A DNA stretch of 64,000 nt from Deltaproteobacteria bacterium. GTDB lineage: Bacteria; Myxococcota_A; Polyangia; Polyangiales; JAFGIB01. Both the position numbers and the translations under genes were made by a program. The notes beneath the pieces are model-generated. The model was not told where the DNA came from and ran no database searches. It worked only from the letters and a program-made list of their open reading frames with translations. Shown here piece after piece: positions 1 through 64,000 of the stretch (position 1 is the first letter of the stretch; every line of letters starts with the position of its first letter). The stretch covers positions 7,573 to 71,572 of the forward strand of contig JAFGIB010000456.1 of assembly GCA_016929805.1 (NCBI GenBank), given 5' to 3'.

Positions 1-2012
1 CGAAATCCTTTTCTCTCAATGACACGCGGCCGGATGGTGGGTTTCGATAGTTCCCGTCCGGCTCGTAGCGCACCATGACGCAAGCGACGCGATAGATGGG
101 AAAGGCGCCGGGGTCATCGAACGAGACTTCGGCAATAAAGAATAGAATTCGGTTCCAACCGTTTCCCGGAAAGTCGGCGTTCGGGTTGGTCGCCGAGGGT
201 ACCAGGGTAATATTACCTATTTTGAAAGAGTAGCAGGTAGTTCCCTGGTCGTCGTGCAGCTTCTCGACTACGTAACGATACGAACCGAGCGAGCGCGTTG
301 CTGATTCGTTGCACCACGGGTCGGTGCCCGCCAACACTTCCTCGCCGTTAAGCGTTTGGTCCCAATCCAGGTCCTGCAGGCGATCATCGCTTACCGGATT
401 GCTCTGCGCATGTTGTTCCAACCAATCGGGCAGGCCGTCCGCGTCCGTATCATATCCGTTTTTAGCGCTGCCTATAAAGATCTCTTCGCAATCGTTCAAT
501 CCGTCTTGATCTCGGTCATCGTAATCGCAGCGTTCATCGCGGTCGGCGTCGGGACAGTCGCACAGACCGTCGCCGTCTTCGTCAACACAGTCGTGTCCCA
601 GATCGTCGTGACAAGGCTGCTCGTCGTCCACCACGCAATCGCATTGGCCGTTCATGTCGACATCTCGCAGACAGTCACAGAAGCCGTCTTGATTTTGATC
701 GACACAGGGGTCTGGTATAAAACACTTGGCATCGCTCGGGTCTCGTGCGTCGAAGCCGGTGGTCTGCATACGCCACTCAAGACGGTCGTTGAGGCCGTCA
801 TCGTCCGTGTCGGGCACCAAGGGATCGGTTCCGATTCGTCGTTCCGTGATATCCGCTACACCATCGCCGTCCGAGTCGACAAGCGGCTCGGCGCAACCTG
901 GAAGCTCATCACCATCGATATCGACGAACAGCCTGAGATCGACAGCATCGGGCTCAACATCCGCATCCTCGATTCCCGCGTCCTCAGGCGTGCTCGCGGC
1001 CGCGTCCGGACGATTCGCTTGGTCCGCGCCATCCGAGGCATCGCCGTCGGCGCCGGCGTCCGCGGGAAAGAGGTAATCGAGAATTTGGTTGCGATCGACC
1101 ACCGCGTTCTGATTGACCGCGGACATGCCTTTCAGGGTGAATACGCGGCGCGCGGCGCTGACGTCGATATGAAGGAAATTCAACGACTCGCCGCTCGGAA
1201 AACTACGAAATGTGCCGTCGCCCATTTCCGCCATTCGCTGCAGCAACTGCTGAGCGCTCTTATCGTAGGCCAGGCCCTTGTCTGAAGACAGATAGGCGGT
1301 ATGAAATTGAAAGACGCCGACGTGGTAGCGGGCCGCCAGATCTTTCAGTTGCTTTACCGCGTCTAGAATATTCTCTTCGGTGTTTTGCAGCGCTTCGTGG
1401 CTGTCGACATCCGGCAGTCCATCGGATAGAAAGATCACCAAATATTTGCTCAGCGGAAGGCTCTCCGAATCGGCGGTCTTGAGCTCGGTACGAAGCTCGA
1501 AATACGCTTCCGATATGGCGTTCAGATAGTTGGTCGTTCTGTCCGTTACCCGCAGGCCCGCGGTACCCGCCTGCAGCAGACCGGTATCGGTCGTATAATA
1601 GCTATCGGGCAATCCGTCCGGTGGAGTATCCAGGTCTTCGGGTGTCTCGCTGTGCGCTTCGGCGGAAAAGCGAAGAATGCCCACGCGTACACCCTCCGGT
1701 CCGCCCTCGAGGACCTTCCTCCAGGTTTCACTGACCGCGCGTTCTCGTCCGGTCTCGCCGCTAACCGGATCGCCCGGATCGGTAACCAATATCGATTCCG
1801 AGGAATCTACTACGAATAAGACCCGAAGCGGAAAAACGATGCTTTCCGGCGAGGTCGTACAGAAGTTACCCTCGGCGCCGAATTTATCATCTCGAACCAG
1901 TGGCGGGCGGGCGAGAGGTTCGATCTCCGCATCGGTGCAGCTCGCTCTTAACACCAAAAATACACAGAATAATAAGAGTAAGGCGTTTCGTTTGATGGCA
2001 ATCGTTTTCATT
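1..2012 (-). CDS. VWA-domain / thrombospondin-type-3-repeat lipoprotein, paralog 1 (C-terminus runs off the window start)
   Basis: Absent from the ORF track because there is no stop in the window. My reverse-strand translation from the ATG at 2012..2010 gives MKTIAIKRNALLLLFCVFLVLRASC (lipobox), VLFVVDSSES (MIDAS DxSxS) and repeated DxDxDGxxDxxE motifs (DSDGDGVADITE, DTDDDGLNDRLE, DTDADGLPDWLE). The frame stays open to the window edge. Confidence 0.8.
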
Positions 2013-2031
2013 TTTCTAAGGACAACGGCGG

Positions 2032-4344
2032 CTAACGACTTAAGGTATAACAACACGGATTCGGCAACCCCGCCTCTTGCCATTGTTCATAAGCTCCCGC
2101 ATCGAGATACCCTTCGGGGGCGGACGCGTCCGCATCTAAATCGGAGCACGAGTCGCAGGCCTCGCGAATACGTTCGACCAAATCGAAAAGGTACTGCAGC
2201 TCCCACGGACGATAGCAATCTCGCGCCGCGTCAAAATTCTCAATCGGGACGAACAACTCGGATGACGGCATCGGCAGGTTGATCGCAAAATTTTCAGCGA
2301 CGTAGTGCCTCAATAGGGCTATCGCATCTTGTCGTTTATAGGCGAAGCGCCCCAACGCGATACTATCGGAAAGGCACTGTTCAATCACGCCTTCGATCCG
2401 CGGGCGACTGAAGTTATCACCGGTGAACCAAGGGCACTTCTGAAGCCTGTCGACCTGTTTTTGGATTTTCAGCAACAGTTTTTCCCAGCTCTCGCCGGTC
2501 ACGTCGATCTCGCCGCTCTCGGGATCCTTGCTGGTCTCGCTGCGGTAAAAGGCCTCGAAACACGCGACGTAGGTGGACGATCGCGTACCGGCGAGCTGGG
2601 CGGCCTGTTCAGATTCATAAATAAAAATGCGATTCAGGCCGCGGTCCGGAACCAGCGGCGTTGTCACGAGCTGAATATCGCGCGCTTCGAACGCGGCGCA
2701 AGAGCGCGCTCGGGTTTGATCGGAACCGGACGGCGTAATTTGTCGGATCCCGAGATCCTTCCATTCGTATTCGATGCGTTGCTCTCGGAAGCGGTCGGCA
2801 TCGGGGACTTGGGGGTTGGTTCCACCCCGTATCTCATCGAGGTTGCTATTTCCGTCAAAGTCGAGATCCTGAGTCGCGTCCGCAACCGTAGGATCGGTGC
2901 CATTAACGATTTCGATCCAATCGAGTATGCCGTCGCCGTCGCTGTCGCTACGGCGGGTATCGGTGCCGATCATCGTCTCCTCGCAGTCGAGTAGACCGTC
3001 GCCGTCCAGATCGCTCGGTTCGCTGCAGGTGATCGCCGGCTGCAACGGGTCGGTGGGGTCGAAGCCGAGCTTCTTGTAGCGCAGCTCAAATAGGTCCGAG
3101 TAGCCGTCGGCGACCTCGGGCGTCGCGTCGGAATCACGCTCTTTATATTTCGTACCAAGGTTGCGTTCGAGCGCGTCGCCGAGACCGTCGGCGTCGGTGT
3201 CCGGCTCATAGCCGTCCCTGGTGAGGGAAGCGTATTGATTGCGGGCCATGAACGAAGAGGTCCACAGCGGTTTTTGCAGCGACCGATAGTCGAATTGCAG
3301 GAAGTTGTTGTCAGCGGCCGTATGAATGTTGACGTCCCGAAACGCCCCTGTTCCCGCGGCGGCCATGGCCTGAAGCAGGTTACGCGCTTGGTTTTGATCG
3401 TAACCGAAAGTGGACGCAACTTCGCCGCATACCGCGGTGACCTCGGCTTGCGGCGCGAATAAGAATACCGAGTGTAAAGCGACGTTGCCCACCGAATAGG
3501 TGTCTTGTAGCTCGATCAAATCGCTGACGCGCTGCAAGATGAGCTCCGGTTCGTTATAAGAGGGACAGATCATGTCGAAATCGACGTACTCATCGGCTTC
3601 AAGCACTTGACGAATGTTCTCGGGATCATCGGAATCCGGATCGCCCGTATAGTTGCAGATCGCGTAGAGATTATCCGGGTGCAACAGGTTGTCCCCGAGG
3701 TTGGAGCAGTTGTCGTCGGAACCGTCTATCAGGCCGTCGCCGTCGTTGTCGATTCCGTCCTCGCAATTGGTGCGGTCGTCCTCGCATCCGGCAAGGCACC
3801 TCGGTTCCGGTATCCCGTCGCTCACGAAGGCGATGACATAGCGGGAACGAGCCGGAAGCCCCGGATCGCTCGTCATAGCCGTGAGAATGTCATTTTCTAC
3901 CGCGCGCAAAGCCGTGGCCAACGCGCCTTGATAGTCCGTAGCGACGCCGCCGCCTTGCTCTTCTCCAATCGCGCCGCGAATCGTGCCGCTATCGCGAGTA
4001 AAGGGGGAATAGCGCGTCCAAGAGGAAAACCCGATCACGCCGATTTGCGCCGATCGGTTGCTTAAGACATCACCCACCAAGCGATTGAGCGCCTCAAAAC
4101 GGCGGTTCGCGGGATCGGTGCACTGAAGCGAGGCGGACTGATCGATGATCAACAATACTTTTACCGGGAACTCGACCGTTGTATCGGGTTGTACGCAATA
4201 TTCGCCTTTTACGGTCAGAAGATTGTCGAATTTTTTCTTTACCGAGGACTGCAACGGTTGCAGCCCGGCATCGCTGCAGCTACCGAGAAAGTGCAGCGCG
4301 CCCGAGATCAATATTATATAAAACAATCGACGAAACGTATTCAT
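2032..4344 (-). CDS. VWA-domain / thrombospondin-type-3-repeat lipoprotein, paralog 2
   Basis: 770-aa ORF. Lipobox is HFLGSC. MIDAS is VLLIIDQSASL. TSP3-like acidic repeats include DTDADGLGDALE, DLDGDGLLDCEE and DSDGDGILDWIE. It has a Cys-containing C-terminal domain and lies 19 bp upstream of paralog 1 on the same strand. Confidence 0.85.
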   Translation of the reverse strand: MNTFRRLFYIILISGALHFLGSCSDAGLQPLQSSVKKKFDNLLTVKGEYCVQPDTTVEFPVKVLLIIDQSASLQCTDPANRRFEALNRLVGDVLSNRSAQIGVIGFSSWTRYSPFTRDSGTIRGAIGEEQGGGVATDYQGALATALRAVENDILTAMTSDPGLPARSRYVIAFVSDGIPEPRCLAGCEDDRTNCEDGIDNDGDGLIDGSDDNCSNLGDNLLHPDNLYAICNYTGDPDSDDPENIRQVLEADEYVDFDMICPSYNEPELILQRVSDLIELQDTYSVGNVALHSVFLFAPQAEVTAVCGEVASTFGYDQNQARNLLQAMAAAGTGAFRDVNIHTAADNNFLQFDYRSLQKPLWTSSFMARNQYASLTRDGYEPDTDADGLGDALERNLGTKYKERDSDATPEVADGYSDLFELRYKKLGFDPTDPLQPAITCSEPSDLDGDGLLDCEETMIGTDTRRSDSDGDGILDWIEIVNGTDPTVADATQDLDFDGNSNLDEIRGGTNPQVPDADRFREQRIEYEWKDLGIRQITPSGSDQTRARSCAAFEARDIQLVTTPLVPDRGLNRIFIYESEQAAQLAGTRSSTYVACFEAFYRSETSKDPESGEIDVTGESWEKLLLKIQKQVDRLQKCPWFTGDNFSRPRIEGVIEQCLSDSIALGRFAYKRQDAIALLRHYVAENFAINLPMPSSELFVPIENFDAARDCYRPWELQYLFDLVERIREACDSCSDLDADASAPEGYLDAGAYEQWQEAGLPNPCCYTLSR

Positions 4345-4878
4345 ACCGACAGCTCGAAATACATTCTCAATAGAAGCGTAACAAACTTTAGAGTGTTAGT
4401 GTCTGGATAAGTTAAATAGGGCTCAAATTCACCCGCCCGAACGGCGAAGACGTAGGAGCGAAGGTGATAGCTCTGCACTTGCGCAAACGACGTATTCCCT
4501 AGTAGGCACGCATCGCATATCGCATGCCGTTTCCGGAGCGCGAACGAAGATTCGCGCTCAGCCGATTTCCAGCGCGAACCGCCCTCGATTGGCGGATACC
4601 ACCGCGAAGTTGTTGGGTTTTTAACCCGAACGACGCTAGAGATCGCGACGAGGAATAAACGCGACATGCCCCTCTATTGCTTTTAATTCGCGGGCCGGCC
4701 GAGATAGTTATAATAAGATGCTGTATCTTTGCTAAATTTCATAAAAAAACGGAAAAACGCTCTACAGGCTCACAAGCGCCCGCGCTCATCGCGCTTGCTC
4801 GAAGAACCGGGGCGGCCATTTTATGTCGTTGCCCGCGTTGTCGTAAGCGTGGTTTTTGTGGCAAACTAAATCTCAGCC

Positions 4879-5445
4879 ATGTTGTCATTGCTATTGCTCG
4901 CTTGCTTGCTTACTTTTGCGGGTTGCGGCGTGGAGTCGCGCATCGAATTCCGAATCTGCGGAAAGCTTAAGGTTCCAAATCAGCTCGACGCGCTTCGCGT
5001 TTCGATTCTGGATACCGAGCTGACGGAACAGGGTTTCGCGCTCATCGAATTGACCGAACGCGATATGGTCGCGGAGGGCGGAGTTGAAGACAGCGCGACT
5101 AAAAACGACGACGCGCTAAGAAAGACGGATGAGCCAAGCCGGGAAGCCACCGAGGACGGCGGCCTAGACTCGGAGCGGCGATCGAGTACAATCAAGTCGC
5201 TACCCGTGACCGCTTCTTTAGAAGGGATAGAGGGTCCGGGCTATCTTAGAGTTCAGGCGCTGCTCGAAGGAGTAGAAGTGGCCCGGTTTGACCGTTGGAT
5301 TGCAGATCGGGATGCGGCTTCGACGGTCGATATGCCGTTAACAGAGAGTTGTTACGGAAGATATAACTGCGCGCTCGGCCAAACATGTGTCAAGGGTAAT
5401 TGCGTGGTTGCGCCGATCGGGAACGATCCACCCGCTTGCGATTAG
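4879..5445 (+). CDS. small lipoprotein with a Cys-rich C-terminus, function unknown
   Basis: 188-aa ORF. N-terminus is MLSLLLLACLLTFAGCG (lipobox). It has an acidic middle and a C-terminal CYGRYNCALGQTCVKGNCV motif. It sits directly upstream of paralog 3. Confidence 0.6.
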   Translation: MLSLLLLACLLTFAGCGVESRIEFRICGKLKVPNQLDALRVSILDTELTEQGFALIELTERDMVAEGGVEDSATKNDDALRKTDEPSREATEDGGLDSERRSSTIKSLPVTASLEGIEGPGYLRVQALLEGVEVARFDRWIADRDAASTVDMPLTESCYGRYNCALGQTCVKGNCVVAPIGNDPPACD

Positions 5446-5455
5446 AGGTTTTTTT

Positions 5456-7414
5456 ATGGCGTGCAGAAACGCTCGCGCTGATTTTATTCGTGATATGAGC
5501 TTGGTTTGCGCGCCGCTCATTTTCGTCGCATTCGCCTGTACCGACGCGCGACTATACAGCGACGAGGGGCCCGCGATGCAAGCCGACCGCTTGACCCTAC
5601 GCGGAAGGGTGTGTGCGCAGGATACGATGGCGGAGCGATTACCACTGCGCATCGTGATCGTGGCGGACCAGGCCGCCGGGCCGCTATTTTCGAGCTTTGA
5701 TCCGGGCGGTCTTCGAATTCAGTATCTGCGCGACTTCGTTCAATCCGCCGTGGCTTCCGAGCAGACCGAGTTGGCGGTTATCGGCTACGCCAATCGATCG
5801 AGAACCCTGGCTCCCCAAGAGGGCAACTTTACCCGCAATCCCGGGGAGCTTTTAAGCGCGATCAACCAACTGGCGATCTCGGAGCCGTGCTTGACGAACG
5901 GCATTTGTCGCGATTACCTGGAAGGACTGCGTACGGCTCGCTCCCTTATCGAAGGTGACATGGCGCAAACCGAAGCGGGCGTGCGCGTGCTCACGGAGTA
6001 CGCGGTCGTCTTTTTGCTCGCCGGTCCGCAGGTTCCGCTGGCGTCGAACGTCGATTGTTGCGAGGTCGGAGATGCCGCTTGTCTACGGCAAGATCCGCAG
6101 CCGAGTAACGAATGTCAGTCGCAGCGACAGCAACGAGAGATCAAAGCGCTGCGCGAAGCGGTAGAGACGGGCGGAGGTCTCGGCGTACGCGTACATGTGT
6201 TGCACCTGGCGGCCGAGGAGGAGGCGGTCAACGAGCAGCTACAGAGCGAGATGCGGGACCTGGCCTTTGAAGGACTGGGCTCGTACACGCGTATCGGCAG
6301 TTCAGAAGCGCTATCGGTGAGCGGAACCCATGTGCTGGAGCAACGAACCGATCTAAAAGTCAAGGCTTTAATCGTATCGAACATCAACGCGAAGCCGAGC
6401 CCCGCGGGTCCGCTCGTCGATTCAGACGCCGATGGTCTCGCGGATGATCAAGAAAGCATTCTCGAAACAGATCCGCAGAACGCCGATACCGACGGAGACG
6501 GAATCGGGGATTTGGTCGAAACGCTGACCGGCATACAGCCTTTACAGCCCGATCAGCCGGCCGCCTGTCGCCAATTGAAAAAAGCCGGACAAGACAGCGA
6601 TCTTGACGGTCTATCGGACTGCGATGAGGCGCTGCTTGGAACGGAGCCGACGCTGGTTGATTCCGACGGAGACGGTATGCCGGATAAACTCGAGGTAGTC
6701 GGCGCGACCGATTTTTTGCATTCGGACGCGCAGGCCGATAACGACGACGACGGCGTCACCAATAGCGACGAATTAAGCCAGCATTCGGATCCCAGGTCCG
6801 ATGACAACACCGCGAGACGCACCTACCGATACCGATATGAAATTGAGGACGAGGGAGTGCTCGAGGAACTATACGCACTGCCGATGGGGCAGTTGACGGG
6901 TGTTGAGATAGTGCGAATGAGCGCGGGGACAACACCGGGAGTAGGGATATTGCGCTATTCAAACCAAAAGAAGACCTTGAGTTGGCAAGACGGTATCGAC
7001 ACGTCGCCGGGTCGGGCGATAGACGTCTCCGCCGAGGGGATGGTTGAGCTGCCGTCCTCGTCGTACGCGCCCGTACAGGGGGAGGAAGGTAAGCGAATCG
7101 AAGTCGATATCCGCTTCGAGGATCTTCCGGGAGTGGACGTGAACGAGCGCGTTCGTATTATTTATAGAAAGAGACATTGCATCTCCTACACTGTAAGAAA
7201 CGTTCGATTAATGAACACACGAAATACCGGGGAGTCAGACGACGGCCTCAACCGAATAGTTCTCTATTTCGCAGAAGCTCCCGAAGGACGAACGCAACGA
7301 CCCGGCCCCTTCAGAATGGCGGAGATACCCGTTGTTTTTACGCCGCCTGAAAGACGCGATCCGTCCGCGCCGGCGATAGTGGTTTTCGATGAGGAATTTG
7401 TCAGACCGAAATAG
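5456..7414 (+). CDS. VWA-like / thrombospondin-type-3-repeat lipoprotein, paralog 3 (degenerate MIDAS)
   Basis: ORF 5387..7414. I prefer the ATG at 5456, which follows agagg and gives MACRN...LIFVAFAC (lipobox). The VWA-like region is IVIVADQAAG, with no Ser in the MIDAS position. TSP3 repeats include DSDADGLADDQE, DTDGDGIGDLVE, DSDGDGMPDKLE and DNDDDGVTNSDE. The C-terminal domain is shared with paralogs 1 and 2 (YRY...NRIVLYFAE). Confidence 0.8.
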   Translation: MACRNARADFIRDMSLVCAPLIFVAFACTDARLYSDEGPAMQADRLTLRGRVCAQDTMAERLPLRIVIVADQAAGPLFSSFDPGGLRIQYLRDFVQSAVASEQTELAVIGYANRSRTLAPQEGNFTRNPGELLSAINQLAISEPCLTNGICRDYLEGLRTARSLIEGDMAQTEAGVRVLTEYAVVFLLAGPQVPLASNVDCCEVGDAACLRQDPQPSNECQSQRQQREIKALREAVETGGGLGVRVHVLHLAAEEEAVNEQLQSEMRDLAFEGLGSYTRIGSSEALSVSGTHVLEQRTDLKVKALIVSNINAKPSPAGPLVDSDADGLADDQESILETDPQNADTDGDGIGDLVETLTGIQPLQPDQPAACRQLKKAGQDSDLDGLSDCDEALLGTEPTLVDSDGDGMPDKLEVVGATDFLHSDAQADNDDDGVTNSDELSQHSDPRSDDNTARRTYRYRYEIEDEGVLEELYALPMGQLTGVEIVRMSAGTTPGVGILRYSNQKKTLSWQDGIDTSPGRAIDVSAEGMVELPSSSYAPVQGEEGKRIEVDIRFEDLPGVDVNERVRIIYRKRHCISYTVRNVRLMNTRNTGESDDGLNRIVLYFAEAPEGRTQRPGPFRMAEIPVVFTPPERRDPSAPAIVVFDEEFVRPK

Positions 7415-7486
7415 TGATTTCTTTCACTCGGCAAAAAGTGCTAAAGTGATCAATAACGTTGAAAAACAAATCGTGTTGGTGATTTT

Positions 7487-8305
7487 ATGAGTATAGAGAA
7501 GCGATACGGGCGCATTTGGTTAGAGCGGTCATCTGTCTGTTCGCGTATTTCTAGCGGGAGTCAAGAGCTCGGCGACCGACGGAGTCGCTATCATAGGCTC
7601 TTGAGAGTGTCCCTCGCGCTTACGTTGTTTCCTCTCTTTTTATCAGTACTACTACCGACAATAGCGGCGGCGCAGTCTTCCACGGTCGAACAGTCGGGCT
7701 CCCAGAAGAGTCGAGCGCCACGCAAGGGAAAACCGGTTCGCGCTCAAACGAATGCCAAAACACGCAAGGGCGGCGGGCAAACCGTTCGCGGAAACCGTAC
7801 AACGGCGGGCGCCGGCGCCGAGAGCGGGCGAATCGACGCCGACTCCGCTAGCGTTATGGGTAGAGAGGAAGACAATAGCCAAACGGCTGCCGCGAAGGGC
7901 GAAAGCGACAGCGTGGAGGCGAGTATCGCAAGCAAGCGCGGCGAGCGAACGCCGTCATCGGAAAGCGACGGGATCAGGTTAGATCAAAAAGAGAAATTGG
8001 GCGAAAAGGAAGAATCTATCGATCGAGTTGGATCGGGGGCGTCCGCTCTACGATCGAATCGCATGGAGTTCGACGCACGCTTGGTATATGGCGAGACCGC
8101 GGGCAGCGGCGCGGTGATTCTATTTGATCGAGGGCAGAGGGACCTTCCGCCTTTGACCAGACGACGAAAGAGGTTTTTGTCGGCCACCACCGAATCGGTA
8201 TTTGGCTCGAAAGACGAGTTGCGTTATCGCATTCGAGACGAATTCAAGGAAGTCGAGCCCGATAACAGTAATGATAAGTCAGCGAGCGATGGACTCGGCA
8301 ACTAG
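7487..8305 (+). CDS. secreted low-complexity (Ser/Arg/Gly/Glu-rich) protein, unknown function
   Basis: 272-aa ORF with a hydrophobic signal-like segment LALTLFPLFLSVLLPTIAAAQS. Its stop overlaps the probable start of the downstream GltG/J-like gene. Confidence 0.5.
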   Translation: MSIEKRYGRIWLERSSVCSRISSGSQELGDRRSRYHRLLRVSLALTLFPLFLSVLLPTIAAAQSSTVEQSGSQKSRAPRKGKPVRAQTNAKTRKGGGQTVRGNRTTAGAGAESGRIDADSASVMGREEDNSQTAAAKGESDSVEASIASKRGERTPSSESDGIRLDQKEKLGEKEESIDRVGSGASALRSNRMEFDARLVYGETAGSGAVILFDRGQRDLPPLTRRRKRFLSATTESVFGSKDELRYRIRDEFKEVEPDNSNDKSASDGLGN

Positions 8306-10865
8306 GCATTTGTTACACGCGCTTTACGCCAACCCGCGCGATCCGGACGCGCTCGCGGAGGTACGACGTTACTTCGTCAAACAAGGACAGTTGCCGGCGC
8401 TGGCCAAGGTGCTCGAATGGTGGTCCTCTAAAGCATCGAGCGCGCAAGAAGCCGCACAGGCGCTATTCGACGCCGCGCAGCTTTTACAAAGCGCTAATGG
8501 AGACGCTTCGCAAATTATCTCCGTGCTGGAAAAGGCGCTTGAATATGACCCTTGCTTTGATTCGGCCTCGATCAAATTGGAAGCGCTATACCGCGCTCGA
8601 GGAGAAGAAGAAAAGGCGGCTCAACTACACAAAAGAAGAAACGATCGTATCTCCTTGATCGAGGCGTTAGACGGCATCTTATCCCAGGAAAACAGACCGT
8701 CGAGCCGTCGCCCTCCGGCGTCCGCTCGTCGGAACCGGGAAGCGGCGTTCGATACGCGGTCATCAGCCAACGCCGACCCGGGCAACTCGGGTAGCCGTTC
8801 AGGTGCGAGCGAGCCGGCCGGCGTGGTTTCTTACTCGTACCGTAAGACAAAAGATCTCGCCACAGCGGAGCTGGATGCTCGGCGCGAACGGGATCTGCAG
8901 ATTCCGTCGGCTCCTCGCGTGCCCGATTTTGCGATCGCTTCTGCGGGTCCTCGCTCTCGCGAGCTTGACCGCGACGACGATGTGGAGATCGACAACGCGG
9001 GTTTTGACGAGCGGCCGACCTCGAGTAAGAGAGCCTTGCGGGGCGGCTTGGCGTATGCCGCGGAGGTCGGTACAGCTTTGGGGAACGAAGTAGCGGCGCA
9101 GAACGTGGCGCATTCACGGCAGGCACCTCCGATTTCAGCTCTCGTTTCGCACGATCTCGTACAACCATTCGACGCCGACGATTCACAGCCGACGTATGAA
9201 GACGGAGATGACGAAGAGGAGGACCGGTTTTATCGCTCTTATTCAGGACGTGCCCCGGACACGGGCGAAGCCGCGGGATTCGAGTACGATTTTGACGGAC
9301 GTGTCACCGAAGAAACCCGCGGGTTGATCAGGCAACCGGAAGCGGGCTTTCCGGATGATCACAGCGCGCGTTGGGACGAAAGTTCCAGCTTCGAGCCTTA
9401 TCAAGAACAAGAAACCGCCGAAACCAACCGGCAAGCGGCGATCGCCTATCGAATCATCGCGGGCGATCCGTTGAACAATCCGGCGGAAATCGATTCTGAG
9501 CAGCCGGCGGTCGAGATCGACGTGCTATGGGGCGACGCGAATGTTATACATGTCGCGCACCTGTCGCCTCCGCGAGCCTATTGGGTGGGAGACGCGACGA
9601 CTCGGCGAGGCCGACGGGAAACCGATTTCTTGATCGGTCGAGAGACGCTCGGCACCGATAAACTTCCAATACTCGTCGAGTCCGACAGCGGTCTTGCCGT
9701 GGTGATTCCGACGGGCGCGGTCGGCGAACTCATCATCGAGGAAAAGGCATACAGCTTTGAGGATCTGCACGATAACGGCTTGCTTCAGCCTTGCCGTGAG
9801 TTGATCGGCGCCCGGCAACTTCGACTTGTAAAAGACAGCACGGTTTGGGTCTCTCATCGCGGCTTCACGTTTATCGTCAGAATGGGGGTGGGAGCCAAAA
9901 CCGTCGGAAAGAATCGAGGTCATCTGGTACGTTTCACGGAACACGGCTGGAATCTCGCGGTCGCCGGTGTCGCCTGTTTAATGCTTCTATGCTTTGCATT
10001 TCTCCCCCCGGAAACAGAGCTACTCTCACTCAACGCGATGAATTCCGACAGCCGGCTCGCGACTCATCTCATTGAACCTCCGGCGATCGAGGAGGAAGAG
10101 ATTCCCGAATGGCTTCAAGAGCAAAAAAAGGACGCGAAAAAGGCCAAGGAGAGCGAACAGGATAAGGCCAAACGCAAGCCCGACGAGCGTACGAAAAACG
10201 GCGGCCGCCGGCAGAGCTACGCGAGCCCGAGCAACGGCGAGCGCGCTTCGCGTTTGCTTTCGACGCTCGCCTCCTCGGGATCGGGCGGCGGACAAACCTT
10301 GCAAAAAGTGGTGGCGAAATTGGGTTCAGTTGGCGCGGGCGGTTCGTCGACCGCAGCGTTTTCGCTTTCGAGCGCGCTGGCCGGTCTGAATGGAGTCGGT
10401 GGAGTCAATCTTGGCGGAATCGGAACGGGAACCGGCATCGGCATAGGCATGGGGAGCGCGGGAGGAGAGGCGGCCGCCGCCGGGGTCGGTAAATTGAGCG
10501 GTCGGGGCGGCGGAGGTCGCGGCCGGGTCCGGGGTAAAGTTCGGGCGCTCAGTCTTGGATCGCGCGTCACCGGCAGCCTGACGCCGGGACAGGTTTTGGA
10601 GGTCATCAATCGATCGATGGCTAAGATTCAACAATGCTATGAACGTGGTTTAACGCGAAATCCCGCGTTGGCCGGACAGGTCAAGTTTGAGTGGACGGTT
10701 ACGCCTTCCGGAGATGTATCCTCGTTACGGCAAGCTGGCAGTACCCTCGGTGATATAGAGGTGACGAAATGCATAGCGGGAACTATTAATCGAATGCGTT
10801 TTCCCAAGCCCAAGGGCGGTTCGGTATCGATCACTTTTCCTTTCATCTTTAGACGAGCACAGTAG
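8289..10865 (+). CDS. AgmX/PglI-type (GltG/GltJ-like) bitopic protein with a TonB-C-like tail
   Basis: ORF 8202..10865. The in-frame ATG at 8289 (MDSATRHLLHALY) overlaps the upstream stop. The N-terminus is TPR-like and is followed by a long acidic/low-complexity linker. One TM segment (WNLAVAGVACLMLLCFAFLPP) is followed by a Lys-rich and then a Gly-rich segment. The C-terminus (VINRSMAKIQQCYERGL...QVKFEWTVTPSGDV...CIAGTINRMRFPKPKGGSVSITFPFIF) is typical of AgmX/PglI C-terminal domains. Confidence 0.75.
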   Translation: MDSATRHLLHALYANPRDPDALAEVRRYFVKQGQLPALAKVLEWWSSKASSAQEAAQALFDAAQLLQSANGDASQIISVLEKALEYDPCFDSASIKLEALYRARGEEEKAAQLHKRRNDRISLIEALDGILSQENRPSSRRPPASARRNREAAFDTRSSANADPGNSGSRSGASEPAGVVSYSYRKTKDLATAELDARRERDLQIPSAPRVPDFAIASAGPRSRELDRDDDVEIDNAGFDERPTSSKRALRGGLAYAAEVGTALGNEVAAQNVAHSRQAPPISALVSHDLVQPFDADDSQPTYEDGDDEEEDRFYRSYSGRAPDTGEAAGFEYDFDGRVTEETRGLIRQPEAGFPDDHSARWDESSSFEPYQEQETAETNRQAAIAYRIIAGDPLNNPAEIDSEQPAVEIDVLWGDANVIHVAHLSPPRAYWVGDATTRRGRRETDFLIGRETLGTDKLPILVESDSGLAVVIPTGAVGELIIEEKAYSFEDLHDNGLLQPCRELIGARQLRLVKDSTVWVSHRGFTFIVRMGVGAKTVGKNRGHLVRFTEHGWNLAVAGVACLMLLCFAFLPPETELLSLNAMNSDSRLATHLIEPPAIEEEEIPEWLQEQKKDAKKAKESEQDKAKRKPDERTKNGGRRQSYASPSNGERASRLLSTLASSGSGGGQTLQKVVAKLGSVGAGGSSTAAFSLSSALAGLNGVGGVNLGGIGTGTGIGIGMGSAGGEAAAAGVGKLSGRGGGGRGRVRGKVRALSLGSRVTGSLTPGQVLEVINRSMAKIQQCYERGLTRNPALAGQVKFEWTVTPSGDVSSLRQAGSTLGDIEVTKCIAGTINRMRFPKPKGGSVSITFPFIFRRAQ

Positions 10866-10887
10866 CGAATAACATTGTCGGCGCCGG

Positions 10888-11958
10888 TTATACCTCGATA
10901 TCAAGAGCGAGAAGCGCGCCACAGTAGAGTTTCCCCCAGGTAGCTTGGTCGTGTTCGGCAAAGCGGACGACCAGCGGTTCTACGACGCGGCCCGTACTTA
11001 ATTCGAGCCTGACGCCTAGGTTTTCGCTTGCAAGGTAGACAAGGGCAAGCCGGGTAAATAGCGCGAAACTACTCGCGAACGCGTTTTTGCTTTCATAAGG
11101 TTCCAACGCCTTTCCTTCCATGTAGGCCGCGATCCACGCGACCGCGATTCCGATCTCCGACCGCCAGCGGCTATCGTAATCTGTCAAAAGAGCGTAGGCG
11201 CCGAAAGCGATATTACCGATGTAGAGCTCAGCCGAACCATTGTCGCCGGACTCGGTTATGCCGCCCGCTGAAGTCTGCACGCGTGCGGCGATTCCCCAGG
11301 GATATTCGACAAGCCAATTAACTCCTCCCGCTATTTGAATCGCGGGCGCAACACCTCCAATACTATAGCCGGGTCCCGAACCGATAACCAGAGATAGACG
11401 GCTACTCGCTGTATTCGCCGCTCGCATAGTATCTGTATCGTCCGTCATAACCCGCTGTTGGACTTCGATCTCGTGGTTCACCGCCATAGCACGAACCTCC
11501 GTGGAGGGTTTGACCTCGCTTTCCCGGGGCGGGCGAGATGACATCGCGATTTCGCGGAAGCTCGCTCGTAGAAGTTCGATCACCCGCATCGCCAAAACGC
11601 GCGAGCTACTATCCCTAGCGCTTGCCTCGCGCTGAATACTGCGTTGAACCGTTTTACCCGTGACCAAGTCGACGACCCATATTTCGATGGCCTGCCGATC
11701 GACGCCCGTAATCCAGACGGCGGCCGCGACCTTCAGGCGCCGCGCCAAATCTCTCAACTCGCGCCAAGATTTAATCGGCGCGTCGGACAATACGACCTCG
11801 AATTTGAGCGTACCTAGTTCGGCGTCGAGTTGACGCGTCAGCGCGTGCTCAGGCGCGAGTCCTACCAGTGCGATACGGTTGCCGGAATTCGCTCTCGCTT
11901 CAGAGCACATACAGAGTAGAACCGATAGAATCACGAGTATTTGGCAGACGCGGCTCAA
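10888..11958 (-). CDS. secreted protein with a beta-rich, possibly outer-membrane C-terminal half, co-transcribed with the ECF sigma gene
   Basis: 356-aa ORF with signal peptide ILVILSVLLCMCSEARA. The C-terminal half shows alternating Gly/aromatic beta-strand-like segments. It starts 21 bp downstream of the sigma-factor stop on the same strand. Confidence 0.6.
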   Translation of the reverse strand: MSRVCQILVILSVLLCMCSEARANSGNRIALVGLAPEHALTRQLDAELGTLKFEVVLSDAPIKSWRELRDLARRLKVAAAVWITGVDRQAIEIWVVDLVTGKTVQRSIQREASARDSSSRVLAMRVIELLRASFREIAMSSRPPRESEVKPSTEVRAMAVNHEIEVQQRVMTDDTDTMRAANTASSRLSLVIGSGPGYSIGGVAPAIQIAGGVNWLVEYPWGIAARVQTSAGGITESGDNGSAELYIGNIAFGAYALLTDYDSRWRSEIGIAVAWIAAYMEGKALEPYESKNAFASSFALFTRLALVYLASENLGVRLELSTGRVVEPLVVRFAEHDQATWGKLYCGALLALDIEV

Positions 11959-11979
11959 GCAGGTCTCCTAGAACCGAGC

Positions 11980-12630
11980 CTACGACACCGATTCAAGGCG
12001 CCGAAGGTCGCTCTGCGAGAGGCATTCGTTCAGGTACGGGTCTCTCTTTGCATAGCTTATAAATCGCTGCCGACCCTTTTGCAGGCGGCGCTTTATCGTG
12101 GCTAAAGAAACATCACAGGCGTCCGCGACTTCGACCAAATCCATCTCATCCATATACCTCAAGGTAAACGGGATTCGTTCCTTAACCGGCATTTTCTTTA
12201 TAACGGCATAGACTCGCTTGAGCGTTTCAACCTCCTCAGCAGAGGCGAGTACCGCGGGCACGTCGGGGATTTCCTCGGGCGGTTTGTGCTGTAACCATTT
12301 GCGCAGCCTGCGCTTGCGAATCCAGCCTCGCGCCGTAAATACGGCGATTCGGGTTAACCACGGCTTCAGCTCTGGATAGCCGCCGCGGAACCCACGGGCG
12401 CCTGCTATCGCGCGTAAAAACACCTCTTGCATCAGTTCTAGAATCTCCGCATCCCAACCCAAAACGCGATAGAGCACACGTTCGATATCAGGTGCATAGC
12501 GCCTGTATAATTCAGCCTTTGCGCTCCGGTCTCCTGCGCGAAATGATTCCACAAACGCCGTATCATCAGCGTAGAAAGTCGCCGTTGTTAGGATCTTCGC
12601 GCGTTTTACATATTCAGGAGTCTTGGCCAT
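11980..12630 (-). CDS. ECF-type RNA polymerase sigma-70 factor
   Basis: ORF 11980..12702; the probable start is MAKTPEY at 12630. The region-2-like stretch is ELYRRYAPDIERVLYRVLG...MQEVFLRA. The region-4 HTH is FTLRYMDEMDLVEVADACDVSLATIKRRL. Confidence 0.85.
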   Translation of the reverse strand: MAKTPEYVKRAKILTTATFYADDTAFVESFRAGDRSAKAELYRRYAPDIERVLYRVLGWDAEILELMQEVFLRAIAGARGFRGGYPELKPWLTRIAVFTARGWIRKRRLRKWLQHKPPEEIPDVPAVLASAEEVETLKRVYAVIKKMPVKERIPFTLRYMDEMDLVEVADACDVSLATIKRRLQKGRQRFISYAKRDPYLNECLSQSDLRRLESVS

Positions 12631-12906
12631 CAGCAGGTTGTGATCAGCAAGGAACCCTACGACTGAAAAAAACGTCATACCGAAACGCGGCGGCGCGAAC
12701 ACGCGAGCGAGCGGCGATTTTCCGTAGCGTTTGGTTGGTCATTGATAAAAACTATTGTCTATTCGAGAACTTCGAATTCCTATTCTATCAGTTTGTCGCC
12801 GGGCTAAAAATAGGAGATCGATACGTAGATTCTCAAAAAGTGGGGGCAAAACAACCTGGGAACGCGGCGATAACGGTTCGCCCTTGGGTAGTATTGAAAT
12901 AGAAAA

Positions 12907-12937
12907 GTGCCCTTGCCCCTGCCCTTGCCCCTGCCCA
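12907..12937. repeat. C-tract/G-tract microsatellite (gccc[c/t]t hexamer x ~5); G-quadruplex-type motif on the minus strand
   Basis: The sequence is gtgcccttgcccctgcccttgcccctgccca. This gives five runs of 3-4 C separated by 3-nt spacers, in the divergent ECF-sigma/FecR intergenic region. Confidence 0.8.
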
Positions 12938-13065
12938 AGTAACTCAAAAGCAAGAAACGTAGTGATTCTAGCACGATTGCGCCACGTAAGGGAAGTTATC
13001 CCGGTTGTAAAAAACGGGCATGGGCACGTTGAGCGCCTCTCAGTAATCTGCATCTGTTCGCCACT

Positions 13066-13136
13066 ACTTTTTAAGAACTTATGCATTAAGCCGTTTTTCT
13101 CGCGTTTTCGCTCGACGTTTTTTTCAAGGTTAAGGT
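13066..13136 (+). repeat. family-1 foldback repeat, right-arm fragment
   Basis: ...ccgtttttctcgcgttttcgctcgacgtttttttcaaggttaaggt aligns to the right arm of the full copies. Confidence 0.7.
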
Positions 13137-13190
13137 TTTATTTGAGCTTTTTCCTTGAGCCGCCGACACTAGCATAGTAGCCACTGGTGG

Positions 13191-14522
13191 ATGACGCGGT
13201 TTTGCGGAACCGCGTGGCATATCCCAAGTGGGAAAATCGGAGGCGTTACTGTGGGTTTTCTCGATGAAAAGCCGATCGAGCGTTTAGCTATCCGAGTAAA
13301 AAGGGTACAAGATAAGCTTCTGGCGGAAAACGCTCCCGAGCGGTTCGAAAAAGGATATCGCGCTTTTATTTCGGCGATCGATCAGGAAACCCCGCAGAGA
13401 CGCTGGCCCGCGGCGATTCGTTGGGCCGTCAGCCTAAGCGTTGCGGCGACCGCGGTCTTTGCTCTTTGGTGGATAAGAACGGATCGCGCGACGACTTTGT
13501 CTTTCACGGTAGGTCATGAGCATACCCCGGGTACTGTTGGAGGTTGGATAACCGCCCCGCCCGATAAAAGCGTGCCGGTGGATTTCTCGGACGGTACGCG
13601 ATTGGCCCTCGAGCCCAACACGCGCGCTCGCATCGGGTTATATCAGTTAACAGCGGCGCGAATCGTTTTGGAGGCTGGTAGCGCGAGGGTTTCGGTGGTC
13701 CATCGTGAACGCGTTCAATGGAGAGTTGACGCTGGACCCTTTTCGGTTCGCGTGACAGGGACGCGTTTCAAGGTATCTTGGAATCCGGAACTGCAACTTT
13801 TTGAAGTGACTTTACGCGAGGGCGCGATAATTGCCGAGGGTCCGGTATTGAATCAGGGCCAGACAGTCGGTCGAGGGCAAACGCTTAGGGTATCGTTACC
13901 TAGGGCGATGGCTCTATTAGCGAGCACCAATGCGCTTCCGTCGTATCGCGACTGGGTCGCGAGCATGCGGTCCGATGCGAACAAAGACCGAGATAATGAA
14001 AGCAAATTTACGAGTGAAGCTCAAACCGAATCGAGGCGAAAAAGAGCGAATGGTAGCGACGTTCGATGGATGGAATTAGCGGAACAAGGTCACTATGAGG
14101 CGGCGCTAGGCGCGGCTGAAGAAAGAGGATTCCATCGGCTCTGTCGTAGCCTCGGCGTGGCGTCTTTGGTCCGTCTGGCGGAAGTGGCGAGGTTTGCGGG
14201 GCGCGTCGACCGAACCGAGGAAGCGCTGCTCGTACTTCGCAAACGTTTTCCGAAACATCGGGAATCGGCTATAGCGGCTTACACCCTGGGTCTCGCCGCG
14301 TTTGATCAAAAACGGGATTATCACGAAGCTGAGAAATGGTTTGAAGTTTACTTGCGTCAACAGCCTTCCGGACCGCTCGCGCGAGAGGCTCTCGGGCGTC
14401 TTATGGAAGCGCAATATCGACTCGGCCGGAAGCCAAATGCCAAACACACGGCGCGTCGATACCTCGATCAATATAGCGACGGCCCTCACGCTGATATCGC
14501 CGCGCGTCTGATTGACGAATAA
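13191..14522 (+). CDS. FecR-domain anti-sigma-like protein with one TM segment and a C-terminal TPR-like domain
   Basis: 443-aa ORF, divergent from the ECF sigma gene. The TM segment is AAIRWAVSLSVAATAVFALWWI. The FecR-like beta region is DFSDGTRLALEPNTRARI...FSVRVTGTRFKVSW. The C-terminus is helical-repeat (LGLAAFDQKRDYHEAEKWFEVYL). Confidence 0.8.
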   Translation: MTRFCGTAWHIPSGKIGGVTVGFLDEKPIERLAIRVKRVQDKLLAENAPERFEKGYRAFISAIDQETPQRRWPAAIRWAVSLSVAATAVFALWWIRTDRATTLSFTVGHEHTPGTVGGWITAPPDKSVPVDFSDGTRLALEPNTRARIGLYQLTAARIVLEAGSARVSVVHRERVQWRVDAGPFSVRVTGTRFKVSWNPELQLFEVTLREGAIIAEGPVLNQGQTVGRGQTLRVSLPRAMALLASTNALPSYRDWVASMRSDANKDRDNESKFTSEAQTESRRKRANGSDVRWMELAEQGHYEAALGAAEERGFHRLCRSLGVASLVRLAEVARFAGRVDRTEEALLVLRKRFPKHRESAIAAYTLGLAAFDQKRDYHEAEKWFEVYLRQQPSGPLAREALGRLMEAQYRLGRKPNAKHTARRYLDQYSDGPHADIAARLIDE

Positions 14523-14539
14523 CTACGAGTGGGCAGATT

Positions 14540-15379
14540 ATGCGTATTCGTAAAGGCTTTTTAGCCGCTTTTGCATGGACTTTACTGATCGTATCAGTAG
14601 GGAATGGCTGCGAGCCGGTAGGCGAGCCGATCGCGAGTCCGGATTTATTTAACTCCGGTAGAATCTTGGAGCCGGACGCGGGATATATACGCCTCGATTG
14701 CGAGCAGAGCGCCGAATTACCGGAGACGCTCGCGATATATTGTTTTGAGGACAACGACCAACCGAACGACATCGTCGTCGACAGCACGGGTCAACACGAT
14801 GGAAAGATCATCGGGACGAAAACGCGCGTCGTCCGCGGCCCGACCTGTTGCGGTATGGCTCGGTTTTTCAGCGAATCGAACAGCGCGTCCTATATTGAAA
14901 TCCCGGATTCGCACGATTGGGACTTAGACAAAGGGTCGATCAGTTTCTGGGTACGAATTAATGCCTGTTTTATCGCCGGTCAGAGCCAAGGGTTGATCTC
15001 GCGAGCATCGGCTGATCGCGACGAAGACGGACATTTGGGGCTGCTGCTGCTTAGCGAATGCAATTGGGCGGCCTTTGCAGCCGTAGACGGAGAAGCGATA
15101 GAGGTCCGAGCTGACAGATCCCTCACGCCGGGCAAATGGTCTCATATCAATATCAACTTCGGACCTCCTGGTCTTGAGCTGTACTTGGACGGCAGACTGG
15201 TAGCGGAAGATACCTTTCGCTCGGGAATGGAAGGCAGCCGCAATCCATGGGTAATCGGAGCTGACACGCGAGAAGCGAAACCGGGGACCGCTTCTCCGCC
15301 CGTACATTTTCTCACGGGGGCCGCGATCGACCTACTGCGAATAAGCTCAGCGCGGAACAAGTTGGTTTTTCTGGAGTAA
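14540..15379 (+). CDS. LamG/concanavalin-A-like lectin-fold lipoprotein
   Basis: 279-aa ORF with lipobox VSVGNGC. LamG-type motifs are YIEIPDSHDWDLDKGSISFWVR and KWSHININFGPPGLELYLDGRLV. Confidence 0.7.
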   Translation: MRIRKGFLAAFAWTLLIVSVGNGCEPVGEPIASPDLFNSGRILEPDAGYIRLDCEQSAELPETLAIYCFEDNDQPNDIVVDSTGQHDGKIIGTKTRVVRGPTCCGMARFFSESNSASYIEIPDSHDWDLDKGSISFWVRINACFIAGQSQGLISRASADRDEDGHLGLLLLSECNWAAFAAVDGEAIEVRADRSLTPGKWSHININFGPPGLELYLDGRLVAEDTFRSGMEGSRNPWVIGADTREAKPGTASPPVHFLTGAAIDLLRISSARNKLVFLE

Positions 15380-15503
15380 TGAGCCGCTTGCGAAAGTTGA
15401 GCCATTTTAGTCTCTCGTCGACACGTAACCTATAAAAGCGCAAACGAACGCATAATCAGAACCTAATCAGAACCGATAGGAGCACGGTTCGTTGGAGGAG
15501 AAA

Positions 15504-16877
15504 ATGCAAACTCTTTTATACAGGATCGTACGCTATACCGCCTTAGCGGCGCTCTTTATCATTCCCTCGCAATCGGATGGTCAGTCATTCGAGTGCGACG
15601 ACCGATTCGGCGAATGCGGCACGCCGGAAATGAGCGGCGGCGGCGGGAACGGAGGCGGGGGCGCTATCCTCATCGCCAACACGGATCTCGGCGATACCTA
15701 CCAGTTTGCCGATGATTTCGACAACGACGGCCGCGAGGATCCCTACGATAATTGCCCGCAAGTACGCAACGCGGACCAGCTCGATTCCGATGGCGACGAA
15801 ATCGGGGACGCGTGCGACAACTGCCCCGATACCGCCAATCAGATGCAAGAGGACATCGACGGTGACGGTGATGGAGACGCCTGCGACGACGACATGGACG
15901 GCGATGGTGTCGCGAACGAAGCGGACAACTGCCCTGAAGCGCCCAATCCCGCTCCGGACGAGTCCGCGGAGCAAAGCGATACCGACGAAGATGGTATGGG
16001 CGACGCCTGCGACGAGGATATCGATGGCGACGGGCAAGACAACATCGATGACCCCTGTCCAATGATTGCCGGTCAAGCAGATGACCTCGATAACGACGCG
16101 TGCAGCCCCGACGCGGACGGCGACAACGTACCGGATATAAAGGACAAATGCCCTTATATTTACGATCCGGACCAAAGCGATGTCGACGGCGATGCCCGCG
16201 GAGACGCGTGCGACTCCGATATTGACGGGGATAATATCATCAACAGCATCGATAATTGTCCCGAGGTAGAGAATAGCGATCAGGCGAATGAAGACAGAGA
16301 TGAATATGGCGATGCCTGCGACGACGACGGCTATTGCTACGTCGTTTTCGGCGACTATAACAACTGTCTTGATCCGGAAGATTTCCTAACGGTCTACGTA
16401 CCGACGCTGCTAGTCAATGTAGACAAACTGATTCGACTTCCGTTTTTCGTTAATCGTAATAACCAACGGCTAACCTACGAATGGTCGGTCGTCGAAGCCC
16501 CTAACGGTTCGAGCGCAACAGTGGTCGCGGCTCGTGGGACGGTCGATTCGTCGATTCGATACGAATATCTTTATCCGAAAGACGAGGTCGCGAGCTTCAA
16601 ACCAGATCGCGTTGGTGAATATGAACTTCGAATCACGGTTACCGCTCCCGTCGACGCTTTGACTCAGGAGATGAATGTGTCGGATACATTTGTAGGCAAA
16701 CTCGTGGTTCAAGGTGAGCCTTCTGAAGGCAAACGCGTGGTCCAAGGCGATGAGCCTACCAGCGACACCGACGCCGGTTCCTGCAGCGTAACAAACGGAA
16801 TGCGACCGAGCGCGACGAATTGGTTGTTGGCGCTGGTAATCGGAGTCCTACTTTCATTGCGGCGGCGTTCATTCTGA
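15504..16877 (+). CDS. thrombospondin-type-3-repeat protein with a MYXO-CTERM-like sorting tail
   Basis: ORF 15492..16877. The ATG at 15504 follows ggaggag. Canonical TSP3 units are present ([50 protein letters not shown]...). The C-terminus is DAGSCSV...[18 protein letters not shown]: Cys, then a hydrophobic helix, then an Arg cluster. Confidence 0.8.
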
Positions 16878-17101
16878 CCTGACGGTTTATTTTTGCGTTG
16901 TAAAAACGTCGAGCGGAAACGCGAAAAAAGCTATAAAATAAGGGCGCGCGCAATCTATTTTGGCCCCGAGATGAGATGCTAAAAGTGAAGTGATTTTTGC
17001 GCGAGCCCTAGGTGAGGTCCAAAAAAGCGAGCACGCGATTAGCTCGCGCGATTTATCGCGAGCGACGCGGTTTACGACGACGGGCTTTTCGCAACGGTAA
17101 G
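16877..17101 (-). repeat. family-1 foldback repeat, full copy (inverted orientation)
   Basis: It contains gcgttgtaaaaacgtcgagcggaaacgcgaaaaaagc at one end, gtgaggtccaaaaaagcgagcac internally, and gcgagcgacgcggtttacgacgacgggcttttcgcaacggtaag at the other end. This is the reverse complement of copy 45668..45859. Confidence 0.8.
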
Positions 17102-17186
17102 TTTTCGCTCGTATAAAAAAAAATCGGGACGCCGCCTTTTTATACAAAAAGCGCAAGACGATCCGTTACACTATCTCTGCGCGCCT

Positions 17187-17675
17187 ATGAAAGAGAATCG
17201 AATCTTTGCCGGATGGTTATGTTGTTTGCTGCTCCTATGGCAGTGCGTAGCCGGTTGTATGTCGGCAGAGGATATCTTCACCTCCGGACGTATCGAAAAT
17301 CTTTGCAGTAACGCCGTACCGATTTGCGGAGACGTGGCCGGATGCGTTCTTAGCGATGAGCATTATATCCGCGGCGAGTTTCCCGGTGACCAGGTCGTCA
17401 TCGTACGCTCGGAAGTCGATCGCGTTCGCATCGTGGCGCGCTTTCTTTTGTCGCAGGAAATGTATCCGGGTATGTTTATGTCGGTGCGAGCGTGTTCAAT
17501 TGGCTGTGCTCAATGCGAAGAGGAAATTAGCAAGGATAAGAACCTATTCGAGCTGGCAAACGACGACGGCATTCTCGAGTACCACCTTGATGTGGAAGGA
17601 CGAGGCGATCACAAGGTCGAATATTTTTCGGACATGGCGGCCAAGTATCTATTTACCATCGAGCTGGAAGAGTAA
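17187..17675 (+). CDS. small Cys-containing lipoprotein, positionally equivalent to GltK/AgmO but identity unproven
   Basis: 162-aa ORF with lipobox LLLWQCVAGC. It is the first gene of a same-strand run leading into the Glt-like genes. Confidence 0.5.
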   Translation: MKENRIFAGWLCCLLLLWQCVAGCMSAEDIFTSGRIENLCSNAVPICGDVAGCVLSDEHYIRGEFPGDQVVIVRSEVDRVRIVARFLLSQEMYPGMFMSVRACSIGCAQCEEEISKDKNLFELANDDGILEYHLDVEGRGDHKVEYFSDMAAKYLFTIELEE

Positions 17676-17685
17676 GCGCGAGTGT

Positions 17686-17772
17686 TGCTCCAAAAAAAAG
17701 TGACCAGCGCTGTTGTACGCTTGATGCTTTTCGAGCGAGGCGTTTTACGCCACCGACTTTTTTTTAGTTTAA
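17686..17772 (-). repeat. family-1 foldback repeat, left-arm half copy (inverted)
   Basis: ctccaaaaaaaagtgaccagc...cttttcgagcgaggcgttttacgccaccgacttttttttagtttaac is the reverse complement of the left arm. Confidence 0.7.
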
Positions 17773-17957
17773 CATGGACACCGAGGATGTTTATTATTGA
17801 GCCGCGCTTGGATATGATACTAAGATAGAAGAACGACATCATAATCTATCTAAGTACGAGATAACACCCGATGTCATACATTGTATTATAACCATCGATA
17901 GACAGCAGTTGAAAACGAACCTTAGATTTAATATCGAAACCGCTTCGAGCATAATAG

Positions 17958-18602
17958 ATGAGAAGGTTATTTATTTTATCGACTATATCGGCTGTTGCCT
18001 TCGGCTTCGTCCCGGCGAGCTCGGTGAGCGCCGATGAAGGTGACGAAGCCTCACACGGGTACGCCGCGATGGCGGTGCAAAACCGCCTGTACACGCAGAC
18101 CGGTGAGCTGACGGCGTTCGTGGGTGTTTTACCGATGGATGCCTTTACCAAAGGGCTAACGCTCAGCGCGGCGTATACGCACCATTTTTCAGATCATTGG
18201 GCGTGGGAAGTCGTTCATTTCTTTTACTCCTTTCACATCGAGACCGATTTGCGCGACGATCTAGAAGCTTTCGATCTCGGTCCAATTCCATTTGAGGTTA
18301 TCGAACATCAAATGGTTACGAGCAACGCGGTTTTCAAGCCCGTGTATTGGAAGGGTTCGGTTTACAACGATTCGTTGATCTACGGAGAGCTGATGGTCTT
18401 GGCGGGCGCGGGATACGCGTGGTTCACGCGCTCAGAACGTATGGCCGTGGATCTCGGTATCGCAATGCGCGTTTATGTAAGCGGTTTGCTGTCCTTTCGC
18501 GTCGACGTACGGCACCATATATTCTTTGACGATGAGATCTTCAAACAGGCGAACTTAGACCATGAACTTTGGATTGGCCTCGGCACGTCGATTTCGTTTT
18601 AA
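17958..18602 (+). CDS. outer-membrane beta-barrel protein of the GltA/GltB/NfsA/NfsB type
   Basis: 214-aa ORF with signal peptide FILSTISAVAFGFVPASSVSA. VQNRLYTQTGELTAFVGVLPMDAFTKGLTLSAAYTHHF and the terminal ...GLGTSISF (C-terminal Phe) match my memory of the myxobacterial OMP family that contains GltA/B. Confidence 0.65.
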   Translation: MRRLFILSTISAVAFGFVPASSVSADEGDEASHGYAAMAVQNRLYTQTGELTAFVGVLPMDAFTKGLTLSAAYTHHFSDHWAWEVVHFFYSFHIETDLRDDLEAFDLGPIPFEVIEHQMVTSNAVFKPVYWKGSVYNDSLIYGELMVLAGAGYAWFTRSERMAVDLGIAMRVYVSGLLSFRVDVRHHIFFDDEIFKQANLDHELWIGLGTSISF

Positions 18603-20025
18603 CCGACGCGCGTGGATTTTGTCCGCGTGCCTCGCTTCTATCGTCGTTTGCAACGGCTGCGGCGGGGCCTCCACGCAAAACGGTAAGGAATTATCCTTCA
18701 GTCGTGCGGTCGAGGCATCCTTAGACGAATCCTGGGAGTCCGCGGCCGAAGCTGCTTTTAATTATATAAAAAAATCCTCGCCCGATGAGCTGCGATACGA
18801 TAGGGCGCTCTTAATGCTCGCGCAGGCGGCGGAACGTTTGGGTTTTTCCTATGCGGCTTCGCTTTGGTACCTTGACATCGCGCAAGCGCGGAGAAACATC
18901 GAACTACTCGACAAGTCGATAGCGGGCCTCGAACGCATTATCATGAAAGGTCCCCACGACGAAACGACGCTCGTACGGGGGGTTCTCGCCACCGCTGATA
19001 TTACTGATCTATCGGCGGACAAGCTGGCTTTCATCAATTATCTCCAGGGGCTATACAACGTTCGGGACGGATTGGACGCATGGGCGGACCGTCAGTTCGG
19101 CGGGATCGCGCCGGCGAGGTCGTATTCTCATAGGGCGCACTATATCCAGGCGGTTCGGGATCTCGAACGCAAACAATGGTCTCAAGCACGACGAAGGTTA
19201 ACACGGCTGTTAAAGCATGCCAAATTGCAGGAAGAGATTCGCAATCAGGCGGAGTTGGCGCTGGCGCGTTTATCGATGGAAGAAGCGCGCTATCCGCAAG
19301 CTATCAAACACTATAAACGCGTAAAGCGGCTTGCGCCGAGTCATCCGGAGCTGTTGCTAGAGATGGCCTGGGCATATTACTATAGCGGAGCGGCCAAGCG
19401 CGCGCTCGGTCTATTAATCGCGCTTGACGCTCCGATTTACATGGAGTTGATCGCGCCGGAACGGTTCTTGTTAGAGGCGTTCTGTCTGCGGCAGTTATGC
19501 CAATTCGAGCCGGCTAGAATCGCGGCTGTACGCCTGCGAGAACGTTACGGCGAGGCATTATCCGATCTATCCTCGGGATTGTCGCCCATCGAATCGGCCT
19601 CCCTTCGAATCGGAGCTCGCCAGCGCGGCGGAGCGCGTCGATTGTGGCTCTTGTTGGAAAGAGTTCGCGTGGAAAAAGCGTCGGTCGACGGCCTTGCAAT
19701 AGGAGAGTCATTATCCAAAGAGCTTAAAAGAGTCTACGAAGTCGGCGACCAAGAAATACAGCAGCGCCTAGAACAGGCGTTGGAAATCGAAAGCGAAATT
19801 TTGGCCGACGAGCTCATCGCGGCAGAAAGAGGCGTACAGTTAATATTGCACGAGCTAAGCGTCGGTTTGCTGCGAGGCCGCTCGAGACCTCCCGGTATCG
19901 AGTCGACAATCGAACCCAACAGGGAATCGGAAGAATCGGACGTTTCCTATTCTTTCGTCGGTGAGTTTTGGACGGACGAATTAGATAGCCTGGTCGTTAA
20001 TATTCCGGATCGATGTCTAAAATAG
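18562..20025 (+). CDS. TPR-like lipoprotein, GltC/NfsC-like
   Basis: 487-aa ORF with lipobox VVCNGCGG and helical-repeat content. It overlaps the barrel gene stop by 41 nt and the next gene start by 13 nt, which suggests translational coupling. Confidence 0.6.
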   Translation: MNFGLASARRFRFNRRAWILSACLASIVVCNGCGGASTQNGKELSFSRAVEASLDESWESAAEAAFNYIKKSSPDELRYDRALLMLAQAAERLGFSYAASLWYLDIAQARRNIELLDKSIAGLERIIMKGPHDETTLVRGVLATADITDLSADKLAFINYLQGLYNVRDGLDAWADRQFGGIAPARSYSHRAHYIQAVRDLERKQWSQARRRLTRLLKHAKLQEEIRNQAELALARLSMEEARYPQAIKHYKRVKRLAPSHPELLLEMAWAYYYSGAAKRALGLLIALDAPIYMELIAPERFLLEAFCLRQLCQFEPARIAAVRLRERYGEALSDLSSGLSPIESASLRIGARQRGGARRLWLLLERVRVEKASVDGLAIGESLSKELKRVYEVGDQEIQQRLEQALEIESEILADELIAAERGVQLILHELSVGLLRGRSRPPGIESTIEPNRESEESDVSYSFVGEFWTDELDSLVVNIPDRCLK

Positions 20026-23000
20026 TAAAAAGATATTGGGTTAACTTCGCGGGATTATTTCTCGTTTGCGCTGCCGGATGCGCGCAGCAGCAGGTGACCG
20101 TTCGCGACGCCGCATACGTGGAGATTTTAAGGGTAAAGATCTCGAAAGTGCGCAACGCCATCGAGGAAACGCGCGAAACCATAATCAGCGCGCGCAACGC
20201 GCGCTACCTGCCGGAGCTGTATCTGAGACTAGCCGAGTTGTTGAGCGAAGAGGCGCAATACCATCACCGGCTGGCCTATGAGCGTGAGCAAGGTGGCGGC
20301 AAAGCGCTGCACGTCCCGCAAGTAAGGCTGCTTAAGGAACAAGCGATAGGGGTTTATAAACAGCTTTTACACAAGTATCCAAGGACGGCATTGGCGGATC
20401 AAGTGCTGTTTAATATCGGGCAAGAGCAGCGCGAATTGGGTAATTTTACCGAAATGCAGCAATACCTGCAGCAAATTGTAAAGGAGTATCCCGATAGTCC
20501 CTTAAAGGGAGAGGCTCTGCTCGTGCTAGGCGATTATTACTTTGATAAGGGCGAGGTGGCGGAATCGCGTATTTACTATGAGCAAATTACCAAGGATAAG
20601 CCGAGTCGGGTAACGGGCTTGGCGTATTATAAATTGGCTTGGGTTTGGGTGAACCTAAATGAATGCGATAAGGCGATCGCGGCATTTGAAGGCGCGCTTC
20701 ATACGGCCCGCGCAGCGGATCAGAAAAAAAAGGCCGGCGCGAAAGGAAGCGCGACGAATGCCGGCCGCGAGCCGGATGACGGGCGATACGCCGAGGACGG
20801 CGCGCATACGGATAATGGCTCGAAAAAGGAAGTATCGAACCAGGGGATCGACGTCCGTCACGCGGCCTTGGTCGACCTCGCGTACTGTTATAGCCTAGAG
20901 CGAAAACCGGAAAACTCGGTGCGATATTTTCGCTCTTTGGCGCGCGATAGGACGACTTATGTCGAGGCGTTAGAAAAATTGGCCAGGCGGTATGGAGTTA
21001 TGAGCGAGGCCAAAGGATCGATTTTAGTGACGCGCGAACTGCTAAGACTCGGACCGATTAACGAAGAGCGCATCGATGACGTTAAGCAACTTCATGCCGC
21101 CTTGCGGGAGGCGAAGGACTATACGGCGGTGGGCAGCGACAGCCTGCTAATCGCGAGCGTCCTGGCCGCATACTGCTCGCGAGCTGATGTTTCGGATCGC
21201 GTTCGCGCTGAGATGAAGAAACAATTCGAGCTGTTTATACGCGATTTATTAACGCGCGCGCAAGAACGGCTCGAACGGCCGCAGCAGGAACGGCAGGTCG
21301 AGCGAGCGATGGAAATCGCGCGGGGCTATCGTGTTTATCTTCATGCTTTCCCGCAATCGAAAGCCTACCTCGACATGCTGCTCAATATAACCGACGTTCT
21401 CATTTTGGCGAAAGACCACTTGGAAGCTGGTCGACGCTTGCTTCAAGCGGCTTTCATGGTCGATCCGAGGGATGAGCGGCGGCGTGACATTTTGTACGAT
21501 GCGGTCGTGAGTCTTCAGAATTTTTTACACACCAAGCGAACCGATGTTAGTGATCTCGAATGGGTGCTCGCGCGTTCCGGTCTCAGACGGGCGGCGTCTG
21601 AATTGCTTCGCTATCCGCTACACGAGGACAAGATACGAACCGTTAAATTCGCGATCGCCATGACTTATTACGATGAAGGCAATCTGAGCGAGGCTGTTGA
21701 TCGGTTCACGGCTTTGGCCTATGAGTATCCCGGTAGTGAAGAGTCGGAGATATCGATTCGGCTCATACTTGACGCGTTCGACACGCTCTCGGATTTCGAC
21801 TCGCTGATGCGGGCCGCGCAACAGTTTTTAGCGAGCGACAGCCCCGCGGGCCAGGAACTACGCCGGCAGATATCCCCGCTGCTTGGCGCGGCTCAGCAGC
21901 GAAAACTCGACGAGGTATCGCTTGAGGCTGCGGGAGACGAAGGCGGCGGGCTCGACATGCTGGTCAGTTTTGCTCGCTATAATCAAGGCACGTCCCTGGG
22001 GGAGCGCGCGCTGCTCAACGCTTTCCTGGCGGCACGCGCGCAAGGCGATAGCGAGCAACTCTATAAGCTTGGAGAGGCGATTATACGTTTGTATCCCTCA
22101 AGTGAACAACTCCCCGGCTTGTTATCGACGATCGGGCAGATGGCCGTAGCCCGTTTCGAAATCGACCGGGCGATTGCGTTTTTGGCGCGCGCGGTTAAGA
22201 TCCGTCACCCGCAACAGGTAAGACTATTGGTTACTGCGGGGGAGCTCGAAGAGCAGCTCGGCAGCCGCGACCAGTCTAGACTTCGGTATCAGGAAGCGAT
22301 TCGCGCGACAGACAACAGGGGACGAGCGGAAGCGCTGGAACATCTGGCTAAACTTTTGGAACAAGAAGGCGACGCCAATAGGATGGTCGCCGAACTCGCT
22401 CCTTATAAGGAAGATAACAACCCCGAAGCTCTATCTCGTCTCGCCTTAGCACAATTAGCCCTGGGAAAGATCCAAGAGGCGGAGACCAATTTGCAGAACG
22501 TGTTGTCGGCTAGCGCTTCAGCCTCCTCGGAAGCGCTCGCGCGCGCGCACCATGGGGTAGCGGAGATTATGTTCGCCAATTCCCTAGGCTATGGGGAATT
22601 AAACAGCTTAGAAATGGTGGAGGAATACGTTGCGGTGGTTGAAGCGATTCAACAATCCTATCTCAACGCGGCGCGAGAGGGTAGCCTGACGTATACACCC
22701 GTGGCGTTAGGTCGATTGGCGTTCATGTCGAGGGCTGCGGCGCAAAGGTTTCGCACCGCGAACATACCCCAACAAGGGTTGAGCCCGGTACAGCATCAAC
22801 AAGTCGTGTCCGCGTTGCAAAGGCGAGCCGAGCAGCTCGAGCAGAGCGCGCAGGAAGCTCTCACGGCCTGCGCGAATCAGTCTTTCGCGCAGCGTTCTTT
22901 CGGCCCCGCCGCGCGATCTTGCTTGTCCGGCCGGGCCTGGGACAGGGTGTTGGCGGGGTTTGATAAATTCGCGCGACGAACCAGTAAGAGCGAGCCTGCT

Positions 23001-23366
23001 GGTCTAGAAGAACTACGCAAGCGCTTGTCGCGAAACGCGGATGATATCGAGGCCTTGCGGGAGCTTGGCTCTAGGTTTTTGAGAGCGGGAGATCCTCATT
23101 ACGCTCGTCTGGTCTTTGCCGCGGCAATTGAGCGCGGCGGCGGCGCGGTCGACGCGAATCTATTGGGCATCGCAGAAAATGACGTGCAGAACTATAGCGG
23201 CGCGCTTTCCGCATTCGCCCGCGCGGCTGAGGGCGGACTCGAAGCGGGACGGCAAAACTTGGCTACGCTCTTGCGTAAGCTCGGGCTTAATGCCGCTGCT
23301 GAAGATGCGATAAAACGCTATCCGGTCGGACAATCGGGTGGTCAACTTCTCTCCAAGGGTAGATAG
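20013..23366 (+). CDS. very large TPR lipoprotein, GltD(AgmU)/NfsD-like
   Basis: 1117-aa ORF with lipobox LFLVCAAGC. TPR-type repeats run throughout (e.g. ALADQVLFNIGQEQRELGNFTEMQQYLQQIVKEYPDSPLKGEALLVLGDYYF). The size and the position after a GltC-like gene match AgmU/NfsD. Confidence 0.65.
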   Translation: MSKIVKRYWVNFAGLFLVCAAGCAQQQVTVRDAAYVEILRVKISKVRNAIEETRETIISARNARYLPELYLRLAELLSEEAQYHHRLAYEREQGGGKALHVPQVRLLKEQAIGVYKQLLHKYPRTALADQVLFNIGQEQRELGNFTEMQQYLQQIVKEYPDSPLKGEALLVLGDYYFDKGEVAESRIYYEQITKDKPSRVTGLAYYKLAWVWVNLNECDKAIAAFEGALHTARAADQKKKAGAKGSATNAGREPDDGRYAEDGAHTDNGSKKEVSNQGIDVRHAALVDLAYCYSLERKPENSVRYFRSLARDRTTYVEALEKLARRYGVMSEAKGSILVTRELLRLGPINEERIDDVKQLHAALREAKDYTAVGSDSLLIASVLAAYCSRADVSDRVRAEMKKQFELFIRDLLTRAQERLERPQQERQVERAMEIARGYRVYLHAFPQSKAYLDMLLNITDVLILAKDHLEAGRRLLQAAFMVDPRDERRRDILYDAVVSLQNFLHTKRTDVSDLEWVLARSGLRRAASELLRYPLHEDKIRTVKFAIAMTYYDEGNLSEAVDRFTALAYEYPGSEESEISIRLILDAFDTLSDFDSLMRAAQQFLASDSPAGQELRRQISPLLGAAQQRKLDEVSLEAAGDEGGGLDMLVSFARYNQGTSLGERALLNAFLAARAQGDSEQLYKLGEAIIRLYPSSEQLPGLLSTIGQMAVARFEIDRAIAFLARAVKIRHPQQVRLLVTAGELEEQLGSRDQSRLRYQEAIRATDNRGRAEALEHLAKLLEQEGDANRMVAELAPYKEDNNPEALSRLALAQLALGKIQEAETNLQNVLSASASASSEALARAHHGVAEIMFANSLGYGELNSLEMVEEYVAVVEAIQQSYLNAAREGSLTYTPVALGRLAFMSRAAAQRFRTANIPQQGLSPVQHQQVVSALQRRAEQLEQSAQEALTACANQSFAQRSFGPAARSCLSGRAWDRVLAGFDKFARRTSKSEPAGLEELRKRLSRNADDIEALRELGSRFLRAGDPHYARLVFAAAIERGGGAVDANLLGIAENDVQNYSGALSAFARAAEGGLEAGRQNLATLLRKLGLNAAAEDAIKRYPVGQSGGQLLSKGR

Positions 23367-23369
23367 GCT

Positions 23370-24095
23370 ATGCGCCGTTTTTCGCGCATCTGGATGAAAA
23401 GAACGAGTTTGCTTGTACTAGCGACTTTTATCGCTTTCGGTTTTGCCTGCGGTTCCCAACAGGTCGAACCGCTCGATCCCAACGACTCGACTCTTCCGCA
23501 AGATACGAGGAGATGGATTGCGGCGGCCGAGGACGGTGTCGTCGCGGCCCGCGCGCGACGCGATGCGGCAAAAGAGCGACTAGAACGGGCCCGCGCGAGA
23601 CAGAAGCGTATGTTGGACGAAATCGACTTCGGCTCTAAAGGCGCTAAAGTCGTCGATTCCATGAACGCTCGCTTCGAGCGACACCAAGACTATTTGGAAG
23701 CGCAACTCGATCGCGCCGAGGCGCTTCTCGCACTGGCGGAAGCTAAGTACGAACTCGCGACCGCGGAGCAGGCTATTATACACGATATCGCGCGTTACGA
23801 TGTAGAAGAGATCAAACAGAAAGTCGAGCATGCGCGCCGACAGCTACAAGATGTCCGGAACCGTTTGCGTCAAACTCGGGAATCCCTCGACCGAACCACG
23901 ACGCGCTTTTGGCAGGTGTACGCCCAATATTTAAAGGAAGGAGGCGACGCGTTGCGTTTCTGGACCGGTAAAGGGCCGTCGATGTCAATCGCACGGTCCG
24001 CACCCAAAACCGGCACGGATGCTAAACCTCAAGAGCAATCGGTCAATCCCCGTTCCAATGTCAATCCAAAGGATTTGCCCTCGAACCCCTTTTAG
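23370..24095 (+). CDS. coiled-coil lipoprotein, last gene of the Glt-like operon
   Basis: 241-aa ORF with lipobox FIAFGFACGS and heptad-like charged helices (ARRDAAKERLERARARQKRMLDE...). It starts 3 nt after the previous stop. Confidence 0.55.
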   Translation: MRRFSRIWMKRTSLLVLATFIAFGFACGSQQVEPLDPNDSTLPQDTRRWIAAAEDGVVAARARRDAAKERLERARARQKRMLDEIDFGSKGAKVVDSMNARFERHQDYLEAQLDRAEALLALAEAKYELATAEQAIIHDIARYDVEEIKQKVEHARRQLQDVRNRLRQTRESLDRTTTRFWQVYAQYLKEGGDALRFWTGKGPSMSIARSAPKTGTDAKPQEQSVNPRSNVNPKDLPSNPF

Positions 24096-24170
24096 ATCGA
24101 TATCCGTCTCATCGGAACCAGAGTCCGCTATAGGATGTGAATAGTGAACCTGATGTCGGTTTCCTTTTTT

Positions 24171-24284
24171 TAACTTTGCAAAAGCCGTCGAACGGAAACG
24201 CTAAAAAAGCGAGCGCCGGCTTGGCTATCGCTATTTTTCGCTAGCGAAGAGCTTTGCGCTTACGGAGTTATAGCAATGGTAAGG
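24171..24284 (-). repeat. family-1 foldback repeat, short copy (both termini, internal deletion)
   Basis: taactttgcaaaagccgtcgaacggaaacgctaaaaaagc ... cgctagcgaagagctttgcgcttacggagttatagcaatggtaagg. Confidence 0.7.
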
Positions 24285-24683
24285 CTTAATAGGCCCGCCA
24301 ACGCGTACTCCCGGGCGACGAAGCATATTCGTTGTATATCGTTTATTCGCTTTATTATTCAGAATCAAGAGTAATGTCTACGCTGAGCAACTAACATAGG
24401 AGCGATGATCCACGGCGCGACCTACGGGCCGATCTTCTCTACGCGCTAAAAGATCTGACCACATGTGGTTACGAGCTTACAAAATCGTCGACACACTCAT
24501 TATCTTGCTGGTTGTCCTGGCGCGTAAGAGATCCGGGCCCTATGTGGTATATACCGCGGAGTAGGAACAACGAGTTGTTTTAATAGGCGACCTGTTATTC
24601 GTTTTTAAGAAAGCGCATACACGGAAGAATCGCATCTATAGAAAGATGCTGGAAAGACCTGCTCTGCGCGCTATCTATATTAT

Positions 24684-24872
24684 CCTTAACCTTGCTAAAA
24701 CTCCGCCGGCGTAAAGCGCTTCGCCGCGAAAAACAGCGCGAACTAAGGGTGTGCTCACTTTTTTTGGACTTCACTTAGGGTGCACTGAGCTCGGGTCCAA
24801 AAAGAGTTCCGCGCGCCCGTATTTCATCGCTTTTATCGCGTTTCCGCTCGACGTTTTTGGCAACGTCAGGGT
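24684..24872 (+). repeat. family-1 foldback repeat, full copy
   Basis: It is near-identical over ~190 bp to 45668..45859. Shared stretches are ccttaac.ttg..aaaac.ccg.cggcgtaaagcgcttcgc...ctaagggtgtgctcactttttttggac.tcacttagggtgcac...cgtttccgctcgacgttttt.gcaacgt.a.ggt. Confidence 0.9.
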
Positions 24873-25067
24873 TATTTATCCCTACTCAAAGGACGAAAAA
24901 GATCTTTTTTGAATTGCTCGTATGCTCCGAATTCTAATAGACTTAAAAAATGCGTAAAATGACGTTATCCTATTTTGGGAAATAAAAACTCTTTTAGTCA
25001 CTTCTCAAGGGTTTGCATAATTTCCAAATTGTCCTTATCAGGTGGGCAGCTGATGGGTTAAGCTTTT

Positions 25068-25829
25068 ATGGCGAGGCAGTTTTACAAGAAACGAGATCGC
25101 GTATTATTAGTAGACGACGAGCTTACAGTCGCTTGGAGTATTGGGCGCTATTTGACCCGAGCGGGTTTTTCGATTTCCGCCTGTGGCTCTGTATCGGAAG
25201 CTCTCGAACTACTCAATTCAAAATCCTATGACGTGGTTATAACGGATATTCATATGCCCGGAACGAGCGGGCTGGTGCTGATCGATTGGATTCGTGATAA
25301 TCGACCCAATATGCGAGTCGTAACCATAACGGGGTTCGGCTCGCCCGCTCTGCACAAGATCGCGATGGAAAAAGGCTCAATACTCTATTTGGATAAGCCC
25401 GTCGATGTCGAATATCTTGTAAATGTGTTAAGAAATGACGGCAACTGCAGTACCTTTTGGGGAAGCATCGGAGGAATTGATATTTTCGATTACATACAAT
25501 TAATATTGATGACGAGACAAAAATTTATCGTAGAAATCGCCTCTAAAGAAGGCGTCTACGGAAAAGTATTTTTGAATCAGGGGGACGTGGAACACGCCGT
25601 CTGCGACGATATTACGGGAGAAGAGGCTTTTTATCGGATACTCGGTTTTAAAGGCGGACGTTTTACCACCATCCCCTGGTTGGAGCCCGTAGAGAAAACC
25701 ATCCATCTATCCGGCGATTTTCTGATGATGGAAGCGGCTCGAAAGAAAGACGAGCGGGATATTAACACGCCTGCCGATGCAGGCCAATCGCGAGACGCGG
25801 ACGCGTTCGAGGAGAAGAAATATGTCTAG
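25068..25829 (+). CDS. response regulator: receiver domain fused to a PATAN/DUF4388 domain
   Basis: 253-aa ORF. The receiver region is ILLVDDE...DVVITDIHMPGTSG...TITGFG...YLDKP. The C-terminal half (GSIGGIDIFDYIQLILMTRQKFIVEIAS..GKVFLNQGDVEHAVCDDITGEEAFYRILGFKGGRFT) is DUF4388-like. Confidence 0.85.
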   Translation: MARQFYKKRDRVLLVDDELTVAWSIGRYLTRAGFSISACGSVSEALELLNSKSYDVVITDIHMPGTSGLVLIDWIRDNRPNMRVVTITGFGSPALHKIAMEKGSILYLDKPVDVEYLVNVLRNDGNCSTFWGSIGGIDIFDYIQLILMTRQKFIVEIASKEGVYGKVFLNQGDVEHAVCDDITGEEAFYRILGFKGGRFTTIPWLEPVEKTIHLSGDFLMMEAARKKDERDINTPADAGQSRDADAFEEKKYV

Positions 25830-25907
25830 GCGGATGCGTAGCTCGAGCTTTAAAACCGTATTTACGACGTCGGCATACGCGTCAAGATAGAGAAGACGGG
25901 GAGGGTT

Positions 25908-26399
25908 ATGAAGGCCTTAACCATGGAAACATCGAATATAAACACACAAAAGCTTTCGGATGTGCTGAGCGACTTTATAGCCGAGACCGATTCAATCGTC
26001 GCTCTTCTGTTGAATAAGGACGGTACCGCCATCGCCTCCGCGGGCAGCGAAAACGCGATCGATACGACGGCGATGGCCGCCTTGATAGCCGGAATGTTTT
26101 CCGCGACGCGAGAGGTGGCGAAGATGGTTGGAGAGCATCAGTTTTCCATCCTTCTTCAGCAGGGAGAAAAAAGGCACATCCATATTTCGCTCGTTAATGA
26201 GCACGTTATGATGGCGGTGGTATTTGAGGGATTTCATCGAATCGGACGTATCAGATATGAGTCGAGAAAAGCATGTAAAACGATCGGGGCGGCTCTGGCG
26301 ATTACCGACCAGACGAATAACAACCAAAAAGTTATCTCAATTCCCGAGTTCAAGGAGGTCGCTCTGAACCTTATAGATAGTATATTTACCAACAAATAG
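25908..26399 (+). CDS. mglB: MglB-type Roadblock/LC7 protein (GAP partner of MglA)
   Basis: 163-aa ORF with RBS ggggagg. ALLLNKDGTAIASAGSENAIDTTAMAALIAGMFSATREVAKMVGE...HIHISLVNEHVMMAVVF...GRIRYESRKA parallels M. xanthus MglB. It lies immediately upstream of mglA, as in Myxococcus. Confidence 0.85.
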   Translation: MKALTMETSNINTQKLSDVLSDFIAETDSIVALLLNKDGTAIASAGSENAIDTTAMAALIAGMFSATREVAKMVGEHQFSILLQQGEKRHIHISLVNEHVMMAVVFEGFHRIGRIRYESRKACKTIGAALAITDQTNNNQKVISIPEFKEVALNLIDSIFTNK

Positions 26400-26408
26400 G
26401 GCCGAGAG

Positions 26409-26990
26409 ATGCCGTTTATCAACTACGAAAATAGAGAGATCTCGTTTAAAATCGTATATTACGGGCCGGGCATGAGCGGCAAGACGAGTAATATCATTTT
26501 CGTGCATAAAACCATAGCTGAAGACAAAAGAGGAGAGTTGATATCCCTTAAGACGTCAGAAGAGAGGACGTTGTTTTTCGATTTCTTTCCTCTAGAGCTC
26601 GGTCATATCGCCACGTTTTCGGTACGCTTTAATATGTATACGCTGCCCGGGCAAATATATTATGAGGCCAGCCGTCGTTTGATTTTGGACGGCGCCGACG
26701 GCGTGGTTTTTGTAGCTGACTCGCAGCGTTCGCGATACGAAAGAAACATTCTTCATTATCAACTGTTAGAAAAGAATCTAATGCTGTATAAAATAAATCC
26801 AAAGGCGTTTCCCATAGTTCTGCAGTACAATAAGAGGGACTGCGATACGCCGATCGAGATAGGTACGATCGAAAAGCAATTAGGGCTCGAAGACGTACCC
26901 GTTTTCGAGGCGGTTGCAACCAGGGGCGACGGGGTACTCGAGACGATACGAGAATTATCACGAAGGGTTATCAGCCAATTTGAGGTATGA
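26409..26990 (+). CDS. mglA: MglA-family Ras-like small GTPase
   Basis: 193-aa ORF. MPFINYENREISFKIVYYGPGMSGKTSN (P-loop) and RTLFFDFFPLELG are present. YTLPGQ shows the MglA-specific Thr in place of the Asp of DxxGQ. VVFVADSQ and LQYNKRD (NKxD) are also present. It is near-collinear with M. xanthus MglA as I recall it. Confidence 0.92.
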   Translation: MPFINYENREISFKIVYYGPGMSGKTSNIIFVHKTIAEDKRGELISLKTSEERTLFFDFFPLELGHIATFSVRFNMYTLPGQIYYEASRRLILDGADGVVFVADSQRSRYERNILHYQLLEKNLMLYKINPKAFPIVLQYNKRDCDTPIEIGTIEKQLGLEDVPVFEAVATRGDGVLETIRELSRRVISQFEV

Positions 26991-27043
26991 GAGTGAGGAT
27001 ATTTTTTACTTTGCTTAAATATATTTGACAGAGAGAGTATAAC

Positions 27044-27748
27044 ATGACGCTGCGCGGTTCATTGTCGGATCTAGGATCAGTACAACTCGTGCAATTCCCG
27101 TATAACGGAAGGAAAACGGGCGAGCTATTTATATCTAACCGCAACGCGGAAGCCCGTTTCTATTACCACGAGGGAAACCTCATTCACGCCGCGACTGGAA
27201 AGAAAACCGGAATAGATGTGTTGATCGATGTACTCGGCTGGACAGATGGAGAATTTGAATTTCGGACGGGCGTACGGCCTGAACGTCGGTCGATCGAACA
27301 AGATCTACACCAGGTTTTAATGATGGCTTTGGTAGCCAAAGACGAGAGAGAGCGGAGAAATAGCCAAATGCACGAAGAGAAATCACCGGAATTGATCAAA
27401 AAACGCATACAAAAGCTGCTAGACGAATTCGTAACATCCACGACGTACGTCCAATATAGCTATATTCAGGATTCCAACACGAATGTTATCGCTATATCCC
27501 GAGCGCTTCAATCACGCGATAACCTGAAAAGAATGCAGGATACGATATCTTCTTTTGTTCGATCGTACCCCGGTGAGCTCGGTCGAGCGTTTTTCGAGAG
27601 CGAAGAAGGCATGATTACAATTATGAGGCTAGTTGGGAAACGTTATCTTATTATGTTTACGAATCCGGAGGCAAGTCTTGGGATGATCACGGTGAAGGCG
27701 GGCAAGCTCGCCGCGTCTTTAGATGAAACACTGAGCCCAAAAGAGTGA
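27044..27748 (+). CDS. PATAN/DUF4388 domain fused to a Roadblock/LC7-like domain
   Basis: 234-aa ORF. The N-terminus is LRGSLSDLGSVQLVQFPYNGRKTGELFISN...GNLIHAATGKKTGIDVLIDVLGWTDGEFEF (DUF4388). The C-terminus is ...GRAFFESEEGMITIMRLVGKRYLIMFTNPEASLGMITVKAGKL (Roadblock-like). Confidence 0.75.
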   Translation: MTLRGSLSDLGSVQLVQFPYNGRKTGELFISNRNAEARFYYHEGNLIHAATGKKTGIDVLIDVLGWTDGEFEFRTGVRPERRSIEQDLHQVLMMALVAKDERERRNSQMHEEKSPELIKKRIQKLLDEFVTSTTYVQYSYIQDSNTNVIAISRALQSRDNLKRMQDTISSFVRSYPGELGRAFFESEEGMITIMRLVGKRYLIMFTNPEASLGMITVKAGKLAASLDETLSPKE

Positions 27749-27755
27749 ACGCGAG

Positions 27756-28934
27756 ATGGCCGACGAGAAAAAAAACGCGAATGACACGCCCCTTCCTCTA
27801 TTTTTGATATCGTGTATTGCGGAGGGGATTATTGACGAAAAGACGGCGTATCGTATCGAGACGGTTCGCGAAGAAAGCATCGCGTCGACTTTCGGTATGC
27901 TTGAGGCAATTCCTGACCCCAGCTTACGATTTAGTAGCTTTTATCCGTGTCGCGCCAACGCTATGGCGATTCAAATTGCAAAAAAAATTGCAGAAGAAAG
28001 AACCGCACCGGCAGAATACAATCCGATTTATTTCTACGGGGATACGGGCTTGGGGAAGACCCACCTTCTTTCGGCTATTGCTAACGAACTGGGCGATAGG
28101 GAAGTCTTGTTTCTAAACGCGGCGTATCTCGATAACGAATGTATCGAAGCGATTGCACCGCACGAAAATACATCATTCCGCAATTGGCTACGGTCATTTT
28201 ACGCGTTGGTGATAGACGATATTCAGCAGTGTCCGAGGCAGAAGGAGATCGAAAACGCCGTTGCGTTCAGCATAGATGAGATGGCTTTTCTTAATCGGCC
28301 TGTGGTTGTCGGCTCGGATAGGCCCTTGGAGGAGTTGAGCGAATTAAGCGACTTTTTGCTTTCGCGATTATCACGGGGAGTAAAAGCAAAGCTCGAGATA
28401 GGGGATGAGGCGGAACGATTTGCAATCGTAAAAGGTATGGTGGGAGAAAATACGGTACCCAATACCGTCCTCCACTATATCGCGGCTCAGATCGACGACA
28501 GCGTGCGTCGATTAAAATCAACGGTGACCCAATTGATAGCTATACATAACGAATTGGCCCGCCCGATAACGGTGAATCTCGCACAAACCGTTATCTATGG
28601 TGAGCCGGACAGACAACATAGGACTATAGCGAGTTTACATCCCGGTATGTCGAGCGAGATCGATCTCGATTCATCGAAACCATCTCTTGAGTCGGACGTC
28701 GCCGAGCTGTTTAAAAAGATGCTCGTAGACGCGGAAACAGAAGAAGAGCAGGCGTTAGCGCTTCAGATAGCGATCAGTGAGAGAGTGCGACAACTGAAAC
28801 GCGATAAAAACGCCGAGAAAGAGGCTTTAGAGAATTTAGAACACGCGCTGGAGATGCTTCGTGAGGGTAGCTTAGAAGAAGCGATTCATTACATAAATCG
28901 CGCGCGAGAAAAGAAAGACGAGCCCTTTATTTAG
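27756..28934 (+). CDS. DnaA-domain-III-like AAA+ ATPase with no DnaA domain IV (Hda-like architecture, acidic coiled-coil tail)
   Basis: 392-aa ORF. YNPIYFYGDTGLGKTHLLSAIANE (Walker A), ALVIDDIQQC (Walker B), NRPVVVGSDRPLEEL, LLSRLSRGVKAKLEIGDEAERFAIV and DSVRRLKSTVTQLIAIHNELARPITVNLA are collinear with DnaA domain III. No helix-turn-helix DnaA-box-binding C-terminus is present. Confidence 0.8.
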   Translation: MADEKKNANDTPLPLFLISCIAEGIIDEKTAYRIETVREESIASTFGMLEAIPDPSLRFSSFYPCRANAMAIQIAKKIAEERTAPAEYNPIYFYGDTGLGKTHLLSAIANELGDREVLFLNAAYLDNECIEAIAPHENTSFRNWLRSFYALVIDDIQQCPRQKEIENAVAFSIDEMAFLNRPVVVGSDRPLEELSELSDFLLSRLSRGVKAKLEIGDEAERFAIVKGMVGENTVPNTVLHYIAAQIDDSVRRLKSTVTQLIAIHNELARPITVNLAQTVIYGEPDRQHRTIASLHPGMSSEIDLDSSKPSLESDVAELFKKMLVDAETEEEQALALQIAISERVRQLKRDKNAEKEALENLEHALEMLREGSLEEAIHYINRAREKKDEPFI

Positions 28935-28977
28935 CATCGAAGATCGGGGATGAGGAGATAAAGAGAGGAGCACGATT

Positions 28978-29334
28978 ATGACACAACTGAGCGTTTTACT
29001 TGAAGAGCTCGTCGAAATAAGCGGAATAAGAACAGCGCTCGTGGTAGGACGTGATGGGCTGGTCGTGGATAGCGCCACAAAAAAGTATCGGGATGATGAT
29101 GATGCCGTCGGCGCGATAATATCTACGGGAATCTGCTCAATAGAGTCGACGGGAAAAGAACTGAACCTCGGTAAATCGACTCAAGGACTCCTAGAATATT
29201 CCGACGGCGTGGTGCTCATCAACGCGTTGGCCGAAGATTCCTTACTCGTGATTGTGGCTGATAAAAAAGTAAATCTCGGAAACATCCGGTATCAAGCTAG
29301 AAAGCGTATGACTTCGCTACAAAAAGCTATTTAG
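28978..29334 (+). CDS. stand-alone Roadblock/LC7 protein
   Basis: 118-aa ORF with a strong RBS (agaggag). The sequence LLEELVEISGIRTALVVGRDGLVVDSA...GAIISTGICSIESTGKELNLGKSTQGLLEYSDGVVLINALAEDSLLVIVADKKVNLGNIRY is Roadblock-type. Confidence 0.8.
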   Translation: MTQLSVLLEELVEISGIRTALVVGRDGLVVDSATKKYRDDDDAVGAIISTGICSIESTGKELNLGKSTQGLLEYSDGVVLINALAEDSLLVIVADKKVNLGNIRYQARKRMTSLQKAI

Positions 29335-29359
29335 GGCTCGCGTAATAACAACTCCACTT

Positions 29360-29944
29360 TTAGCCGATCGCAGGCAAAACCTCTGCAGTCGTTCTCATAA
29401 TGGCTTCTTTTAACCGATGTTCTAACGGCGTACGCGTGACGACGCCTAGAATAAAATGCTCTTCGTCGCTTTCAGCGACCTGGAAACCGTAAATATGTTG
29501 TTTGTCGTAATCGAGATTTACACAAAGAAGCCTATTTTCTTTGTCCGAAATACGGTTTAGCTGCTCAAGCGCATAACTCAGCTCGGCGCCCACGCCTTCA
29601 GAATGTTCATCGGGGAGAGCGCCACAATTCGATATAACAAACCCTTGAGAATCGACTACGAAAGTCGATTCCGCGTTGATCGCTTCGTGGCACCATCGCA
29701 CAAAGGAGTCAATGCTACTAAAACCGCTCTCCGGCCTTTTAGGAATCGCTTGAAGCTTATCTTCCTCCGTCACCTGCGGCTCACTCGGCGGCTTTTCTTG
29801 AGTCGGTCGAAAGATAAAAGGAGGATATACCGGAGTCGCATTTTGCGGCTCTAAGGTGCTTTTTACCTTGGTCTTTTTACAGAGTTTGTGACTCAGATTG
29901 CTAGCGAGGTGAATGTCAAACGAGCTCTCTTTGCGGCCTTTCAT
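29360..29944 (-). CDS. protein with a Pro-rich N-terminal linker and a Roadblock/LC7-like C-terminal domain
   Basis: 194-aa ORF overlapping the parA-like stop by 29 nt. The C-terminus is EAINAESTFVVDSQGFVISNCGALPDEHSEGVGAELSYALEQLNRI...LLCVNLDYDKQHIYGFQVA...FILGVVT. Confidence 0.6.
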   Translation of the reverse strand: MKGRKESSFDIHLASNLSHKLCKKTKVKSTLEPQNATPVYPPFIFRPTQEKPPSEPQVTEEDKLQAIPKRPESGFSSIDSFVRWCHEAINAESTFVVDSQGFVISNCGALPDEHSEGVGAELSYALEQLNRISDKENRLLCVNLDYDKQHIYGFQVAESDEEHFILGVVTRTPLEHRLKEAIMRTTAEVLPAIG

Positions 29945-30731
29945 CGGTTTCTCCTATACATCCGCCTAACAAGGCTATTCTATCTTCGATTTCCGTAGCC
30001 AGCGCTTCAAATCGTCGGGCTTCCGGTGGAATACGGCCGCCCAAAAATGCGATGGGCAAACCGGCTTCGCTCGCTGCGGAGAAGACCTGAGCGCGGGGGA
30101 TTACCGTTTCAAAAACCGTCGCAAATCCGGACCACACCGTACTCATCACGTTAAATGACGCCTCCTCACCGAGTTGAACCATCGTCGCCAGTATTCCCAG
30201 CAGCTCTAGCGATTCGTTTTCGTTGGTCTTCACGTGGTCGATCACGCGCAACGTCTGACCGATAGACCGAAGGGCTAATGGCTCGGCTTGAAGAGGAAGA
30301 ATGACGAAATCGGCTATTTTCAGCGCCGTTCTCGTTACCAATCCCAATCCTGAGGGCGTATCGAAAAAAATACAGTCGAAGTCGGCATCGACCGCTTCAA
30401 TTATCTTAGCTATCGAATCCACGGATTGAAGAGCCATCTCATATTGGACAATATCCACAGGATCTAGCTTTCCGCGCGGTAAAATCGATAACGTCGAGAG
30501 CTTCGTTGCAATAATCGCTGTCTCCAAAGGTGCCCGGCCCATCAAGTAATCGGCCAAACCTACCCATTCGGTATCGCCCTTTGCCAACGAATGACCGATA
30601 GCTCCTTGCGGATCGAGATCAACCAATAAGACGGAACGCCCTCGCTCGGCGAATACGACTGCGAGATTAAGCGCGCTCGTCGTCTTTCCGGTACCGCCTT
30701 TTGTACTGATTATGGCAATTTTATTCTTCAC
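29916..30731 (-). CDS. ParA/MinD-family deviant-Walker-A ATPase
   Basis: 271-aa ORF with a GTG start after aggggag. Motifs are KIAIISTKGGTGKTTSALNLAV, LLVDLDPQG and CIFFDTPSGLG. Confidence 0.9.
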   Translation of the reverse strand: MKNKIAIISTKGGTGKTTSALNLAVVFAERGRSVLLVDLDPQGAIGHSLAKGDTEWVGLADYLMGRAPLETAIIATKLSTLSILPRGKLDPVDIVQYEMALQSVDSIAKIIEAVDADFDCIFFDTPSGLGLVTRTALKIADFVILPLQAEPLALRSIGQTLRVIDHVKTNENESLELLGILATMVQLGEEASFNVMSTVWSGFATVFETVIPRAQVFSAASEAGLPIAFLGGRIPPEARRFEALATEIEDRIALLGGCIGETDERPQRELV

Positions 30732-31051
30732 GATATCTCCCCTTTCATACGACGATTAATCGGAGAAGCAGATGTCCTTCCGGCAGAGGAAAAGGAGATG
30801 GAGACGAAAGCTCCGCGGTCCCTTTTGGTCTCTATAAGGAATGTGTCTACATATAGAGCGCCTTGATCAGCGATCGACTCCAATAGCTCAACCTTTCCAA
30901 TGACCACCGCGAGTCCATATCATAACAACCATCGCTTGTAAATCCTGCTACAACTCGCCGCATCGATTCGAACGGCGAGCCGATTTCATTGTACTACCTC
31001 CTATTCTTAGATGGGTTTTGTAGACAGCCTATTGCCCATCTATTGAATAGA

Positions 31052-31450
31052 CTAGCTTATTTCTTTAAGCGAGCCGAGTAACGACTGGAAATGTTTTTTT
31101 ACACACATCCGAACCATGCCGAGTTTCACTTGTTTGGGTACGCCTATAGCGATCGCCATATTGGTTTCCCTATTAGGCGATATTACGAAGAACGCGGATT
31201 TGGTCGTCTCCAGAATAAATTCTTTGAATCCCCCCACTAAAGTTCGCACCGTATCATTACGCGCGTGCTTCTGAGCATGAACGATCAAGTCGAGCATGTT
31301 TCCAAATGCAATTCCGATCGACTCACCGTCGATATGGTGTTGATCAGATACATTGCCGATCGGCAATCCGGTTTCTAAGTCGAAACACGAGACAAAATAG
31401 CAATTGCCGATATCGCGATTGATTTCTTGTAAAACGTTTATCAATGACAT
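31052..31450 (-). CDS. divergent Roadblock/LC7-like protein
   Basis: 132-aa ORF. The size and alpha-beta pattern fit the fold (CYFVSCFDLETGLPIGNVSD...ESIGIAFGNMLDLI...GGFKEFILETTKSAFFVISPNRETNMAIAIGVPKQVKLGMVR). Confidence 0.55.
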   Translation of the reverse strand: MSLINVLQEINRDIGNCYFVSCFDLETGLPIGNVSDQHHIDGESIGIAFGNMLDLIVHAQKHARNDTVRTLVGGFKEFILETTKSAFFVISPNRETNMAIAIGVPKQVKLGMVRMCVKKHFQSLLGSLKEIS

Positions 31451-31470
31451 GGTAACAACTCCCCGTAATA

Positions 31471-31851
31471 TCAGCCGATCAAGGGCTTTAGTTTAGTCAA
31501 GTACTTATTCGACATGACTCGCAGCATGCCGAGGTTGCCTGTTGCGTTCACACCCGCCATCAACGCGACCTGTAGCTGGGCATCTACGACGATGAAGAAC
31601 GACGCGCCCTCAACCTCGAGTATCATAGAATGCAAACCGCCGCAGATTTCCTCGGGCAATATTTTGAGAAAGTTGTTTATTCGGTCCCAGATATTGGCAT
31701 GGATGGCTGACATCGCATCGATATTGGTATCGGGAACATCGGAGTCTACAGCAAGCATCAACCCATCACCGATACTAAAGACAGCCGTGGCGACCGCCCC
31801 GGGTAATTGCCGCTTAAACTCGGTGATCAAAGCCTGAATTGGATTGGCCAC
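31471..31851 (-). CDS. divergent Roadblock/LC7-like protein
   Basis: 126-aa ORF. The sequence is GAVATAVFSIGDGLMLAVDSDVPDTNIDAMSAIHANIW...LHSMILEVEGASFFIVVDAQLQVALMAGVNATGNLGMLRV. It is the first gene of the minus-strand run. Confidence 0.6.
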   Translation of the reverse strand: MANPIQALITEFKRQLPGAVATAVFSIGDGLMLAVDSDVPDTNIDAMSAIHANIWDRINNFLKILPEEICGGLHSMILEVEGASFFIVVDAQLQVALMAGVNATGNLGMLRVMSNKYLTKLKPLIG

Positions 31852-32263
31852 TTACTCATCCCTCCTTTCCACGAAACGAAAAAAAACACTTTGACGAAGA
31901 TAGACGAAGTATCTCGTTATCTTCGACCGCTTGCTCAGCAATACAGTTTGCAAGAGTCATTACAGCATAATCGAACGCAGATAGCAATGACGTTAGAATC
32001 GAGAACGGCCGCATCACCATCCATTGTAGGGAGCGGTCGATAAATGTTTATTCGCTCATGTAGATACCACTTATCCCGATTGAAACCGACAGTATAACAG
32101 CTTGAAATACAAGGTTCGCCAGGCGGCGACATCGCTGCGACATCAGACTTGAGCCCGTCTCATAAATACCTCCATTTGCATTTGAGGCGGGACGAGCCCA
32201 TCTGCGGCGTCGCTCCTTTGCGAAATAGTGCTGTTATTCCATCGTCGTCGCTTATCTCGTTTT

Positions 32264-32444
32264 AGAACTCTTCGCAAAATAAACGATACGAGACCGGGCG
32301 CGTCGGCGGGATGCGGTCGCGAGCGCGCCCGGAGCAAAACCGCGGCAATAGCAGCGCTATTTCGAAGATTTTTCCGAGGACGAAAGCCGCTAACGCACCC
32401 GCCCACGCGCTCGCAACAGGGACGTCTATTTTGCGGAGAGTCCT
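32264..32444 (+). repeat. family-2 foldback repeat
   Basis: 181 bp. The termini are agaactcttcgcaaaataaacg and cgtctattttgcggagagtcct (inverted). The conserved core is aaaccgcggcaatagcagcgctatttcgaaga. Confidence 0.75.
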
Positions 32445-32578
32445 TAGACGGTTGCGCTCCGAAATACTCGGTCGGGCCTCGTTAAACACGCTACAAGACC
32501 GGACGGAAAGGCAAATGCGCTATAACTCGAGAGAGACGGGTGCTTTGGGGCTACCCAATTTAGACGACATCGGACGTG

Positions 32579-33892
32579 TCAGTCGTAGTACTCGTAGCCG
32601 AGATGGGTGATCAGATCTTCACCCACGAGCCATCGAAGGGTATTCTTCAATTTCATGGACTGAATAAATAGATCGTTTTCGGGATAGAGACCGGGAGCCG
32701 TCGTCGGACTCTTGAAGTAAAACGAGAGCCATTCCTGGACCCCGCTGAATCCGGCGCGTTGCGCTAAGTCCATAAAGAGAACGAGATCCAATACGATAGG
32801 TGCGGCTAAAATCGAATCCCGGCATAAAAAGTTGACCTTAATTTGCATTGGGTAGCCAAGCCAACCAAAGATATCGATGTTATCCCAGCCTTCCTTTTGA
32901 TCTCCACGGGGCGGGTAGTATTCGATTCTAACCTTATGGTACATCTCTCCGTAGAGATTGCGATTGAGCTCGGGCTGTAGAATCGTTTCGAGCACTCCGA
33001 GCTTCGAGACTTCTTTGGCTTTAAAGCTTTCGGGGTCGTCGAGCACTTCTCCGTCGCGATTGCCTAGAATGTTACTGGAAAACCATCCGTTGATACCAAT
33101 CATTCGCGCTTTTATTCCAGGCGCTAGGATCGTCTTCATCAAGGTTTGGCCGGTCTTAAAATCCTTGCCGGAAAGCGGGACGCGGTGTTTTTTCGCGAGC
33201 TCCAGAAGAGCGGGTATTTCCGCGGTCAGATTCGGCGCGCCGTTGGCGTATGGGACGCCTTCTTTGATCAGCGCATAAGCGTATACCATAGAAGGGCTGA
33301 TCGCAGGATGGCTGCTTGAAAGGCCAGATTCGAATTTGCTTAGAGACGAATGCACTTCCGAGGGCGCTTGATGAATCTCGGTTGACCCGCACCAAACGGC
33401 GACGCATCGATCAACAGCGTTTTCGCGGATGAAATCGCGGATGTCTTGGCGCACGGCTTCGGCCAGCTCCATTTTATTCTTACTTTGTTTGACATTTTCG
33501 CCTCGCAACCGCTTGACGTACTCGGGGAAGAAGACCGCGGACATCGGTTTGATCGCCTCAAGCTCGGGCTTGATGGCATCGAGGTGATTTTTTGTGAGAA
33601 CATCAGCGTTGCACGCGGCGTCGTACGCGTTGTCGCGGAAAAGATCCCATCCGCCGAACGCCAGGTCTTCTAGATTCGCAAGTTCGATGAAATCACGTAT
33701 CAAGGGCGCCCGGTTTTCCGTTCGTTTCCCCAGGCGTATATGGCCGAGTTGGGTCAACGAGCCAATCGGAAGCGCAACTCCCTTTTTCGCGAGTAGGCAA
33801 CCAGCGATGAAAGTTGTTCCGACCGCTCCCATTCCGGGTAATAAAACGCCTAGTTTACCAGTAGCGGATCGAATCTCTTTTGGTTTTTTCAT
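32579..33892 (-). CDS. ino1: myo-inositol-1-phosphate (inositol-3-phosphate) synthase
   Basis: 437-aa ORF. The N-terminus is GVLLPGMGAVGTTFIAG (Rossmann). MVYAYALIKEGVPYANGAPNL, SGKDFKTGQTLMKTILAP and NILGNRDGEVL match archaeal/bacterial MIPS. Confidence 0.9.
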   Translation of the reverse strand: MKKPKEIRSATGKLGVLLPGMGAVGTTFIAGCLLAKKGVALPIGSLTQLGHIRLGKRTENRAPLIRDFIELANLEDLAFGGWDLFRDNAYDAACNADVLTKNHLDAIKPELEAIKPMSAVFFPEYVKRLRGENVKQSKNKMELAEAVRQDIRDFIRENAVDRCVAVWCGSTEIHQAPSEVHSSLSKFESGLSSSHPAISPSMVYAYALIKEGVPYANGAPNLTAEIPALLELAKKHRVPLSGKDFKTGQTLMKTILAPGIKARMIGINGWFSSNILGNRDGEVLDDPESFKAKEVSKLGVLETILQPELNRNLYGEMYHKVRIEYYPPRGDQKEGWDNIDIFGWLGYPMQIKVNFLCRDSILAAPIVLDLVLFMDLAQRAGFSGVQEWLSFYFKSPTTAPGLYPENDLFIQSMKLKNTLRWLVGEDLITHLGYEYYD

Positions 33893-34135
33893 TGCACGAA
33901 ATCTCGAAATAGTGGTTGACGGTAAGCGGAGAAAACTATCGGGAAGCGCTGTATTCGAACCATCAGCTCCGAAGCCTCCGTAGGTAGCACCCTATCGCAT
34001 CAAATGGTCGATCCCGTTGTGTACATAATTTACACTCCGTATCTTTCCTGAAAGTGCGAATGGCCCTGTTGATCAGTTAGCAAAGTCGCTACGCAAGCTC
34101 TATGCCGCCAGCCGAAAGGCTGTTCGTATGTAAGC

Positions 34136-34304
34136 GTTCAGGGGTCATACAAGTCGGCGGCCAATTCGCCTGTAAAACCGAGCGCGCCCGAAGGGCCGGC
34201 GAGTATGGTACTTGCTGTACCTGACGAGCCGGTGCGAGGACGAAAGCCGGTTTTACGGGATGAATTGGCCGCCGTCGTAGCCAAACAGTAGTACCCCCCT
34301 GAAC
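34136..34304. other. 169-bp rod-like imperfect hairpin (structured sRNA candidate or a third foldback element)
   Basis: Nested complementary arms: cgttcagggg/cccccctgaacg, ggcggccaattc/gaattggccgcc, gcctgtaaaaccg/cggttttacggga, ccggc/gccgg and ggtac/gtacc, around the apical loop ttgct. Confidence 0.5.
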
Positions 34305-34497
34305 GGTTACCTTCGTATTGGCTTAGATATTGCATTTTGCGCGAAAGCGTGGTTGCTTTCGAAGCAAATCAGATAAAGAAAGGGTCTGGCAGGCGAAAAA
34401 ACAAACTGATACCGAATGCTATCCGTGCTGTACATTCACACTGTGGTGGCATTGCAACACTCACTGTATGAAAAGGGCCACAACTTAGGTAATAGAG

Positions 34498-35268
34498 ATG
34501 AATCGAGCGATTATATTGGCTGCAGGACGTGGAGAAAGGCTTGTCAATGGTTATAGCTTTCCGAAACCTCTAAAGGAGGTGAACGGACTTCCACTGATCG
34601 TTCGCGTACTTCGAAATCTCGAGTTTTCCGCGGTGCGAGAGGTTGCTATCGTCGTTGGATACCTTGGCGACGTATTGATTTCCGGCATAAAACGCTTTTC
34701 GTTCGATTTGGAGATCACCTTTTTTCATAACGACGAGTGGCATAAACCCAATGGGACCTCTCTATTAAAAGCGAAATCGTTCGTCAGCGGACCAACCTAT
34801 TTAATGATGAGCGACCACGTTTGGTCGACTAGTCTAATCGAGCCGATTCGGCGCTATCCGTTGGCTCACGATGAAGCGGTTCTTGGCGTTGATTTCAATA
34901 TCACGCGCTGTTTTGATTTGGAAGACGCTACCAAGGTTGAGATCGATGGCGATCGGGTAGTTAGAATAGGCAAACAGCTAGAAACTTATCAAGCGCTTGA
35001 TACGGGAGTATTTAAGATAACGCCGGCGGTGATTGAGGCGCTGGAGCGGGTGGAAGGACCGAAGGGCTGTTCGCTTTCAGACGGTATGGCAGCGCTCGCG
35101 GCAACCGGTCGTATGCGAATCGTTGACGTAAAAGACGCGATGTGGATCGACGTGGATACGCCGGACGCTCATGCCTACGCGGAGATGCTTTTAGCGAATT
35201 ACGGCCAAGAACTGAGACCGATGCCTCAAGTTCAGCCTTCCGTCATCGAATCGCCGGCTCTAAACTAA
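34498..35268 (+). CDS. nucleotidyltransferase resembling the CTP:inositol-1-phosphate cytidylyltransferase (IPCT) domain
   Basis: 256-aa ORF. Motifs are MNRAIILAAGRGERL, KPNGTSLLKAK, LMMSDHV, DATKVEIDGDRVVRIGKQL..YQALDTGVFKI and MWIDVDTPDA. The pattern matches my memory of the IPCT half of archaeal IPCT/DIPPS. It is divergent from the MIPS gene. Confidence 0.65.
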   Translation: MNRAIILAAGRGERLVNGYSFPKPLKEVNGLPLIVRVLRNLEFSAVREVAIVVGYLGDVLISGIKRFSFDLEITFFHNDEWHKPNGTSLLKAKSFVSGPTYLMMSDHVWSTSLIEPIRRYPLAHDEAVLGVDFNITRCFDLEDATKVEIDGDRVVRIGKQLETYQALDTGVFKITPAVIEALERVEGPKGCSLSDGMAALAATGRMRIVDVKDAMWIDVDTPDAHAYAEMLLANYGQELRPMPQVQPSVIESPALN

Positions 35269-35366
35269 TAGGCGTTTACATATCGGTAAGCGCGCCAACC
35301 CGCTCGCGCGTGAAACCGTGCTCTCCGGACCAAAAGCTCAGAAGCGTTCGACACCGGGTTTCGGTA

Positions 35367-36374
35367 TCATCGCGTGCGTCGAATAGCCTGGAGTATATTG
35401 CGGCCGCCGCCTCCGGCCGCTCCGACTAGCGCCTTGCTGATTCTATCGCCATAGCGGATAAACCAGCCTTTTTCTTTGGAGCTTGGTCGGTATATCTCGA
35501 TTCCCCGCTGTTGCATGTTTGTTAGCAGATTGGCGTTGAGGGCTCGCACGGCAATGCGCTCGTCCTTCACGAGCTGATTCGGAATCCTTGCCAGAGACAC
35601 TTTGAGCCTTTCCGGAAGGCCGTCGAACCATTTCTTGGAATAGACCACTATTCCGGGCTGATACGAATGCTCGCTTAGCGTTAGGTGTTTTACCGAACGA
35701 TACCACGAGCTCGCGGCGGCTTCGACAGGCGTACTTTCGAAACCGTCTAGGGTACCGCGCCTAAGGTTTTCTCTTACTTCTGTTACGTTCATCTCTACCG
35801 CGGCTATCTCTAAAATGCGAAAGAGTTCCTGTTGCGCCTTATCCGCATGCCTGACGGGCAACCGTAGAGTTTTCAGATCTCCAGGTCTTCGAATCGGCCC
35901 TTGCTTGGTGAACCACGAACGAAAGCCGTACTCCGTCAACATGCTCAGAACGAACCCGCGGTCGGGCAGAAGGGACGCGAGTTGTTTACTTACCGGACCT
36001 TCAAGAGCGCGCGCGGCGTGCGCTTCGCCACTAAATAAATATGGCGCTTGCAAGACGCAGACCTCGGGAACCTTCTCGCAAAAGCAATCTGCCGTTCCGG
36101 CGAATACCTGAATCGTTCCGTTCAGGGTTCGTTCGACGAGCTTTTTGTCATCGCCGAGAGATCCACCCGTAAAAATCTTCACCCGGACCCATCCCTGGGT
36201 TTCTTTGGTGATAAAGCTCTTTAGGTCCAAGAGCTGTTTTTCTATAGGTGTCCCTTCAGGTGCGGTGGTCGCGATCTTGATTACAATATGATCCGCATTG
36301 ACGCGATCGTGCGTCGAGAGTTGACCGATTAGGGCGCTGATTGCGGTAATAATAACTGCGGCTTTACGCGTCAT
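35367..36374 (-). CDS. TRAP-transporter DctP-type periplasmic solute-binding protein
   Basis: ORF 35367..36485; the likely start is MTRKAAVIITAISALIG at 36374. IKIATTAPEGTPIEKQLLDLKSFITKETQGWVRVKIFTGGSLGDDKKLVERTLNGTIQVFAG is DctP-like. Confidence 0.8.
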   Translation of the reverse strand: MTRKAAVIITAISALIGQLSTHDRVNADHIVIKIATTAPEGTPIEKQLLDLKSFITKETQGWVRVKIFTGGSLGDDKKLVERTLNGTIQVFAGTADCFCEKVPEVCVLQAPYLFSGEAHAARALEGPVSKQLASLLPDRGFVLSMLTEYGFRSWFTKQGPIRRPGDLKTLRLPVRHADKAQQELFRILEIAAVEMNVTEVRENLRRGTLDGFESTPVEAAASSWYRSVKHLTLSEHSYQPGIVVYSKKWFDGLPERLKVSLARIPNQLVKDERIAVRALNANLLTNMQQRGIEIYRPSSKEKGWFIRYGDRISKALVGAAGGGGRNILQAIRRTR

Positions 36375-36381
36375 CGCTCTC

Positions 36382-37431
36382 TCATTCGAAAAGGTCGCTG
36401 GCTTGTTGAAAAAGTCTTTCAGCTTTTTGTTGGTATACCCGGTTTTCCGGCGCGGTGGACGGGTCATCATCCGGATTGGCTTCAAGTACCAATCTCAGCT
36501 GTGTTTCAAATGTTTGGCGATCTTGAGCCATGACCGCGTAGTCACGCGCGAAGGTATATCTGTTCGCCAGAAAGCGGGGAGCGATTTCCACCGCACGTTC
36601 GAAATGCAGCTTGGATTTCGCTAAGTTCTTATCGGCCGGCGAGAGCGGACGGGCGTAAAACGTGCCGAAATATCGATGCGGTCCGGCAAAATAATAGTGT
36701 TCGTCTCGATTCAAGCAGAGTGTCATTGACGCGGTTACGGCATGCTTATGGACGATTCTTTCCGCGTAACCGAGCATTCGCGCCCATTCGTCCATCATGG
36801 TTGAGCGCCAAAAAATCGACGGTACCGCGTTTGTCTCGACAAGCAGATCCACGTTGTGCTCGTTCTCCACTCCTTCTATCTGTTCGATCAAGCTCGGCGA
36901 CAAGAGCAAGAGAGCGTGTTCGGCTGCTTCTATACCCTGTTTAAGCATTTCGAATCGCGCGTTTCGTCGTTCATCTTCGCCATCCGCGTCTTCCGACGAA
37001 TCACATTCGCCGGTGCCGACTTCGAGAGGGGCAGATTCATTCGATCGCGGCTCGACCTCGCTTATGCTCGTTTTACGAACTCCGGCGTTCATCTGGTCGC
37101 CGTTGGCCGGGATCGGCGGGCTGATACAGAGCAGTTCAAGCCAAAAGGCGTGGGCTCTGGAAAGTCGATTCCAGGTATCGACATCGTTCGCATCGAGCGC
37201 TACGGCCCGGCGCCAATAAGCTATCGCTTCTTCCAACTGAAGGCGTTCGGTCCGTCGCGTCCATGCGCTCGCCGCTCGCGCCAGCAGCAGTTCTCTCTCC
37301 GACGGATGCCCGGTGGTCTTTTGCCGCACAAAGCTGGGACTTACGGCTTTCGCGTGAGGGCTCGAGTGAGCGCTTCCGCAGCTACAAATAGCAAGAGTAA
37401 AAAAGATGATCAGCAGCCCCCGATACCGCAC
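36382..37431 (-). CDS. TPR-like lipoprotein, probably TatT (TRAP T-component) family
   Basis: 349-aa ORF with lipobox FFTLAICSCG and a helical-repeat body. The C-terminus (APENRVYQQKAERLFQQASDLFE) and the adjacency to a TRAP binding protein recall TatT. Confidence 0.55.
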   Translation of the reverse strand: MRYRGLLIIFFTLAICSCGSAHSSPHAKAVSPSFVRQKTTGHPSERELLLARAASAWTRRTERLQLEEAIAYWRRAVALDANDVDTWNRLSRAHAFWLELLCISPPIPANGDQMNAGVRKTSISEVEPRSNESAPLEVGTGECDSSEDADGEDERRNARFEMLKQGIEAAEHALLLLSPSLIEQIEGVENEHNVDLLVETNAVPSIFWRSTMMDEWARMLGYAERIVHKHAVTASMTLCLNRDEHYYFAGPHRYFGTFYARPLSPADKNLAKSKLHFERAVEIAPRFLANRYTFARDYAVMAQDRQTFETQLRLVLEANPDDDPSTAPENRVYQQKAERLFQQASDLFE

Positions 37432-37470
37432 GAAAAAATCTCCTCTTACGTTCTACGAGAGGTTTGCCTT

Positions 37471-37652
37471 AGGACTCGCGTCAAAATAAATGTTGCGTTC
37501 GGCGCCCGGATTTAGTTCAGATTTGCCTCGAACCGATTTTGCGAAACCGGAGCAATAGCATCGCTATTTCGAGGAATTCGCGGAATCGGTTGGAAGCGAA
37601 TACGGCCTGAAGATGGGATGCTAAATGCAACATTTATTTTGATCCGAGTCCT
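37471..37652 (+). repeat. family-2 foldback repeat
   Basis: 182 bp. The termini are aggactcgcgtcaaaataaatgttgc and gcaacatttattttgatccgagtcct (inverted). The core is aaaccggagcaatagcatcgctatttcgagga. Confidence 0.75.
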
Positions 37653-38141
37653 TAAATAAGAAAAGTAACTACAAGCTCGGACGGTGTAAAAAAAACTGTT
37701 TATCTTTTCTAGCTATCGTAGCAGTGGTAAAGAGATGTGGAATTGCCGCGAATACGACCTCGAGCGCATTTGAGCCCGTCTCGCGGACGAGACGCTGCTT
37801 CATCCAAGTCGGGTAATTCGAGAAACGCAAGCGAGGTTTTTGCGAAGGATCGCATCGCGTCGAAACCTCGTTAGACGATTTCTAAAGGGTCCTTGGATCG
37901 ACTTTAAGAAGCCAATCGAGAGATCTAAAATGGGGTATCTACACGGGATGGGAACGCGGGGCGGTAAGCGATCGGCTAGCGGCGAAGGCCGCCCGACTTC
38001 GACCGCATCTCACGCCCTATAGGCGTTTGGTAGCGCGGTCGCGATAAATACTGTAATGGTTAGATCAATTGAATACCTGTACAGTGCTTGCCGACATCGC
38101 GTACCTGTGGTATTGAGCCTTCATAAATCGGGTCTGAGCCT

Positions 38142-38174
38142 GGTGGGCCTCCCGTTGGGTCCGCCTTTTTTTTT
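38142..38174 (+). terminator. intrinsic-terminator-like hairpin + T9 in the rimP-nusA-infB leader
   Basis: ggtgggcc-tcccgtt-gggtccgcc forms an 8-bp stem that includes G-U pairs. It is followed by ttttttttt and lies 50 bp upstream of the rimP ATG. No + strand CDS lies upstream. Confidence 0.6.
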
Positions 38175-38223
38175 GTCTTTTTCCTTAGTAAAGAGCTTTT
38201 GATAGTTCCCAATAAAGTAAGAA

Positions 38224-38715
38224 ATGTTGAACGATTCCGAAAGGTTACGGCTTTTATCGGAAATTATCTCAGCGGTCTGCCGTGCGCACGGCTTGGAGTT
38301 GGTCGACGCTCGTTTTTACAGTCAAAGAGGAATAATACTAAAGGTGATCATAGAACGTTTTCGATATGGAGAAGAGAGTTGGTCGTCGGGTGTATCGCTA
38401 GCGGACTGTCAAGCCGTCAGCCAGGACCTTTCAACGGCGTTGGACGTGCACGCGGAGTTGGCGCCGCCGGGAGAGTTCCACTTGGAAGTGAGCTCTCCTG
38501 GAATCGAGCGCCCTCTGTTCAAGCTAAAGGACTACGAGCGGTTTCAAGGCAGAGAGGTAAGAATACAGACGCTTGAGCTGATTCGAAACCGCAGGCGGTT
38601 TCAAGGAAGGCTGCTCGCGGTCGCGGGCGATGATATTCGAATTGAACAGGATGGTATTGAAGTAACAATTCCGTACACAAAGATCAAAAAGGCCAATCTC
38701 GTATACCGTTTCTAG
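38224..38715 (+). CDS. rimP: ribosome maturation factor RimP
   Basis: 163-aa ORF. The sequence is LLSEIISAVCRAHGLELVDARF...LEVSSPGIERPLFKLKDYERFQGREVRI. It occupies the conserved position upstream of nusA. Confidence 0.9.
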   Translation: MLNDSERLRLLSEIISAVCRAHGLELVDARFYSQRGIILKVIIERFRYGEESWSSGVSLADCQAVSQDLSTALDVHAELAPPGEFHLEVSSPGIERPLFKLKDYERFQGREVRIQTLELIRNRRRFQGRLLAVAGDDIRIEQDGIEVTIPYTKIKKANLVYRF

Positions 38716-38761
38716 TATGTATATCGGGGGATGTGAGAAAGGCCGTTTATGAGGTAGACCG

Positions 38762-40525
38762 ATGCAAGAGGTCACGCTTTCCCTTCAAAACATTGTCGAG
38801 CAGGTAGGTCGCGAGAAGGGGATCGATCCAAAGATCCTGATCGAAACCATGGAACAAGCGATTCTCACGGCGGCGAAGCGAACTTTCGGAGCAAACCGAG
38901 AGCTCGAGGCGCGTTTTAACGAGGAGGTCGGTCAAGTCGACTTGTTTCAATACATGATGGTGGTTGAGACCGTTAGCGACCCCGAGCGTGAAATCTCGTT
39001 AAAGGACGCCGTGAAGCTAGGTCTGGAAGCCGAGTTGGGAGAAGAGTTGGGATTCCAGATTTTTTATCTTAAAGAAGATGTAGATAAAGCCAATCAACAA
39101 GATAAGGAGTTCGGCGACCTTTTACGACTTCGTCAAGCTCGAAAAGGGTTCGGGCGCATCGCCGCGCAAACGGCGAAACAGGTGATTATACAACGCGTTC
39201 GAGACGCGGAGCGCGAGCTGATTTTCCATAAATATAGGGATCGTAGGGGCGAAATTATCACGGGAATCGTCCGGCGTTTCGAACGCGGGTCCAACTTGAT
39301 TGTCGACCTCGGTCGCACCGAGGCGATATTGCCGCAAAAACAGCAAACCCCGAGGGAGACATATCGACCGGGAGATCGAATCGTCGCGTTTTTGCTAGAT
39401 ATCGACCGCGAAGCGCGCGGCCCTCAAATCATTCTTTCCCGCACCGATGTTGGCTTGTTGGTCAAGCTGTTCGAAATGGAAGTTCCGGAGATCTATGAGG
39501 GAATCGTGCGCATCGTCGCGGCGGCGCGCGAACCCGGCGCGCGCTCGAAGATCGCGGTTAGCAGCCGCGATTCCGACGTTGACCCGGTTGGAGCCTGTGT
39601 CGGAATGAAGGGCTCGCGGGTGCAGGCCGTGGTTCAGGAGCTGCGCGGCGAAAAAATCGACATCGTCCCCTGGGATAGGGATCCGGCTCGCTTTGTCTGC
39701 AATGCCATTGCTCCGGCGGACGTGACGCGCGTTATCATTGACGAAGGCAACGGCTCAATGGAACTGGTGGTGCCGGACGATAAGCTGTCCCTCGCCATTG
39801 GGCGCCGCGGCCAAAACGTTCGCTTGGCTTCTCAGCTAACCGGTTGGAAACTCGATGTTATTGGTGAGACCAAGTTTAAGACTATGGAGCAAGAGGCGAT
39901 CGCCGGTTTGGCGTCTATTGAAAACGTTGGCGATCGCGAAGCGATAGCCCTTTATAAGCAAGGGTTCCGCACCCTGGACGAAGTTGCCGAGGCCTCGGAA
40001 CAAGAGCTGGTCAGCATTGACGGGCTTGGAGGAACCGAGCGGGTAACCTCGCTTAAGGCGCGTGCCGAGGAAGCGATGGAGAGGCTTCGCATACGGCGAA
40101 TCGAACAAGCGATATCGAATCCGATTGTATTGACGGACAGGGATATTCTGCTTTTTATTCGCGGAATAACTCCGCGCATTGTCGAACTTTTGTCGAGCGC
40201 GGGATACCGAAGCGTACAGGAGTTATATCAGGAGGAGGACATCGACCGGCTCGCTATAAAGACCGGTTTGGGAATGAAGAGAGCCAAGCTTATTCGAGAG
40301 GGCATTGTAGAATACATGGAAAACGAAGCGGAACGAGTAGAGGCGGGACAGCGAGTGGCTAGAGAACGAGCAGCAGAAGCGCGTAGGAACTACGAACGAG
40401 ACGGAAGCGAATCGTCGTTCGAGGCTTTATCAACCGAAGCGGCTAAGCCAAACCGAGAGGTTGCTTTGTCGGATAACCCCGAGGCATCGGCGTCGGAGCC
40501 CGGCGACGATGAACAGACCGTTTAA
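38762..40525 (+). CDS. nusA: transcription termination/antitermination factor NusA (long form with C-terminal HhH repeats and an acidic tail)
   Basis: 587-aa [34 protein letters not shown] is present. The S1 region is [29 protein letters not shown]. The KH regions include [25 protein letters not shown] and [22 protein letters not shown]. Confidence 0.95.
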
Positions 40526-40542
40526 GGAGAGCTATAACCGAG

Positions 40543-41139
40543 ATGGATCGAACGGTTCGAAACGCCGAAATACGTACGTGCGCGGGGTGTCGACAAAAAG
40601 AGGGTCGCGACGCACTGCTACGTTTGGTCGTCTCAGGAGATCCGCCTCGCGTTGTACCGGATGTTCGAGGATGCGCGCCGGGAAGAGGCGTTTCGGTTCA
40701 TCCGAGGCGTCGTTGCGTGCAGCAGATGCTACGCGGGAATCGCGTTCAACGAGCGTTTAGGCGAGGAGTGATATCACCGTCGGTTGATAATATTGTTACG
40801 GAGGCGCTCAACCAGTATTGCCGACGGATCGAGCAGTTACTTTTAGCTGCCCGGCGCAATCGCCGAATCGCGGTAGCAAGAGACGCGGTCGATAAAGCGA
40901 TCGGCGGACATTCCGTTGAGCTCATAATTGAAGCGGTCGACGCAAGCGAGCGACATCAACCGAGTTCAAACGCGATAGCACGCCGCGGAATACGGAGTGT
41001 TGTTTTTGGTTCAGAAGAGAGTTACGGAAGGCTTTTCGGCCGAGGAGCTGTAGGAGTGTTGGCGATTCTCGACCGGGGCATAGCCGAATCGATCGTGGAC
41101 GCGATCGAAAGGTGTGCAAAGCTTGCGGAGGATTCATGA
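40543..41139 (+). CDS. fused YlxR (DUF448) RNA-binding domain + L7Ae/YlxQ-like domain
   Basis: 198-aa ORF. The N-terminus is RTCAGCRQKEGRDALLRLV...APGRGVSVHP. The C-terminus is LLLAARRNRRIAVARDAVDKAI..HSVELIIEAVDASE...VVFGSEESYGRLFGRGAVGVLAILD. The stop overlaps the infB ATG (ATGA). Confidence 0.8.
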   Translation: MDRTVRNAEIRTCAGCRQKEGRDALLRLVVSGDPPRVVPDVRGCAPGRGVSVHPRRRCVQQMLRGNRVQRAFRRGVISPSVDNIVTEALNQYCRRIEQLLLAARRNRRIAVARDAVDKAIGGHSVELIIEAVDASERHQPSSNAIARRGIRSVVFGSEESYGRLFGRGAVGVLAILDRGIAESIVDAIERCAKLAEDS

Positions 41140-43841
41140 ACAAGATCCGCGTATATGAAGTGGCGAGAGAACTAGGTCTCGAGAATCGCGAGCTTCTCTC
41201 GAGAATCGCGTCGTTGGGAATTCAGGTTCGAAATCACATGAGTTCGCTTGAGCCCGGCGACTTGGATCGAGTGAAGCGAGCTTTGGAAAAGGAAAAACAG
41301 CAGAACATCGTCGAGGAGCGTATTCGACCCACGGTGGTTCGCAGACGGATTGTCGGACGAGCTAAGCCGGTTAAGGAACCGGAGGTTCCGATAACCGTTT
41401 CAGAACAACGACTTTCTATCGTTCAACCGAAACCGACCGAAGAAGCGGTAAAGCCCGCGGTAAAGGCTCCAAAGACTTCACAAACGGCTGCAAAGACGAA
41501 GGCCGCGAAAGAAGCGGAAGCGGCTGTTAAACCGAAGCAAATCGCTAAGGCAGGAGAACGCAGACCCGCTAAGACCGCAGTCGCGGAACCTCAGCCGGTC
41601 GCGTTGGCGCCAATAGCTTCGGCGGATACCCAGCCGATAGAAGAGGAGAGGGAGGTAGAAGGGCGCGTCGAGAAACCAAAGAGGCAACCGATGGAGCAAC
41701 CTCCGGTTCTTATCGCCTTGGAAGCGGAATCCGCCTTCGTATCGAAGGATATTCCGACGCAGCCGCCGTCCTATGAGGAGCGACTGGGGGCAAAAGCGCT
41801 TCCGCCCGGAGTCGTGGCGCGCGGCAAGCAAGTCGGTCTAAAAGCAGCTCCTCTAACGGCTGAAGAGCGTTCTCGGATCGTTTCAGAGCACGCTGAACAA
41901 AGACGCGCGGTCGAATCTCCCGTTACCGCGCCGCCGCGGCGTCGCGAGTTGGCGCGCGCTGCTATCGGACCGACTGGAAGACAGCAACAAAAGGTTAGGC
42001 CGGGACGGCCGGGACGCGCGAAAAAACCAGCTCCCGGAAAAAAGGCGCTCAAGACCGAATTGACCACGCCGAGCGCTCAGAAGCGCGTGATTCGCATTGA
42101 AGATCAAATCGGTTTGCAGACGTTGGCCCAACGCATGTCGCTTAAAGCGACCGAAGTGTTGATGAAGTTGATGCAACTCGGAATGACCGGCGTGATGATA
42201 AACAGCACGATTGACGCGGATACGGCTAAAATCGTCGCGAGCGAGTTTGGTTTTGAAGTAGAAAATGTCGCGGTGAGCTACGACGAATTTATCAGTGAAG
42301 CACGCGGAAAGTACGAAGACGACAAGGAAGCGCGAGTCGCGCGTCCGCCGATCATAACGGTGATGGGTCACGTGGATCACGGCAAGACATCCCTGCTCGA
42401 TAAGATCCGCAAGACCAATGTCGCCGCCAAGGAGTCTGGAGGCATCACGCAGCATTTAGGCGCGTATCGCGTGGATACCAAGAAAGGTACGGTCGTCTTT
42501 CTCGACACGCCCGGGCACGCCGCATTCACCGCCATGCGTACTCGCGGCGCTCAAGCGACGGATGTCGTGATCTTGGTGGTCGCGGCGGACGACGGCGTTA
42601 TGCCGCAGACAAAAGAAGCCATCAACCATGCGCGCGCGGCCAACGTACCGATAGTGGTCGCGATTAATAAGATCGACAAACCGGACGCGCGGCCGGATGT
42701 GGTGATGCGAGATCTCGCCAACCTCGGTTTACAGCCGGAAGAGTGGGGCGGCCAGACGATTTGCGTCAAGGTTTCGGCGGTAACCGGAGAAGGTATCGAT
42801 ACGCTGTTGGATAACATGGTTCTTCAAGCTGAGGTCCTCGAGCTAATGGCGAATCCGAACATCCCCGCTCAGGGGGTTGTTCTCGAATCGTACGTAGACA
42901 AGGGTCGCGGCCCGGTAGCGAACTTGTTGGTTCGAGACGGAATGCTCAAAACCGGCAGTTTCATCGTTGCCGGCGGTGCTTTTGGTAAGATTCGAGCGAT
43001 GACCGATGACCGGGGCAAGCAGATTTCGAAGGCCGGCCCGGCGACGCCGGTAGAGGTGCTCGGATTGTCGGAAATTCCGGATGCCGGGGATACGTTCGAC
43101 GTCGTGACTGACGCGAAAGTCGCTCAACAGGTCGCCGAAAGAAGGAAAGCGGCGGTAGGCAAATCCGCGGTCGGAACCACTTCAAGGATAGCCCTCGATC
43201 AATTGCTCAACAAGATGAGAGAGAGCGAGCTCAAAGAGCTCAATTTGGTTATCAAGTCGGACGTGCAAGGCTCTTCGGAAGCGTTGGCGAAAGCGTTATC
43301 CGATATCTCCTCGACGAAAGTAAAGGTCAATATTATTCACAGTGGGGTGGGAGGCATTACCGAAAGCGACATCATGCTGGCTTCCGCGTCCAACGCTATC
43401 GTTATCGGTTTTCGCGTCCGTCCCACCGGAGGCGCGATAAAGGTCTCGAAGTCCGAGCGTGTCGAGATCCGCACCTATAATGTCATCTACGAAGCGATCG
43501 ATGACGTAGCGGTGGCTATGACCGGGCTACTGAAACCTGAGCTGATTGAGAAGGCTGTCGGCCGGGCTGAGGTACGCCAGGTATTCAACCTCGCCAAGGG
43601 CAAGATCGCGGGATGCTTCGTCGCGGATGGGAAAATCATACGATCAGGCAAAGTGCGTTTGGTGCGCGATTCGGTGCAGGTCTGGGAAGGTACGATTAAA
43701 TCGTTGAAGCGAGTCAGGGAAGACGTTAGAGAGGTCGCCTCCGGTCTCGAATGCGGCGTTGGTCTCGAGAACTTCCACGATATCAAAGAAAACGACATAA
43801 TAGAGTGTTTTGAGGTTGAAGAGATCGCGGTTAGTTTGTAG
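41136..43841 (+). CDS. infB: translation initiation factor IF-2
   Basis: ORF 41112..43841; I prefer the ATG at 41136 ([14 protein letters not shown]). The G domain is [30 protein letters not shown] and AINKIDK. The C-terminal domains are conserved. Confidence 0.95.
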
Positions 43842-43868
43842 CCAAGGCAAAATCGAAGAGTCGAATTC

Positions 43869-44216
43869 ATGATCGTCGGAGTATGCCGAATTGCGCTGAT
43901 ATTGCCGGGAAACGATTCTCTCAAGGGTAAACGGGCGGTGGTACGTCGAATCGTGGATCGAACGCGCAGCCGTTTCAATGTCGCGGCGGCCGAAATCGAA
44001 GATATGGATGTGAAACGTCGGGCGGTTATCGGTTTTGTGGTGGTTTCGAACGATAGCCGGCATGCGAACTCGATGTTGGATAATATCGCTTCATTTGTCT
44101 TGGATATAAGCGATGCCGTGATAGTCGATCAACAGATGAAAATCGTACGAATCGGCGACGAAATGCGAAACGGTTCCGCGTCCTGGTCCGTCAATCAAAA
44201 GAAATTTTACGAGTGA
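43869..44216 (+). CDS. DUF503 (YlxP-like) protein
   Basis: 115-aa ORF. MIVGVCRIALILPGNDSLKGKRAVVRRIVDRTRSRFNVAAAEIEDMD is typical of DUF503. It sits between infB and rbfA. Confidence 0.8.
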   Translation: MIVGVCRIALILPGNDSLKGKRAVVRRIVDRTRSRFNVAAAEIEDMDVKRRAVIGFVVVSNDSRHANSMLDNIASFVLDISDAVIVDQQMKIVRIGDEMRNGSASWSVNQKKFYE

Positions 44217-44590
44217 TGTCTCTTGACGCCGCAAGACGATTAACTCGGGTGGGAGAACGGGTTAGGACCGAGTTGATGCAGCTATTGCTTCGCGGATCGG
44301 TACGCGATCCAGGAGTGGAAGGTGTTTTTATCTCGGATGTGAGAATGAGCAAGGACTTACGTTACGCGAGGATATACGTGCGCCTGACTGGATGTCAAAC
44401 GAGCGACCATGAGCGGCTGAATACGATTAGAGCGTTGACGCGAGCATCGGGGTTTTTACGAAGAGAATTGGCTCCGCGTCTCAAGCTTAGAAATGTGCCC
44501 GAGCTGAAATTCGTTTGGGACGAGCAAGTCGATCGCGCGCTTCGCATCGATACTTTGCTAGAAGAAATCCGTCGCGAGAAAGAGCAATAA
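44213..44590 (+). CDS. rbfA: ribosome-binding factor A
   Basis: 125-aa ORF. The sequence is RVGERVRTELMQLLLRG.VRDP......ISDVRMSKDLRYARIYV. The start overlaps the upstream stop by 4 nt. Confidence 0.9.
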   Translation: MMSLDAARRLTRVGERVRTELMQLLLRGSVRDPGVEGVFISDVRMSKDLRYARIYVRLTGCQTSDHERLNTIRALTRASGFLRRELAPRLKLRNVPELKFVWDEQVDRALRIDTLLEEIRREKEQ

Positions 44591-44615
44591 TAGCCGTTAA
44601 TAATGGGAAGGACCG

Positions 44616-45551
44616 ATGGCGAAAAGAGCAACGTCGGCAAGACACGGATTCATATTGGTCGATAAGCCCCGTGGTCCGACCTCGCATGATATGGTGCTCA
44701 TGGTGAGGCGCGTGCTCGCCGGCGGGTCGGTGGGTCACGCGGGAACCTTGGATCCGATGGCGACCGGCCTGCTTGTTTTAGCCGTTGGTCAAGCGACCAA
44801 GCTGCTTCAGTTTGTGACTCTAGAAGACAAGGAATATCAAGCGACGATAACCTTGGGCAGCGAGACGGACACTCTCGACGCGGAGGGTAAGGTGATCAAG
44901 CTGGCGCAGCCTCCCGAGGACTTATCGCGGGAACGAGTCGAAGAGCGGGCGCGGCGATTTATTGGTACGATTAGACAGCGTCCCCCAACTATCAGCGCGA
45001 TCAAGCGAAACGGGATACCGCTATATCGGCGTGCGCTCAGGGGGGAACGCGTCGAGGCGCCGTTGAGAGAGGTCGTGGTTCACGATTTGCGTATTTTGGA
45101 TGTCCGTGGGAGCGAGATCGATCTCCACGTGCGCTGCGGTAAGGGGTTTTACCTGCGCGCGTTCGCGCGAGATCTCGCTCTCGCGTTGGGCACGGTCGGT
45201 CACCTGAGCGCATTACGGAGGACGCGGATTGGGCCGTTTACCGTCGATCAAGCGCGGGTTATCGGCGAATTTAGAGCTGCTGAAACAGATGGCGCACTAA
45301 GAGCAGCGCTACGAGAGAAGCTTATCCCGCTTGTAGATGCGTGTCGCGGCATGAAGCTGCTGGTTTTATCTGAAGAAGCTTGTCAGCACGCGTTTCATGG
45401 AAGACCGGTTCAAATATCGCAGATATGCGACGGCTCGCTTTCGGAATCCGATCGAGGATTAGCGGCGCTTTTAAACCAGCAACAACAACTCGTGGCCGTT
45501 GCGCGAATCTTCGAAACAGAGCTTCGGGTGATTCGCGGCTTCAGGTATTGA
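44616..45551 (+). CDS. truB: tRNA pseudouridine-55 synthase TruB
   Basis: 311-aa ORF. Motifs are GFILVDKPRGPTSHDMV, GHAGTLDPMATGLLVLAVGQATKL and PPTISAIKRNGIPLY. Confidence 0.95.
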   Translation: MAKRATSARHGFILVDKPRGPTSHDMVLMVRRVLAGGSVGHAGTLDPMATGLLVLAVGQATKLLQFVTLEDKEYQATITLGSETDTLDAEGKVIKLAQPPEDLSRERVEERARRFIGTIRQRPPTISAIKRNGIPLYRRALRGERVEAPLREVVVHDLRILDVRGSEIDLHVRCGKGFYLRAFARDLALALGTVGHLSALRRTRIGPFTVDQARVIGEFRAAETDGALRAALREKLIPLVDACRGMKLLVLSEEACQHAFHGRPVQISQICDGSLSESDRGLAALLNQQQQLVAVARIFETELRVIRGFRY

Positions 45552-45617
45552 CTCCGCGCCCTGCTAGATCGCTCTCGGAGTGCAACAAGAAAAGCGAGAG
45601 GCGCTCGATTTGCACCG

Positions 45618-45667
45618 TTTTTCGCTGGCGAAAGCGGTTTACGCCGACGGAGTTTTTGCTAGGTTTA
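45618..45667 (-). repeat. family-1 left-arm fragment, head-to-head with the next copy
   Basis: tttttcgctggcgaaagcggtttacgccgacggagtttttgctaggttta is the reverse complement of the left arm and abuts the forward copy. Confidence 0.65.
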
Positions 45668-45859
45668 CCTTAACGTTGAAAAAAACCGTCGGCGTAAAGC
45701 GCTTCGCTCGCGAAAAATTGCGCGAGCCCTAAGGGTGTGCTCACTTTTTTTGGACCTCACTTAGGGTGCACGAAGCTGCGGCCCCAAAAAAAGTTCCGTG
45801 CACCCTTATTTCATCGCTTTTTTCGCGTTTCCGCTCGACGTTTTTTGCAACGTTAAGGT
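45668..45859 (+). repeat. family-1 foldback repeat, full copy (used as reference orientation)
   Basis: ~192 bp. The termini ccttaacgttgaaaaaaaccgtcggcgtaaagcgc and gcgtttccgctcgacgttttttgcaacgttaaggt are imperfect inverted repeats. The internal motif taagggtg..cac occurs twice directly and once inverted. Confidence 0.9.
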
Positions 45860-45934
45860 TTAGGTTACCGTTTGCGCAAACCGTGCGAACTGACAAAACA
45901 GCGTTGGCTAATGAGATAAGCGGAGATATAGTTC

Positions 45935-46822
45935 ATGAAAATGGCTACCCCCTCGATATTCTCTCTTTTAAATCCGCTTCGCTTCAATGCGTTGCATTAC
46001 AATTCCATCACTCACGCGTGGATACATATCTTTGGAGACAACTTCCACTTCGGATATTTTTCCTCTCCGAACACATCCTTAGATGAGGCCACTGACGCGC
46101 TAATCGACAAGATGGCTGTTTTCGGAGAACTGTCGGAGAAGGCGAAGGTGCTCGATGTTGGTTGCGGTATTGGAGCTCCAGCGTTTTATCTGCATCGAAA
46201 GTTCGGCTGCGATGTGACCGGCATTTCCACCAGCGACATCGGTGTACACAACGCCGAGGAGGAAAGCAAGAAAAGGGGTTACCGGGACAGCGTTCGCTTT
46301 CGCGTAGCTAATGGGCTGGATAACGGCTTCGCGGACAATACCTTCGACGTCGTATGGGTTATGGAATCTTCCCACCTTATGAAGGACAAAAGAAAGCTTT
46401 TGGCCGAATGCCACAGGGTTCTAAAGCCGGGTGGTGTGATGCTGCTATGCGATATCATGTGGCGGCGGCCTTACACCATAGCGGACCGTTTTGGTTACTT
46501 GCTGCGGCTGAAGTCCGACTTTATCGTCGGCGCTTTTGACCACATTAGGTCATTCGGGTTGGTCCACATGGAGACCTTTGATACATATATAAACACGGCC
46601 CGGCAGATCGGATTCGACGATGTGAAACTGATTGACATCAGCGAGCAGGCCGTGCCCACGTTTGAACGATGGAAAGCAAACATCGCTGCGAACGAGGCGA
46701 GGATTTTGCAAACCTTGACAGCGCGCCAAATGAAAGGTTTCATGCAGGCCGCGGATTTTTCCAAAGACATCTTTGAAAGAAAAATCGGCGGTTACGGGAT
46801 ACTCAAGGCTTTAAAAAGATAA
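45935..46822 (+). CDS. class I SAM-dependent methyltransferase
   Basis: 295-aa ORF. VLDVGCGIGAPAFYL is SAM motif I. FDVVWVMESSHLMKDKRKLLAECHRVLKPGGVMLL is also present. Confidence 0.85.
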   Translation: MKMATPSIFSLLNPLRFNALHYNSITHAWIHIFGDNFHFGYFSSPNTSLDEATDALIDKMAVFGELSEKAKVLDVGCGIGAPAFYLHRKFGCDVTGISTSDIGVHNAEEESKKRGYRDSVRFRVANGLDNGFADNTFDVVWVMESSHLMKDKRKLLAECHRVLKPGGVMLLCDIMWRRPYTIADRFGYLLRLKSDFIVGAFDHIRSFGLVHMETFDTYINTARQIGFDDVKLIDISEQAVPTFERWKANIAANEARILQTLTARQMKGFMQAADFSKDIFERKIGGYGILKALKR

Positions 46823-46830
46823 GCGAGCCC

Positions 46831-48114
46831 TTACCCGGTGAGGCGTTCCTGTTGCTTAAACGTATCGAGGATATTGGCGTAACAAAAAGGCAGATGCTCG
46901 CCGTTTCTAATATAATACATGCTAGGACACTTCTTATTCTCTTCAAGGTCTATATTGTAGATATTAGGCCAGTATCTGACGAAGATCATCAGATGGTTGG
47001 GCTCTCCCAGTTTAATCGGTAGTTGGAGCATTCTGATGAAGTTCTGCGTTACGCCGCGTACGCCTAAAGCCTTGATCAAGTTATAGACCACAAGCGCCTT
47101 TTTGAATTTCGATGACGATATGGCCTCCATGTTGATGCGGCTACCGAAGGTAGTGTATCTCCCGTCTTTTCTATCCTTGAAAACCGTAAAGGTAAAGCTA
47201 CATACGCGGTTTTTCAACAAGGAGCTCAGTGCATTGGAGGGAACGATAAAATCCAGCTCATCCACAAAGGCGCTCCAGAAAGCTTGTTCTTTCAGGATAT
47301 CCTCATAAGCTACGTTAAGCTGGTCGGCGAACAACCGAATCATGTCGGTCATACAATGCGATTCTACGTTTTCGAGATGGCGGCCCATTTGGGTCGCCGT
47401 CCGTACTCGTAGCTGTAAGATAAACGACCGGTTTGCAATACAATAATCGCAGACCTCGCGCAACTCTTTGTCGTTGACGCCCTTGGCCAACGTGATCGAA
47501 ATAATGGTTCTAATACCCACCTTTTTTATCGTTTCCAGAGCCTTGAGCTTGGTATCGAGTAGAGGTTTGCCGTTTATTACTCGGTAAACCTCGTCATCGA
47601 ATCCGTTGAAGCTAAAAATGATCTGTTCGAGCCCTGCTTCCTTGAGTTTGGACGTGTAATCGTAATCGGTGAGCTTAAGACCGTTGGTTAGCAGCACGGG
47701 CCGGTTTTGTTTGGCAAGCACGCGAATTATCTCTATCAGATCCTTACGCAGGGTCGGCTCGCGGCCCATTAAGACCACGTGCTTGTTCCGGCTTTCTCTC
47801 GCGATATGTTCAATTTCTTCAAAAGATAATTCTTCTTTATCAAGCTCGTTTTCGTAACAAAGCGGACAGTTGAGATTGCATTTCGAAGAGACGTACAACT
47901 GCAGATGACGGGTTCTAACCTGTTCCTTAACTTGGTACGCCGTCTGCATTTGGTAATACTTTAGGTCTTTTTCGATTAACCCCTTATATACCGTACCGCT
48001 CTCAGCTTTCTTTTCGAGATAGACCTTGCCGTCTTCGTAAATCACCTCAGCATCGATTTCGTTGAACGTTTCAGGCGAGATGCTGGTTGTTTTTCTTATA
48101 ACATTACGTTCCAT
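46831..48114 (-). CDS. radical SAM enzyme, subfamily not recognised
   Basis: 427-aa ORF. SSKCNLNCPLCY is a CxxxCxxC cluster motif, followed by VVLMGREPTL and LTNG. There is a ~75-aa N-terminal extension, and the gene is visibly AT-richer than its neighbours. Confidence 0.85.
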   Translation of the reverse strand: MERNVIRKTTSISPETFNEIDAEVIYEDGKVYLEKKAESGTVYKGLIEKDLKYYQMQTAYQVKEQVRTRHLQLYVSSKCNLNCPLCYENELDKEELSFEEIEHIARESRNKHVVLMGREPTLRKDLIEIIRVLAKQNRPVLLTNGLKLTDYDYTSKLKEAGLEQIIFSFNGFDDEVYRVINGKPLLDTKLKALETIKKVGIRTIISITLAKGVNDKELREVCDYCIANRSFILQLRVRTATQMGRHLENVESHCMTDMIRLFADQLNVAYEDILKEQAFWSAFVDELDFIVPSNALSSLLKNRVCSFTFTVFKDRKDGRYTTFGSRINMEAISSSKFKKALVVYNLIKALGVRGVTQNFIRMLQLPIKLGEPNHLMIFVRYWPNIYNIDLEENKKCPSMYYIRNGEHLPFCYANILDTFKQQERLTG

Positions 48115-48759
48115 ACTTCCTCTTTCCCTTGATTGCTCTGTTGACCATTCGACCGGTGTAACTAGTTATCAAGAAACAAGCTGTATCGACCTCCGCGCGT
48201 AGAACAGCAACGGGTCTTCTGTAGCGTGAAGGACTCGGAGTTGTCACGCGAATTAATAAAACCCTCGGGAGACGTTTCGTCGGCGAAAAATAAAGGTTTT
48301 GTCCATCTCGGAGGCAAAGGAAATATAACGTTAGATTACAATGTTGTTATAATACTCTCTAATTGCATGGCAATGGTTAAAAATCGAACCCGGTGCGAAA
48401 AATGCTCGATTTACGAAGATTTATAACAATGTCTGTACCCTAGATCAGACCCAAACGGACACACCGGGAAAAGCCGGTTGCGATTAGCTCAATCGATCGC
48501 CTTCGGATACAGCAAAGAAGTAAGACGGCCGCTGTGGGTCATTCCGTCGACGCTCGAGCTTTCGCCGGAAACGACACGAATAGAGATCTTGAAGAGCGTA
48601 CCCCGGTAAAGGTAGGGACGAATCAGACTTTAATGCGGTATGCCTTTACTCGCCGGCGTTTTGCGTCTATCCTACACCGATAAGGATCACCTTGACCGGC
48701 TATTGAAGAGTCTAAAGAGCTAAGAAATTATATAGTTCATCTAAGTGATTAGAGTATCG

Positions 48760-50502
48760 ATGTCCACCGTTGCTGAAAATATCGTTCGATTTCTTGAGGA
48801 ACAATCCGTCGAATACTGCTTTGGAATACCGGGCGCGCAGCTTCTCCAGATATACGATGCACTGCTCGATTCGCGTCTACGGTCGGTTCTTACCACCAAC
48901 GAGTCCTCGGCCGTTTTTATGGCGGACGGGTACGCTCGCGCCTCGGGAAAGGTCGGGCTTTGCTTAGCGATCGCCGGTCCCGGTTTGACCAACATGGCAA
49001 CGGGATTGGGAGAGGCCTTATTGGACTCGTCGCCGGTCGTGGTGCTGGTGGCGGGCGTGCCTGAAGACGAGAAATTTTTTCATATTCACGAAGTCGATCA
49101 ATTGACGGCGCTGGAACCTTTGGTCAAGGCCGTTTTTCGACCGGTTGACGTCACGGGGCTCGGACATACCCTGGGCGACGCATTTCGCTTAGCGTTGAGC
49201 GACGAGCCGGGACCGGTGGTAGTGGAAATCGCCACCGATTGGTTTCGCTCCAAGTCGGATTACGAGACTTATCATTTGAGGCCGCAAGAATCGCCGGCCG
49301 AGTCAAGAGAGATATCCCGTATCGCCGATCTGATGTTGAGCGCCGAGCAGTGCGGTCTGTACTTGGGTCGCGGCGCGCTTGGCGCCGCCTCTGAGCTTCG
49401 CTTGCTCGCAGAAAAGCTCTGTGCGCCCGTGGCCACGACCGTAGCGGGAAAGGGCGTGCTGCCCGAAGATCATCCGCTTTCGGTCGGGTACGGATTCGGT
49501 CCCGCCGGTTCTGAACTTGCGCAAGAAGCCTTTCGACGTTGCGATCTCGTACTTGCTATAGGCTGCAAGTTCAGCGAGTTGGCGACTTCTAAATGGGAAA
49601 TGAGCCCTCCGGCGAAGCTCATTCACGTGGATAAAAGCCCATCTGTCTTAAACCTTAACTACCCGACATTAGTTTCTGTATGTATGGACTCACGAGATTT
49701 CGCCGACCGGTTATCGGTCCATTTCGCCGCGCTTTCGCCGAGCAAAAACGCCGAGTTGCTCGAGTTGATCTCCGCTCAAAAAGCCAAACGCATCGCCAAG
49801 CTGCCCGATAGCGACCCCTCCGCGAAGATTAAGCCGGCGCGTTTACTATACCGTTTGAGAAATATATTGGATCGAGAGTCGATGGTAGTCACGGATTGCG
49901 GTAACCACCAGCTATGGGCGGTATCGGATTTTCCGGTGCTTGAGCCGGGGACCTTTTTGACGCCTTCGGATTACCAAGCGATGGGTTTCGGTATTCCGGC
50001 GGCCATCGGCGCGGCGCTCGCGAGGCCGCGGCAACGCGTGGTCTGCTTATGCGGCGACGGTGGCTTCTTGATGAGTTGCATGGAATTGATGACCGCGGTG
50101 AGAGAAAAGCTGGATCTCAAAGTCGTGGTTTTTAACGACGGAGCTCTCGGCTTAATAAAGAACCTGCAGCAGAGAAGCCTTGGCAGAGAAAGCTCGGTTG
50201 ATCTCCCGCCGCTCGACTATGAGAAATTCGCGCAATCCGTGGGCGTAGATTACCTTGAGATAGCCACGGAGCGCGATTTGGATAAGCGGGTTGGAGAAAT
50301 GGTTAGCACAAAAGGTGTGACGCTGGTCAATGTAAAAGTTATCTACGAAGATTGGGCGCCGATGCTGTCGGGAATGAGTCTTGCCGCGTGGAATCGGCTG
50401 CCCTTGACAGAAAAGCTAAGCGCGGTGCGACAGCGCGCGATACGTATCTTAAAAAACCCCTCGGCTCTGGGTGCCACGTTACGCGAAGGACTCAAACGAT
50501 AA
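48760..50502 (+). CDS. thiamine-diphosphate-dependent enzyme of the acetolactate-synthase/benzoylformate-decarboxylase superfamily
   Basis: ORF 48745..50502 (GTG); I prefer the ATG at 48760 (MSTVAENIVRFLEEQSVEYCFGIPGA). NESSAVFMADGYARASGKVGLCLAIAGPGLTN is present. The ThDP motif is GDGGFLMSCMELMTAVREKLDLKVVVFNDGALG. Confidence 0.85.
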   Translation: MSTVAENIVRFLEEQSVEYCFGIPGAQLLQIYDALLDSRLRSVLTTNESSAVFMADGYARASGKVGLCLAIAGPGLTNMATGLGEALLDSSPVVVLVAGVPEDEKFFHIHEVDQLTALEPLVKAVFRPVDVTGLGHTLGDAFRLALSDEPGPVVVEIATDWFRSKSDYETYHLRPQESPAESREISRIADLMLSAEQCGLYLGRGALGAASELRLLAEKLCAPVATTVAGKGVLPEDHPLSVGYGFGPAGSELAQEAFRRCDLVLAIGCKFSELATSKWEMSPPAKLIHVDKSPSVLNLNYPTLVSVCMDSRDFADRLSVHFAALSPSKNAELLELISAQKAKRIAKLPDSDPSAKIKPARLLYRLRNILDRESMVVTDCGNHQLWAVSDFPVLEPGTFLTPSDYQAMGFGIPAAIGAALARPRQRVVCLCGDGGFLMSCMELMTAVREKLDLKVVVFNDGALGLIKNLQQRSLGRESSVDLPPLDYEKFAQSVGVDYLEIATERDLDKRVGEMVSTKGVTLVNVKVIYEDWAPMLSGMSLAAWNRLPLTEKLSAVRQRAIRILKNPSALGATLREGLKR

Positions 50503-50506
50503 TTGA

Positions 50507-50572
50507 CATTGACGTTGCAAAAAATCCGTCGGCGTAGAGCGCTTCGCTCGCGAAAAACAGCGCGAGCCCTTA
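50507..50572 (+). repeat. family-1 foldback repeat, left-arm half copy filling a convergent intergenic gap
   Basis: cattgacgttgcaaaaaatccgtcggcgtagagcgcttcgctcgcgaaaaacagcgcgagccctta. It lies between the stop at 50502 (+) and the stop at 50570 (-). Confidence 0.8.
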
Positions 50573-52480
50573 GTAACCATTAAGAATCACGAAATCCGGC
50601 GGATGCGGCGCCGGTATTTTGATAAAGCCTATTGGACTGAATTTATGCGGCGCGCTTTTCACCGAGCATCGGGGCTGACAGACCAGGGTATGCAACCAGT
50701 TGTAACGCAGAACGATATCCTGTTTCGGATCGGTGCCGCGGACCTCTATGCGATTGGTCGATGCTCTGATCTCGCCCGCACCAGCCTGGAAAAGATTCGG
50801 CTTGATCTTCGTCCGATAAACGAAATGGGGACCGATGTTTTGATAAAAATCTAGAACTGCCAGCGCATGTATAAAGCGCCTATCAGGATAGTCTATTACA
50901 ACCCATTTGATGGCGAAGGTTTCGAAATACTCCTGCAGAATTTGGGGGTTTGTCAAATCGATATCGTCACGCGGTCTAAAGATGTTCGAATACGTGTGGG
51001 CGAAATTACGAAAGGGAAATCCACCGATGATTTCCGCGTCGGTTGTCCAAGTGAGACGCTCTCCAGGTACGCCGAACTGAACCAAAAAGCGACCGATCCC
51101 GTCATCTTCGCGTTTTACCCAGTCGGAAAGACCGTGGTCAAACGGATTGTCGAGCGAGTGACGATAGGAATAATGAATAAAATAGCCGGAAGAGGAGATA
51201 TCGACGGGAAATCCTTCCTCGGGAGTAGCGACTTTCGGTAGTTGTTCCGGGAAGAAATAGAGAATATCCGACGAGAGGTGTTGTATGCCGGGAATAAACA
51301 AAACAGCGACTGCGGCGTATAAGACCCGAGGCGGACGAAAGCGCGCGCGGTTATGCCAAGCGGCTTCGACCAGGGCGGCTGCCGGAATCAGGGTCATAAA
51401 AGCAGCGGCAAGAGCATTGCGATAGGGCTGAACTTGAGTGAGCACCTTGAGATAGGCGCCGAAATAAGCAATAGCCAATAGATAACCGATCGCGGTCGCG
51501 AACACGAGAAATCGTTTGTCACCCGAGCGCCTCCAGATGAACAACATCAAGACCGCCGCGCCCAGAAAGAGAAAGCGAAAACTCGTACGGTTTCCTATAG
51601 GTCCTGTAACCGATGTGTTCAGAACGAGTCCGAAGAAATCTCCGAATATGAAGGCTAAAGACGCCTTGCAGTAATATCCTGAATCGAGAATATATCGAAG
51701 AAAGTCTAAAGCGACGATCAGCCAATAAGAGTTAATAGCTAAAGTAACCAGGGGAATGGTCGCGATAGCCGCGTGCTCTTTCAGACTTAGCAGCCTGAAA
51801 TACCGGAAATAAAGCACAGCCATCGGTAATACCAGAACCACAAAGCTCCAGACGTGTACCAAATGTGAAACGCCTACCATAACAGCGGCGCAAGCAACTT
51901 GCCAAAAACGTCGGTCTTGTAGATAGCGGTAGAAGAAGGCGAGGGACAGTAGCGTTAGGGAGCACGCCATGGCGTAAGAGACCATGCCGACGAACCAGAG
52001 CCAGTGCGCGAAAGAGTCGAAGAACCACAACGCTGAACCCATTGCCATCGCGACCAGCGCAGACCACTTTCTCAGACCGAAAAGACGAGCCGAGAAAAAG
52101 ACCGCGGGCAATACCAAAAGGTGCGCGAGCAACAAGTACGTGTTATGCGCCGCTCCTTTAGAAAGGCCTAACTTCCATAGCGCCCAAGTCAAAAGCTCCC
52201 AGGCCTTATTGTTGGCGTCCTCATAAATTAACATGGGACAACCCGCGAGCAGTTTCGGGTCATACAGCCAGCTTTTTCCCCAACCTTCGAAGGCTTCAAT
52301 AAAGTGCCAATTCTGTCCGATGTGGCCGTCGAAGTCTCCGATGTTTATCGGTTCGTCGCTAAAACTGATGGCCGGGTAGGAGAAAAAAGTAACCAGTCCC
52401 AGATGCGTCGCAATAACCGCAACCAGCGCTATATAAAAGGCAATCCGAGTCAAAGTAGAAGGGGAATCAGTACCGGTCAC
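50570..52480 (-). CDS. polytopic membrane protein with a soluble C-terminal domain (possible GT-C-type glycosyltransferase, unproven)
   Basis: 636-aa ORF with about 12 hydrophobic segments in the first ~400 aa, then a ~230-aa hydrophilic domain. No catalytic motif was recognised by eye. Confidence 0.65.
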   Translation of the reverse strand: MTGTDSPSTLTRIAFYIALVAVIATHLGLVTFFSYPAISFSDEPINIGDFDGHIGQNWHFIEAFEGWGKSWLYDPKLLAGCPMLIYEDANNKAWELLTWALWKLGLSKGAAHNTYLLLAHLLVLPAVFFSARLFGLRKWSALVAMAMGSALWFFDSFAHWLWFVGMVSYAMACSLTLLSLAFFYRYLQDRRFWQVACAAVMVGVSHLVHVWSFVVLVLPMAVLYFRYFRLLSLKEHAAIATIPLVTLAINSYWLIVALDFLRYILDSGYYCKASLAFIFGDFFGLVLNTSVTGPIGNRTSFRFLFLGAAVLMLFIWRRSGDKRFLVFATAIGYLLAIAYFGAYLKVLTQVQPYRNALAAAFMTLIPAAALVEAAWHNRARFRPPRVLYAAVAVLFIPGIQHLSSDILYFFPEQLPKVATPEEGFPVDISSSGYFIHYSYRHSLDNPFDHGLSDWVKREDDGIGRFLVQFGVPGERLTWTTDAEIIGGFPFRNFAHTYSNIFRPRDDIDLTNPQILQEYFETFAIKWVVIDYPDRRFIHALAVLDFYQNIGPHFVYRTKIKPNLFQAGAGEIRASTNRIEVRGTDPKQDIVLRYNWLHTLVCQPRCSVKSAPHKFSPIGFIKIPAPHPPDFVILNGY

Positions 52481-52946
52481 TTGAAGATTCTAGCTCGTTT
52501 CTAAAAAGCGTATGCTTTCGTTACCGCGGTCCGGCTGTTGGAATCGGAAGAGTATAGATCTAGCATTAATTTGCAACACGATAGTATATACTGCAATCGC
52601 GCGTGGAATTCTAGCTTTCGAGTTGGCCCGAAAGGCTATAGTCGCCTCTTCTCTACATACAGTCGCGTAGATGATCGATCAAATCTCGCCGAGCGGTCGT
52701 CCGACGGCATGACTGTTGGACGCTCCGGAATAGGTAAACGCCGCGAGTTACCGAAATCCTTTAGAGTAAAAAAAGCTACAAGCGAGCTTTGCGCAATTTC
52801 TTTTCGTTGCGCCAACATCGATGTCGTCGGGCATAACGGTTCGGCGGACGGCCTCGATTTGGATCACGAACAATGCGGTTGCGGCTTGCAATCCTTTATG
52901 GTTCGCGTATGTGTAGACTCTACACCTTATCGCTGGAAACCACATC

Positions 52947-53876
52947 ATGCGCGCTAAATCTTGGAGCAGCAGCGAAATTGTCGATCAATCGGGTAAAGTT
53001 GCAGTTGTTACCGGGGCTAACAGCGGTCTGGGTTTTCGAGTCGCGCTCGTGCTCGCGGGCAAAGGCGCTCGCGTGGTGATGGCGTGTCGAAACCGGGACA
53101 ACGGCGAACGGGCGGCTATTAAGATCCGCAGAGAGTACCCCAAAGCGGTTGTGGAATATATGCCGCTTGACCTAGCGGACCTGAGCTCGGTACGAGCGTT
53201 CGGGCAGGCTTTCAACCGGCAATACGACAAGCTCGATATTTTGATTAACAACGCCGGTGTGATGGCCCTGCCGTATAGCCTAACCAAAGATGGATTCGAA
53301 ATGCAATTCGGGACCAACCACTTGGGTCATTTTGCTTTGACCGGGCTTCTTTTGGAGCGTTTGATCGCCGGCGGAGCCGCCCGCGTGGTCACGGTATCGA
53401 GCAATGCCCATAAAATGGGAAAGATGCGTTTTCATGATTTACATTGGAGCAAGGGGTACCGACGTTGGTCCGCTTATGGGATGAGCAAGCTGGCGAACCT
53501 GCTGTTTTGTTATGAATTCGCGAGGAAGATCAGCGAGAAGAATCTAAGCATACTCTCTGTCGCCGCTCATCCGGGTTTGGCGGAGACTAATCTGTTTATA
53601 TCCCCCCGCATGGAAAACCCAAGGCCTATCGCTTTTTTATACAAGCTAGCGAACAACTACTTGGCACAAGACGCGTCTATCGGGTCGTTACCTTTACTGT
53701 ACGCGGCAACGGCCCCCGGGGTCGGCAACGGAGAATATTTCGGTCCCGCGTATTTACGCGGATGGAGGGGGCCTCCTAAGAAAGCAAACTCCAACCGGCG
53801 CTCTCTTCGTTTGAAAGATGCGGCTCAATTATGGCAGGTATCTGAAGAACTAACTGGAGTAAAATGGGCGCTTTAG
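52947..53876 (+). CDS. short-chain dehydrogenase/reductase
   Basis: 309-aa ORF. Motifs are VAVVTGANSGLG, NNAG and YGMSKLAN (YxxxK). Confidence 0.9.
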   Translation: MRAKSWSSSEIVDQSGKVAVVTGANSGLGFRVALVLAGKGARVVMACRNRDNGERAAIKIRREYPKAVVEYMPLDLADLSSVRAFGQAFNRQYDKLDILINNAGVMALPYSLTKDGFEMQFGTNHLGHFALTGLLLERLIAGGAARVVTVSSNAHKMGKMRFHDLHWSKGYRRWSAYGMSKLANLLFCYEFARKISEKNLSILSVAAHPGLAETNLFISPRMENPRPIAFLYKLANNYLAQDASIGSLPLLYAATAPGVGNGEYFGPAYLRGWRGPPKKANSNRRSLRLKDAAQLWQVSEELTGVKWAL

Positions 53877-53880
53877 GGGA

Positions 53881-53911
53881 GCCGCTTCGACGTTTTTTGG
53901 GCCGTTAAGGC
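53881..53911 (+). repeat. family-1 right-terminus fragment
   Basis: gccgcttcgacgttttttgggccgttaaggc lies between the convergent stops at 53876 and 53940. Confidence 0.55.
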
Positions 53912-53939
53912 TTATGGTTTTCCGCTTGCCGCACTTTTA

Positions 53940-55229
53940 TTACGGCGTGCAATCGCCGTCGACGCATGTTTGGCCGTCCGCGCAATCCACGCATTCCTCT
54001 CCATCGGCTCCGCAGTAATCCGCGGTCGTTTCGACATGGCACAAGCCGTCATTATCGATACACCCCGCGCAGTCGGTGCAAAGGCCGTCGATGCAGGTCT
54101 CAGTGCTCTCGCATTTTACGCAGCCGTCGCCGTTGACCCCGCAGCGATCGTTGCTCGTAACGAGTTGGCACACGCCGCTATTATCGATACAGGTCGCGCA
54201 GTCGGTGCATACTCCTTCGATGCACGTCTCATTGTCCTCGCACACCAAGCAACCGTCGCCGTTGACGCCGCAGCGGCTTTTGCTCGTTCCGGGTTGGCAC
54301 ACGCCGCTATTATCGATACACCCCGCGCAGTCGGTGCAAAGGCCGCCGATGCAGGTCTCGTTGTTTTCGCAGTCCACGCAGGCTGCACCGTTTTTCCCAC
54401 AGCGATTGTTGCTCGTGCCGAGCTGGCACACGCCTCGTCCGTCGACGCATCCTTGGCAAAGTACGCACTCGCCGTCGATGCAGGACTCGTCAGACTCGCA
54501 TACGACGCAGCGCTCGCCGTTTTTGCCGCAGTTACTGCTTCTCGTCCCGGAATGACATTGATCGTTCGCGTCGACACATCCACAGACCTCGTCGTTAATA
54601 CACTCGCCGTCGATGCAGGACTCGTCAGGCTCGCATACGTCGCAAGTCTCGCCTCCGCTCCCGCAGTTGGCGGTCGTATTGCCTGCTACGCACCGTCCGA
54701 GACCGTCGATACATCCATTGCACACGCCGCTATCAGCGGTCCCTCCGACACATCGGCCGGCCACGCACAATTGGCCCTGTTCACAGGTTACGCAAGAAGC
54801 GCCGCCGATGCCGCAGTTTTGAGTGCTGGTTCCGGAACGGCAGTTGCCTGTCAGATCGATACACCCGGTACACGCGCCGCCGCTGTCGCGTAGATTCCCG
54901 CCTCCATCGACGTTACCCGAATCAAAAGGAGGTCCGCTTCCGTCGATCAACCCCGAATCCTCGCCCATGCCGCCGGTAGTCACGATCGTTGCATCGGTGT
55001 TTGTTCCAGCAGCGCTCGTTCCGGCAGTAGCTCCTGCGTTATTCTCTTTTTCGACCGATCCGCCCGAGCCGCCGCCGCCGGCCTCATTCTCGGAGGCGGC
55101 GCTGTCGTCGTTGGTTTTTTTGTCGCCGCCGGTGCCGCAACCGCTTGCCAGCGCTCCAAGCAATAGAATCATTTCAAGTAGGGAGCAAACCCCCGTGAAC
55201 CCCGTTTTGCTTGTCCTGCTCTTTTTCAT
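53940..55229 (-). CDS. cysteine-rich tandem-repeat lipoprotein (7 x ~43-aa eight-Cys modules)
   Basis: ORF 53940..55277. I prefer the ATG at 55229, which follows gggag and gives MKKSRTSK...LLLGALASGCG (lipobox). A Gly/Ser/Ala linker follows. Then come seven modules of pattern C-x2-C-x6-C-x8-C-x6-C-x2-C-x5-C-x4-C, e.g. CAGCIDNSGVCQPGTSKSRCGVNGDGCLVCEDNETCIEGVC. Confidence 0.8.
   Translation of the reverse strand: MKKSRTSKTGFTGVCSLLEMILLLGALASGCGTGGDKKTNDDSAASENEAGGGGSGGSVEKENNAGATAGTSAAGTNTDATIVTTGGMGEDSGLIDGSGPPFDSGNVDGGGNLRDSGGACTGCIDLTGNCRSGTSTQNCGIGGASCVTCEQGQLCVAGRCVGGTADSGVCNGCIDGLGRCVAGNTTANCGSGGETCDVCEPDESCIDGECINDEVCGCVDANDQCHSGTRSSNCGKNGERCVVCESDESCIDGECVLCQGCVDGRGVCQLGTSNNRCGKNGAACVDCENNETCIGGLCTDCAGCIDNSGVCQPGTSKSRCGVNGDGCLVCEDNETCIEGVCTDCATCIDNSGVCQLVTSNDRCGVNGDGCVKCESTETCIDGLCTDCAGCIDNDGLCHVETTADYCGADGEECVDCADGQTCVDGDCTP
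53946..54872 (-). repeat. in-frame tandem repeat (~120-130 bp period, 7 units) inside the Cys-rich lipoprotein gene
   Basis: Recurrent DNA strings such as gatacaccccgcgcagtcggtgcaaaggccg occur at ~54058 and ~54318. ttgacgccgcagcg and ttgacc.ccgcagcg also recur. The protein-level 8-Cys modules confirm the period. Confidence 0.8.
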
Positions 55230-55690
55230 TTCGTGATCTCCCACTCTATTTATAGAGTAAAAAAAATTAATAGGCATTCAAGCCGAAGTCGCTCTCGACG
55301 GCCGGTGCCCTGTTTGTCGCAATAATCTATCGGATGGAAGAGATCCAAAACGGATCATAAGTGGCCAACTATCGTATTTTTGGTCGAGAAACCTCTTTTT
55401 TTTTCCTGAAGAATCTGTAAAGCGTCGGTTCGGAGCCAAACGAGCAGAGCGAAATCTATGTGGTTTAGATCCAGCGCTCGAGAAACACCCGAATCCGTGC
55501 TCGAAAACGTCGCGCCTCCCGGTCGTTCATAAAGCCCGAGATGTATTAATTGGCCTTTTTCGGGGCTGGTACCTTATTAGAAGCGATTGACTCCGGACCG
55601 GAGGAAATTATCGTTTTGTTATGGATGACCAATAACGCCTTAATTTATTGCAATTCCGATACTTTCCATTTTCAGAGCTCTTCTGCGGTA

Positions 55691-55765
55691 AAAAAAGAGT
55701 TCCGCGCGCCCTTATTTCATTGCTTTTTTTGCGTTTTCGCTCGACCTCTATTGCAACGTTAAGGT
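55691..55765 (+). repeat. family-1 foldback repeat, right-arm half copy
   Basis: aaaaaagagttccgcgcgcccttatttcattgctttttttgcgttttcgctcgacctctattgcaacgttaaggt. Confidence 0.8.
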
Positions 55766-55835
55766 CTATGTTGGAGATTTCTCGCTTTACTCGAAATGAC
55801 ATGTATGTCGCCATCTTCTAGAAGATGGAATCCGG

Positions 55836-56981
55836 TCAACCGGGTTCGATCACGACAACGCTGGTCGCGCCCGGGTCGACGCCGATCTCGGAACCGATGC
55901 GTTCGCCGCTGGTCGTATCGAAGATACTGACCTGTCCATTCCCTGGCAGCGTAAATACTCCCGTGAGAAGGTAGTTAAGATCAGCCGCGCCTTGCAGCGA
56001 TTCTGGACCCAAATCGGTCACATAGACCCGACTGCCTTCTCGATTAAAGCAGACCCCGACCGGCCGACCGTTCACATCGATTGTCTTAGTAATCCGATTC
56101 GTGGCGGTATCTATCTCAACAAAGTTGCCGCTACCGTGATTGGTCACGTAAAGCGAAGAACCGTCCGGCGTCACAGCTCCGATAATGCCTCGGCTGCCGG
56201 AGCCGGTATCGATGGTCGCTTCCACCGTCCAACTTTCGGTATCTACCACCGATATGTCGTCCGAAAGAAAATTGAGAGTGTAGACCTTTGAGCCGTCCGG
56301 CGTTATTGTGATCCAGGCTGGAGAGGTGCCGACCGTCAAGGGCTCGCGTACCGTCTCGCCGGTGGTCGAGGAGTTGGCCTGGAGCGTGCCCGGCCCGTCA
56401 GAGGATAGGTGAAGCATCGCGATATACAGAATTTCTCCATCGGGGCTTACGATAATGGAGGCGGGCAGCTCTGACATCTCCAGGTGATTATCTATGGTAT
56501 CGGTGTCGGTGCGGATGACCGAGACTTCCGGCGGCGTGGATGCGCAGCCTACGTATACGTGCTCGCCGTCAGGCGCCATGGCGATAACATAAGGCCTTCC
56601 GGGCATGGTGATTTGGCTGGCCGCCGACGCTTCCACGTCAATCGAGGAGACGGTGAAGTCCTCCCAGTTGGCGGAGTACAGCTTCTTTTGGTCCGGTGTC
56701 GAAAGCAGAATCGCCGGTCCTTTTCCGATCGCTATACTATCGATGATGGTCTGGCTTCGTTCGTCGATCACTATGACTTTGTGTGTCGCTGCCATGGTCG
56801 CGTAGATCCGCGCTCCCCGATTCTGCTCGGCGGTCGAGGCGTCGATGCCACCGTCTTTGTCGCTATTCTTCTCCTGTTCGGTGGAGGAGCTGCAGTCGGC
56901 CGTGATGAAAACCGTGACGACAGCCGCGAGCGTAACGAGGTGAAAACGGTGGTGAAGAGAGCAATCGCGTGTTCGGTGCAT
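55836..56981 (-). CDS. YVTN-type beta-propeller repeat lipoprotein
   Basis: ORF 55836..57035; the likely start is MHRTRD.. at 56981, with FITADCSS as lipobox. It has repeating ~40-aa units (..KLYSANWEDFTVSSIDV.., ..HVYVGCAS..EVSVIRT.., ..KVYTLNFLSDDISVVDT.., ..SLYVTNHGSGNFVEIDT.., ..RVYVTDLG..). Confidence 0.75.
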   Translation of the reverse strand: MHRTRDCSLHHRFHLVTLAAVVTVFITADCSSSTEQEKNSDKDGGIDASTAEQNRGARIYATMAATHKVIVIDERSQTIIDSIAIGKGPAILLSTPDQKKLYSANWEDFTVSSIDVEASAASQITMPGRPYVIAMAPDGEHVYVGCASTPPEVSVIRTDTDTIDNHLEMSELPASIIVSPDGEILYIAMLHLSSDGPGTLQANSSTTGETVREPLTVGTSPAWITITPDGSKVYTLNFLSDDISVVDTESWTVEATIDTGSGSRGIIGAVTPDGSSLYVTNHGSGNFVEIDTATNRITKTIDVNGRPVGVCFNREGSRVYVTDLGPESLQGAADLNYLLTGVFTLPGNGQVSIFDTTSGERIGSEIGVDPGATSVVVIEPG

Positions 56982-57159
56982 GGTATTGCCTTTCGAGATT
57001 ATCCGAATTATTACGGGAAACAGGGCCATTTGCATCCATCAGTGCACAGGGATTCACCCGCAATTGACGCGGCCGGCTACTAAAAACGGCAGTAGGGCCG
57101 TGACCAAAAAGCACCGCCCGCGACAAACGCACCGATAATACTTCAGGAAGGCTCGAAAT

Positions 57160-59676
57160 ATGTGGTTAATAGCCAGACCATTTTTTTGTAGTGTAGTTCT
57201 AGGGTTGGTTGGTTTCGCCATCTCCTGCAACGGTGAGGAGAATGGAGCGTCCGGTGGCACAAGCGGATCGCCCGAGTGGGGTACTTCGGGCATCTCTACT
57301 TCAGGCGGCACCGGCGGACCTGTTTCGGGCATTTCCGGCGTATCGGGCTATTCAGGCGGCGGCGGCGGCTTCGGAGCTGATTCCGATTCCGGCCTCGCGC
57401 CCGGTGATGACGCCGGTAGCGCCGGTAGCGATTCCGCGAGCGAGCAATCGGGTGGCTCGACGGCGAGCGGCGGAAGCTCGGGTCAGATCGACGGTGACCT
57501 GCCGCAGGTCGAGCAAGGGGAGTGGAAAAACGTCGCGATTATCGGTGGCGGGTTTATTCCTGGTATCGTTTTTAATAGCGGCAAGGCCGGATTGGTCTAT
57601 GCGCGGACCGATATCGGAGGCGCCTATCGATTTGATCCTCCTAGCCAAAGCTGGGTTCCGCTTCTCGATTGGGTCGGCTTTGAAGAGTGGAACCTCAGCG
57701 GTGTGGAAAGCATCGCCGCGGACCCGGTTGAGCCGAATCGAGTGTACATAGCGGCCGGTACCTACACCAACGAATGGACCAGCATGAACGGCGCGATTCT
57801 GCGATCGAGCGATTACGGCCAAACGTTTGAGCGTACCGATCTTTCATTCAAGCTCGGCGGCAACATGCCCGGGCGGTCCATGGGGGAAAGGTTGGCCGTA
57901 GACCCCAATGATAATCGGGTGATTTATTTTGGAGCTCGGAGCGGTAATGGTTTATGGAAAAGCGTCGATTTCGGTGCGACCTGGTCCAAGGTCAGTGGTT
58001 TTCCCGCCACGGGTACTTGGGCGGACGCTTACTTTCAGGATCCCATCGGGGTGGTTTGGGTAACCTTTGATCCGAAGAGTGGTACGAGCGGTAACGGCAG
58101 CGAAACCATTTACGTTGGCGTGGCTGAAACCACTACCCCGATCTACCAAAGCACGGACGGGGGCGCCACTTGGGCGGCCGTTGCGGGTCAACCCAGCGGA
58201 TATTTACCGCATCACGGCGTGCTGAGCTCAACGGGCGTATTGTATGTCACCTACAGCGACGATGCGGGTCCGTACGACGGCCAGAAAGGCGAGGTGTGGA
58301 AATACGACAGCGCCCAGGCCACGTGGACCGATATCAGCCCCATTCCCTCTTCGAGCGAGGATAACTATTTCGGATACGGCGGCGTGTCAATGGACGCGCA
58401 AAATCCCGAAACCGTCATGGTGACCGCGCTCAGCTCGTGGTGGCCGGATACGCATATCTTTCGCAGTCTCGACGGCGGAGCCAGTTGGACGAGAATTTGG
58501 GAATGGACAGGTTATCCGTCCCGTTCCTTCCGTTACGAGATGGACATCAGCGCCGCGCCTTGGCTCGACTTCGCCGCAAACCCGCAGCCGCCGGAAGTAA
58601 CTCCCAAGCTCGGTTGGATGGTTGGCGACATCGAAATCGATCCATTCGATTCAAACCGGATGCTCTACGGAACAGGCGCAACTCTTTACGGAACGGACAA
58701 TCTCGGCGATTGGGATACAGGGGGTACAATTACGATTTCGGTGAAGGCGCAGGGCATCGAGGAAACATCGGTCCTCGACCTGGTCAGCCCCCCTTCGGGA
58801 GCGCAACTTATAAGCGGGCTCGGCGATATCTGCGGATTCAGGCACGACGATGTGACTCAGGTGCCGGCGCGAATGATGATTCAGCCGACATTTGTCACCA
58901 CCACCAGTATCGATTACGCGGAGTCAACTCCCGAGTTCGTGGTGCGCGTGGGAAATCTCAGCTCGTCGAGCACGGAGAAGAACCTGGGGATTTCACGCGA
59001 CGGAGGCAATAACTGGTACGCGGCGAGCAATCAACCTACCCTGACCGGCGGGGGAGTTGTCGCGCTTGCCTCCGACGGGAGCCGGATCGTTTGGAGTCCC
59101 GCAGGCGGCGCGGTTCATTATTCGCCTGACGGTAACTCGTGGACGCCGTCCAGTGGTATTACGGCCGAAGCTCGGGTCGCTTCAGACCGAGTCAATCCTA
59201 AAAAATTCTACGGCTACGCGGCCGGCGTATTCTACCTCAGCACCGACGGCGGCGCTAGCTTTTCCGCGAGCGCGGCCGGGGGATTACCGGCCGAAAAAGC
59301 GTATTTCAAAGCGGTTCCCGGCGTTGAGGGCGATATTTGGCTGGCGGGAGGGAGCAAGGACGCCGCTTACGGCTTGTGGCACTCGACCGACTCGGGAGCA
59401 AGCTTCACCAAGTTATCTAATGTACAAGAAGCTGATGTCATCGGGTTTGGCAAAGCGGCCGCCGGCAAGGACTACGTCGCCCTTTATACGAGCGCAAAAA
59501 TCGACGGGGTTCGAGCGATCTTTCGTTCCGATGACGCCGGCGTGAGCTGGACGCGCATCACGGATGATCAACACCAGTTCGCCTCGACGAACACGGCGAT
59601 TACCGGCGACCCGCGAGTGTACGGTCGGGTGTATGTCGGGACCAACGGCCGGGGCATTGTGTACCGCGATCAATAG
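57160..59676 (+). CDS. BNR/Asp-box repeat double-propeller lipoprotein, GH74 (xyloglucanase)/sortilin-like
   Basis: 838-aa ORF with lipobox VGFAISC and a Gly/Ser linker. There are at least 8 Asp-box-like motifs (SSDYGQTF, SVDFGATW, STDGGATW, SLDGGASW, SRDGGNNW, STDGGASF, STDSGASF, SDDAGVSW). Confidence 0.75.
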   Translation: MWLIARPFFCSVVLGLVGFAISCNGEENGASGGTSGSPEWGTSGISTSGGTGGPVSGISGVSGYSGGGGGFGADSDSGLAPGDDAGSAGSDSASEQSGGSTASGGSSGQIDGDLPQVEQGEWKNVAIIGGGFIPGIVFNSGKAGLVYARTDIGGAYRFDPPSQSWVPLLDWVGFEEWNLSGVESIAADPVEPNRVYIAAGTYTNEWTSMNGAILRSSDYGQTFERTDLSFKLGGNMPGRSMGERLAVDPNDNRVIYFGARSGNGLWKSVDFGATWSKVSGFPATGTWADAYFQDPIGVVWVTFDPKSGTSGNGSETIYVGVAETTTPIYQSTDGGATWAAVAGQPSGYLPHHGVLSSTGVLYVTYSDDAGPYDGQKGEVWKYDSAQATWTDISPIPSSSEDNYFGYGGVSMDAQNPETVMVTALSSWWPDTHIFRSLDGGASWTRIWEWTGYPSRSFRYEMDISAAPWLDFAANPQPPEVTPKLGWMVGDIEIDPFDSNRMLYGTGATLYGTDNLGDWDTGGTITISVKAQGIEETSVLDLVSPPSGAQLISGLGDICGFRHDDVTQVPARMMIQPTFVTTTSIDYAESTPEFVVRVGNLSSSSTEKNLGISRDGGNNWYAASNQPTLTGGGVVALASDGSRIVWSPAGGAVHYSPDGNSWTPSSGITAEARVASDRVNPKKFYGYAAGVFYLSTDGGASFSASAAGGLPAEKAYFKAVPGVEGDIWLAGGSKDAAYGLWHSTDSGASFTKLSNVQEADVIGFGKAAAGKDYVALYTSAKIDGVRAIFRSDDAGVSWTRITDDQHQFASTNTAITGDPRVYGRVYVGTNGRGIVYRDQ

Positions 59677-60050
59677 GAGGATCCACACGGACAAAGGGAA
59701 AAACGGCGGCGTTTAGGCCGGTAAGCGGGCCCCTTCCCGAGCGCCCGCGGTTTGTCCGGATGACGAGAAGATCGCATAACGCCGTATTACAGGCGTCGAT
59801 ATTACCCGGGTCCCACGAGGTAAGGTCGGCGACTCGACGGCTTTTTAGACGATATCGCGGCAAGCTTCGCGATGGCTCGCGATAATCCCGCGAATTTCGA
59901 TCTGTTTCTATCGTTGTGGCGCTGTCGCGGGAGTTTGACTTTTGCGAGTCTTTTCGGGATGATAGGACAACTTCAAGCCGACCTACCGGAGAGCCTTGTG
60001 GCCCTCTCAATCGACTCTGCGCGAACAAAGGAACCCGGGTTTTACGCTTT

Positions 60051-60620
60051 ATGCCTCAAATTCCTATTGAAGAACGACGAGCCAAAGGCATCAACATCAT
60101 CGATCTCGTCAAAGTACTTAAGATCTACCGCCGGACGCATAAAAACGCGGTCTTTTCCAAAGATGTCGAGGCGCTCTTTAAGGAACGCATCCTGCCGAAC
60201 AAGTGGTATTCATATAGGATCTTTTTGGAGCTGATTAACTTTGCCTATAAGAATCTACTAGCCAGCAAAGAAGACAACGCGGTGCAGCTCGGGATGGCCG
60301 GGGGATTGGTAGTACTCAAAGAGTACCATGGGGTATTCATCGAAGAGGGCGACCCGATAGCTACATTGCTCTCGTTGCGACATAGTTGGCGTTCCTACTT
60401 CAATTTCGGTTTTCACGAAGCGAAGAGCGACGACGACCACAGCGTGGAAATGACCGTGGGGGACTATCCCGACGTCGGTCCTTGTCACGCGCATATGATC
60501 ATCGGCTGGGACATGGGCGGAGCTAAGCTAGCGGGTGCTTCTGATATCCGTTATGAGCTATTGACTCGACCGTGGGAAGGGGCGGGGCAACTAACCTATA
60601 TCATCCGGTTCCGGGTGTAG
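60051..60620 (+). CDS. hypothetical cytoplasmic protein (possibly the DUF2378-like myxobacterial family)
   Basis: ORF 59916..60620; I prefer the ATG at 60051 (MPQIPIEERRAKGINIIDLVKVLK). No signal peptide is present. The family assignment is from vague recollection only. Confidence 0.45.
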   Translation: MPQIPIEERRAKGINIIDLVKVLKIYRRTHKNAVFSKDVEALFKERILPNKWYSYRIFLELINFAYKNLLASKEDNAVQLGMAGGLVVLKEYHGVFIEEGDPIATLLSLRHSWRSYFNFGFHEAKSDDDHSVEMTVGDYPDVGPCHAHMIIGWDMGGAKLAGASDIRYELLTRPWEGAGQLTYIIRFRV

Positions 60621-60699
60621 AGTAGCGCAAAAATGACTTTTACGGGTTGTAATTCGAGGCGCCCGGCTGGCAAGGCGCGAGCTCTAAGCCCGGGCGCCG

Positions 60700-62052
60700 T
60701 TACTCGATGACCATCGATTCGCAGCCTAGTAGGACTCGAATCTTTCCGAGATCGGCTTCCTCGATTAGCGAACACGCGGTGGGGCAGGCGATGATCTGTT
60801 TTGGGTCTTGCGGGTCGTCGTAATACCACGCGAGCTCGCCTTCACATTTATCTTCCGACTCTACTTTGGCCAAATAACGCTTGTCCGACTCAAGACCGGT
60901 GGACGAAAACTCGACGTTGACCTTTTCACGATCGAAGGTTTCCCCTTCGGGCGGCGGCGGGATTTCCCACTGGCAATCGAGCTTGACGTATTGGGTCTCT
61001 ACACGGATTTCAACACGCGTTTCTACTATATATTCGCGGATCAGCTCAAACGCTTCAAGTAAGGTCATTCCGGCGGTGACATCACAAGCGAATGTCTGGG
61101 AATCGCTCGGCGCGCAATCGGTACCGCCGTTTTGGCCGATTTGGTTTAAGAGAGTAAAATCCGCTCCAATCATTCCTATAGCGTAGGTTTTGACGCTGGG
61201 ATCGCTGTTGAAGCCCTCACTCGCTATTCCGGCCAATGTTGAGAAGTCACCGTTGCACGCGGTGGGCAAGCCGTCGGTAATTAATACGACGACGCACTTC
61301 TCTCCACTGCTATTGCCATTCATATATTGATTACAAAAGTTGACGGCGCCGCGTAGCGCCGGCTCGATCGGTGTACCGGATCCGGCGGGAAAGTGGAAAT
61401 TGAGCGAATCGATGATCGCCTGCGCGTTTCCCGGTAATCGTCCCATGGGAACGTCCGCAGTCGCGTATTCAGTTCCCTGGCATTCCGCCGGAACCTCGGA
61501 AGGTACCCCGGCGTCGGGATCCGAGAGCCTTACCGCTCCCAATGGAAAGTATTGGATAGCCACGTCCAAGTCGGTTGATTCCGGATCCCGGACGAACGCG
61601 GTTATCGCGTCATAGGCAACGTTCCACTTGTAAGGCGGGACAAAGGGAATGCCGCTAACGGAGTCCAACATGCTGCTGGACTGGTCGAGCATGATATAGA
61701 GCGCTACAGGTTGCGGTACCTCGACGGGAACCTCGACTTCTTTCTCGACTTCTATCGGTACGGCCTCGAAGCCGGTCGCCACGCAAGCGGCGTCCGGAGC
61801 CACGTCGATGACGAAAGGCTCCCCACCGGCATCGCGTTCTGGAAAATCCACTTGCGCTATCGAGCCGCCATTCTCTTCCAAAACCTTACTTCCGCTTCCT
61901 GAACCCCCAACGTCATTGCTGTTTTGTGTATCCGTCACACCGCCTATTCGCGACTCGGCGGTACACGCGACAGCGACGAACGCCCCTGCACCTGACAACA
62001 AGACAGCCGCTGCGATTCTTCGTAGAGCTAAAAACGTTATATCTCGGTCCAT
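60700..62052 (-). CDS. Cys-rich VWA-domain lipoprotein
   Basis: 450-aa ORF with lipobox FVAVACT. The MIDAS is ALYIMLDQSSSM. VVVLITDGLPTAC is present, with about 16 Cys residues, mostly in the C-terminal half. Confidence 0.8.
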   Translation of the reverse strand: MDRDITFLALRRIAAAVLLSGAGAFVAVACTAESRIGGVTDTQNSNDVGGSGSGSKVLEENGGSIAQVDFPERDAGGEPFVIDVAPDAACVATGFEAVPIEVEKEVEVPVEVPQPVALYIMLDQSSSMLDSVSGIPFVPPYKWNVAYDAITAFVRDPESTDLDVAIQYFPLGAVRLSDPDAGVPSEVPAECQGTEYATADVPMGRLPGNAQAIIDSLNFHFPAGSGTPIEPALRGAVNFCNQYMNGNSSGEKCVVVLITDGLPTACNGDFSTLAGIASEGFNSDPSVKTYAIGMIGADFTLLNQIGQNGGTDCAPSDSQTFACDVTAGMTLLEAFELIREYIVETRVEIRVETQYVKLDCQWEIPPPPEGETFDREKVNVEFSSTGLESDKRYLAKVESEDKCEGELAWYYDDPQDPKQIIACPTACSLIEEADLGKIRVLLGCESMVIE

Positions 62053-62820
62053 TTGCCTCCTGTGCCCTTCAGCTTTTTACATCCAATAGTCTCATCGGTT
62101 TGTTCCAGTCGTGAAGCCTACCCCGACCGAGAGATTGGGCGCGCCGATCGCGCCCGTATTCTTTTGTGGCGATTAAACGGCTCACGGTCCATCTAATAGT
62201 TCGTATGGATCATTACTGTCTTTTCTACGAAAAATTGTTAAAAAGAATATCCGGTAGTATTTTGTAACGTCGGCGAAGAATACTAACCAGGGCGTCGAAC
62301 GGCTTGAAAACGTAACGACTTCGCGGTGTTACCGGACGATTCGGCAGCTTTTCCGAAAAGCGGCGGCGGGCCGCCGTAATCTGTCATCTCCAGGAGCCAA
62401 GGGTGACGAGTAAGCTGTTTTCAAGATTTCGCGCTTCGCTCGACAGGACATATCTGCAACATAGAAAAACCAAATCGAAGAAGACCGAGGCATTGTTTTA
62501 TTTCCAATGCTCGACCGCCTGAATCATGAATATCGAAGGGCGGCATATCCGACCAGCGGCATCGCCGGAATCAAGCGTGCGCCGATTCGCGAGAAGAATG
62601 GCTTAAATTGTTAGCCTATTTGACGCGAAGGGTTAATGCCGTCGAGACGGATATCTAATCGATCGCTCAGAGAATAAGTAAGCGAATGATCGGAGCCGCC
62701 GTGCATTGAAGGGTTTGGGCTTTAACGAACAATATAGATGTATTTTTTGAGTCAGTGCAATTCGGAGATAACCAGTGTGTATATTGGGGTGTAGATCGAT
62801 ACCCTTTGAGGAGGACAATT

Positions 62821-64000
62821 ATGAAGAGGAGTTACGCAATTCTATTAGTTGCCGCGGGGCTACTATTCGGCTCTTGCAGAAACGGCGACGAGGACGATAC
62901 GACACAAGAATACGGAATAAACTCTGGACAATCAGGCACGATAATCGCCGCTGACAACGATCAGGGCGGGCAAACGACGATTCCCTCCTCTGGAGGGACG
63001 AGTAGCGTGCAGGCCGGAACTTCAGGGGGCGCCGGCGGCAAGAGCGGCATCGACGCGGGCGTAAAAGGCGGGGACACGGGTGAAAGCGGTAAAGACGCGA
63101 GCGAGAACGACGCCGAGGTGGGAGAGAGCGGCGCAGAGGCGAGCGATAGCGGCATAGACGCTGAAGAGATCGAGCCAACGGACTTCGAGTCGTGTTATGC
63201 GTCGCTCGAGAGCGAATGCGATTTCGCCGAGCTGGATACAGCGGACGAGATCAGTCAATTAGCTTGTAGCGCGATAAAATTTATATCGATACCACTCGTG
63301 GATGGTAGCAGTTACGGACCGGTGACAATTCAGTCGGGACCTTACGGCGGAGCGGCCATATGGAACGCTGGGGCGGGCACGGAGTTCGTCAATCCGGTCA
63401 ATATCGCGGAGGTCGTTTGTATTCCCATCGGTATCATGACCTTCGCCCAACCCGACCCGGTAAACCAACAACTCTATAATTTGAGAGACATGGACTGGAG
63501 CCTCTACACGATATATAGGCCGGCATGTTTTAAGGAAGGCGAGAAATACCCGGTTATCACCTGGGCGAACGGCACCTGTGGGGAGCAGGCCGGGTATGCC
63601 GCGCTACTGGCCGTCGTGGCGTCGCATGGTTTTGTCGTGATTTCGTCTAATTCGACCTGGACAGCGACCCCGCCTACGAACATCGTGCAGACGCGCGCGC
63701 TGGATTATGCCGAAGCCCTTAATGAGGATCCCGATAGTATTTTATATCAGAGGCTTGATCTAGATAAAATAGGCGCCATGGGGCATTCCCAGGGAGCCGG
63801 AGCGACCCGCGCCGCGGCGATCGATCCTCGCATCGATGCGTTGATTCTGTGGAACGCGGGCACCTCGAACGACAAACCTTTCTTAGACGTTTCCGGAGAC
63901 GGCGATATCGGCGGAAACACCCCGGCCTCCATGGCTGCGGCGGTGAACGCCTCGACTCAACCCGGGGCCTGGGTGTATACGCATAGAACCTTGAATACCG
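62821..64000 (+). CDS. alpha/beta-hydrolase-fold lipoprotein (dienelactone-hydrolase/cutinase-like), 3' end beyond the window
   Basis: Absent from the ORF track because there is no stop in the window. My translation from the ATG at 62821 gives MKRSYAILLVAAGLLFGSC (lipobox), a Gly/Ser/Asp linker, YPVITWANGTCG and the nucleophile elbow GAMGHSQGAG. The frame stays open to the window end. Confidence 0.75.
   Translation, partial: MKRSYAILLVAAGLLFGSCRNGDEDDTTQEYGINSGQSGTIIAADNDQGGQTTIPSSGGTSSVQAGTSGGAGGKSGIDAGVKGGDTGESGKDASENDAEVGESGAEASDSGIDAEEIEPTDFESCYASLESECDFAELDTADEISQLACSAIKFISIPLVDGSSYGPVTIQSGPYGGAAIWNAGAGTEFVNPVNIAEVVCIPIGIMTFAQPDPVNQQLYNLRDMDWSLYTIYRPACFKEGEKYPVITWANGTCGEQAGYAALLAVVASHGFVVISSNSTWTATPPTNIVQTRALDYAEALNEDPDSILYQRLDLDKIGAMGHSQGAGATRAAAIDPRIDALILWNAGTSNDKPFLDVSGDGDIGGNTPASMAAAVNASTQPGAWVYTHRTLNT

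Follow-up and report, generated by a model that had tools for sequence, protein, structure and literature searches.

Does a compact run of envelope genes in an uncultured, myxobacterium-like Deltaproteobacteria bacterium encode a Glt/Nfs-type machine, and if so, is it a new kind? The question was asked of a 64,000-nucleotide stretch of contig JAFGIB010000456.1 (the window), in which the original prediction had recognized five same-strand genes as a reduced Glt/Nfs system. All five open reading frames were found at the positions and sizes predicted:

17187..17675, + strand: small Cys-rich lipoprotein, 162 aa; operon-linked, inconstant member
17958..18602, + strand: single outer-membrane (OM) beta-barrel of the GltA/GltB family, 214 aa; MXAN_1329 counterpart
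18562..20025, + strand: GltC-like periplasmic (lipo)protein, 487 aa; MXAN_1328 counterpart
20013..23366, + strand: GltD-like TPR scaffold lipoprotein, 1117 aa; MXAN_1327 counterpart
23370..24095, + strand: coiled-coil lipoprotein, 241 aa; conserved operon gene no. 4

Overlapping or near-abutting ends, predicted for the whole set, were seen in four of the five genes. The barrel and 487-aa genes overlapped by 41 nt, the 487-aa and 1117-aa genes overlapped by 13 nt, and a 3-nt spacer lay between the 1117-aa and 241-aa genes. The 162-aa gene did not fit the description, because an AT-rich gap of 282 bp with several promoter-like matches separated it from the barrel gene. The quartet of barrel, ~480-aa, ~1100-aa and ~200-257-aa genes was present in all relatives examined, showing that the arrangement is non-random. 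The conserved operon consists of these four genes, encoding the OM barrel, the GltC-like protein, the 1117-aa GltD-like protein and the coiled-coil lipoprotein. Signal sequences were read directly off the translations, which gave lipoboxes of VAGC, AAGC and GFAC in the 162-aa, 1117-aa and 241-aa proteins, respectively.

Luciano et al. 2011 (PLoS Genet 7:e1002268) catalogued the G5 cluster of M. xanthus (MXAN_1327-MXAN_1331) as a Glt paralogue; in their table MXAN_1327 (1089 aa), 1328, 1329, 1330 and 1331 are homologues of GltD, GltC, GltB, GltG and GltF, respectively. An insertion mutant of MXAN_1327 was normal in both gliding and twitching, and no function was ascribed to G5 (PMC3169522). G5 loci from approximately 50 Myxococcaceae were retrieved with the published MXAN_1327 primer, and a 1089-aa ORF was found at the primer site in M. 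xanthus AM003. The gene order of these loci was colinear with that of the window, with an E value of ~1e-90 for the GltD-like protein in tblastn. The relation to GltA/B/C/D and NfsA-D was drawn through NCBIfam models and through the G5 homologies published by Luciano et al., and the window and Myxococcus G5 proteins had a common NCBIfam signature: a GltC match below threshold, a TIGR04565 match above threshold and only generic TPR matches for the GltD-like protein.

The 214-aa protein carried a type-I signal peptide, ended in Phe (...SISF) and scored 72.9 bits against NCBIfam TIGR04565 OMP_myx_plus (cutoff 60), in agreement with the predicted OM barrel; its Myxococcus orthologue scored 113 bits. 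Identity to the barrel gene of the Myxococcaceae G5 loci was 34-42% (tblastn, E 1e-23 to 1e-32). The barrel was also single, as predicted, with no second paralogue in the window when searched by tblastn at E<1. For the 487-aa protein the size of the predicted TPR lipoprotein held, but the TPR content was marginal (TPR_18 22.8 bits, cutoff 21.9) and the lipobox (CNGC) was less canonical. Its top NCBIfam match was gliding_GltC (54.8 bits, E 7e-15), far under the equivalog cutoff of 450. The Myxococcaceae orthologues of MXAN_1328 matched the same region of the GltC model at 98.5 bits and were ~29% identical to the 487-aa protein over ~455 aa (E ~1e-43).

The TPR lipoprotein of 1117 aa was confirmed by a strong TPR_6 match (68 bits) and its AAGC lipobox. 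An AF2 model gave an all-alpha solenoid with a pLDDT of 88, and a PDB profile search returned generic TPR proteins only. BLASTP against M. xanthus MXAN_1327 gave 31% identity over 684 aa (E 1e-83), and alignments to G5 counterparts extended up to 1096 aa. Scores were 283-327 bits against G5 proteins versus 59-70 bits against G4-type GltD homologues, in a comparison set that left out GltD and NfsD themselves. The family comprised at least 292 clusters; among the 120 clusters listed, identity was 41-100%, and query coverage was 97-100% in all but one. Judged by its sequence, the 1117-aa protein is a large exported TPR scaffold homologous to GltD, the homology running through MXAN_1327 as a published GltD homologue. 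The TIGR04565 barrel, the top match to GltC and the colinear homology to MXAN_1329, MXAN_1328 and MXAN_1327 together bear out the kinship with Glt/Nfs.

Assignment of the coiled-coil lipoprotein to this system stood in part. It has no namesake in Glt or Nfs, but its gene belongs to the operon, and homologues with 26-38% identity directly followed the GltD-like gene in all relatives. Comparison with a 211-aa coiled-coil lipoprotein encoded two genes past MXAN_1327 gave an hhalign probability of 88.8% (E 2.5e-6), so that the protein probably has a counterpart in M. xanthus G5. The small lipoprotein was likewise accepted only in part: it is present and has a proper lipobox, but it is not a constant member of the operon. 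Its homologues in Bradymonas sediminis (43% identity) and in relative L120 (60%) were divergently oriented, none was detected in relatives L003, L121 and L122, and a database search yielded only 13 homologues. Family members all kept the Cys of the lipobox and a GRGDH motif. The protein resembles GltK in size (162 vs 170 aa), in being a lipoprotein and in being encoded ahead of a barrel gene. No link to GltK was found, however; there was no NCBIfam or Pfam family match, and an AF2 model (pLDDT 63.6) showed a beta-sandwich fold with generic PDB matches only.

The five-gene set did not prove to be the complete system, as genes for GltG-like, GltF-like, TSP3/VWA and MtsC proteins had been overlooked 1-15 kb upstream:

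2032..4344, - strand: 770-aa lipoprotein with VWA and TSP3, opening a divergent module of five genes (VWA_2 36.9 bits)
4879..5445, + strand: small lipoprotein, 188 aa, preceding the TSP3 gene in relatives (lipobox FAGC)
5456..7414, + strand: MtsD/CglD-like lipoprotein with TSP3 repeats, at the start of the motor-side module
7415..7486, no strand: slot of ExbB-ExbD-ExbD (AglRQS-like motor genes in relatives), only a 72-bp spacer here
7487..8305, + strand: GltF-like secreted, mostly low-complexity protein; MXAN_1331 counterpart by position
8289..10865, + strand: GltG-like bitopic inner-membrane protein (858 aa as called), with a TonB-like domain of the AgmX/PglI type at the C-terminus (NCBIfam)
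10888..15379, mixed strands: inserted regulatory/accessory block (Pfam and NCBIfam matches)
15504..16877, + strand: MtsC, thrombospondin-type-3 MYXO-CTERM surface protein (NCBIfam NF047638 equivalog)

The GltG-like ORF reaches back to 8202 (887 aa) and has one transmembrane helix at aa 581-599 of the longer form. It matched NCBIfam gliding_GltG at 175 bits (cutoff 650) and the myxo_SS_tail domain at 98.4 bits (cutoff 40); the GltJ model (50.4 bits, cutoff 450) was matched only via this shared C-terminal domain. The C-terminus was 43% identical to that of the gene before the barrel in Myxococcaceae G5 loci. In the GltF-like protein, the C-terminal ~50 aa were 38-61% identical to the product of the gene just before the GltG-like gene in L003, L122 and ~13 Myxococcaceae loci. 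The TSP3 lipoprotein at 5456..7414 scored 126 bits against MtsD (cutoff 800) and 32.8 bits against CglD (NCBIfam), and it was 47-60% identical to the gene before ExbB in L003, L120 and L122. The 188-aa lipoprotein was 40% identical to L120_174 and 32% to L122_160. The inserted block encodes a 356-aa protein (-), an ECF sigma factor (-), a FecR-TPR anti-sigma-like protein (+) and a Laminin_G_3 protein (+). The block is retained in L123, where MtsC, the 162-aa gene and the barrel operon accompany it; L122 lacks it, and there the barrel gene comes immediately after the GltG-like gene.

With these genes included, the window and G5 have GltF-like, GltG-like, single GltB-like barrel, GltC-like and GltD-like genes in the same order, with a coiled-coil lipoprotein after them. 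The last three proteins of that series have similar sizes (214/487/1117 aa in the window, 246/538/1089 aa in G5), and the homology is full-length. Neither cluster has GltE, H, I, J, K or motor genes, and both have MtsC nearby. The two differ in that identity is just 28-42% and in that the GltG-like gene and the barrel of the window are split by six genes (356-aa, ECF sigma, FecR, LamG, MtsC and the 162-aa lipoprotein). M. xanthus also carries, between the GltD-like and coiled-coil genes, a further lipoprotein gene whose 169-aa product bears no relation to the 162-aa protein, and MXAN_1330 has an FHA-domain annotation whereas Pfam found no domain in the window GltG-like protein. On sequence grounds, the locus is a G5-type member of the Agl-Glt/Nfs superfamily with the order F-G-(single barrel)-C-D, nearest to MXAN_1327-1331. 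The original prediction of a differently organised, reduced version was therefore abandoned: a single barrel gene beside adjoining C and D genes is exactly what has been published for G5, and adjoining C and D genes are normal for nfsA-H. The match to a cluster catalogued in 2011 indicates that the system is real and conserved, yet no new kind. We favor, at a probability of roughly 0.7, the reading that the operon of barrel, GltC-like, GltD-like and coiled-coil genes would make up the half of a G5-type Agl/Glt-like envelope transducer that lies in the OM and periplasm, orthologous to MXAN_1329-1327 and the genes after.

The predicted lack of motor genes was confirmed. Neither tblastn with ExbB/ExbD of three relatives nor Pfam searches of the remaining large ORFs revealed any in the window, and the 9.6 kb to the left of the window likewise contained none, so that energy coupling can only be inferred for this organism. 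By contrast, L122, L120 and L003 each carried MotA_ExbB and two ExbD genes between the TSP3 and GltF-like genes. In L122 (Sandaracinaceae), a single one-strand operon read 160 aa, TSP3 (652 aa), ExbB, ExbD, ExbD, 191 aa, 941 aa (GltG-like), barrel (211 aa), 480, 1153 and 204 aa, and every gene except the motor genes had an orthologue in the window. AglR contacts both GltG and NfsG, and one AglRQS motor drives both systems; the nfs operon is without motor genes because AglRQS supplies the motor in trans (PMC3858216). A TolQ/TolR-type proton motor may likewise be encoded elsewhere in the present genome, as for nfs and for M. xanthus G5. The core complex proposed by Luciano et al. 2011 is a single operon of aglRQS with gltC, D, E and G that occurs in gammaproteobacteria and in some of the deltaproteobacteria. 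The L122 operon, with its ExbB-ExbD-ExbD, GltG-, GltC- and GltD-like genes, is consistent with an ancestral machine that worked on its own. Compared with this core, however, the G5-type operon has in addition genes for a barrel, a GltF-like protein and TSP3 and coiled-coil lipoproteins, and it lacks GltE, a proposed ancestral core member; the window also lacks motor genes.

MtsC scored 457.7 bits against its equivalog model NF047638 (cutoff 350), with 128.6 bits for TSP_3 and 20.4 bits for MYXO-CTERM (cutoff 20). It was also located ahead of the barrel operon in L123 and on the P0003 contig, but in L003, L120, L121 and L122 the 10 kb on either side of the operon contained no MtsC. The mts locus of Myxococcus was reportedly the subject of work by Zhang et al. 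in J Bacteriol in 2007 (189:7937). M. xanthus MtsC is MXAN_1334 (PMC12475490), three locus tags from the G5 gene MXAN_1331. Citing papers (PMC12475490, PMC11980579) and the NCBIfam names give Mts roles in cell-cell cohesion, S-motility and development. The window thus has an equivalog-level MtsC and MtsD-like TSP3 proteins near Glt-like genes, as does M. xanthus by locus-tag proximity, although the MtsD-like proteins of the window reached only 126-150 bits (MtsD cutoff 800). Gene neighbourhood points to a possible link between G5 and Mts.

A G5-type machine of this composition would act as a PMF-coupled envelope transducer and may serve Mts-type surface adhesins. By analogy with Agl-Glt and Agl-Nfs, a proton-driven TolQR-type motor, encoded outside the window or shared with another system, would act on the GltG-like inner-membrane protein, whose TonB-like C-terminal domain would dock on the GltD-like TPR scaffold. 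The GltC-like and GltF-like proteins would connect the scaffold to the single OM barrel, which would hold or move a surface cargo; AlphaFold models of GltG-GltD-GltC-GltA/B contacts have been published (PMC11761067). The cargo would most likely be the co-encoded thrombospondin-repeat/VWA adhesins (MtsC/MtsD-like). If so, the output would be adhesion or cell-cell cohesion, not gliding of the Glt type or spore-coat assembly of the Nfs type.

It is unlikely that the locus is instead the organism's own gliding (A-motility) machine at focal adhesions, in which the TSP3/VWA lipoproteins would play the part of CglB and CglD. These surface lipoproteins do recall CglB and CglD (with weak CglD matches), and MglB-like and MglA-like GTPase genes lie ~2 kb downstream on the same strand; this mglBA-like neighbourhood was, however, not kept in L001, L003 and L120-L123. 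Luciano et al. 2011 argue that Bdellovibrio glides via expanded core complexes lacking GltH/I/J/K, and Bradymonadales are thought to prey by surface motility (PMC8460266). Agl-Glt of M. xanthus (G1 gltD-J, G2 gltK-B-A-C, M1 aglRQS) shares with the window a GltA/B-type barrel, GltC, GltD, GltF, a GltG with a TonB-like C-terminus and a small lipoprotein gene ahead of the barrel (gltK ahead of gltB). It has an obligate GltA-GltB pair plus GltH, whereas the window has one barrel. Homologues of GltE, GltH, GltI, GltJ and GltK were not detected in the window: no protein matched the NCBIfam GltE model (GltE is also missing from G5 in Luciano's table), and GltH, GltI and GltK gave no matches. Equivalog cutoffs for Glt proteins were widely missed (GltC 54.8 vs 450, GltG 175 vs 650), and the locus is without motor genes. 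The proteins group with G5, which is dispensable for gliding in M. xanthus.

An Nfs-type surface polysaccharide machine, with an exported glycan rather than protein adhesins as cargo, appears improbable. Agl-Nfs carries Exo, the polymer of the spore coat, slime is associated with Agl-Glt (PMC3858216), and the inserted block contains a Laminin_G_3/ConA-like lectin-fold protein. The nfsA-H operon resembles that of the window in its contiguous, one-strand barrel, C and D genes and in lacking motor genes. It encodes the barrels NfsA, NfsB and NfsH along with NfsE, whereas the window has a single barrel and no E-like gene, which argues against its being an Nfs machine, and the Exo polysaccharide and sporulation genes to which Nfs is tied are absent here. 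No glycosyltransferase, Wza/Wzc or synthase genes were found beside the operon in the window or in seven relatives examined. Two members of the 1117-aa family are named 'cellulose synthase operon protein C' by JGI, but this 'BcsC' label reflects generic TPR similarity only, and the small barrel is a separate gene, unlike the C-terminal 16-strand barrel of BcsC-type proteins.

Generic envelope-biogenesis factors unrelated to Glt/Nfs (a BamD/YfiO-like or YbgF/CpoB-like TPR lipoprotein with an OmpA-like porin) are effectively refuted by the G5 homology and synteny and by the L122 operon: the matches of the TPR proteins to BamD (OM_YfiO, 36.5-37.7 bits, cutoff 81.4) and YbgF (57.3 bits, cutoff 90.1) fell below the cutoffs, spanned single TPR stretches of 70-90 aa in the 487- and 1117-aa proteins, recurred in MXAN_1327 and were far weaker than the full-length G5 relationship, while the barrel passed the myxobacterial TIGR04565 model and had no Pfam OmpA match, and in relatives GltG-like and ExbBD genes accompany the operon. 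The better match to unrelated families that the original prediction had named as its refutation was therefore not seen. 

At the left of the window, the divergent module headed by the 770-aa lipoprotein (MtsD 149.6 bits, under the cutoff) continues past the window's end; L149 shows its genes to be 770/712/700/482/166 aa, with 39-52% identity to B. sediminis genes adjoining the barrel operon.

The locus encodes a genuine and conserved system of the Glt superfamily. Its five ORFs had the coordinates and sizes given in the original prediction, and the translations, read directly, contained lipoboxes and, in the barrel, a signal peptide and a C-terminal Phe.

17187-17675, + strand, 162-aa lipoprotein gene, ending 282 bp 5' of the barrel gene
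17958-18602, + strand, outer-membrane (OM) barrel, 214 aa, C-terminal Phe
18562-20025, + strand, 487-aa gene, overlapping the barrel gene by 41 nt
20013-23366, + strand, 1117-aa gene, overlapping the 487-aa gene by 13 nt
23370-24095, + strand, 241-aa gene, 3 nt after the 1117-aa gene

Tight packing had been proposed for all five genes; it held for four of them and failed for the 162-aa gene. The 282-bp gap in front of the barrel was AT-rich and contained several promoter-like matches (consensus matches only). As predicted, no second barrel of the TIGR04565-type family was present within the window, and ExbB/ExbD-type motor genes were not found anywhere in it.

The barrel scored above the cutoff of NCBIfam TIGR04565 (OMP_myx_plus; 72.9 bits vs 60). 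The top match of the 487-aa protein was the GltC equivalog model at 54.8 bits (E 7e-15), far under the cutoff of 450. Matches of the 1117-aa protein were limited to generic TPR models (YbgF, BamD), each under its cutoff, those of the 241-aa protein were weak coiled-coil matches far below threshold, and the 162-aa protein had no family match in Pfam or NCBIfam. Relatives of the 1117-aa protein were recovered by homologue search from Bradymonadaceae, Sandaracinaceae and many MAGs. Its AF2 model (pLDDT 88) was an all-helical solenoid with one disordered insert, a predicted fold that fits a scaffold role. When this model was compared with the PDB in Foldseek, only generic long TPR scaffolds were retrieved (SKI3, Ctr9, IFT-A). 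In PDB sequence searches its profile returned designed or generic TPR proteins only, and neither the barrel nor the 487-aa protein had a match. The insert, charged and of low complexity, broke the TPR solenoid at residues ~235-280, with pLDDT below 50 at 251-277.

Beyond its gliding genes, M. xanthus has three further Glt-like clusters, G3 (= nfs), G4 and G5. No function was known for G4 or G5, and motility was normal in mutants with an insertion in the gltD homologue of either cluster, MXAN_1922 (G4) or MXAN_1327 (G5) (Luciano et al. 2011, PMC3169522). The supplementary table of that study gives G5 as follows.

MXAN_1327, 1089 aa, TPR, GltD homologue
MXAN_1328, 538 aa, GltC homologue
MXAN_1329, 246 aa, GltB homologue
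MXAN_1330, 749 aa, FHA, GltG homologue
MXAN_1331, 162 aa, GltF homologue

Like the window, M. xanthus G5 has one barrel and contiguous C and D genes, with mtsC a few genes away (MtsC is MXAN_1334; PMC12475490). G5 loci were fetched by exact-pattern search of genome contigs with the MXAN_1327 primer from the Luciano et al. 2011 supplement. The pattern hit 116 stretches, about 50 of them from Myxococcaceae (Myxococcus, Corallococcus, Pyxidicoccus, Hyalangium, Archangium and others, including M. xanthus AM003, where the primer site lay inside a 1089-aa ORF). When these Myxococcaceae loci were searched with the window proteins in tblastn, the order was constant: GltG-like C-terminus, barrel, C-like, D-like. 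The GltD-like 1117-aa protein aligned at 28-31% identity over up to ~1100 aa (E ~1e-90), the GltC-like 487-aa protein at ~29% identity over ~455 aa (E ~1e-43) and the barrel at 34-42% identity (E 1e-23 to 1e-32). The 1117-aa protein matched MXAN_1327 with an E of 1e-83 in BLASTP; its insert at residues ~235-280 fell in a gap of this alignment. The NCBIfam signature was also common to the two sets: Myxococcus G5 proteins scored 98.5 bits to GltC and 113 bits to TIGR04565, and MXAN_1327 gave generic TPR matches only, so the missing GltD-model match of the 1117-aa protein is not counter-evidence. Homology, colinearity and gene linkage tie the window locus to G5. Two Myxococcaceae MAGs, JBGART and JBGATB, each had a G5-like barrel/C/D set in duplicate, with a GltG-like gene before one copy and a divergently oriented TSP3/VWA gene before the other.

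The paralogous cluster G4 was represented by metagenomic contigs that were matched by the MXAN_1922 primer and carried a 1111-aa ORF, the length of MXAN_1922. In BLASTP the 1117-aa window protein scored 283-320 bits against G5 and 59-70 bits over ~173 aa against the G4-type proteins, to which MXAN_1327 itself scored 100-110 bits. By these scores, in a comparison made up of G5 and G4-type proteins, the 1117-aa protein belongs with G5. The nfsD primer, used as a pattern on the metagenome contigs, gave no match. The original prediction correctly named Glt/Nfs at family level. The new, reduced organisation that it claimed fails because the locus is a G5-type cluster, catalogued in 2011. The finding is a re-discovery of a catalogued paralogue, and the architecture is not new.

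A motor-side module lay upstream, on the same strand as the barrel operon.

4879-5445, counterpart of the 160-174-aa lipoprotein, by similarity to relatives
5456-7414, counterpart of the TSP3 protein, 47-60% identity to relatives
7487-8305, GltF-like protein, conserved in its C-terminal ~50 aa; also upstream of the GltG-like gene in Myxococcaceae
8289-10865, GltG-like protein

The GltG-like protein scored 175 bits to GltG and 98.4 bits to the AgmX/PglI C-terminal domain (cutoff 40), the TSP3 lipoprotein was similar to MtsD/CglD, and a VWA+TSP3 lipoprotein was encoded on the opposite strand. Together with MtsC (below), these neighbours place the source organism in Myxococcota. In a Sandaracinaceae MAG (L122) all genes stood on one strand, in the order 160 aa, TSP3 652, ExbB, ExbD, ExbD, 191, 941 (GltG-like), barrel 211, 480, 1153 and 204. 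The window has an orthologue of each gene of this operon except the three motor genes. Only 72 bp (7415-7486) separated its TSP3 gene from the GltF-like gene, exactly where ExbB-ExbD-ExbD sits in L122 and in two further related loci, L003 and L120; these genes were found neither elsewhere in the window nor in 9.6 kb past its left end. In L120, the nearest relative with both modules on one contig (GltD-like protein 58% identical), and in L003, from a 7.5-Mb genome, the motor-side module was near the barrel operon on the opposite strand.

A divergent five-gene module ran off the left end of the window (1-4344, minus strand) into the continuing contig, L149 (8593-17051). It encoded VWA+TSP3 (770 aa) and TSP3/VWA (712 aa) proteins, then proteins of 700, 482 and 166 aa with no family match. 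In B. sediminis, homologues of these five genes (39-52% identity) were immediately upstream of the barrel operon. The module probably belongs to the same system as well. A protein of 1045 aa encoded in L003 (14761-17898, minus strand) combined a GltG-like C-terminal region, 37.5% identical over 224 aa, with a Ser/Thr kinase domain; in M. xanthus, FHA (phospho-Thr-binding) domains are found instead in GltG and MXAN_1330.

Six extra genes were found between the GltG-like gene and the barrel in the window lineage (10888-17675). The minus strand encoded the first two, a 356-aa secreted protein and an ECF sigma factor; after them came genes for a FecR-TPR protein (anti-sigma-like), a Laminin_G_3 protein, MtsC and the 162-aa lipoprotein. 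MtsC, directly before the 162-aa gene, was assigned at equivalog level (457.7 bits vs a cutoff of 350) and had a MYXO-CTERM tail; the 120 matches listed in its homologue search were all closer, metagenomic relatives, with the M. xanthus locus not among them. In a 76%-identical relative (L123) the stretch from the sigma factor to the coiled-coil gene was kept, and part of it was visible on a 70%-identical contig. On this arrangement, mtsC may be controlled by the ECF sigma factor, and perhaps the barrel operon too.

Our working model for the window system is taken from Agl-Glt and Agl-Nfs (PMC3169522, PMC3858216, PMC11761067). A TolQR-like proton channel would touch GltG (or NfsG), whose TonB-like C-terminal domain would bind the GltD scaffold; GltD would in turn be connected, by way of GltC and GltF, with the barrels in the outer membrane, and these would hold surface cargo. 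The missing motor genes are not disqualifying. They are likewise absent from the nfs operon and from M. xanthus G5, and two systems share AglRQS. The favoured cargo is the co-encoded TSP3/VWA/MtsC surface proteins; proposed from neighbourhood only, it is the weakest link of the model. PMC11980579 and PMC12475490 implicate MtsC in cell-cell cohesion and S-motility.

Across Myxococcota (Bradymonas, Sandaracinaceae, many MAGs, Myxococcaceae) the G5 type is both widespread and well conserved. In some genomes it stands complete on one strand, as an operon that includes a TolQR-like motor of its own, and it is repeatedly linked to TSP3/VWA surface proteins, MtsC included. The hypothesis suggested is a motor-coupled adhesin platform for cohesion, and B. 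sediminis is a cultured organism with the operon. Tentatively, at roughly one chance in five, the G5-type cluster, and not Glt/Nfs, may be the phylum-wide Agl/Glt-like machine of Myxococcota, displaying or moving MtsC/MtsD-type thrombospondin-repeat/VWA adhesins for cell-cell cohesion or prey adhesion. The window lineage would have lost the dedicated ExbB-ExbD-ExbD motor and gained the ECF-sigma/FecR/LamG/MtsC block, and its complex would either borrow a motor in trans or be a static, sigma-factor-regulated adhesion platform. If true, the orphan G5 cluster would gain a function and a link to the mts phenotype; G4 and G5 have been without assigned function since 2011. The phylum-wide conservation, the motor-containing operon, the Mts-type adhesin link and the clean absence of motor genes in the window are worth following.

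Two lipoproteins have no Glt name. The 241-aa coiled-coil lipoprotein gene came after the GltD-like gene in every relative; in M. xanthus, MXAN_1327 is followed first by a 169-aa lipoprotein and next by a coiled-coil lipoprotein of 211 aa. Profile-profile comparison of the 241-aa and 211-aa families (probability 88.8%, E 2.5e-6, 156 columns; coiled coils can inflate such scores) is suggestive of a relationship. The 162-aa lipoprotein was rejected as the 169-aa protein's equivalent (hhalign probability 2.9%), and its gene is a positional analogue of gltK. It had 13 database relatives only, in whose alignment the lipobox Cys and a GRGDH motif were invariant and several further Cys conserved. Its homologue lay in divergent orientation in B. 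sediminis and L120; none was detected in L003, L121 or L122. The AF2 model was a medium-confidence beta-sandwich, and Foldseek against the PDB with this model of mediocre quality retrieved generic CBM/GOLD-like sandwiches only (TM ~0.4). GRGDH contains RGD, and the gene is next to those for thrombospondin-repeat proteins and for proteins with a VWA domain (integrin-I-like); that they pair as ligand and receptor is pure speculation.

A row of five genes on the same strand (25068-28934) began ~1 kb past the 3' end of the operon. Their products were a DUF4388-containing response regulator, a Roadblock/LC7 protein like MglB, a small GTPase like MglA, another DUF4388 protein and a DnaA-like AAA+ protein outside the usual DnaA context. 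The N-terminus of the GTPase presumably resembles that of M. xanthus MglA. The mglBA-like/DUF4388 genes were rejected as part of the system, their neighbourhood being conserved in none of seven related loci. Further on (38224-45551), a rimP-nusA-(RNA-binding protein)-infB-truB housekeeping run was present, indicating that this is ordinary chromosome and not a mobile island.

Follow-up and report, generated by a model that had tools for sequence, protein, structure and literature searches.

Organisation of the parA locus

The window, by which we mean the whole 64,000-nucleotide stretch of DNA analysed, comes from a Myxococcota-like genome (contig JAFGIB010000456.1). Its minus strand carries a run of small genes around a ParA ATPase, and the order given in the initial annotation (two Roadblock-like genes, a gap, a ParA with KGGTGKT and a 194-residue protein) was confirmed with all of its coordinates:

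31471-31851, minus strand: P126, predicted divergent Roadblock-fold protein, first of a conserved tandem pair
31052-31450, minus strand: P132, predicted divergent Roadblock-fold protein, second of the tandem pair
30732-31051: non-coding gap of 320 bp that separates the Roadblock pair from parA
29916-30731, minus strand: parA, ParA/MinD-family ATPase, 271 aa, deviant Walker A KGGTGKT
29360-29944, minus strand: P194 gene, 194 aa
29916-29944, minus strand: 29 nt read in two frames, shared by the end of parA and the start of P194
29870-29944, minus strand: P194 residues 1-25, conserved short N-terminal motif (SSFDIHLASNLSHKL)
29723-29869, minus strand: P194 residues 26-74, linker rich in proline, varying in length and predicted to be disordered
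29360-29722, minus strand: P194 residues 75-194 and stop codon, conserved Roadblock-like C-terminal domain

P132 follows P126 at a spacing of 20 bp. The overlap already noticed between the start of P194 and the stop of parA measures 29 nt, with the P194 ATG lying that far ahead of the parA stop and an AGGAGA upstream of it. The same 29-nt overlap recurs in 39 related loci; in nine further loci it amounts to 32 or 35 nt, which we take to reflect an alternative upstream start codon chosen by the script. Overlap of the parA frame with that of the P194 homologue is found in all 77 related loci with enough upstream DNA. The overlapping parA frame places the first nine residues of P194 under extra constraint.

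ParA is strictly paired with P194

Residues 9-18 of ParA read STKGGTGKTT, a deviant Walker A motif with its signature lysine that is kept in 181 members of the family. The ATPase motifs are intact, and conservation is high throughout the protein, including its acidic C-terminal tail (net charge -3 over the last 60 residues, ending in DERPQRELV). ParA matches AAA_31 (E 2e-33) and CbiA (E 1.5e-19) in Pfam and can be aligned from end to end with Soj/ParA structures (8ray_B, E 2.7e-28), Thermus thermophilus Soj (1wcv) matching residues 4-254 with an E-value of 1.1e-24. Orthologues, likewise of 271 aa, form more than 120 clusters at 56-76% identity, and the subfamily is about 60% identical across the Desulfuromonadales, the Bradymonadales and the window's Myxococcota-like lineage. 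Queried with ParA alone, a scan of reference genomes gave no genes other than Bacillus FlhG-type ones. An arginine conserved in the aligned Soj-type structures, presumably the DNA-binding residue (R189 in Bacillus subtilis Soj), corresponds to Gly188 in the window ParA, and across the family this position is occupied variably by H, N, D, R or Q; IPR213 is conserved. Neither the sequence nor the alignments of ParA revealed an amphipathic helix or another obvious matrix-binding feature, and a classical nucleoid or membrane gradient is therefore not assured.

A P194 homologue directly follows the orthologous ParA in every one of the 77 loci and was never seen apart from it there. No ParB, MinE or other known partner was seen beside ParA orthologues in any context, in line with the initial annotation, which set the pairing apart from the usual ParB, MinE or PomXY-type activators. 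The pairing was not known there as a described system, and we found no description of a ParA with a Roadblock partner in the searchable literature; around Geobacter GSU2641 there were only unrelated papers on the ext cluster.

Word-based homologue searches retrieved P194 itself alone and, with P132 as the query, three proteins. Both families evolve too fast for such searches, and we therefore relied on a metagenome pattern scan and an exhaustive profile search. Members of the P194 family range from 157 to 296 aa, and among the aligned homologues the length differences map to the linker. In P194 this segment contains 10 prolines per 49 residues, bearing out the proline-rich N-terminal half described earlier, and residues 1-65 have a pLDDT below 50 in a single-sequence model. 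Ahead of the linker, the homologues share the motif [NS]-S-x-[DN]-h-x-x-A-x-x-L-[LS]-x-x-L, which is kept across all three operon types at an overall identity of 25-40% and which we propose as a putative ParA-docking or activating peptide. Most known ParA activators use a lysine or arginine; the basic residues of the P194 motif are not conserved, and many type I proteins begin with MNEQSANSYDL.

The C-terminal half of P194 appears Roadblock-like, on evidence that is weaker than for P126 and P132 and consists mainly of profile-profile similarity. Comparison with a local Roadblock-domain profile in hhalign gave probabilities of 82-89.5% (E 2e-6 to 1e-5), the best match reaching 89.5% with an E-value of 2e-6 over 87 columns, and eight unrelated control profiles all stayed at or below 0.9%. 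The Pfam Robl_LC7 score was 17.8 bits (E 0.0029), below the 23-bit cut-off, and a PDB sequence-profile search with the family returned nothing meaningful. A single-sequence model of low confidence (overall pLDDT 46) arranges residues 78-192 as helix-strand-strand-helix-strand-strand-strand-helix, its top PDB match being a Thorarchaeota Roadblock protein (E 9.7e-3). Residues F95, D98, G101, F102, G108, G119 and A120 of the domain are invariant.

These features bear on whether ParA and P194 might form a DNA partition cassette, in which P194 would be a new kind of centromere-binding protein and take the role of ParB or ParG. The ParA most resembles the Soj-type ParAs of chromosomes and plasmids, par operons classically place a small partner gene downstream, and the cluster lies within a low-GC stretch. 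However, neither Pfam nor NCBIfam gives a ParB or DNA-binding match for P194 or its homologues, the C-terminal domain is acidic (net -11) as well as Roadblock-like, no iteron or centromere-like repeat arrays were found around the operon, the operons that contain the pair are chromosomal signalling operons carrying FIST, V4R and PATAN genes, and the Soj arginine position is not conserved, so that we regard a partition function as very improbable.

Roadblock, PATAN and MglA/MglB genes around the pair

P126 and P132 have no Pfam match at E<=1. Against the local Roadblock-domain profile, their family nevertheless scored a probability of 94.8% (E 5e-8 over 114 columns), with P126 being a paralogue of P132 (E ~2e-7). 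An AlphaFold2 model of P132 (pLDDT 73.7, one central strand modelled as a helix) found its best PDB match by Foldseek in 6izw_C (E 6.8e-4, TM ~0.6), and the matches listed were all of Roadblock type, comprising MglB, LAMTOR, an Asgard Roadblock protein, the C-terminal domains of Rag/Gtr and Ego3. By profile comparison and, for P132, predicted structure, P126 and P132 appear to be divergent Roadblock proteins, though missed by Pfam. The Roadblock-like character originally assigned to the small ORFs is backed by profile-profile comparison; none of P126, P132 and P194 reaches the Pfam gathering score.

An exhaustive profile search of 1.84 billion representative proteins yielded only 32 relatives of P132, of which seven contain PATAN and three match Robl_LC7. 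Orthologues of P126 (39-61% identity) precede those of P132 in five related loci (L013, L100, L101, L102 and L105), the one in L100 being fused to PATAN, and the pair occurs without ParA in L102 and L105. Locus L013 keeps the arrangement of the window at a protein identity of about 70-75%, but its 446-bp gap shows no conservation with the 320-bp gap, which had no Rfam match for an RNA and promoter and terminator matches only at chance level. P126 and P132 make up a tandem module independent of parA, set apart from it by this gap, and they probably form a heterodimer. The association of ParA with Roadblock proteins noted at the outset holds up as a conserved one, but the three small genes cannot be treated alike. 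A 59-aa ORF that one assembly calls within the gap has no conserved counterpart in L013 and was set aside.

A convergent operon on the plus strand lay outside the frame of the initial annotation:

25068-25829, plus strand: response-regulator receiver and PATAN protein, 253 aa (Response_reg E 7e-23, DUF4388 E 5.8e-13)
25908-26399, plus strand: RB163, MglB-type Roadblock protein, 163 aa (Robl_LC7 E 5.2e-11)
26409-26990, plus strand: MglA-family small GTPase, 193 aa (PDB 3t12_A MglA, E 3.3e-57)
27044-27748, plus strand: PATAN (DUF4388) protein, 234 aa (DUF4388 E 4.4e-17)
27756-28934, plus strand: DnaA-like AAA+ ATPase, 392 aa (Bac_DnaA ATPase domain E 1.2e-29)
28978-29334, plus strand: RB118, canonical Roadblock/LC7 protein of 118 aa, its gene convergent with that of P194 (Robl_LC7 E 4.8e-11)

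The GTPase carries GPGMSGKT and YTLPGQ, that is, the MglA-type P-loop (PGxSGKT) and T-x-P-G-Q in place of DxxGQ, and has T-L-P-G-Q and ERTLFFDF in common with T. thermophilus MglA. RB163 resembles MglB in NCBIfam (E 2.1e-17, below the cut-off) and in the PDB (6h5b_B, E 5.2e-15), and is of MglB type by both its family sequence and its pairing with mglA, which P126, P132 and P194 are not; none of these three has an NCBIfam MglB match. Both RB163 and RB118 score above the Pfam gathering threshold for Robl_LC7. RB118 shares 33% identity with the Roadblock domain found in PATAN-Roadblock proteins of the Desulfuromonadales and is absent from L013, where the DnaA-like protein is kept. Glt-like genes also neighbour the cluster. 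The C-terminal half of the 234-aa PATAN protein is only faintly Roadblock-like.

Across the related loci, the genes found most constantly beside the pair encode PATAN and PATAN-Roadblock proteins. ParA-P194 usually lies in PATAN-Roadblock operons, elsewhere with PATAN-Roadblock, V4R and FIST genes, and beside mglB-mglA only in the window's lineage; the Desulfuromonadales operon Pcar_2474-2479 of Syntrophotalea carbinolica contains the P194-family member Pcar_2479. Among the 57 loci with enough upstream sequence, 41 have a Roadblock-domain gene immediately upstream of parA and 12 more have one two genes further up; L018, from the Bradymonadales, has the pair with no Roadblock or PATAN gene beside it. 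The fetched flanks of type I and II loci (<=10 kb on each side) contained no MglA-like GTPase, and ParA is the only P-loop NTPase of these operons, which encode two or three Roadblock domains. X192, considered as a hidden GTPase, was ruled out as it has no P-loop; its 170-aa partner is V4R-like.

The gene neighbourhood raises the question of whether P126, P132, P194 and RB118 are instead regulators of MglA, as GAP or GEF subunits, or as co-factors, in the manner of MglB, MglC or RomY, with ParA acting separately or up- or downstream of MglA. Roadblock proteins are known as small-GTPase platforms (PMC3747258 and PMC9481161). Clear homologues of MglA and MglB lie about 3 kb away in the window and likewise in L013, the P126/P132 pair is found without ParA, and the PATAN-Roadblock proteins are publicly annotated as 'GTPase-activating protein, putative'. 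We nonetheless consider such a role unlikely for the set as a whole, given the invariable company and 29-nt overlap of P194 with ParA, the type I and II operons that combine ParA-P194 and Roadblock genes with no MglA-like gene in the fetched flanks, and the absence of significant similarity between P194 and MglB. The ParA of these same operons, as their sole P-loop NTPase, could alternatively be the direct target of the Roadblock domains, which would act on it in a GAP-like or exchange-like manner comparable to that of MglB on MglA and leave the N-terminal motif of P194 otherwise employed. The invariant Gly- and acid-rich loop GFEGTGAEL of the P194 C-terminal domain does resemble a functional surface, but we found no precedent for such an activity, and a conserved N-terminal motif with a linker is the standard layout of a ParA partner; we judge this reading distinctly unlikely.

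A putative ParA-P194 module in polarity signalling

We lean, by a little, towards ParA and its dedicated partner P194 as a module tied to Roadblock/PATAN polarity signalling, in which P194 is a strong candidate for a ParA adaptor or regulator and its N-terminal motif a more conventional candidate ATPase regulator than its Roadblock domain. We infer the protein-protein contacts, ATPase stimulation and cargo of this module as follows. ParA and P194 would be produced from a conserved, translationally coupled two-gene unit. The N-terminal motif of P194 would dock on the ATP-bound ParA dimer and stimulate hydrolysis, in the way known for the N-termini of other ParA partners, while the proline-rich linker would provide flexibility and the C-terminal domain would pair with Roadblock domains encoded nearby, such as those of PATAN-Roadblock proteins; in the window, its partners may be RB118, P126/P132 or MglB. 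ATP turnover would then localise a Roadblock/PATAN signalling complex or switch its location. In this Myxococcota-like genome the complex would include MglA-MglB, so that the output is likely to be cell polarity or surface motility, and P126/P132 would have been brought beside the ParA-P194 module in the window's lineage. It is possible, if rather doubtful, that the Roadblock proteins together form a dedicated regulatory and adaptor set for the ParA/MinD ATPase, that ParA-P194 is a widespread positioning system with a PATAN/Roadblock polarity complex (in Myxococcota joined by MglA/MglB) as its cargo, and that the ATP cycle of ParA is coupled to the G-protein switch.

ParA/MinD ATPases are the main bacterial placers of chromosomes, plasmids, carboxysomes, flagella, chemoreceptor arrays and division sites. 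The ParA-ParB, McdA-McdB, PomZ-PomX/Y, ParC-ParP and MinD-MinE systems share with ParA-P194 a deviant Walker A ATPase, an immediately downstream and translationally coupled partner gene, and a partner in which a flexible linker joins a conserved N-terminus to a C-terminal domain for interaction, a putative one in P194. Unlike their partners, the uncharacterised P194 family ends in a Roadblock-like domain and has no ParB, MinE or PomXY-like domain, and the window ParA shows neither conservation at the position of the Soj arginine nor an obvious helix for membrane targeting. With the Myxococcus xanthus MglA-MglB module (MglC, RomR/RomX, RomY), the window shares the mglB-mglA order, Glt-like neighbours and extra Roadblock paralogues. 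That module as described has no ParA-type ATPase, most ParA-P194 loci have no MglA, and by sequence none of P126, P132 and P194 is an orthologue of MglB or MglC. MglC, a divergent Roadblock paralogue, is a known partner of MglB (PMC4719450 and PMC7949163). The PATAN domain links the neighbours of ParA-P194 to regulators such as PatA, PixG/PixE and the 'PATAN domain GTPase-activating protein' so named in Geobacter and Pelobacter annotation; in Synechocystis, response regulators with a PATAN domain control polarity and bind to the motor of type IV pili (bioRxiv 10.1101/2021.06.11.447907). We found no link between a PATAN protein and a ParA ATPase in the published literature.

The loci thus present a conserved ParA subfamily locked to an unstudied Roadblock-like partner amid PATAN/Roadblock, and here MglA/MglB, signalling operons; the presence of ParA-P194 among MglA/MglB-type genes suggests an undescribed ATP-driven placing or switching of a polarity complex. 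To our knowledge, every newly identified ParA partner family has revealed a new cargo, and we know of Roadblock proteins so far only as platforms or regulators of small Ras-like GTPases. If the proposed contacts hold, ParA-type ATPases would be linked to Ras-like GTPase polarity switches, joining two great systems of spatial organisation, and Roadblock domains would serve a wider range of NTPases. The ParA-P194 pair is testable in the culturable S. carbinolica and, judging from matches in Geobacteraceae MAGs, probably in Geobacter.

Gene organisation around parA

The initial annotation had described a minus-strand run of P126, P132, a 320-bp gap, a ParA gene and P194 (the 126-, 132- and 194-aa products), and the gene coordinates match it exactly. 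The deviant Walker A motif (KGGTGKT) is present in the ParA-type protein, and the P194 ATG, preceded by an AGGAGA Shine-Dalgarno sequence, indeed overlaps the parA stop. Convergent with ParA-P194 is a plus-strand operon of six genes (25068-29334) that was not part of that account.

Genes of the locus (window positions)
31471-31851, minus strand: P126, divergent Roadblock fold
31052-31450, minus strand: P132, divergent Roadblock fold, 20 bp downstream of P126
30732-31051: non-coding gap, 320 bp, between P132 and parA
29916-30731, minus strand: ParA-type gene, 271 aa, containing STKGGTGKTT
29360-29944, minus strand: P194 gene, 194 aa, ATG 29 nt inside the parA 3' end
25068-25829, plus strand: receiver-PATAN protein
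25908-26399, plus strand: MglB homologue (PDB MglB, E 5e-15)
26409-26990, plus strand: MglA homologue (3t12_A, E 3e-57; MglA-type GPGMSGKT and TLPGQ motifs)
27044-27748, plus strand: PATAN protein
27756-28934, plus strand: DnaA-like AAA+ ATPase
28978-29334, plus strand: canonical Roadblock protein

Finding the DnaA-like AAA+ ATPase in an MglA operon (mglB-mglA-PATAN) was unexpected. Its Bac_DnaA ATPase domain is the only domain detected, the C-terminal region is coiled-coil-like, and identity is 36% in L013, a related locus of the same arrangement.

The spacing between P132 and parA is 320 bp in the window versus 446 bp in L013, and its sequence is not conserved. In the 320-bp gap, comparison with Rfam gave no match and promoter or terminator signals did not exceed chance. 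In one public assembly a 59-aa ORF that overlaps the parA start is annotated there (30728-30907, minus strand); since it is not conserved in L013 it is probably not a gene, and we rejected it. The non-coding 727 bp upstream of P126 (31852-32578), for which Rfam likewise gave no match, contain a 28-nt inverted repeat (32258-32285 and 32423-32450), 82% complementary, with arms 137 nt apart.

Roadblock character of the small proteins

The Roadblock-like nature ascribed to all three small products was upheld by profile comparison for P126 and P132, which are divergent Roadblock proteins; on a weaker grade of the same evidence the C-domain of P194 is probably Roadblock-like, while Pfam alone did not support the assignment. 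P126 and P132 have no Pfam match at E<=1, and P194 scores 17.8 bits with Robl_LC7, under the 23-bit cut-off. P126 and P132 are paralogues (23% identity, E about 2e-7), and their family profile matched, at 94.8% probability (E 5e-8, 114 columns), a canonical Roadblock profile built from domains of the window and related loci. A profile of 66 P194 C-domain sequences matched the same Roadblock profile at 82-89.5% probability (E 2e-6 to 1e-5). For both queries, each of eight control profiles (PATAN, two V4R-like families, FIST, ParA, MglA, the DnaA-like protein and the other query family) gave at most 0.9%. The AF2 model of P132 (pLDDT 73.7, pTM 0.67, four-sequence alignment) has one central strand built as helix and matches Roadblock-type chains in the PDB, with M. 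xanthus MglB best (6izw_C, E 6.8e-4, TM about 0.6), followed by LAMTOR and Asgard Roadblock chains. The single-sequence model of P194 is poor (pLDDT 46); in it, residues 78-192 run helix-strand-strand-helix-strand-strand-strand-helix, the Roadblock order, and the PDB matches are weak, to Roadblock and profilin-like folds (best 7f8m_B, E 9.7e-3).

P126 and P132 form a module separate from ParA-P194. An exhaustive profile search of 1.84 billion representative proteins returned 32 P132-family relatives. Seven of these are domains at the C-terminal end of PATAN proteins, and three reach Robl_LC7; at another locus (L100) a P126-like domain is fused to PATAN. The order P126 then P132 is kept in three loci (L101, L102 and L105), and there is no ParA in L102 or L105, both of which have long flanks. 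L102 (7482-9203), L103 and L104 have a P126/P132-like pair with a Ppx/GppA phosphatase gene behind it, in a Por_Secre_tail protein context; neither ParA nor a GTPase was found near it there, and the pair therefore exists independently.

Pairing of ParA with P194

ParA matches AAA_31 (E 2e-33) and CbiA (E 1.5e-19) in Pfam, and its alignment with Soj-type structures (8ray_B, E 2.7e-28; T. thermophilus Soj 1wcv, E 1.1e-24) spans the full length of the protein. Many 271-aa orthologues (56-76% identity) occur in Geobacteraceae, Desulfuromonadales, Syntrophotalea carbinolica and Bradymonadales. The subfamily has no conserved arginine where the aligned Soj-type structures conserve one, the DNA-binding arginine of Soj; the window has Gly188 and the family H, N, D, R or Q. 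The conserved C-terminus (…DERPQRELV) is acidic, and no amphipathic helix was found in it. ParA/MinD ATPases form ATP-sandwich dimers stimulated by a partner, typically in contact via its N-terminal region, and bind DNA or membrane via C-terminal features (PMC11407121).

A pattern scan of metagenome contigs based on the P194-family alignment yielded 80 further loci. All 77 loci with upstream room have an orthologous ParA directly upstream of the P194 homologue in an overlapping reading frame (8 loci without such room stand outside this count). Among loci with a placeable start, 39 overlap by 29 nt and nine more by 32 or 35 nt; the longer values we take to reflect an alternative upstream start codon chosen by the script. 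The P194 homologue comes after parA and overlaps its stop in every context examined. Comparative genomics of ParA with Roadblock genes, a check proposed in the initial annotation, revealed no conventional partner beside the ParA orthologues; ParB, MinE and other known ParA partners were not seen in the loci examined.

Operon types around ParA-P194
Type I (Desulfuromonadales; Pcar_2474-2479 of S. carbinolica): FIST, PATAN-Roadblock, V4R-like 170-aa and related 192-aa proteins, then ParA, P194
Type II: divergent PATAN and Roadblock pair, PATAN-Roadblock, ParA, P194
Type III (window and L013): P126, P132, ParA, P194, convergent with the mglB-mglA-PATAN-AAA+ operon

In type I, ParA is often also preceded by a second protein of ~300 aa that ends in a Roadblock domain and has a weakly PATAN-like N-terminus. 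Types I and II carry two or three Roadblock domains per operon, and the immediate upstream neighbour of parA has one in 41 of the 57 loci with room, the domain lying two genes further up in 12 more. One Bradymonadales locus holds the ParA-P194 pair alone. A MglA-like gene occurs in type III only (flanks of up to 10 kb each side in types I and II), and ParA is therefore the sole P-loop NTPase in the other two. A rival reading, in which every Roadblock protein acts for MglA and ParA is a bystander, is plausible where P126 and P132 are concerned. In the case of P194, its invariable pairing with ParA and the absence of mglA from types I and II contradict this reading, and as a whole we consider it unlikely.

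Two type I loci (L014, 8732-9842; L016, 7896-9011; Desulfuromonadales) have two adjacent small proteins before ParA-P194, plus a FIST protein. The type I 170-aa protein has a weak V4R match and the 192-aa protein no Pfam match, with a similar Cys/Gly-rich core; together with FIST they may provide small-molecule sensory input.

The P194 family, named 'hypothetical' in public annotation (Pcar_2479), shares an N-terminal motif and, at ~residue 40, another small motif, Y[LV]R[FL][SA]. Its proline-rich linker varies in length, and in the conserved C-domain F95, D98, G101, F102, G108, G119 and A120 are invariant. The N-terminal motif is SSxD[VIL]x[IVL]AxxLSxxL in the window, type II loci and Bradymonadales, and NSYDLxQAQQLLxxL in type I loci; basic residues are not conserved in the N-terminus. 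Type II homologues have the lowest identity to the window P194 (26-31%). That ParA-P194 is a DNA-partition cassette is very improbable, as neither a DNA-binding domain nor repeat arrays were found, the partner domain of P194 is acidic, and the pair is embedded in chromosomal signalling operons.

Possible role and genomic setting

Because P194 fits the layout of a ParA partner and is paired with ParA without exception, we propose a mechanism in which the N-terminal motif of P194 would dock on the ParA dimer, the linker would supply reach, and the Roadblock-like C-domain would pair with Roadblock or PATAN-Roadblock proteins encoded nearby, which would make this signalling complex the putative cargo or effector of ParA. 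Alternatively, and as the most novel of the readings, Roadblock domains might regulate ParA directly, which we regard as quite unlikely. For the proposed ParA-P194 adaptor arrangement, polarity or surface motility would be the most plausible output, given that MglA and MglB set polarity in Myxococcus and that in Synechocystis PATAN response regulators bind to the type IV pilus motor (bioRxiv 10.1101/2021.06.11.447907). A full-text literature search, including DUF4388, MglB, MinD and Geobacter locus tags, found no description of a ParA-Roadblock or ParA-PATAN system, in agreement with the initial annotation; the ParA/MinD ATPase is of a known kind, while its partner family and its signalling context are new.

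The polarity cluster is directly preceded by a series of envelope genes (15492-24095, plus strand). They encode MtsC, whose MYXO-CTERM sorting signal scores above the NCBIfam cut-off, an OMP_myx_plus beta-barrel and two TPR proteins, one GltC-like and the other 1117 aa long. The series looks like Glt/Nfs-like envelope machinery, and these genes point to a Myxococcota-type organism, the sequence being from a metagenome-assembled 'Deltaproteobacteria bacterium', and to a gliding-machinery-like neighbourhood. GC content is 0.465-0.484 across the MglA/MglB-PATAN-ParA cluster (24000-32000) versus 0.52-0.58 on both sides, and the cluster may have been acquired horizontally. Its flank (32579-35268) holds genes for a myo-inositol-1-phosphate synthase and a MobA-like nucleotidyltransferase, perhaps parts of an inositol-derivative pathway that has nothing to do with ParA-P194.
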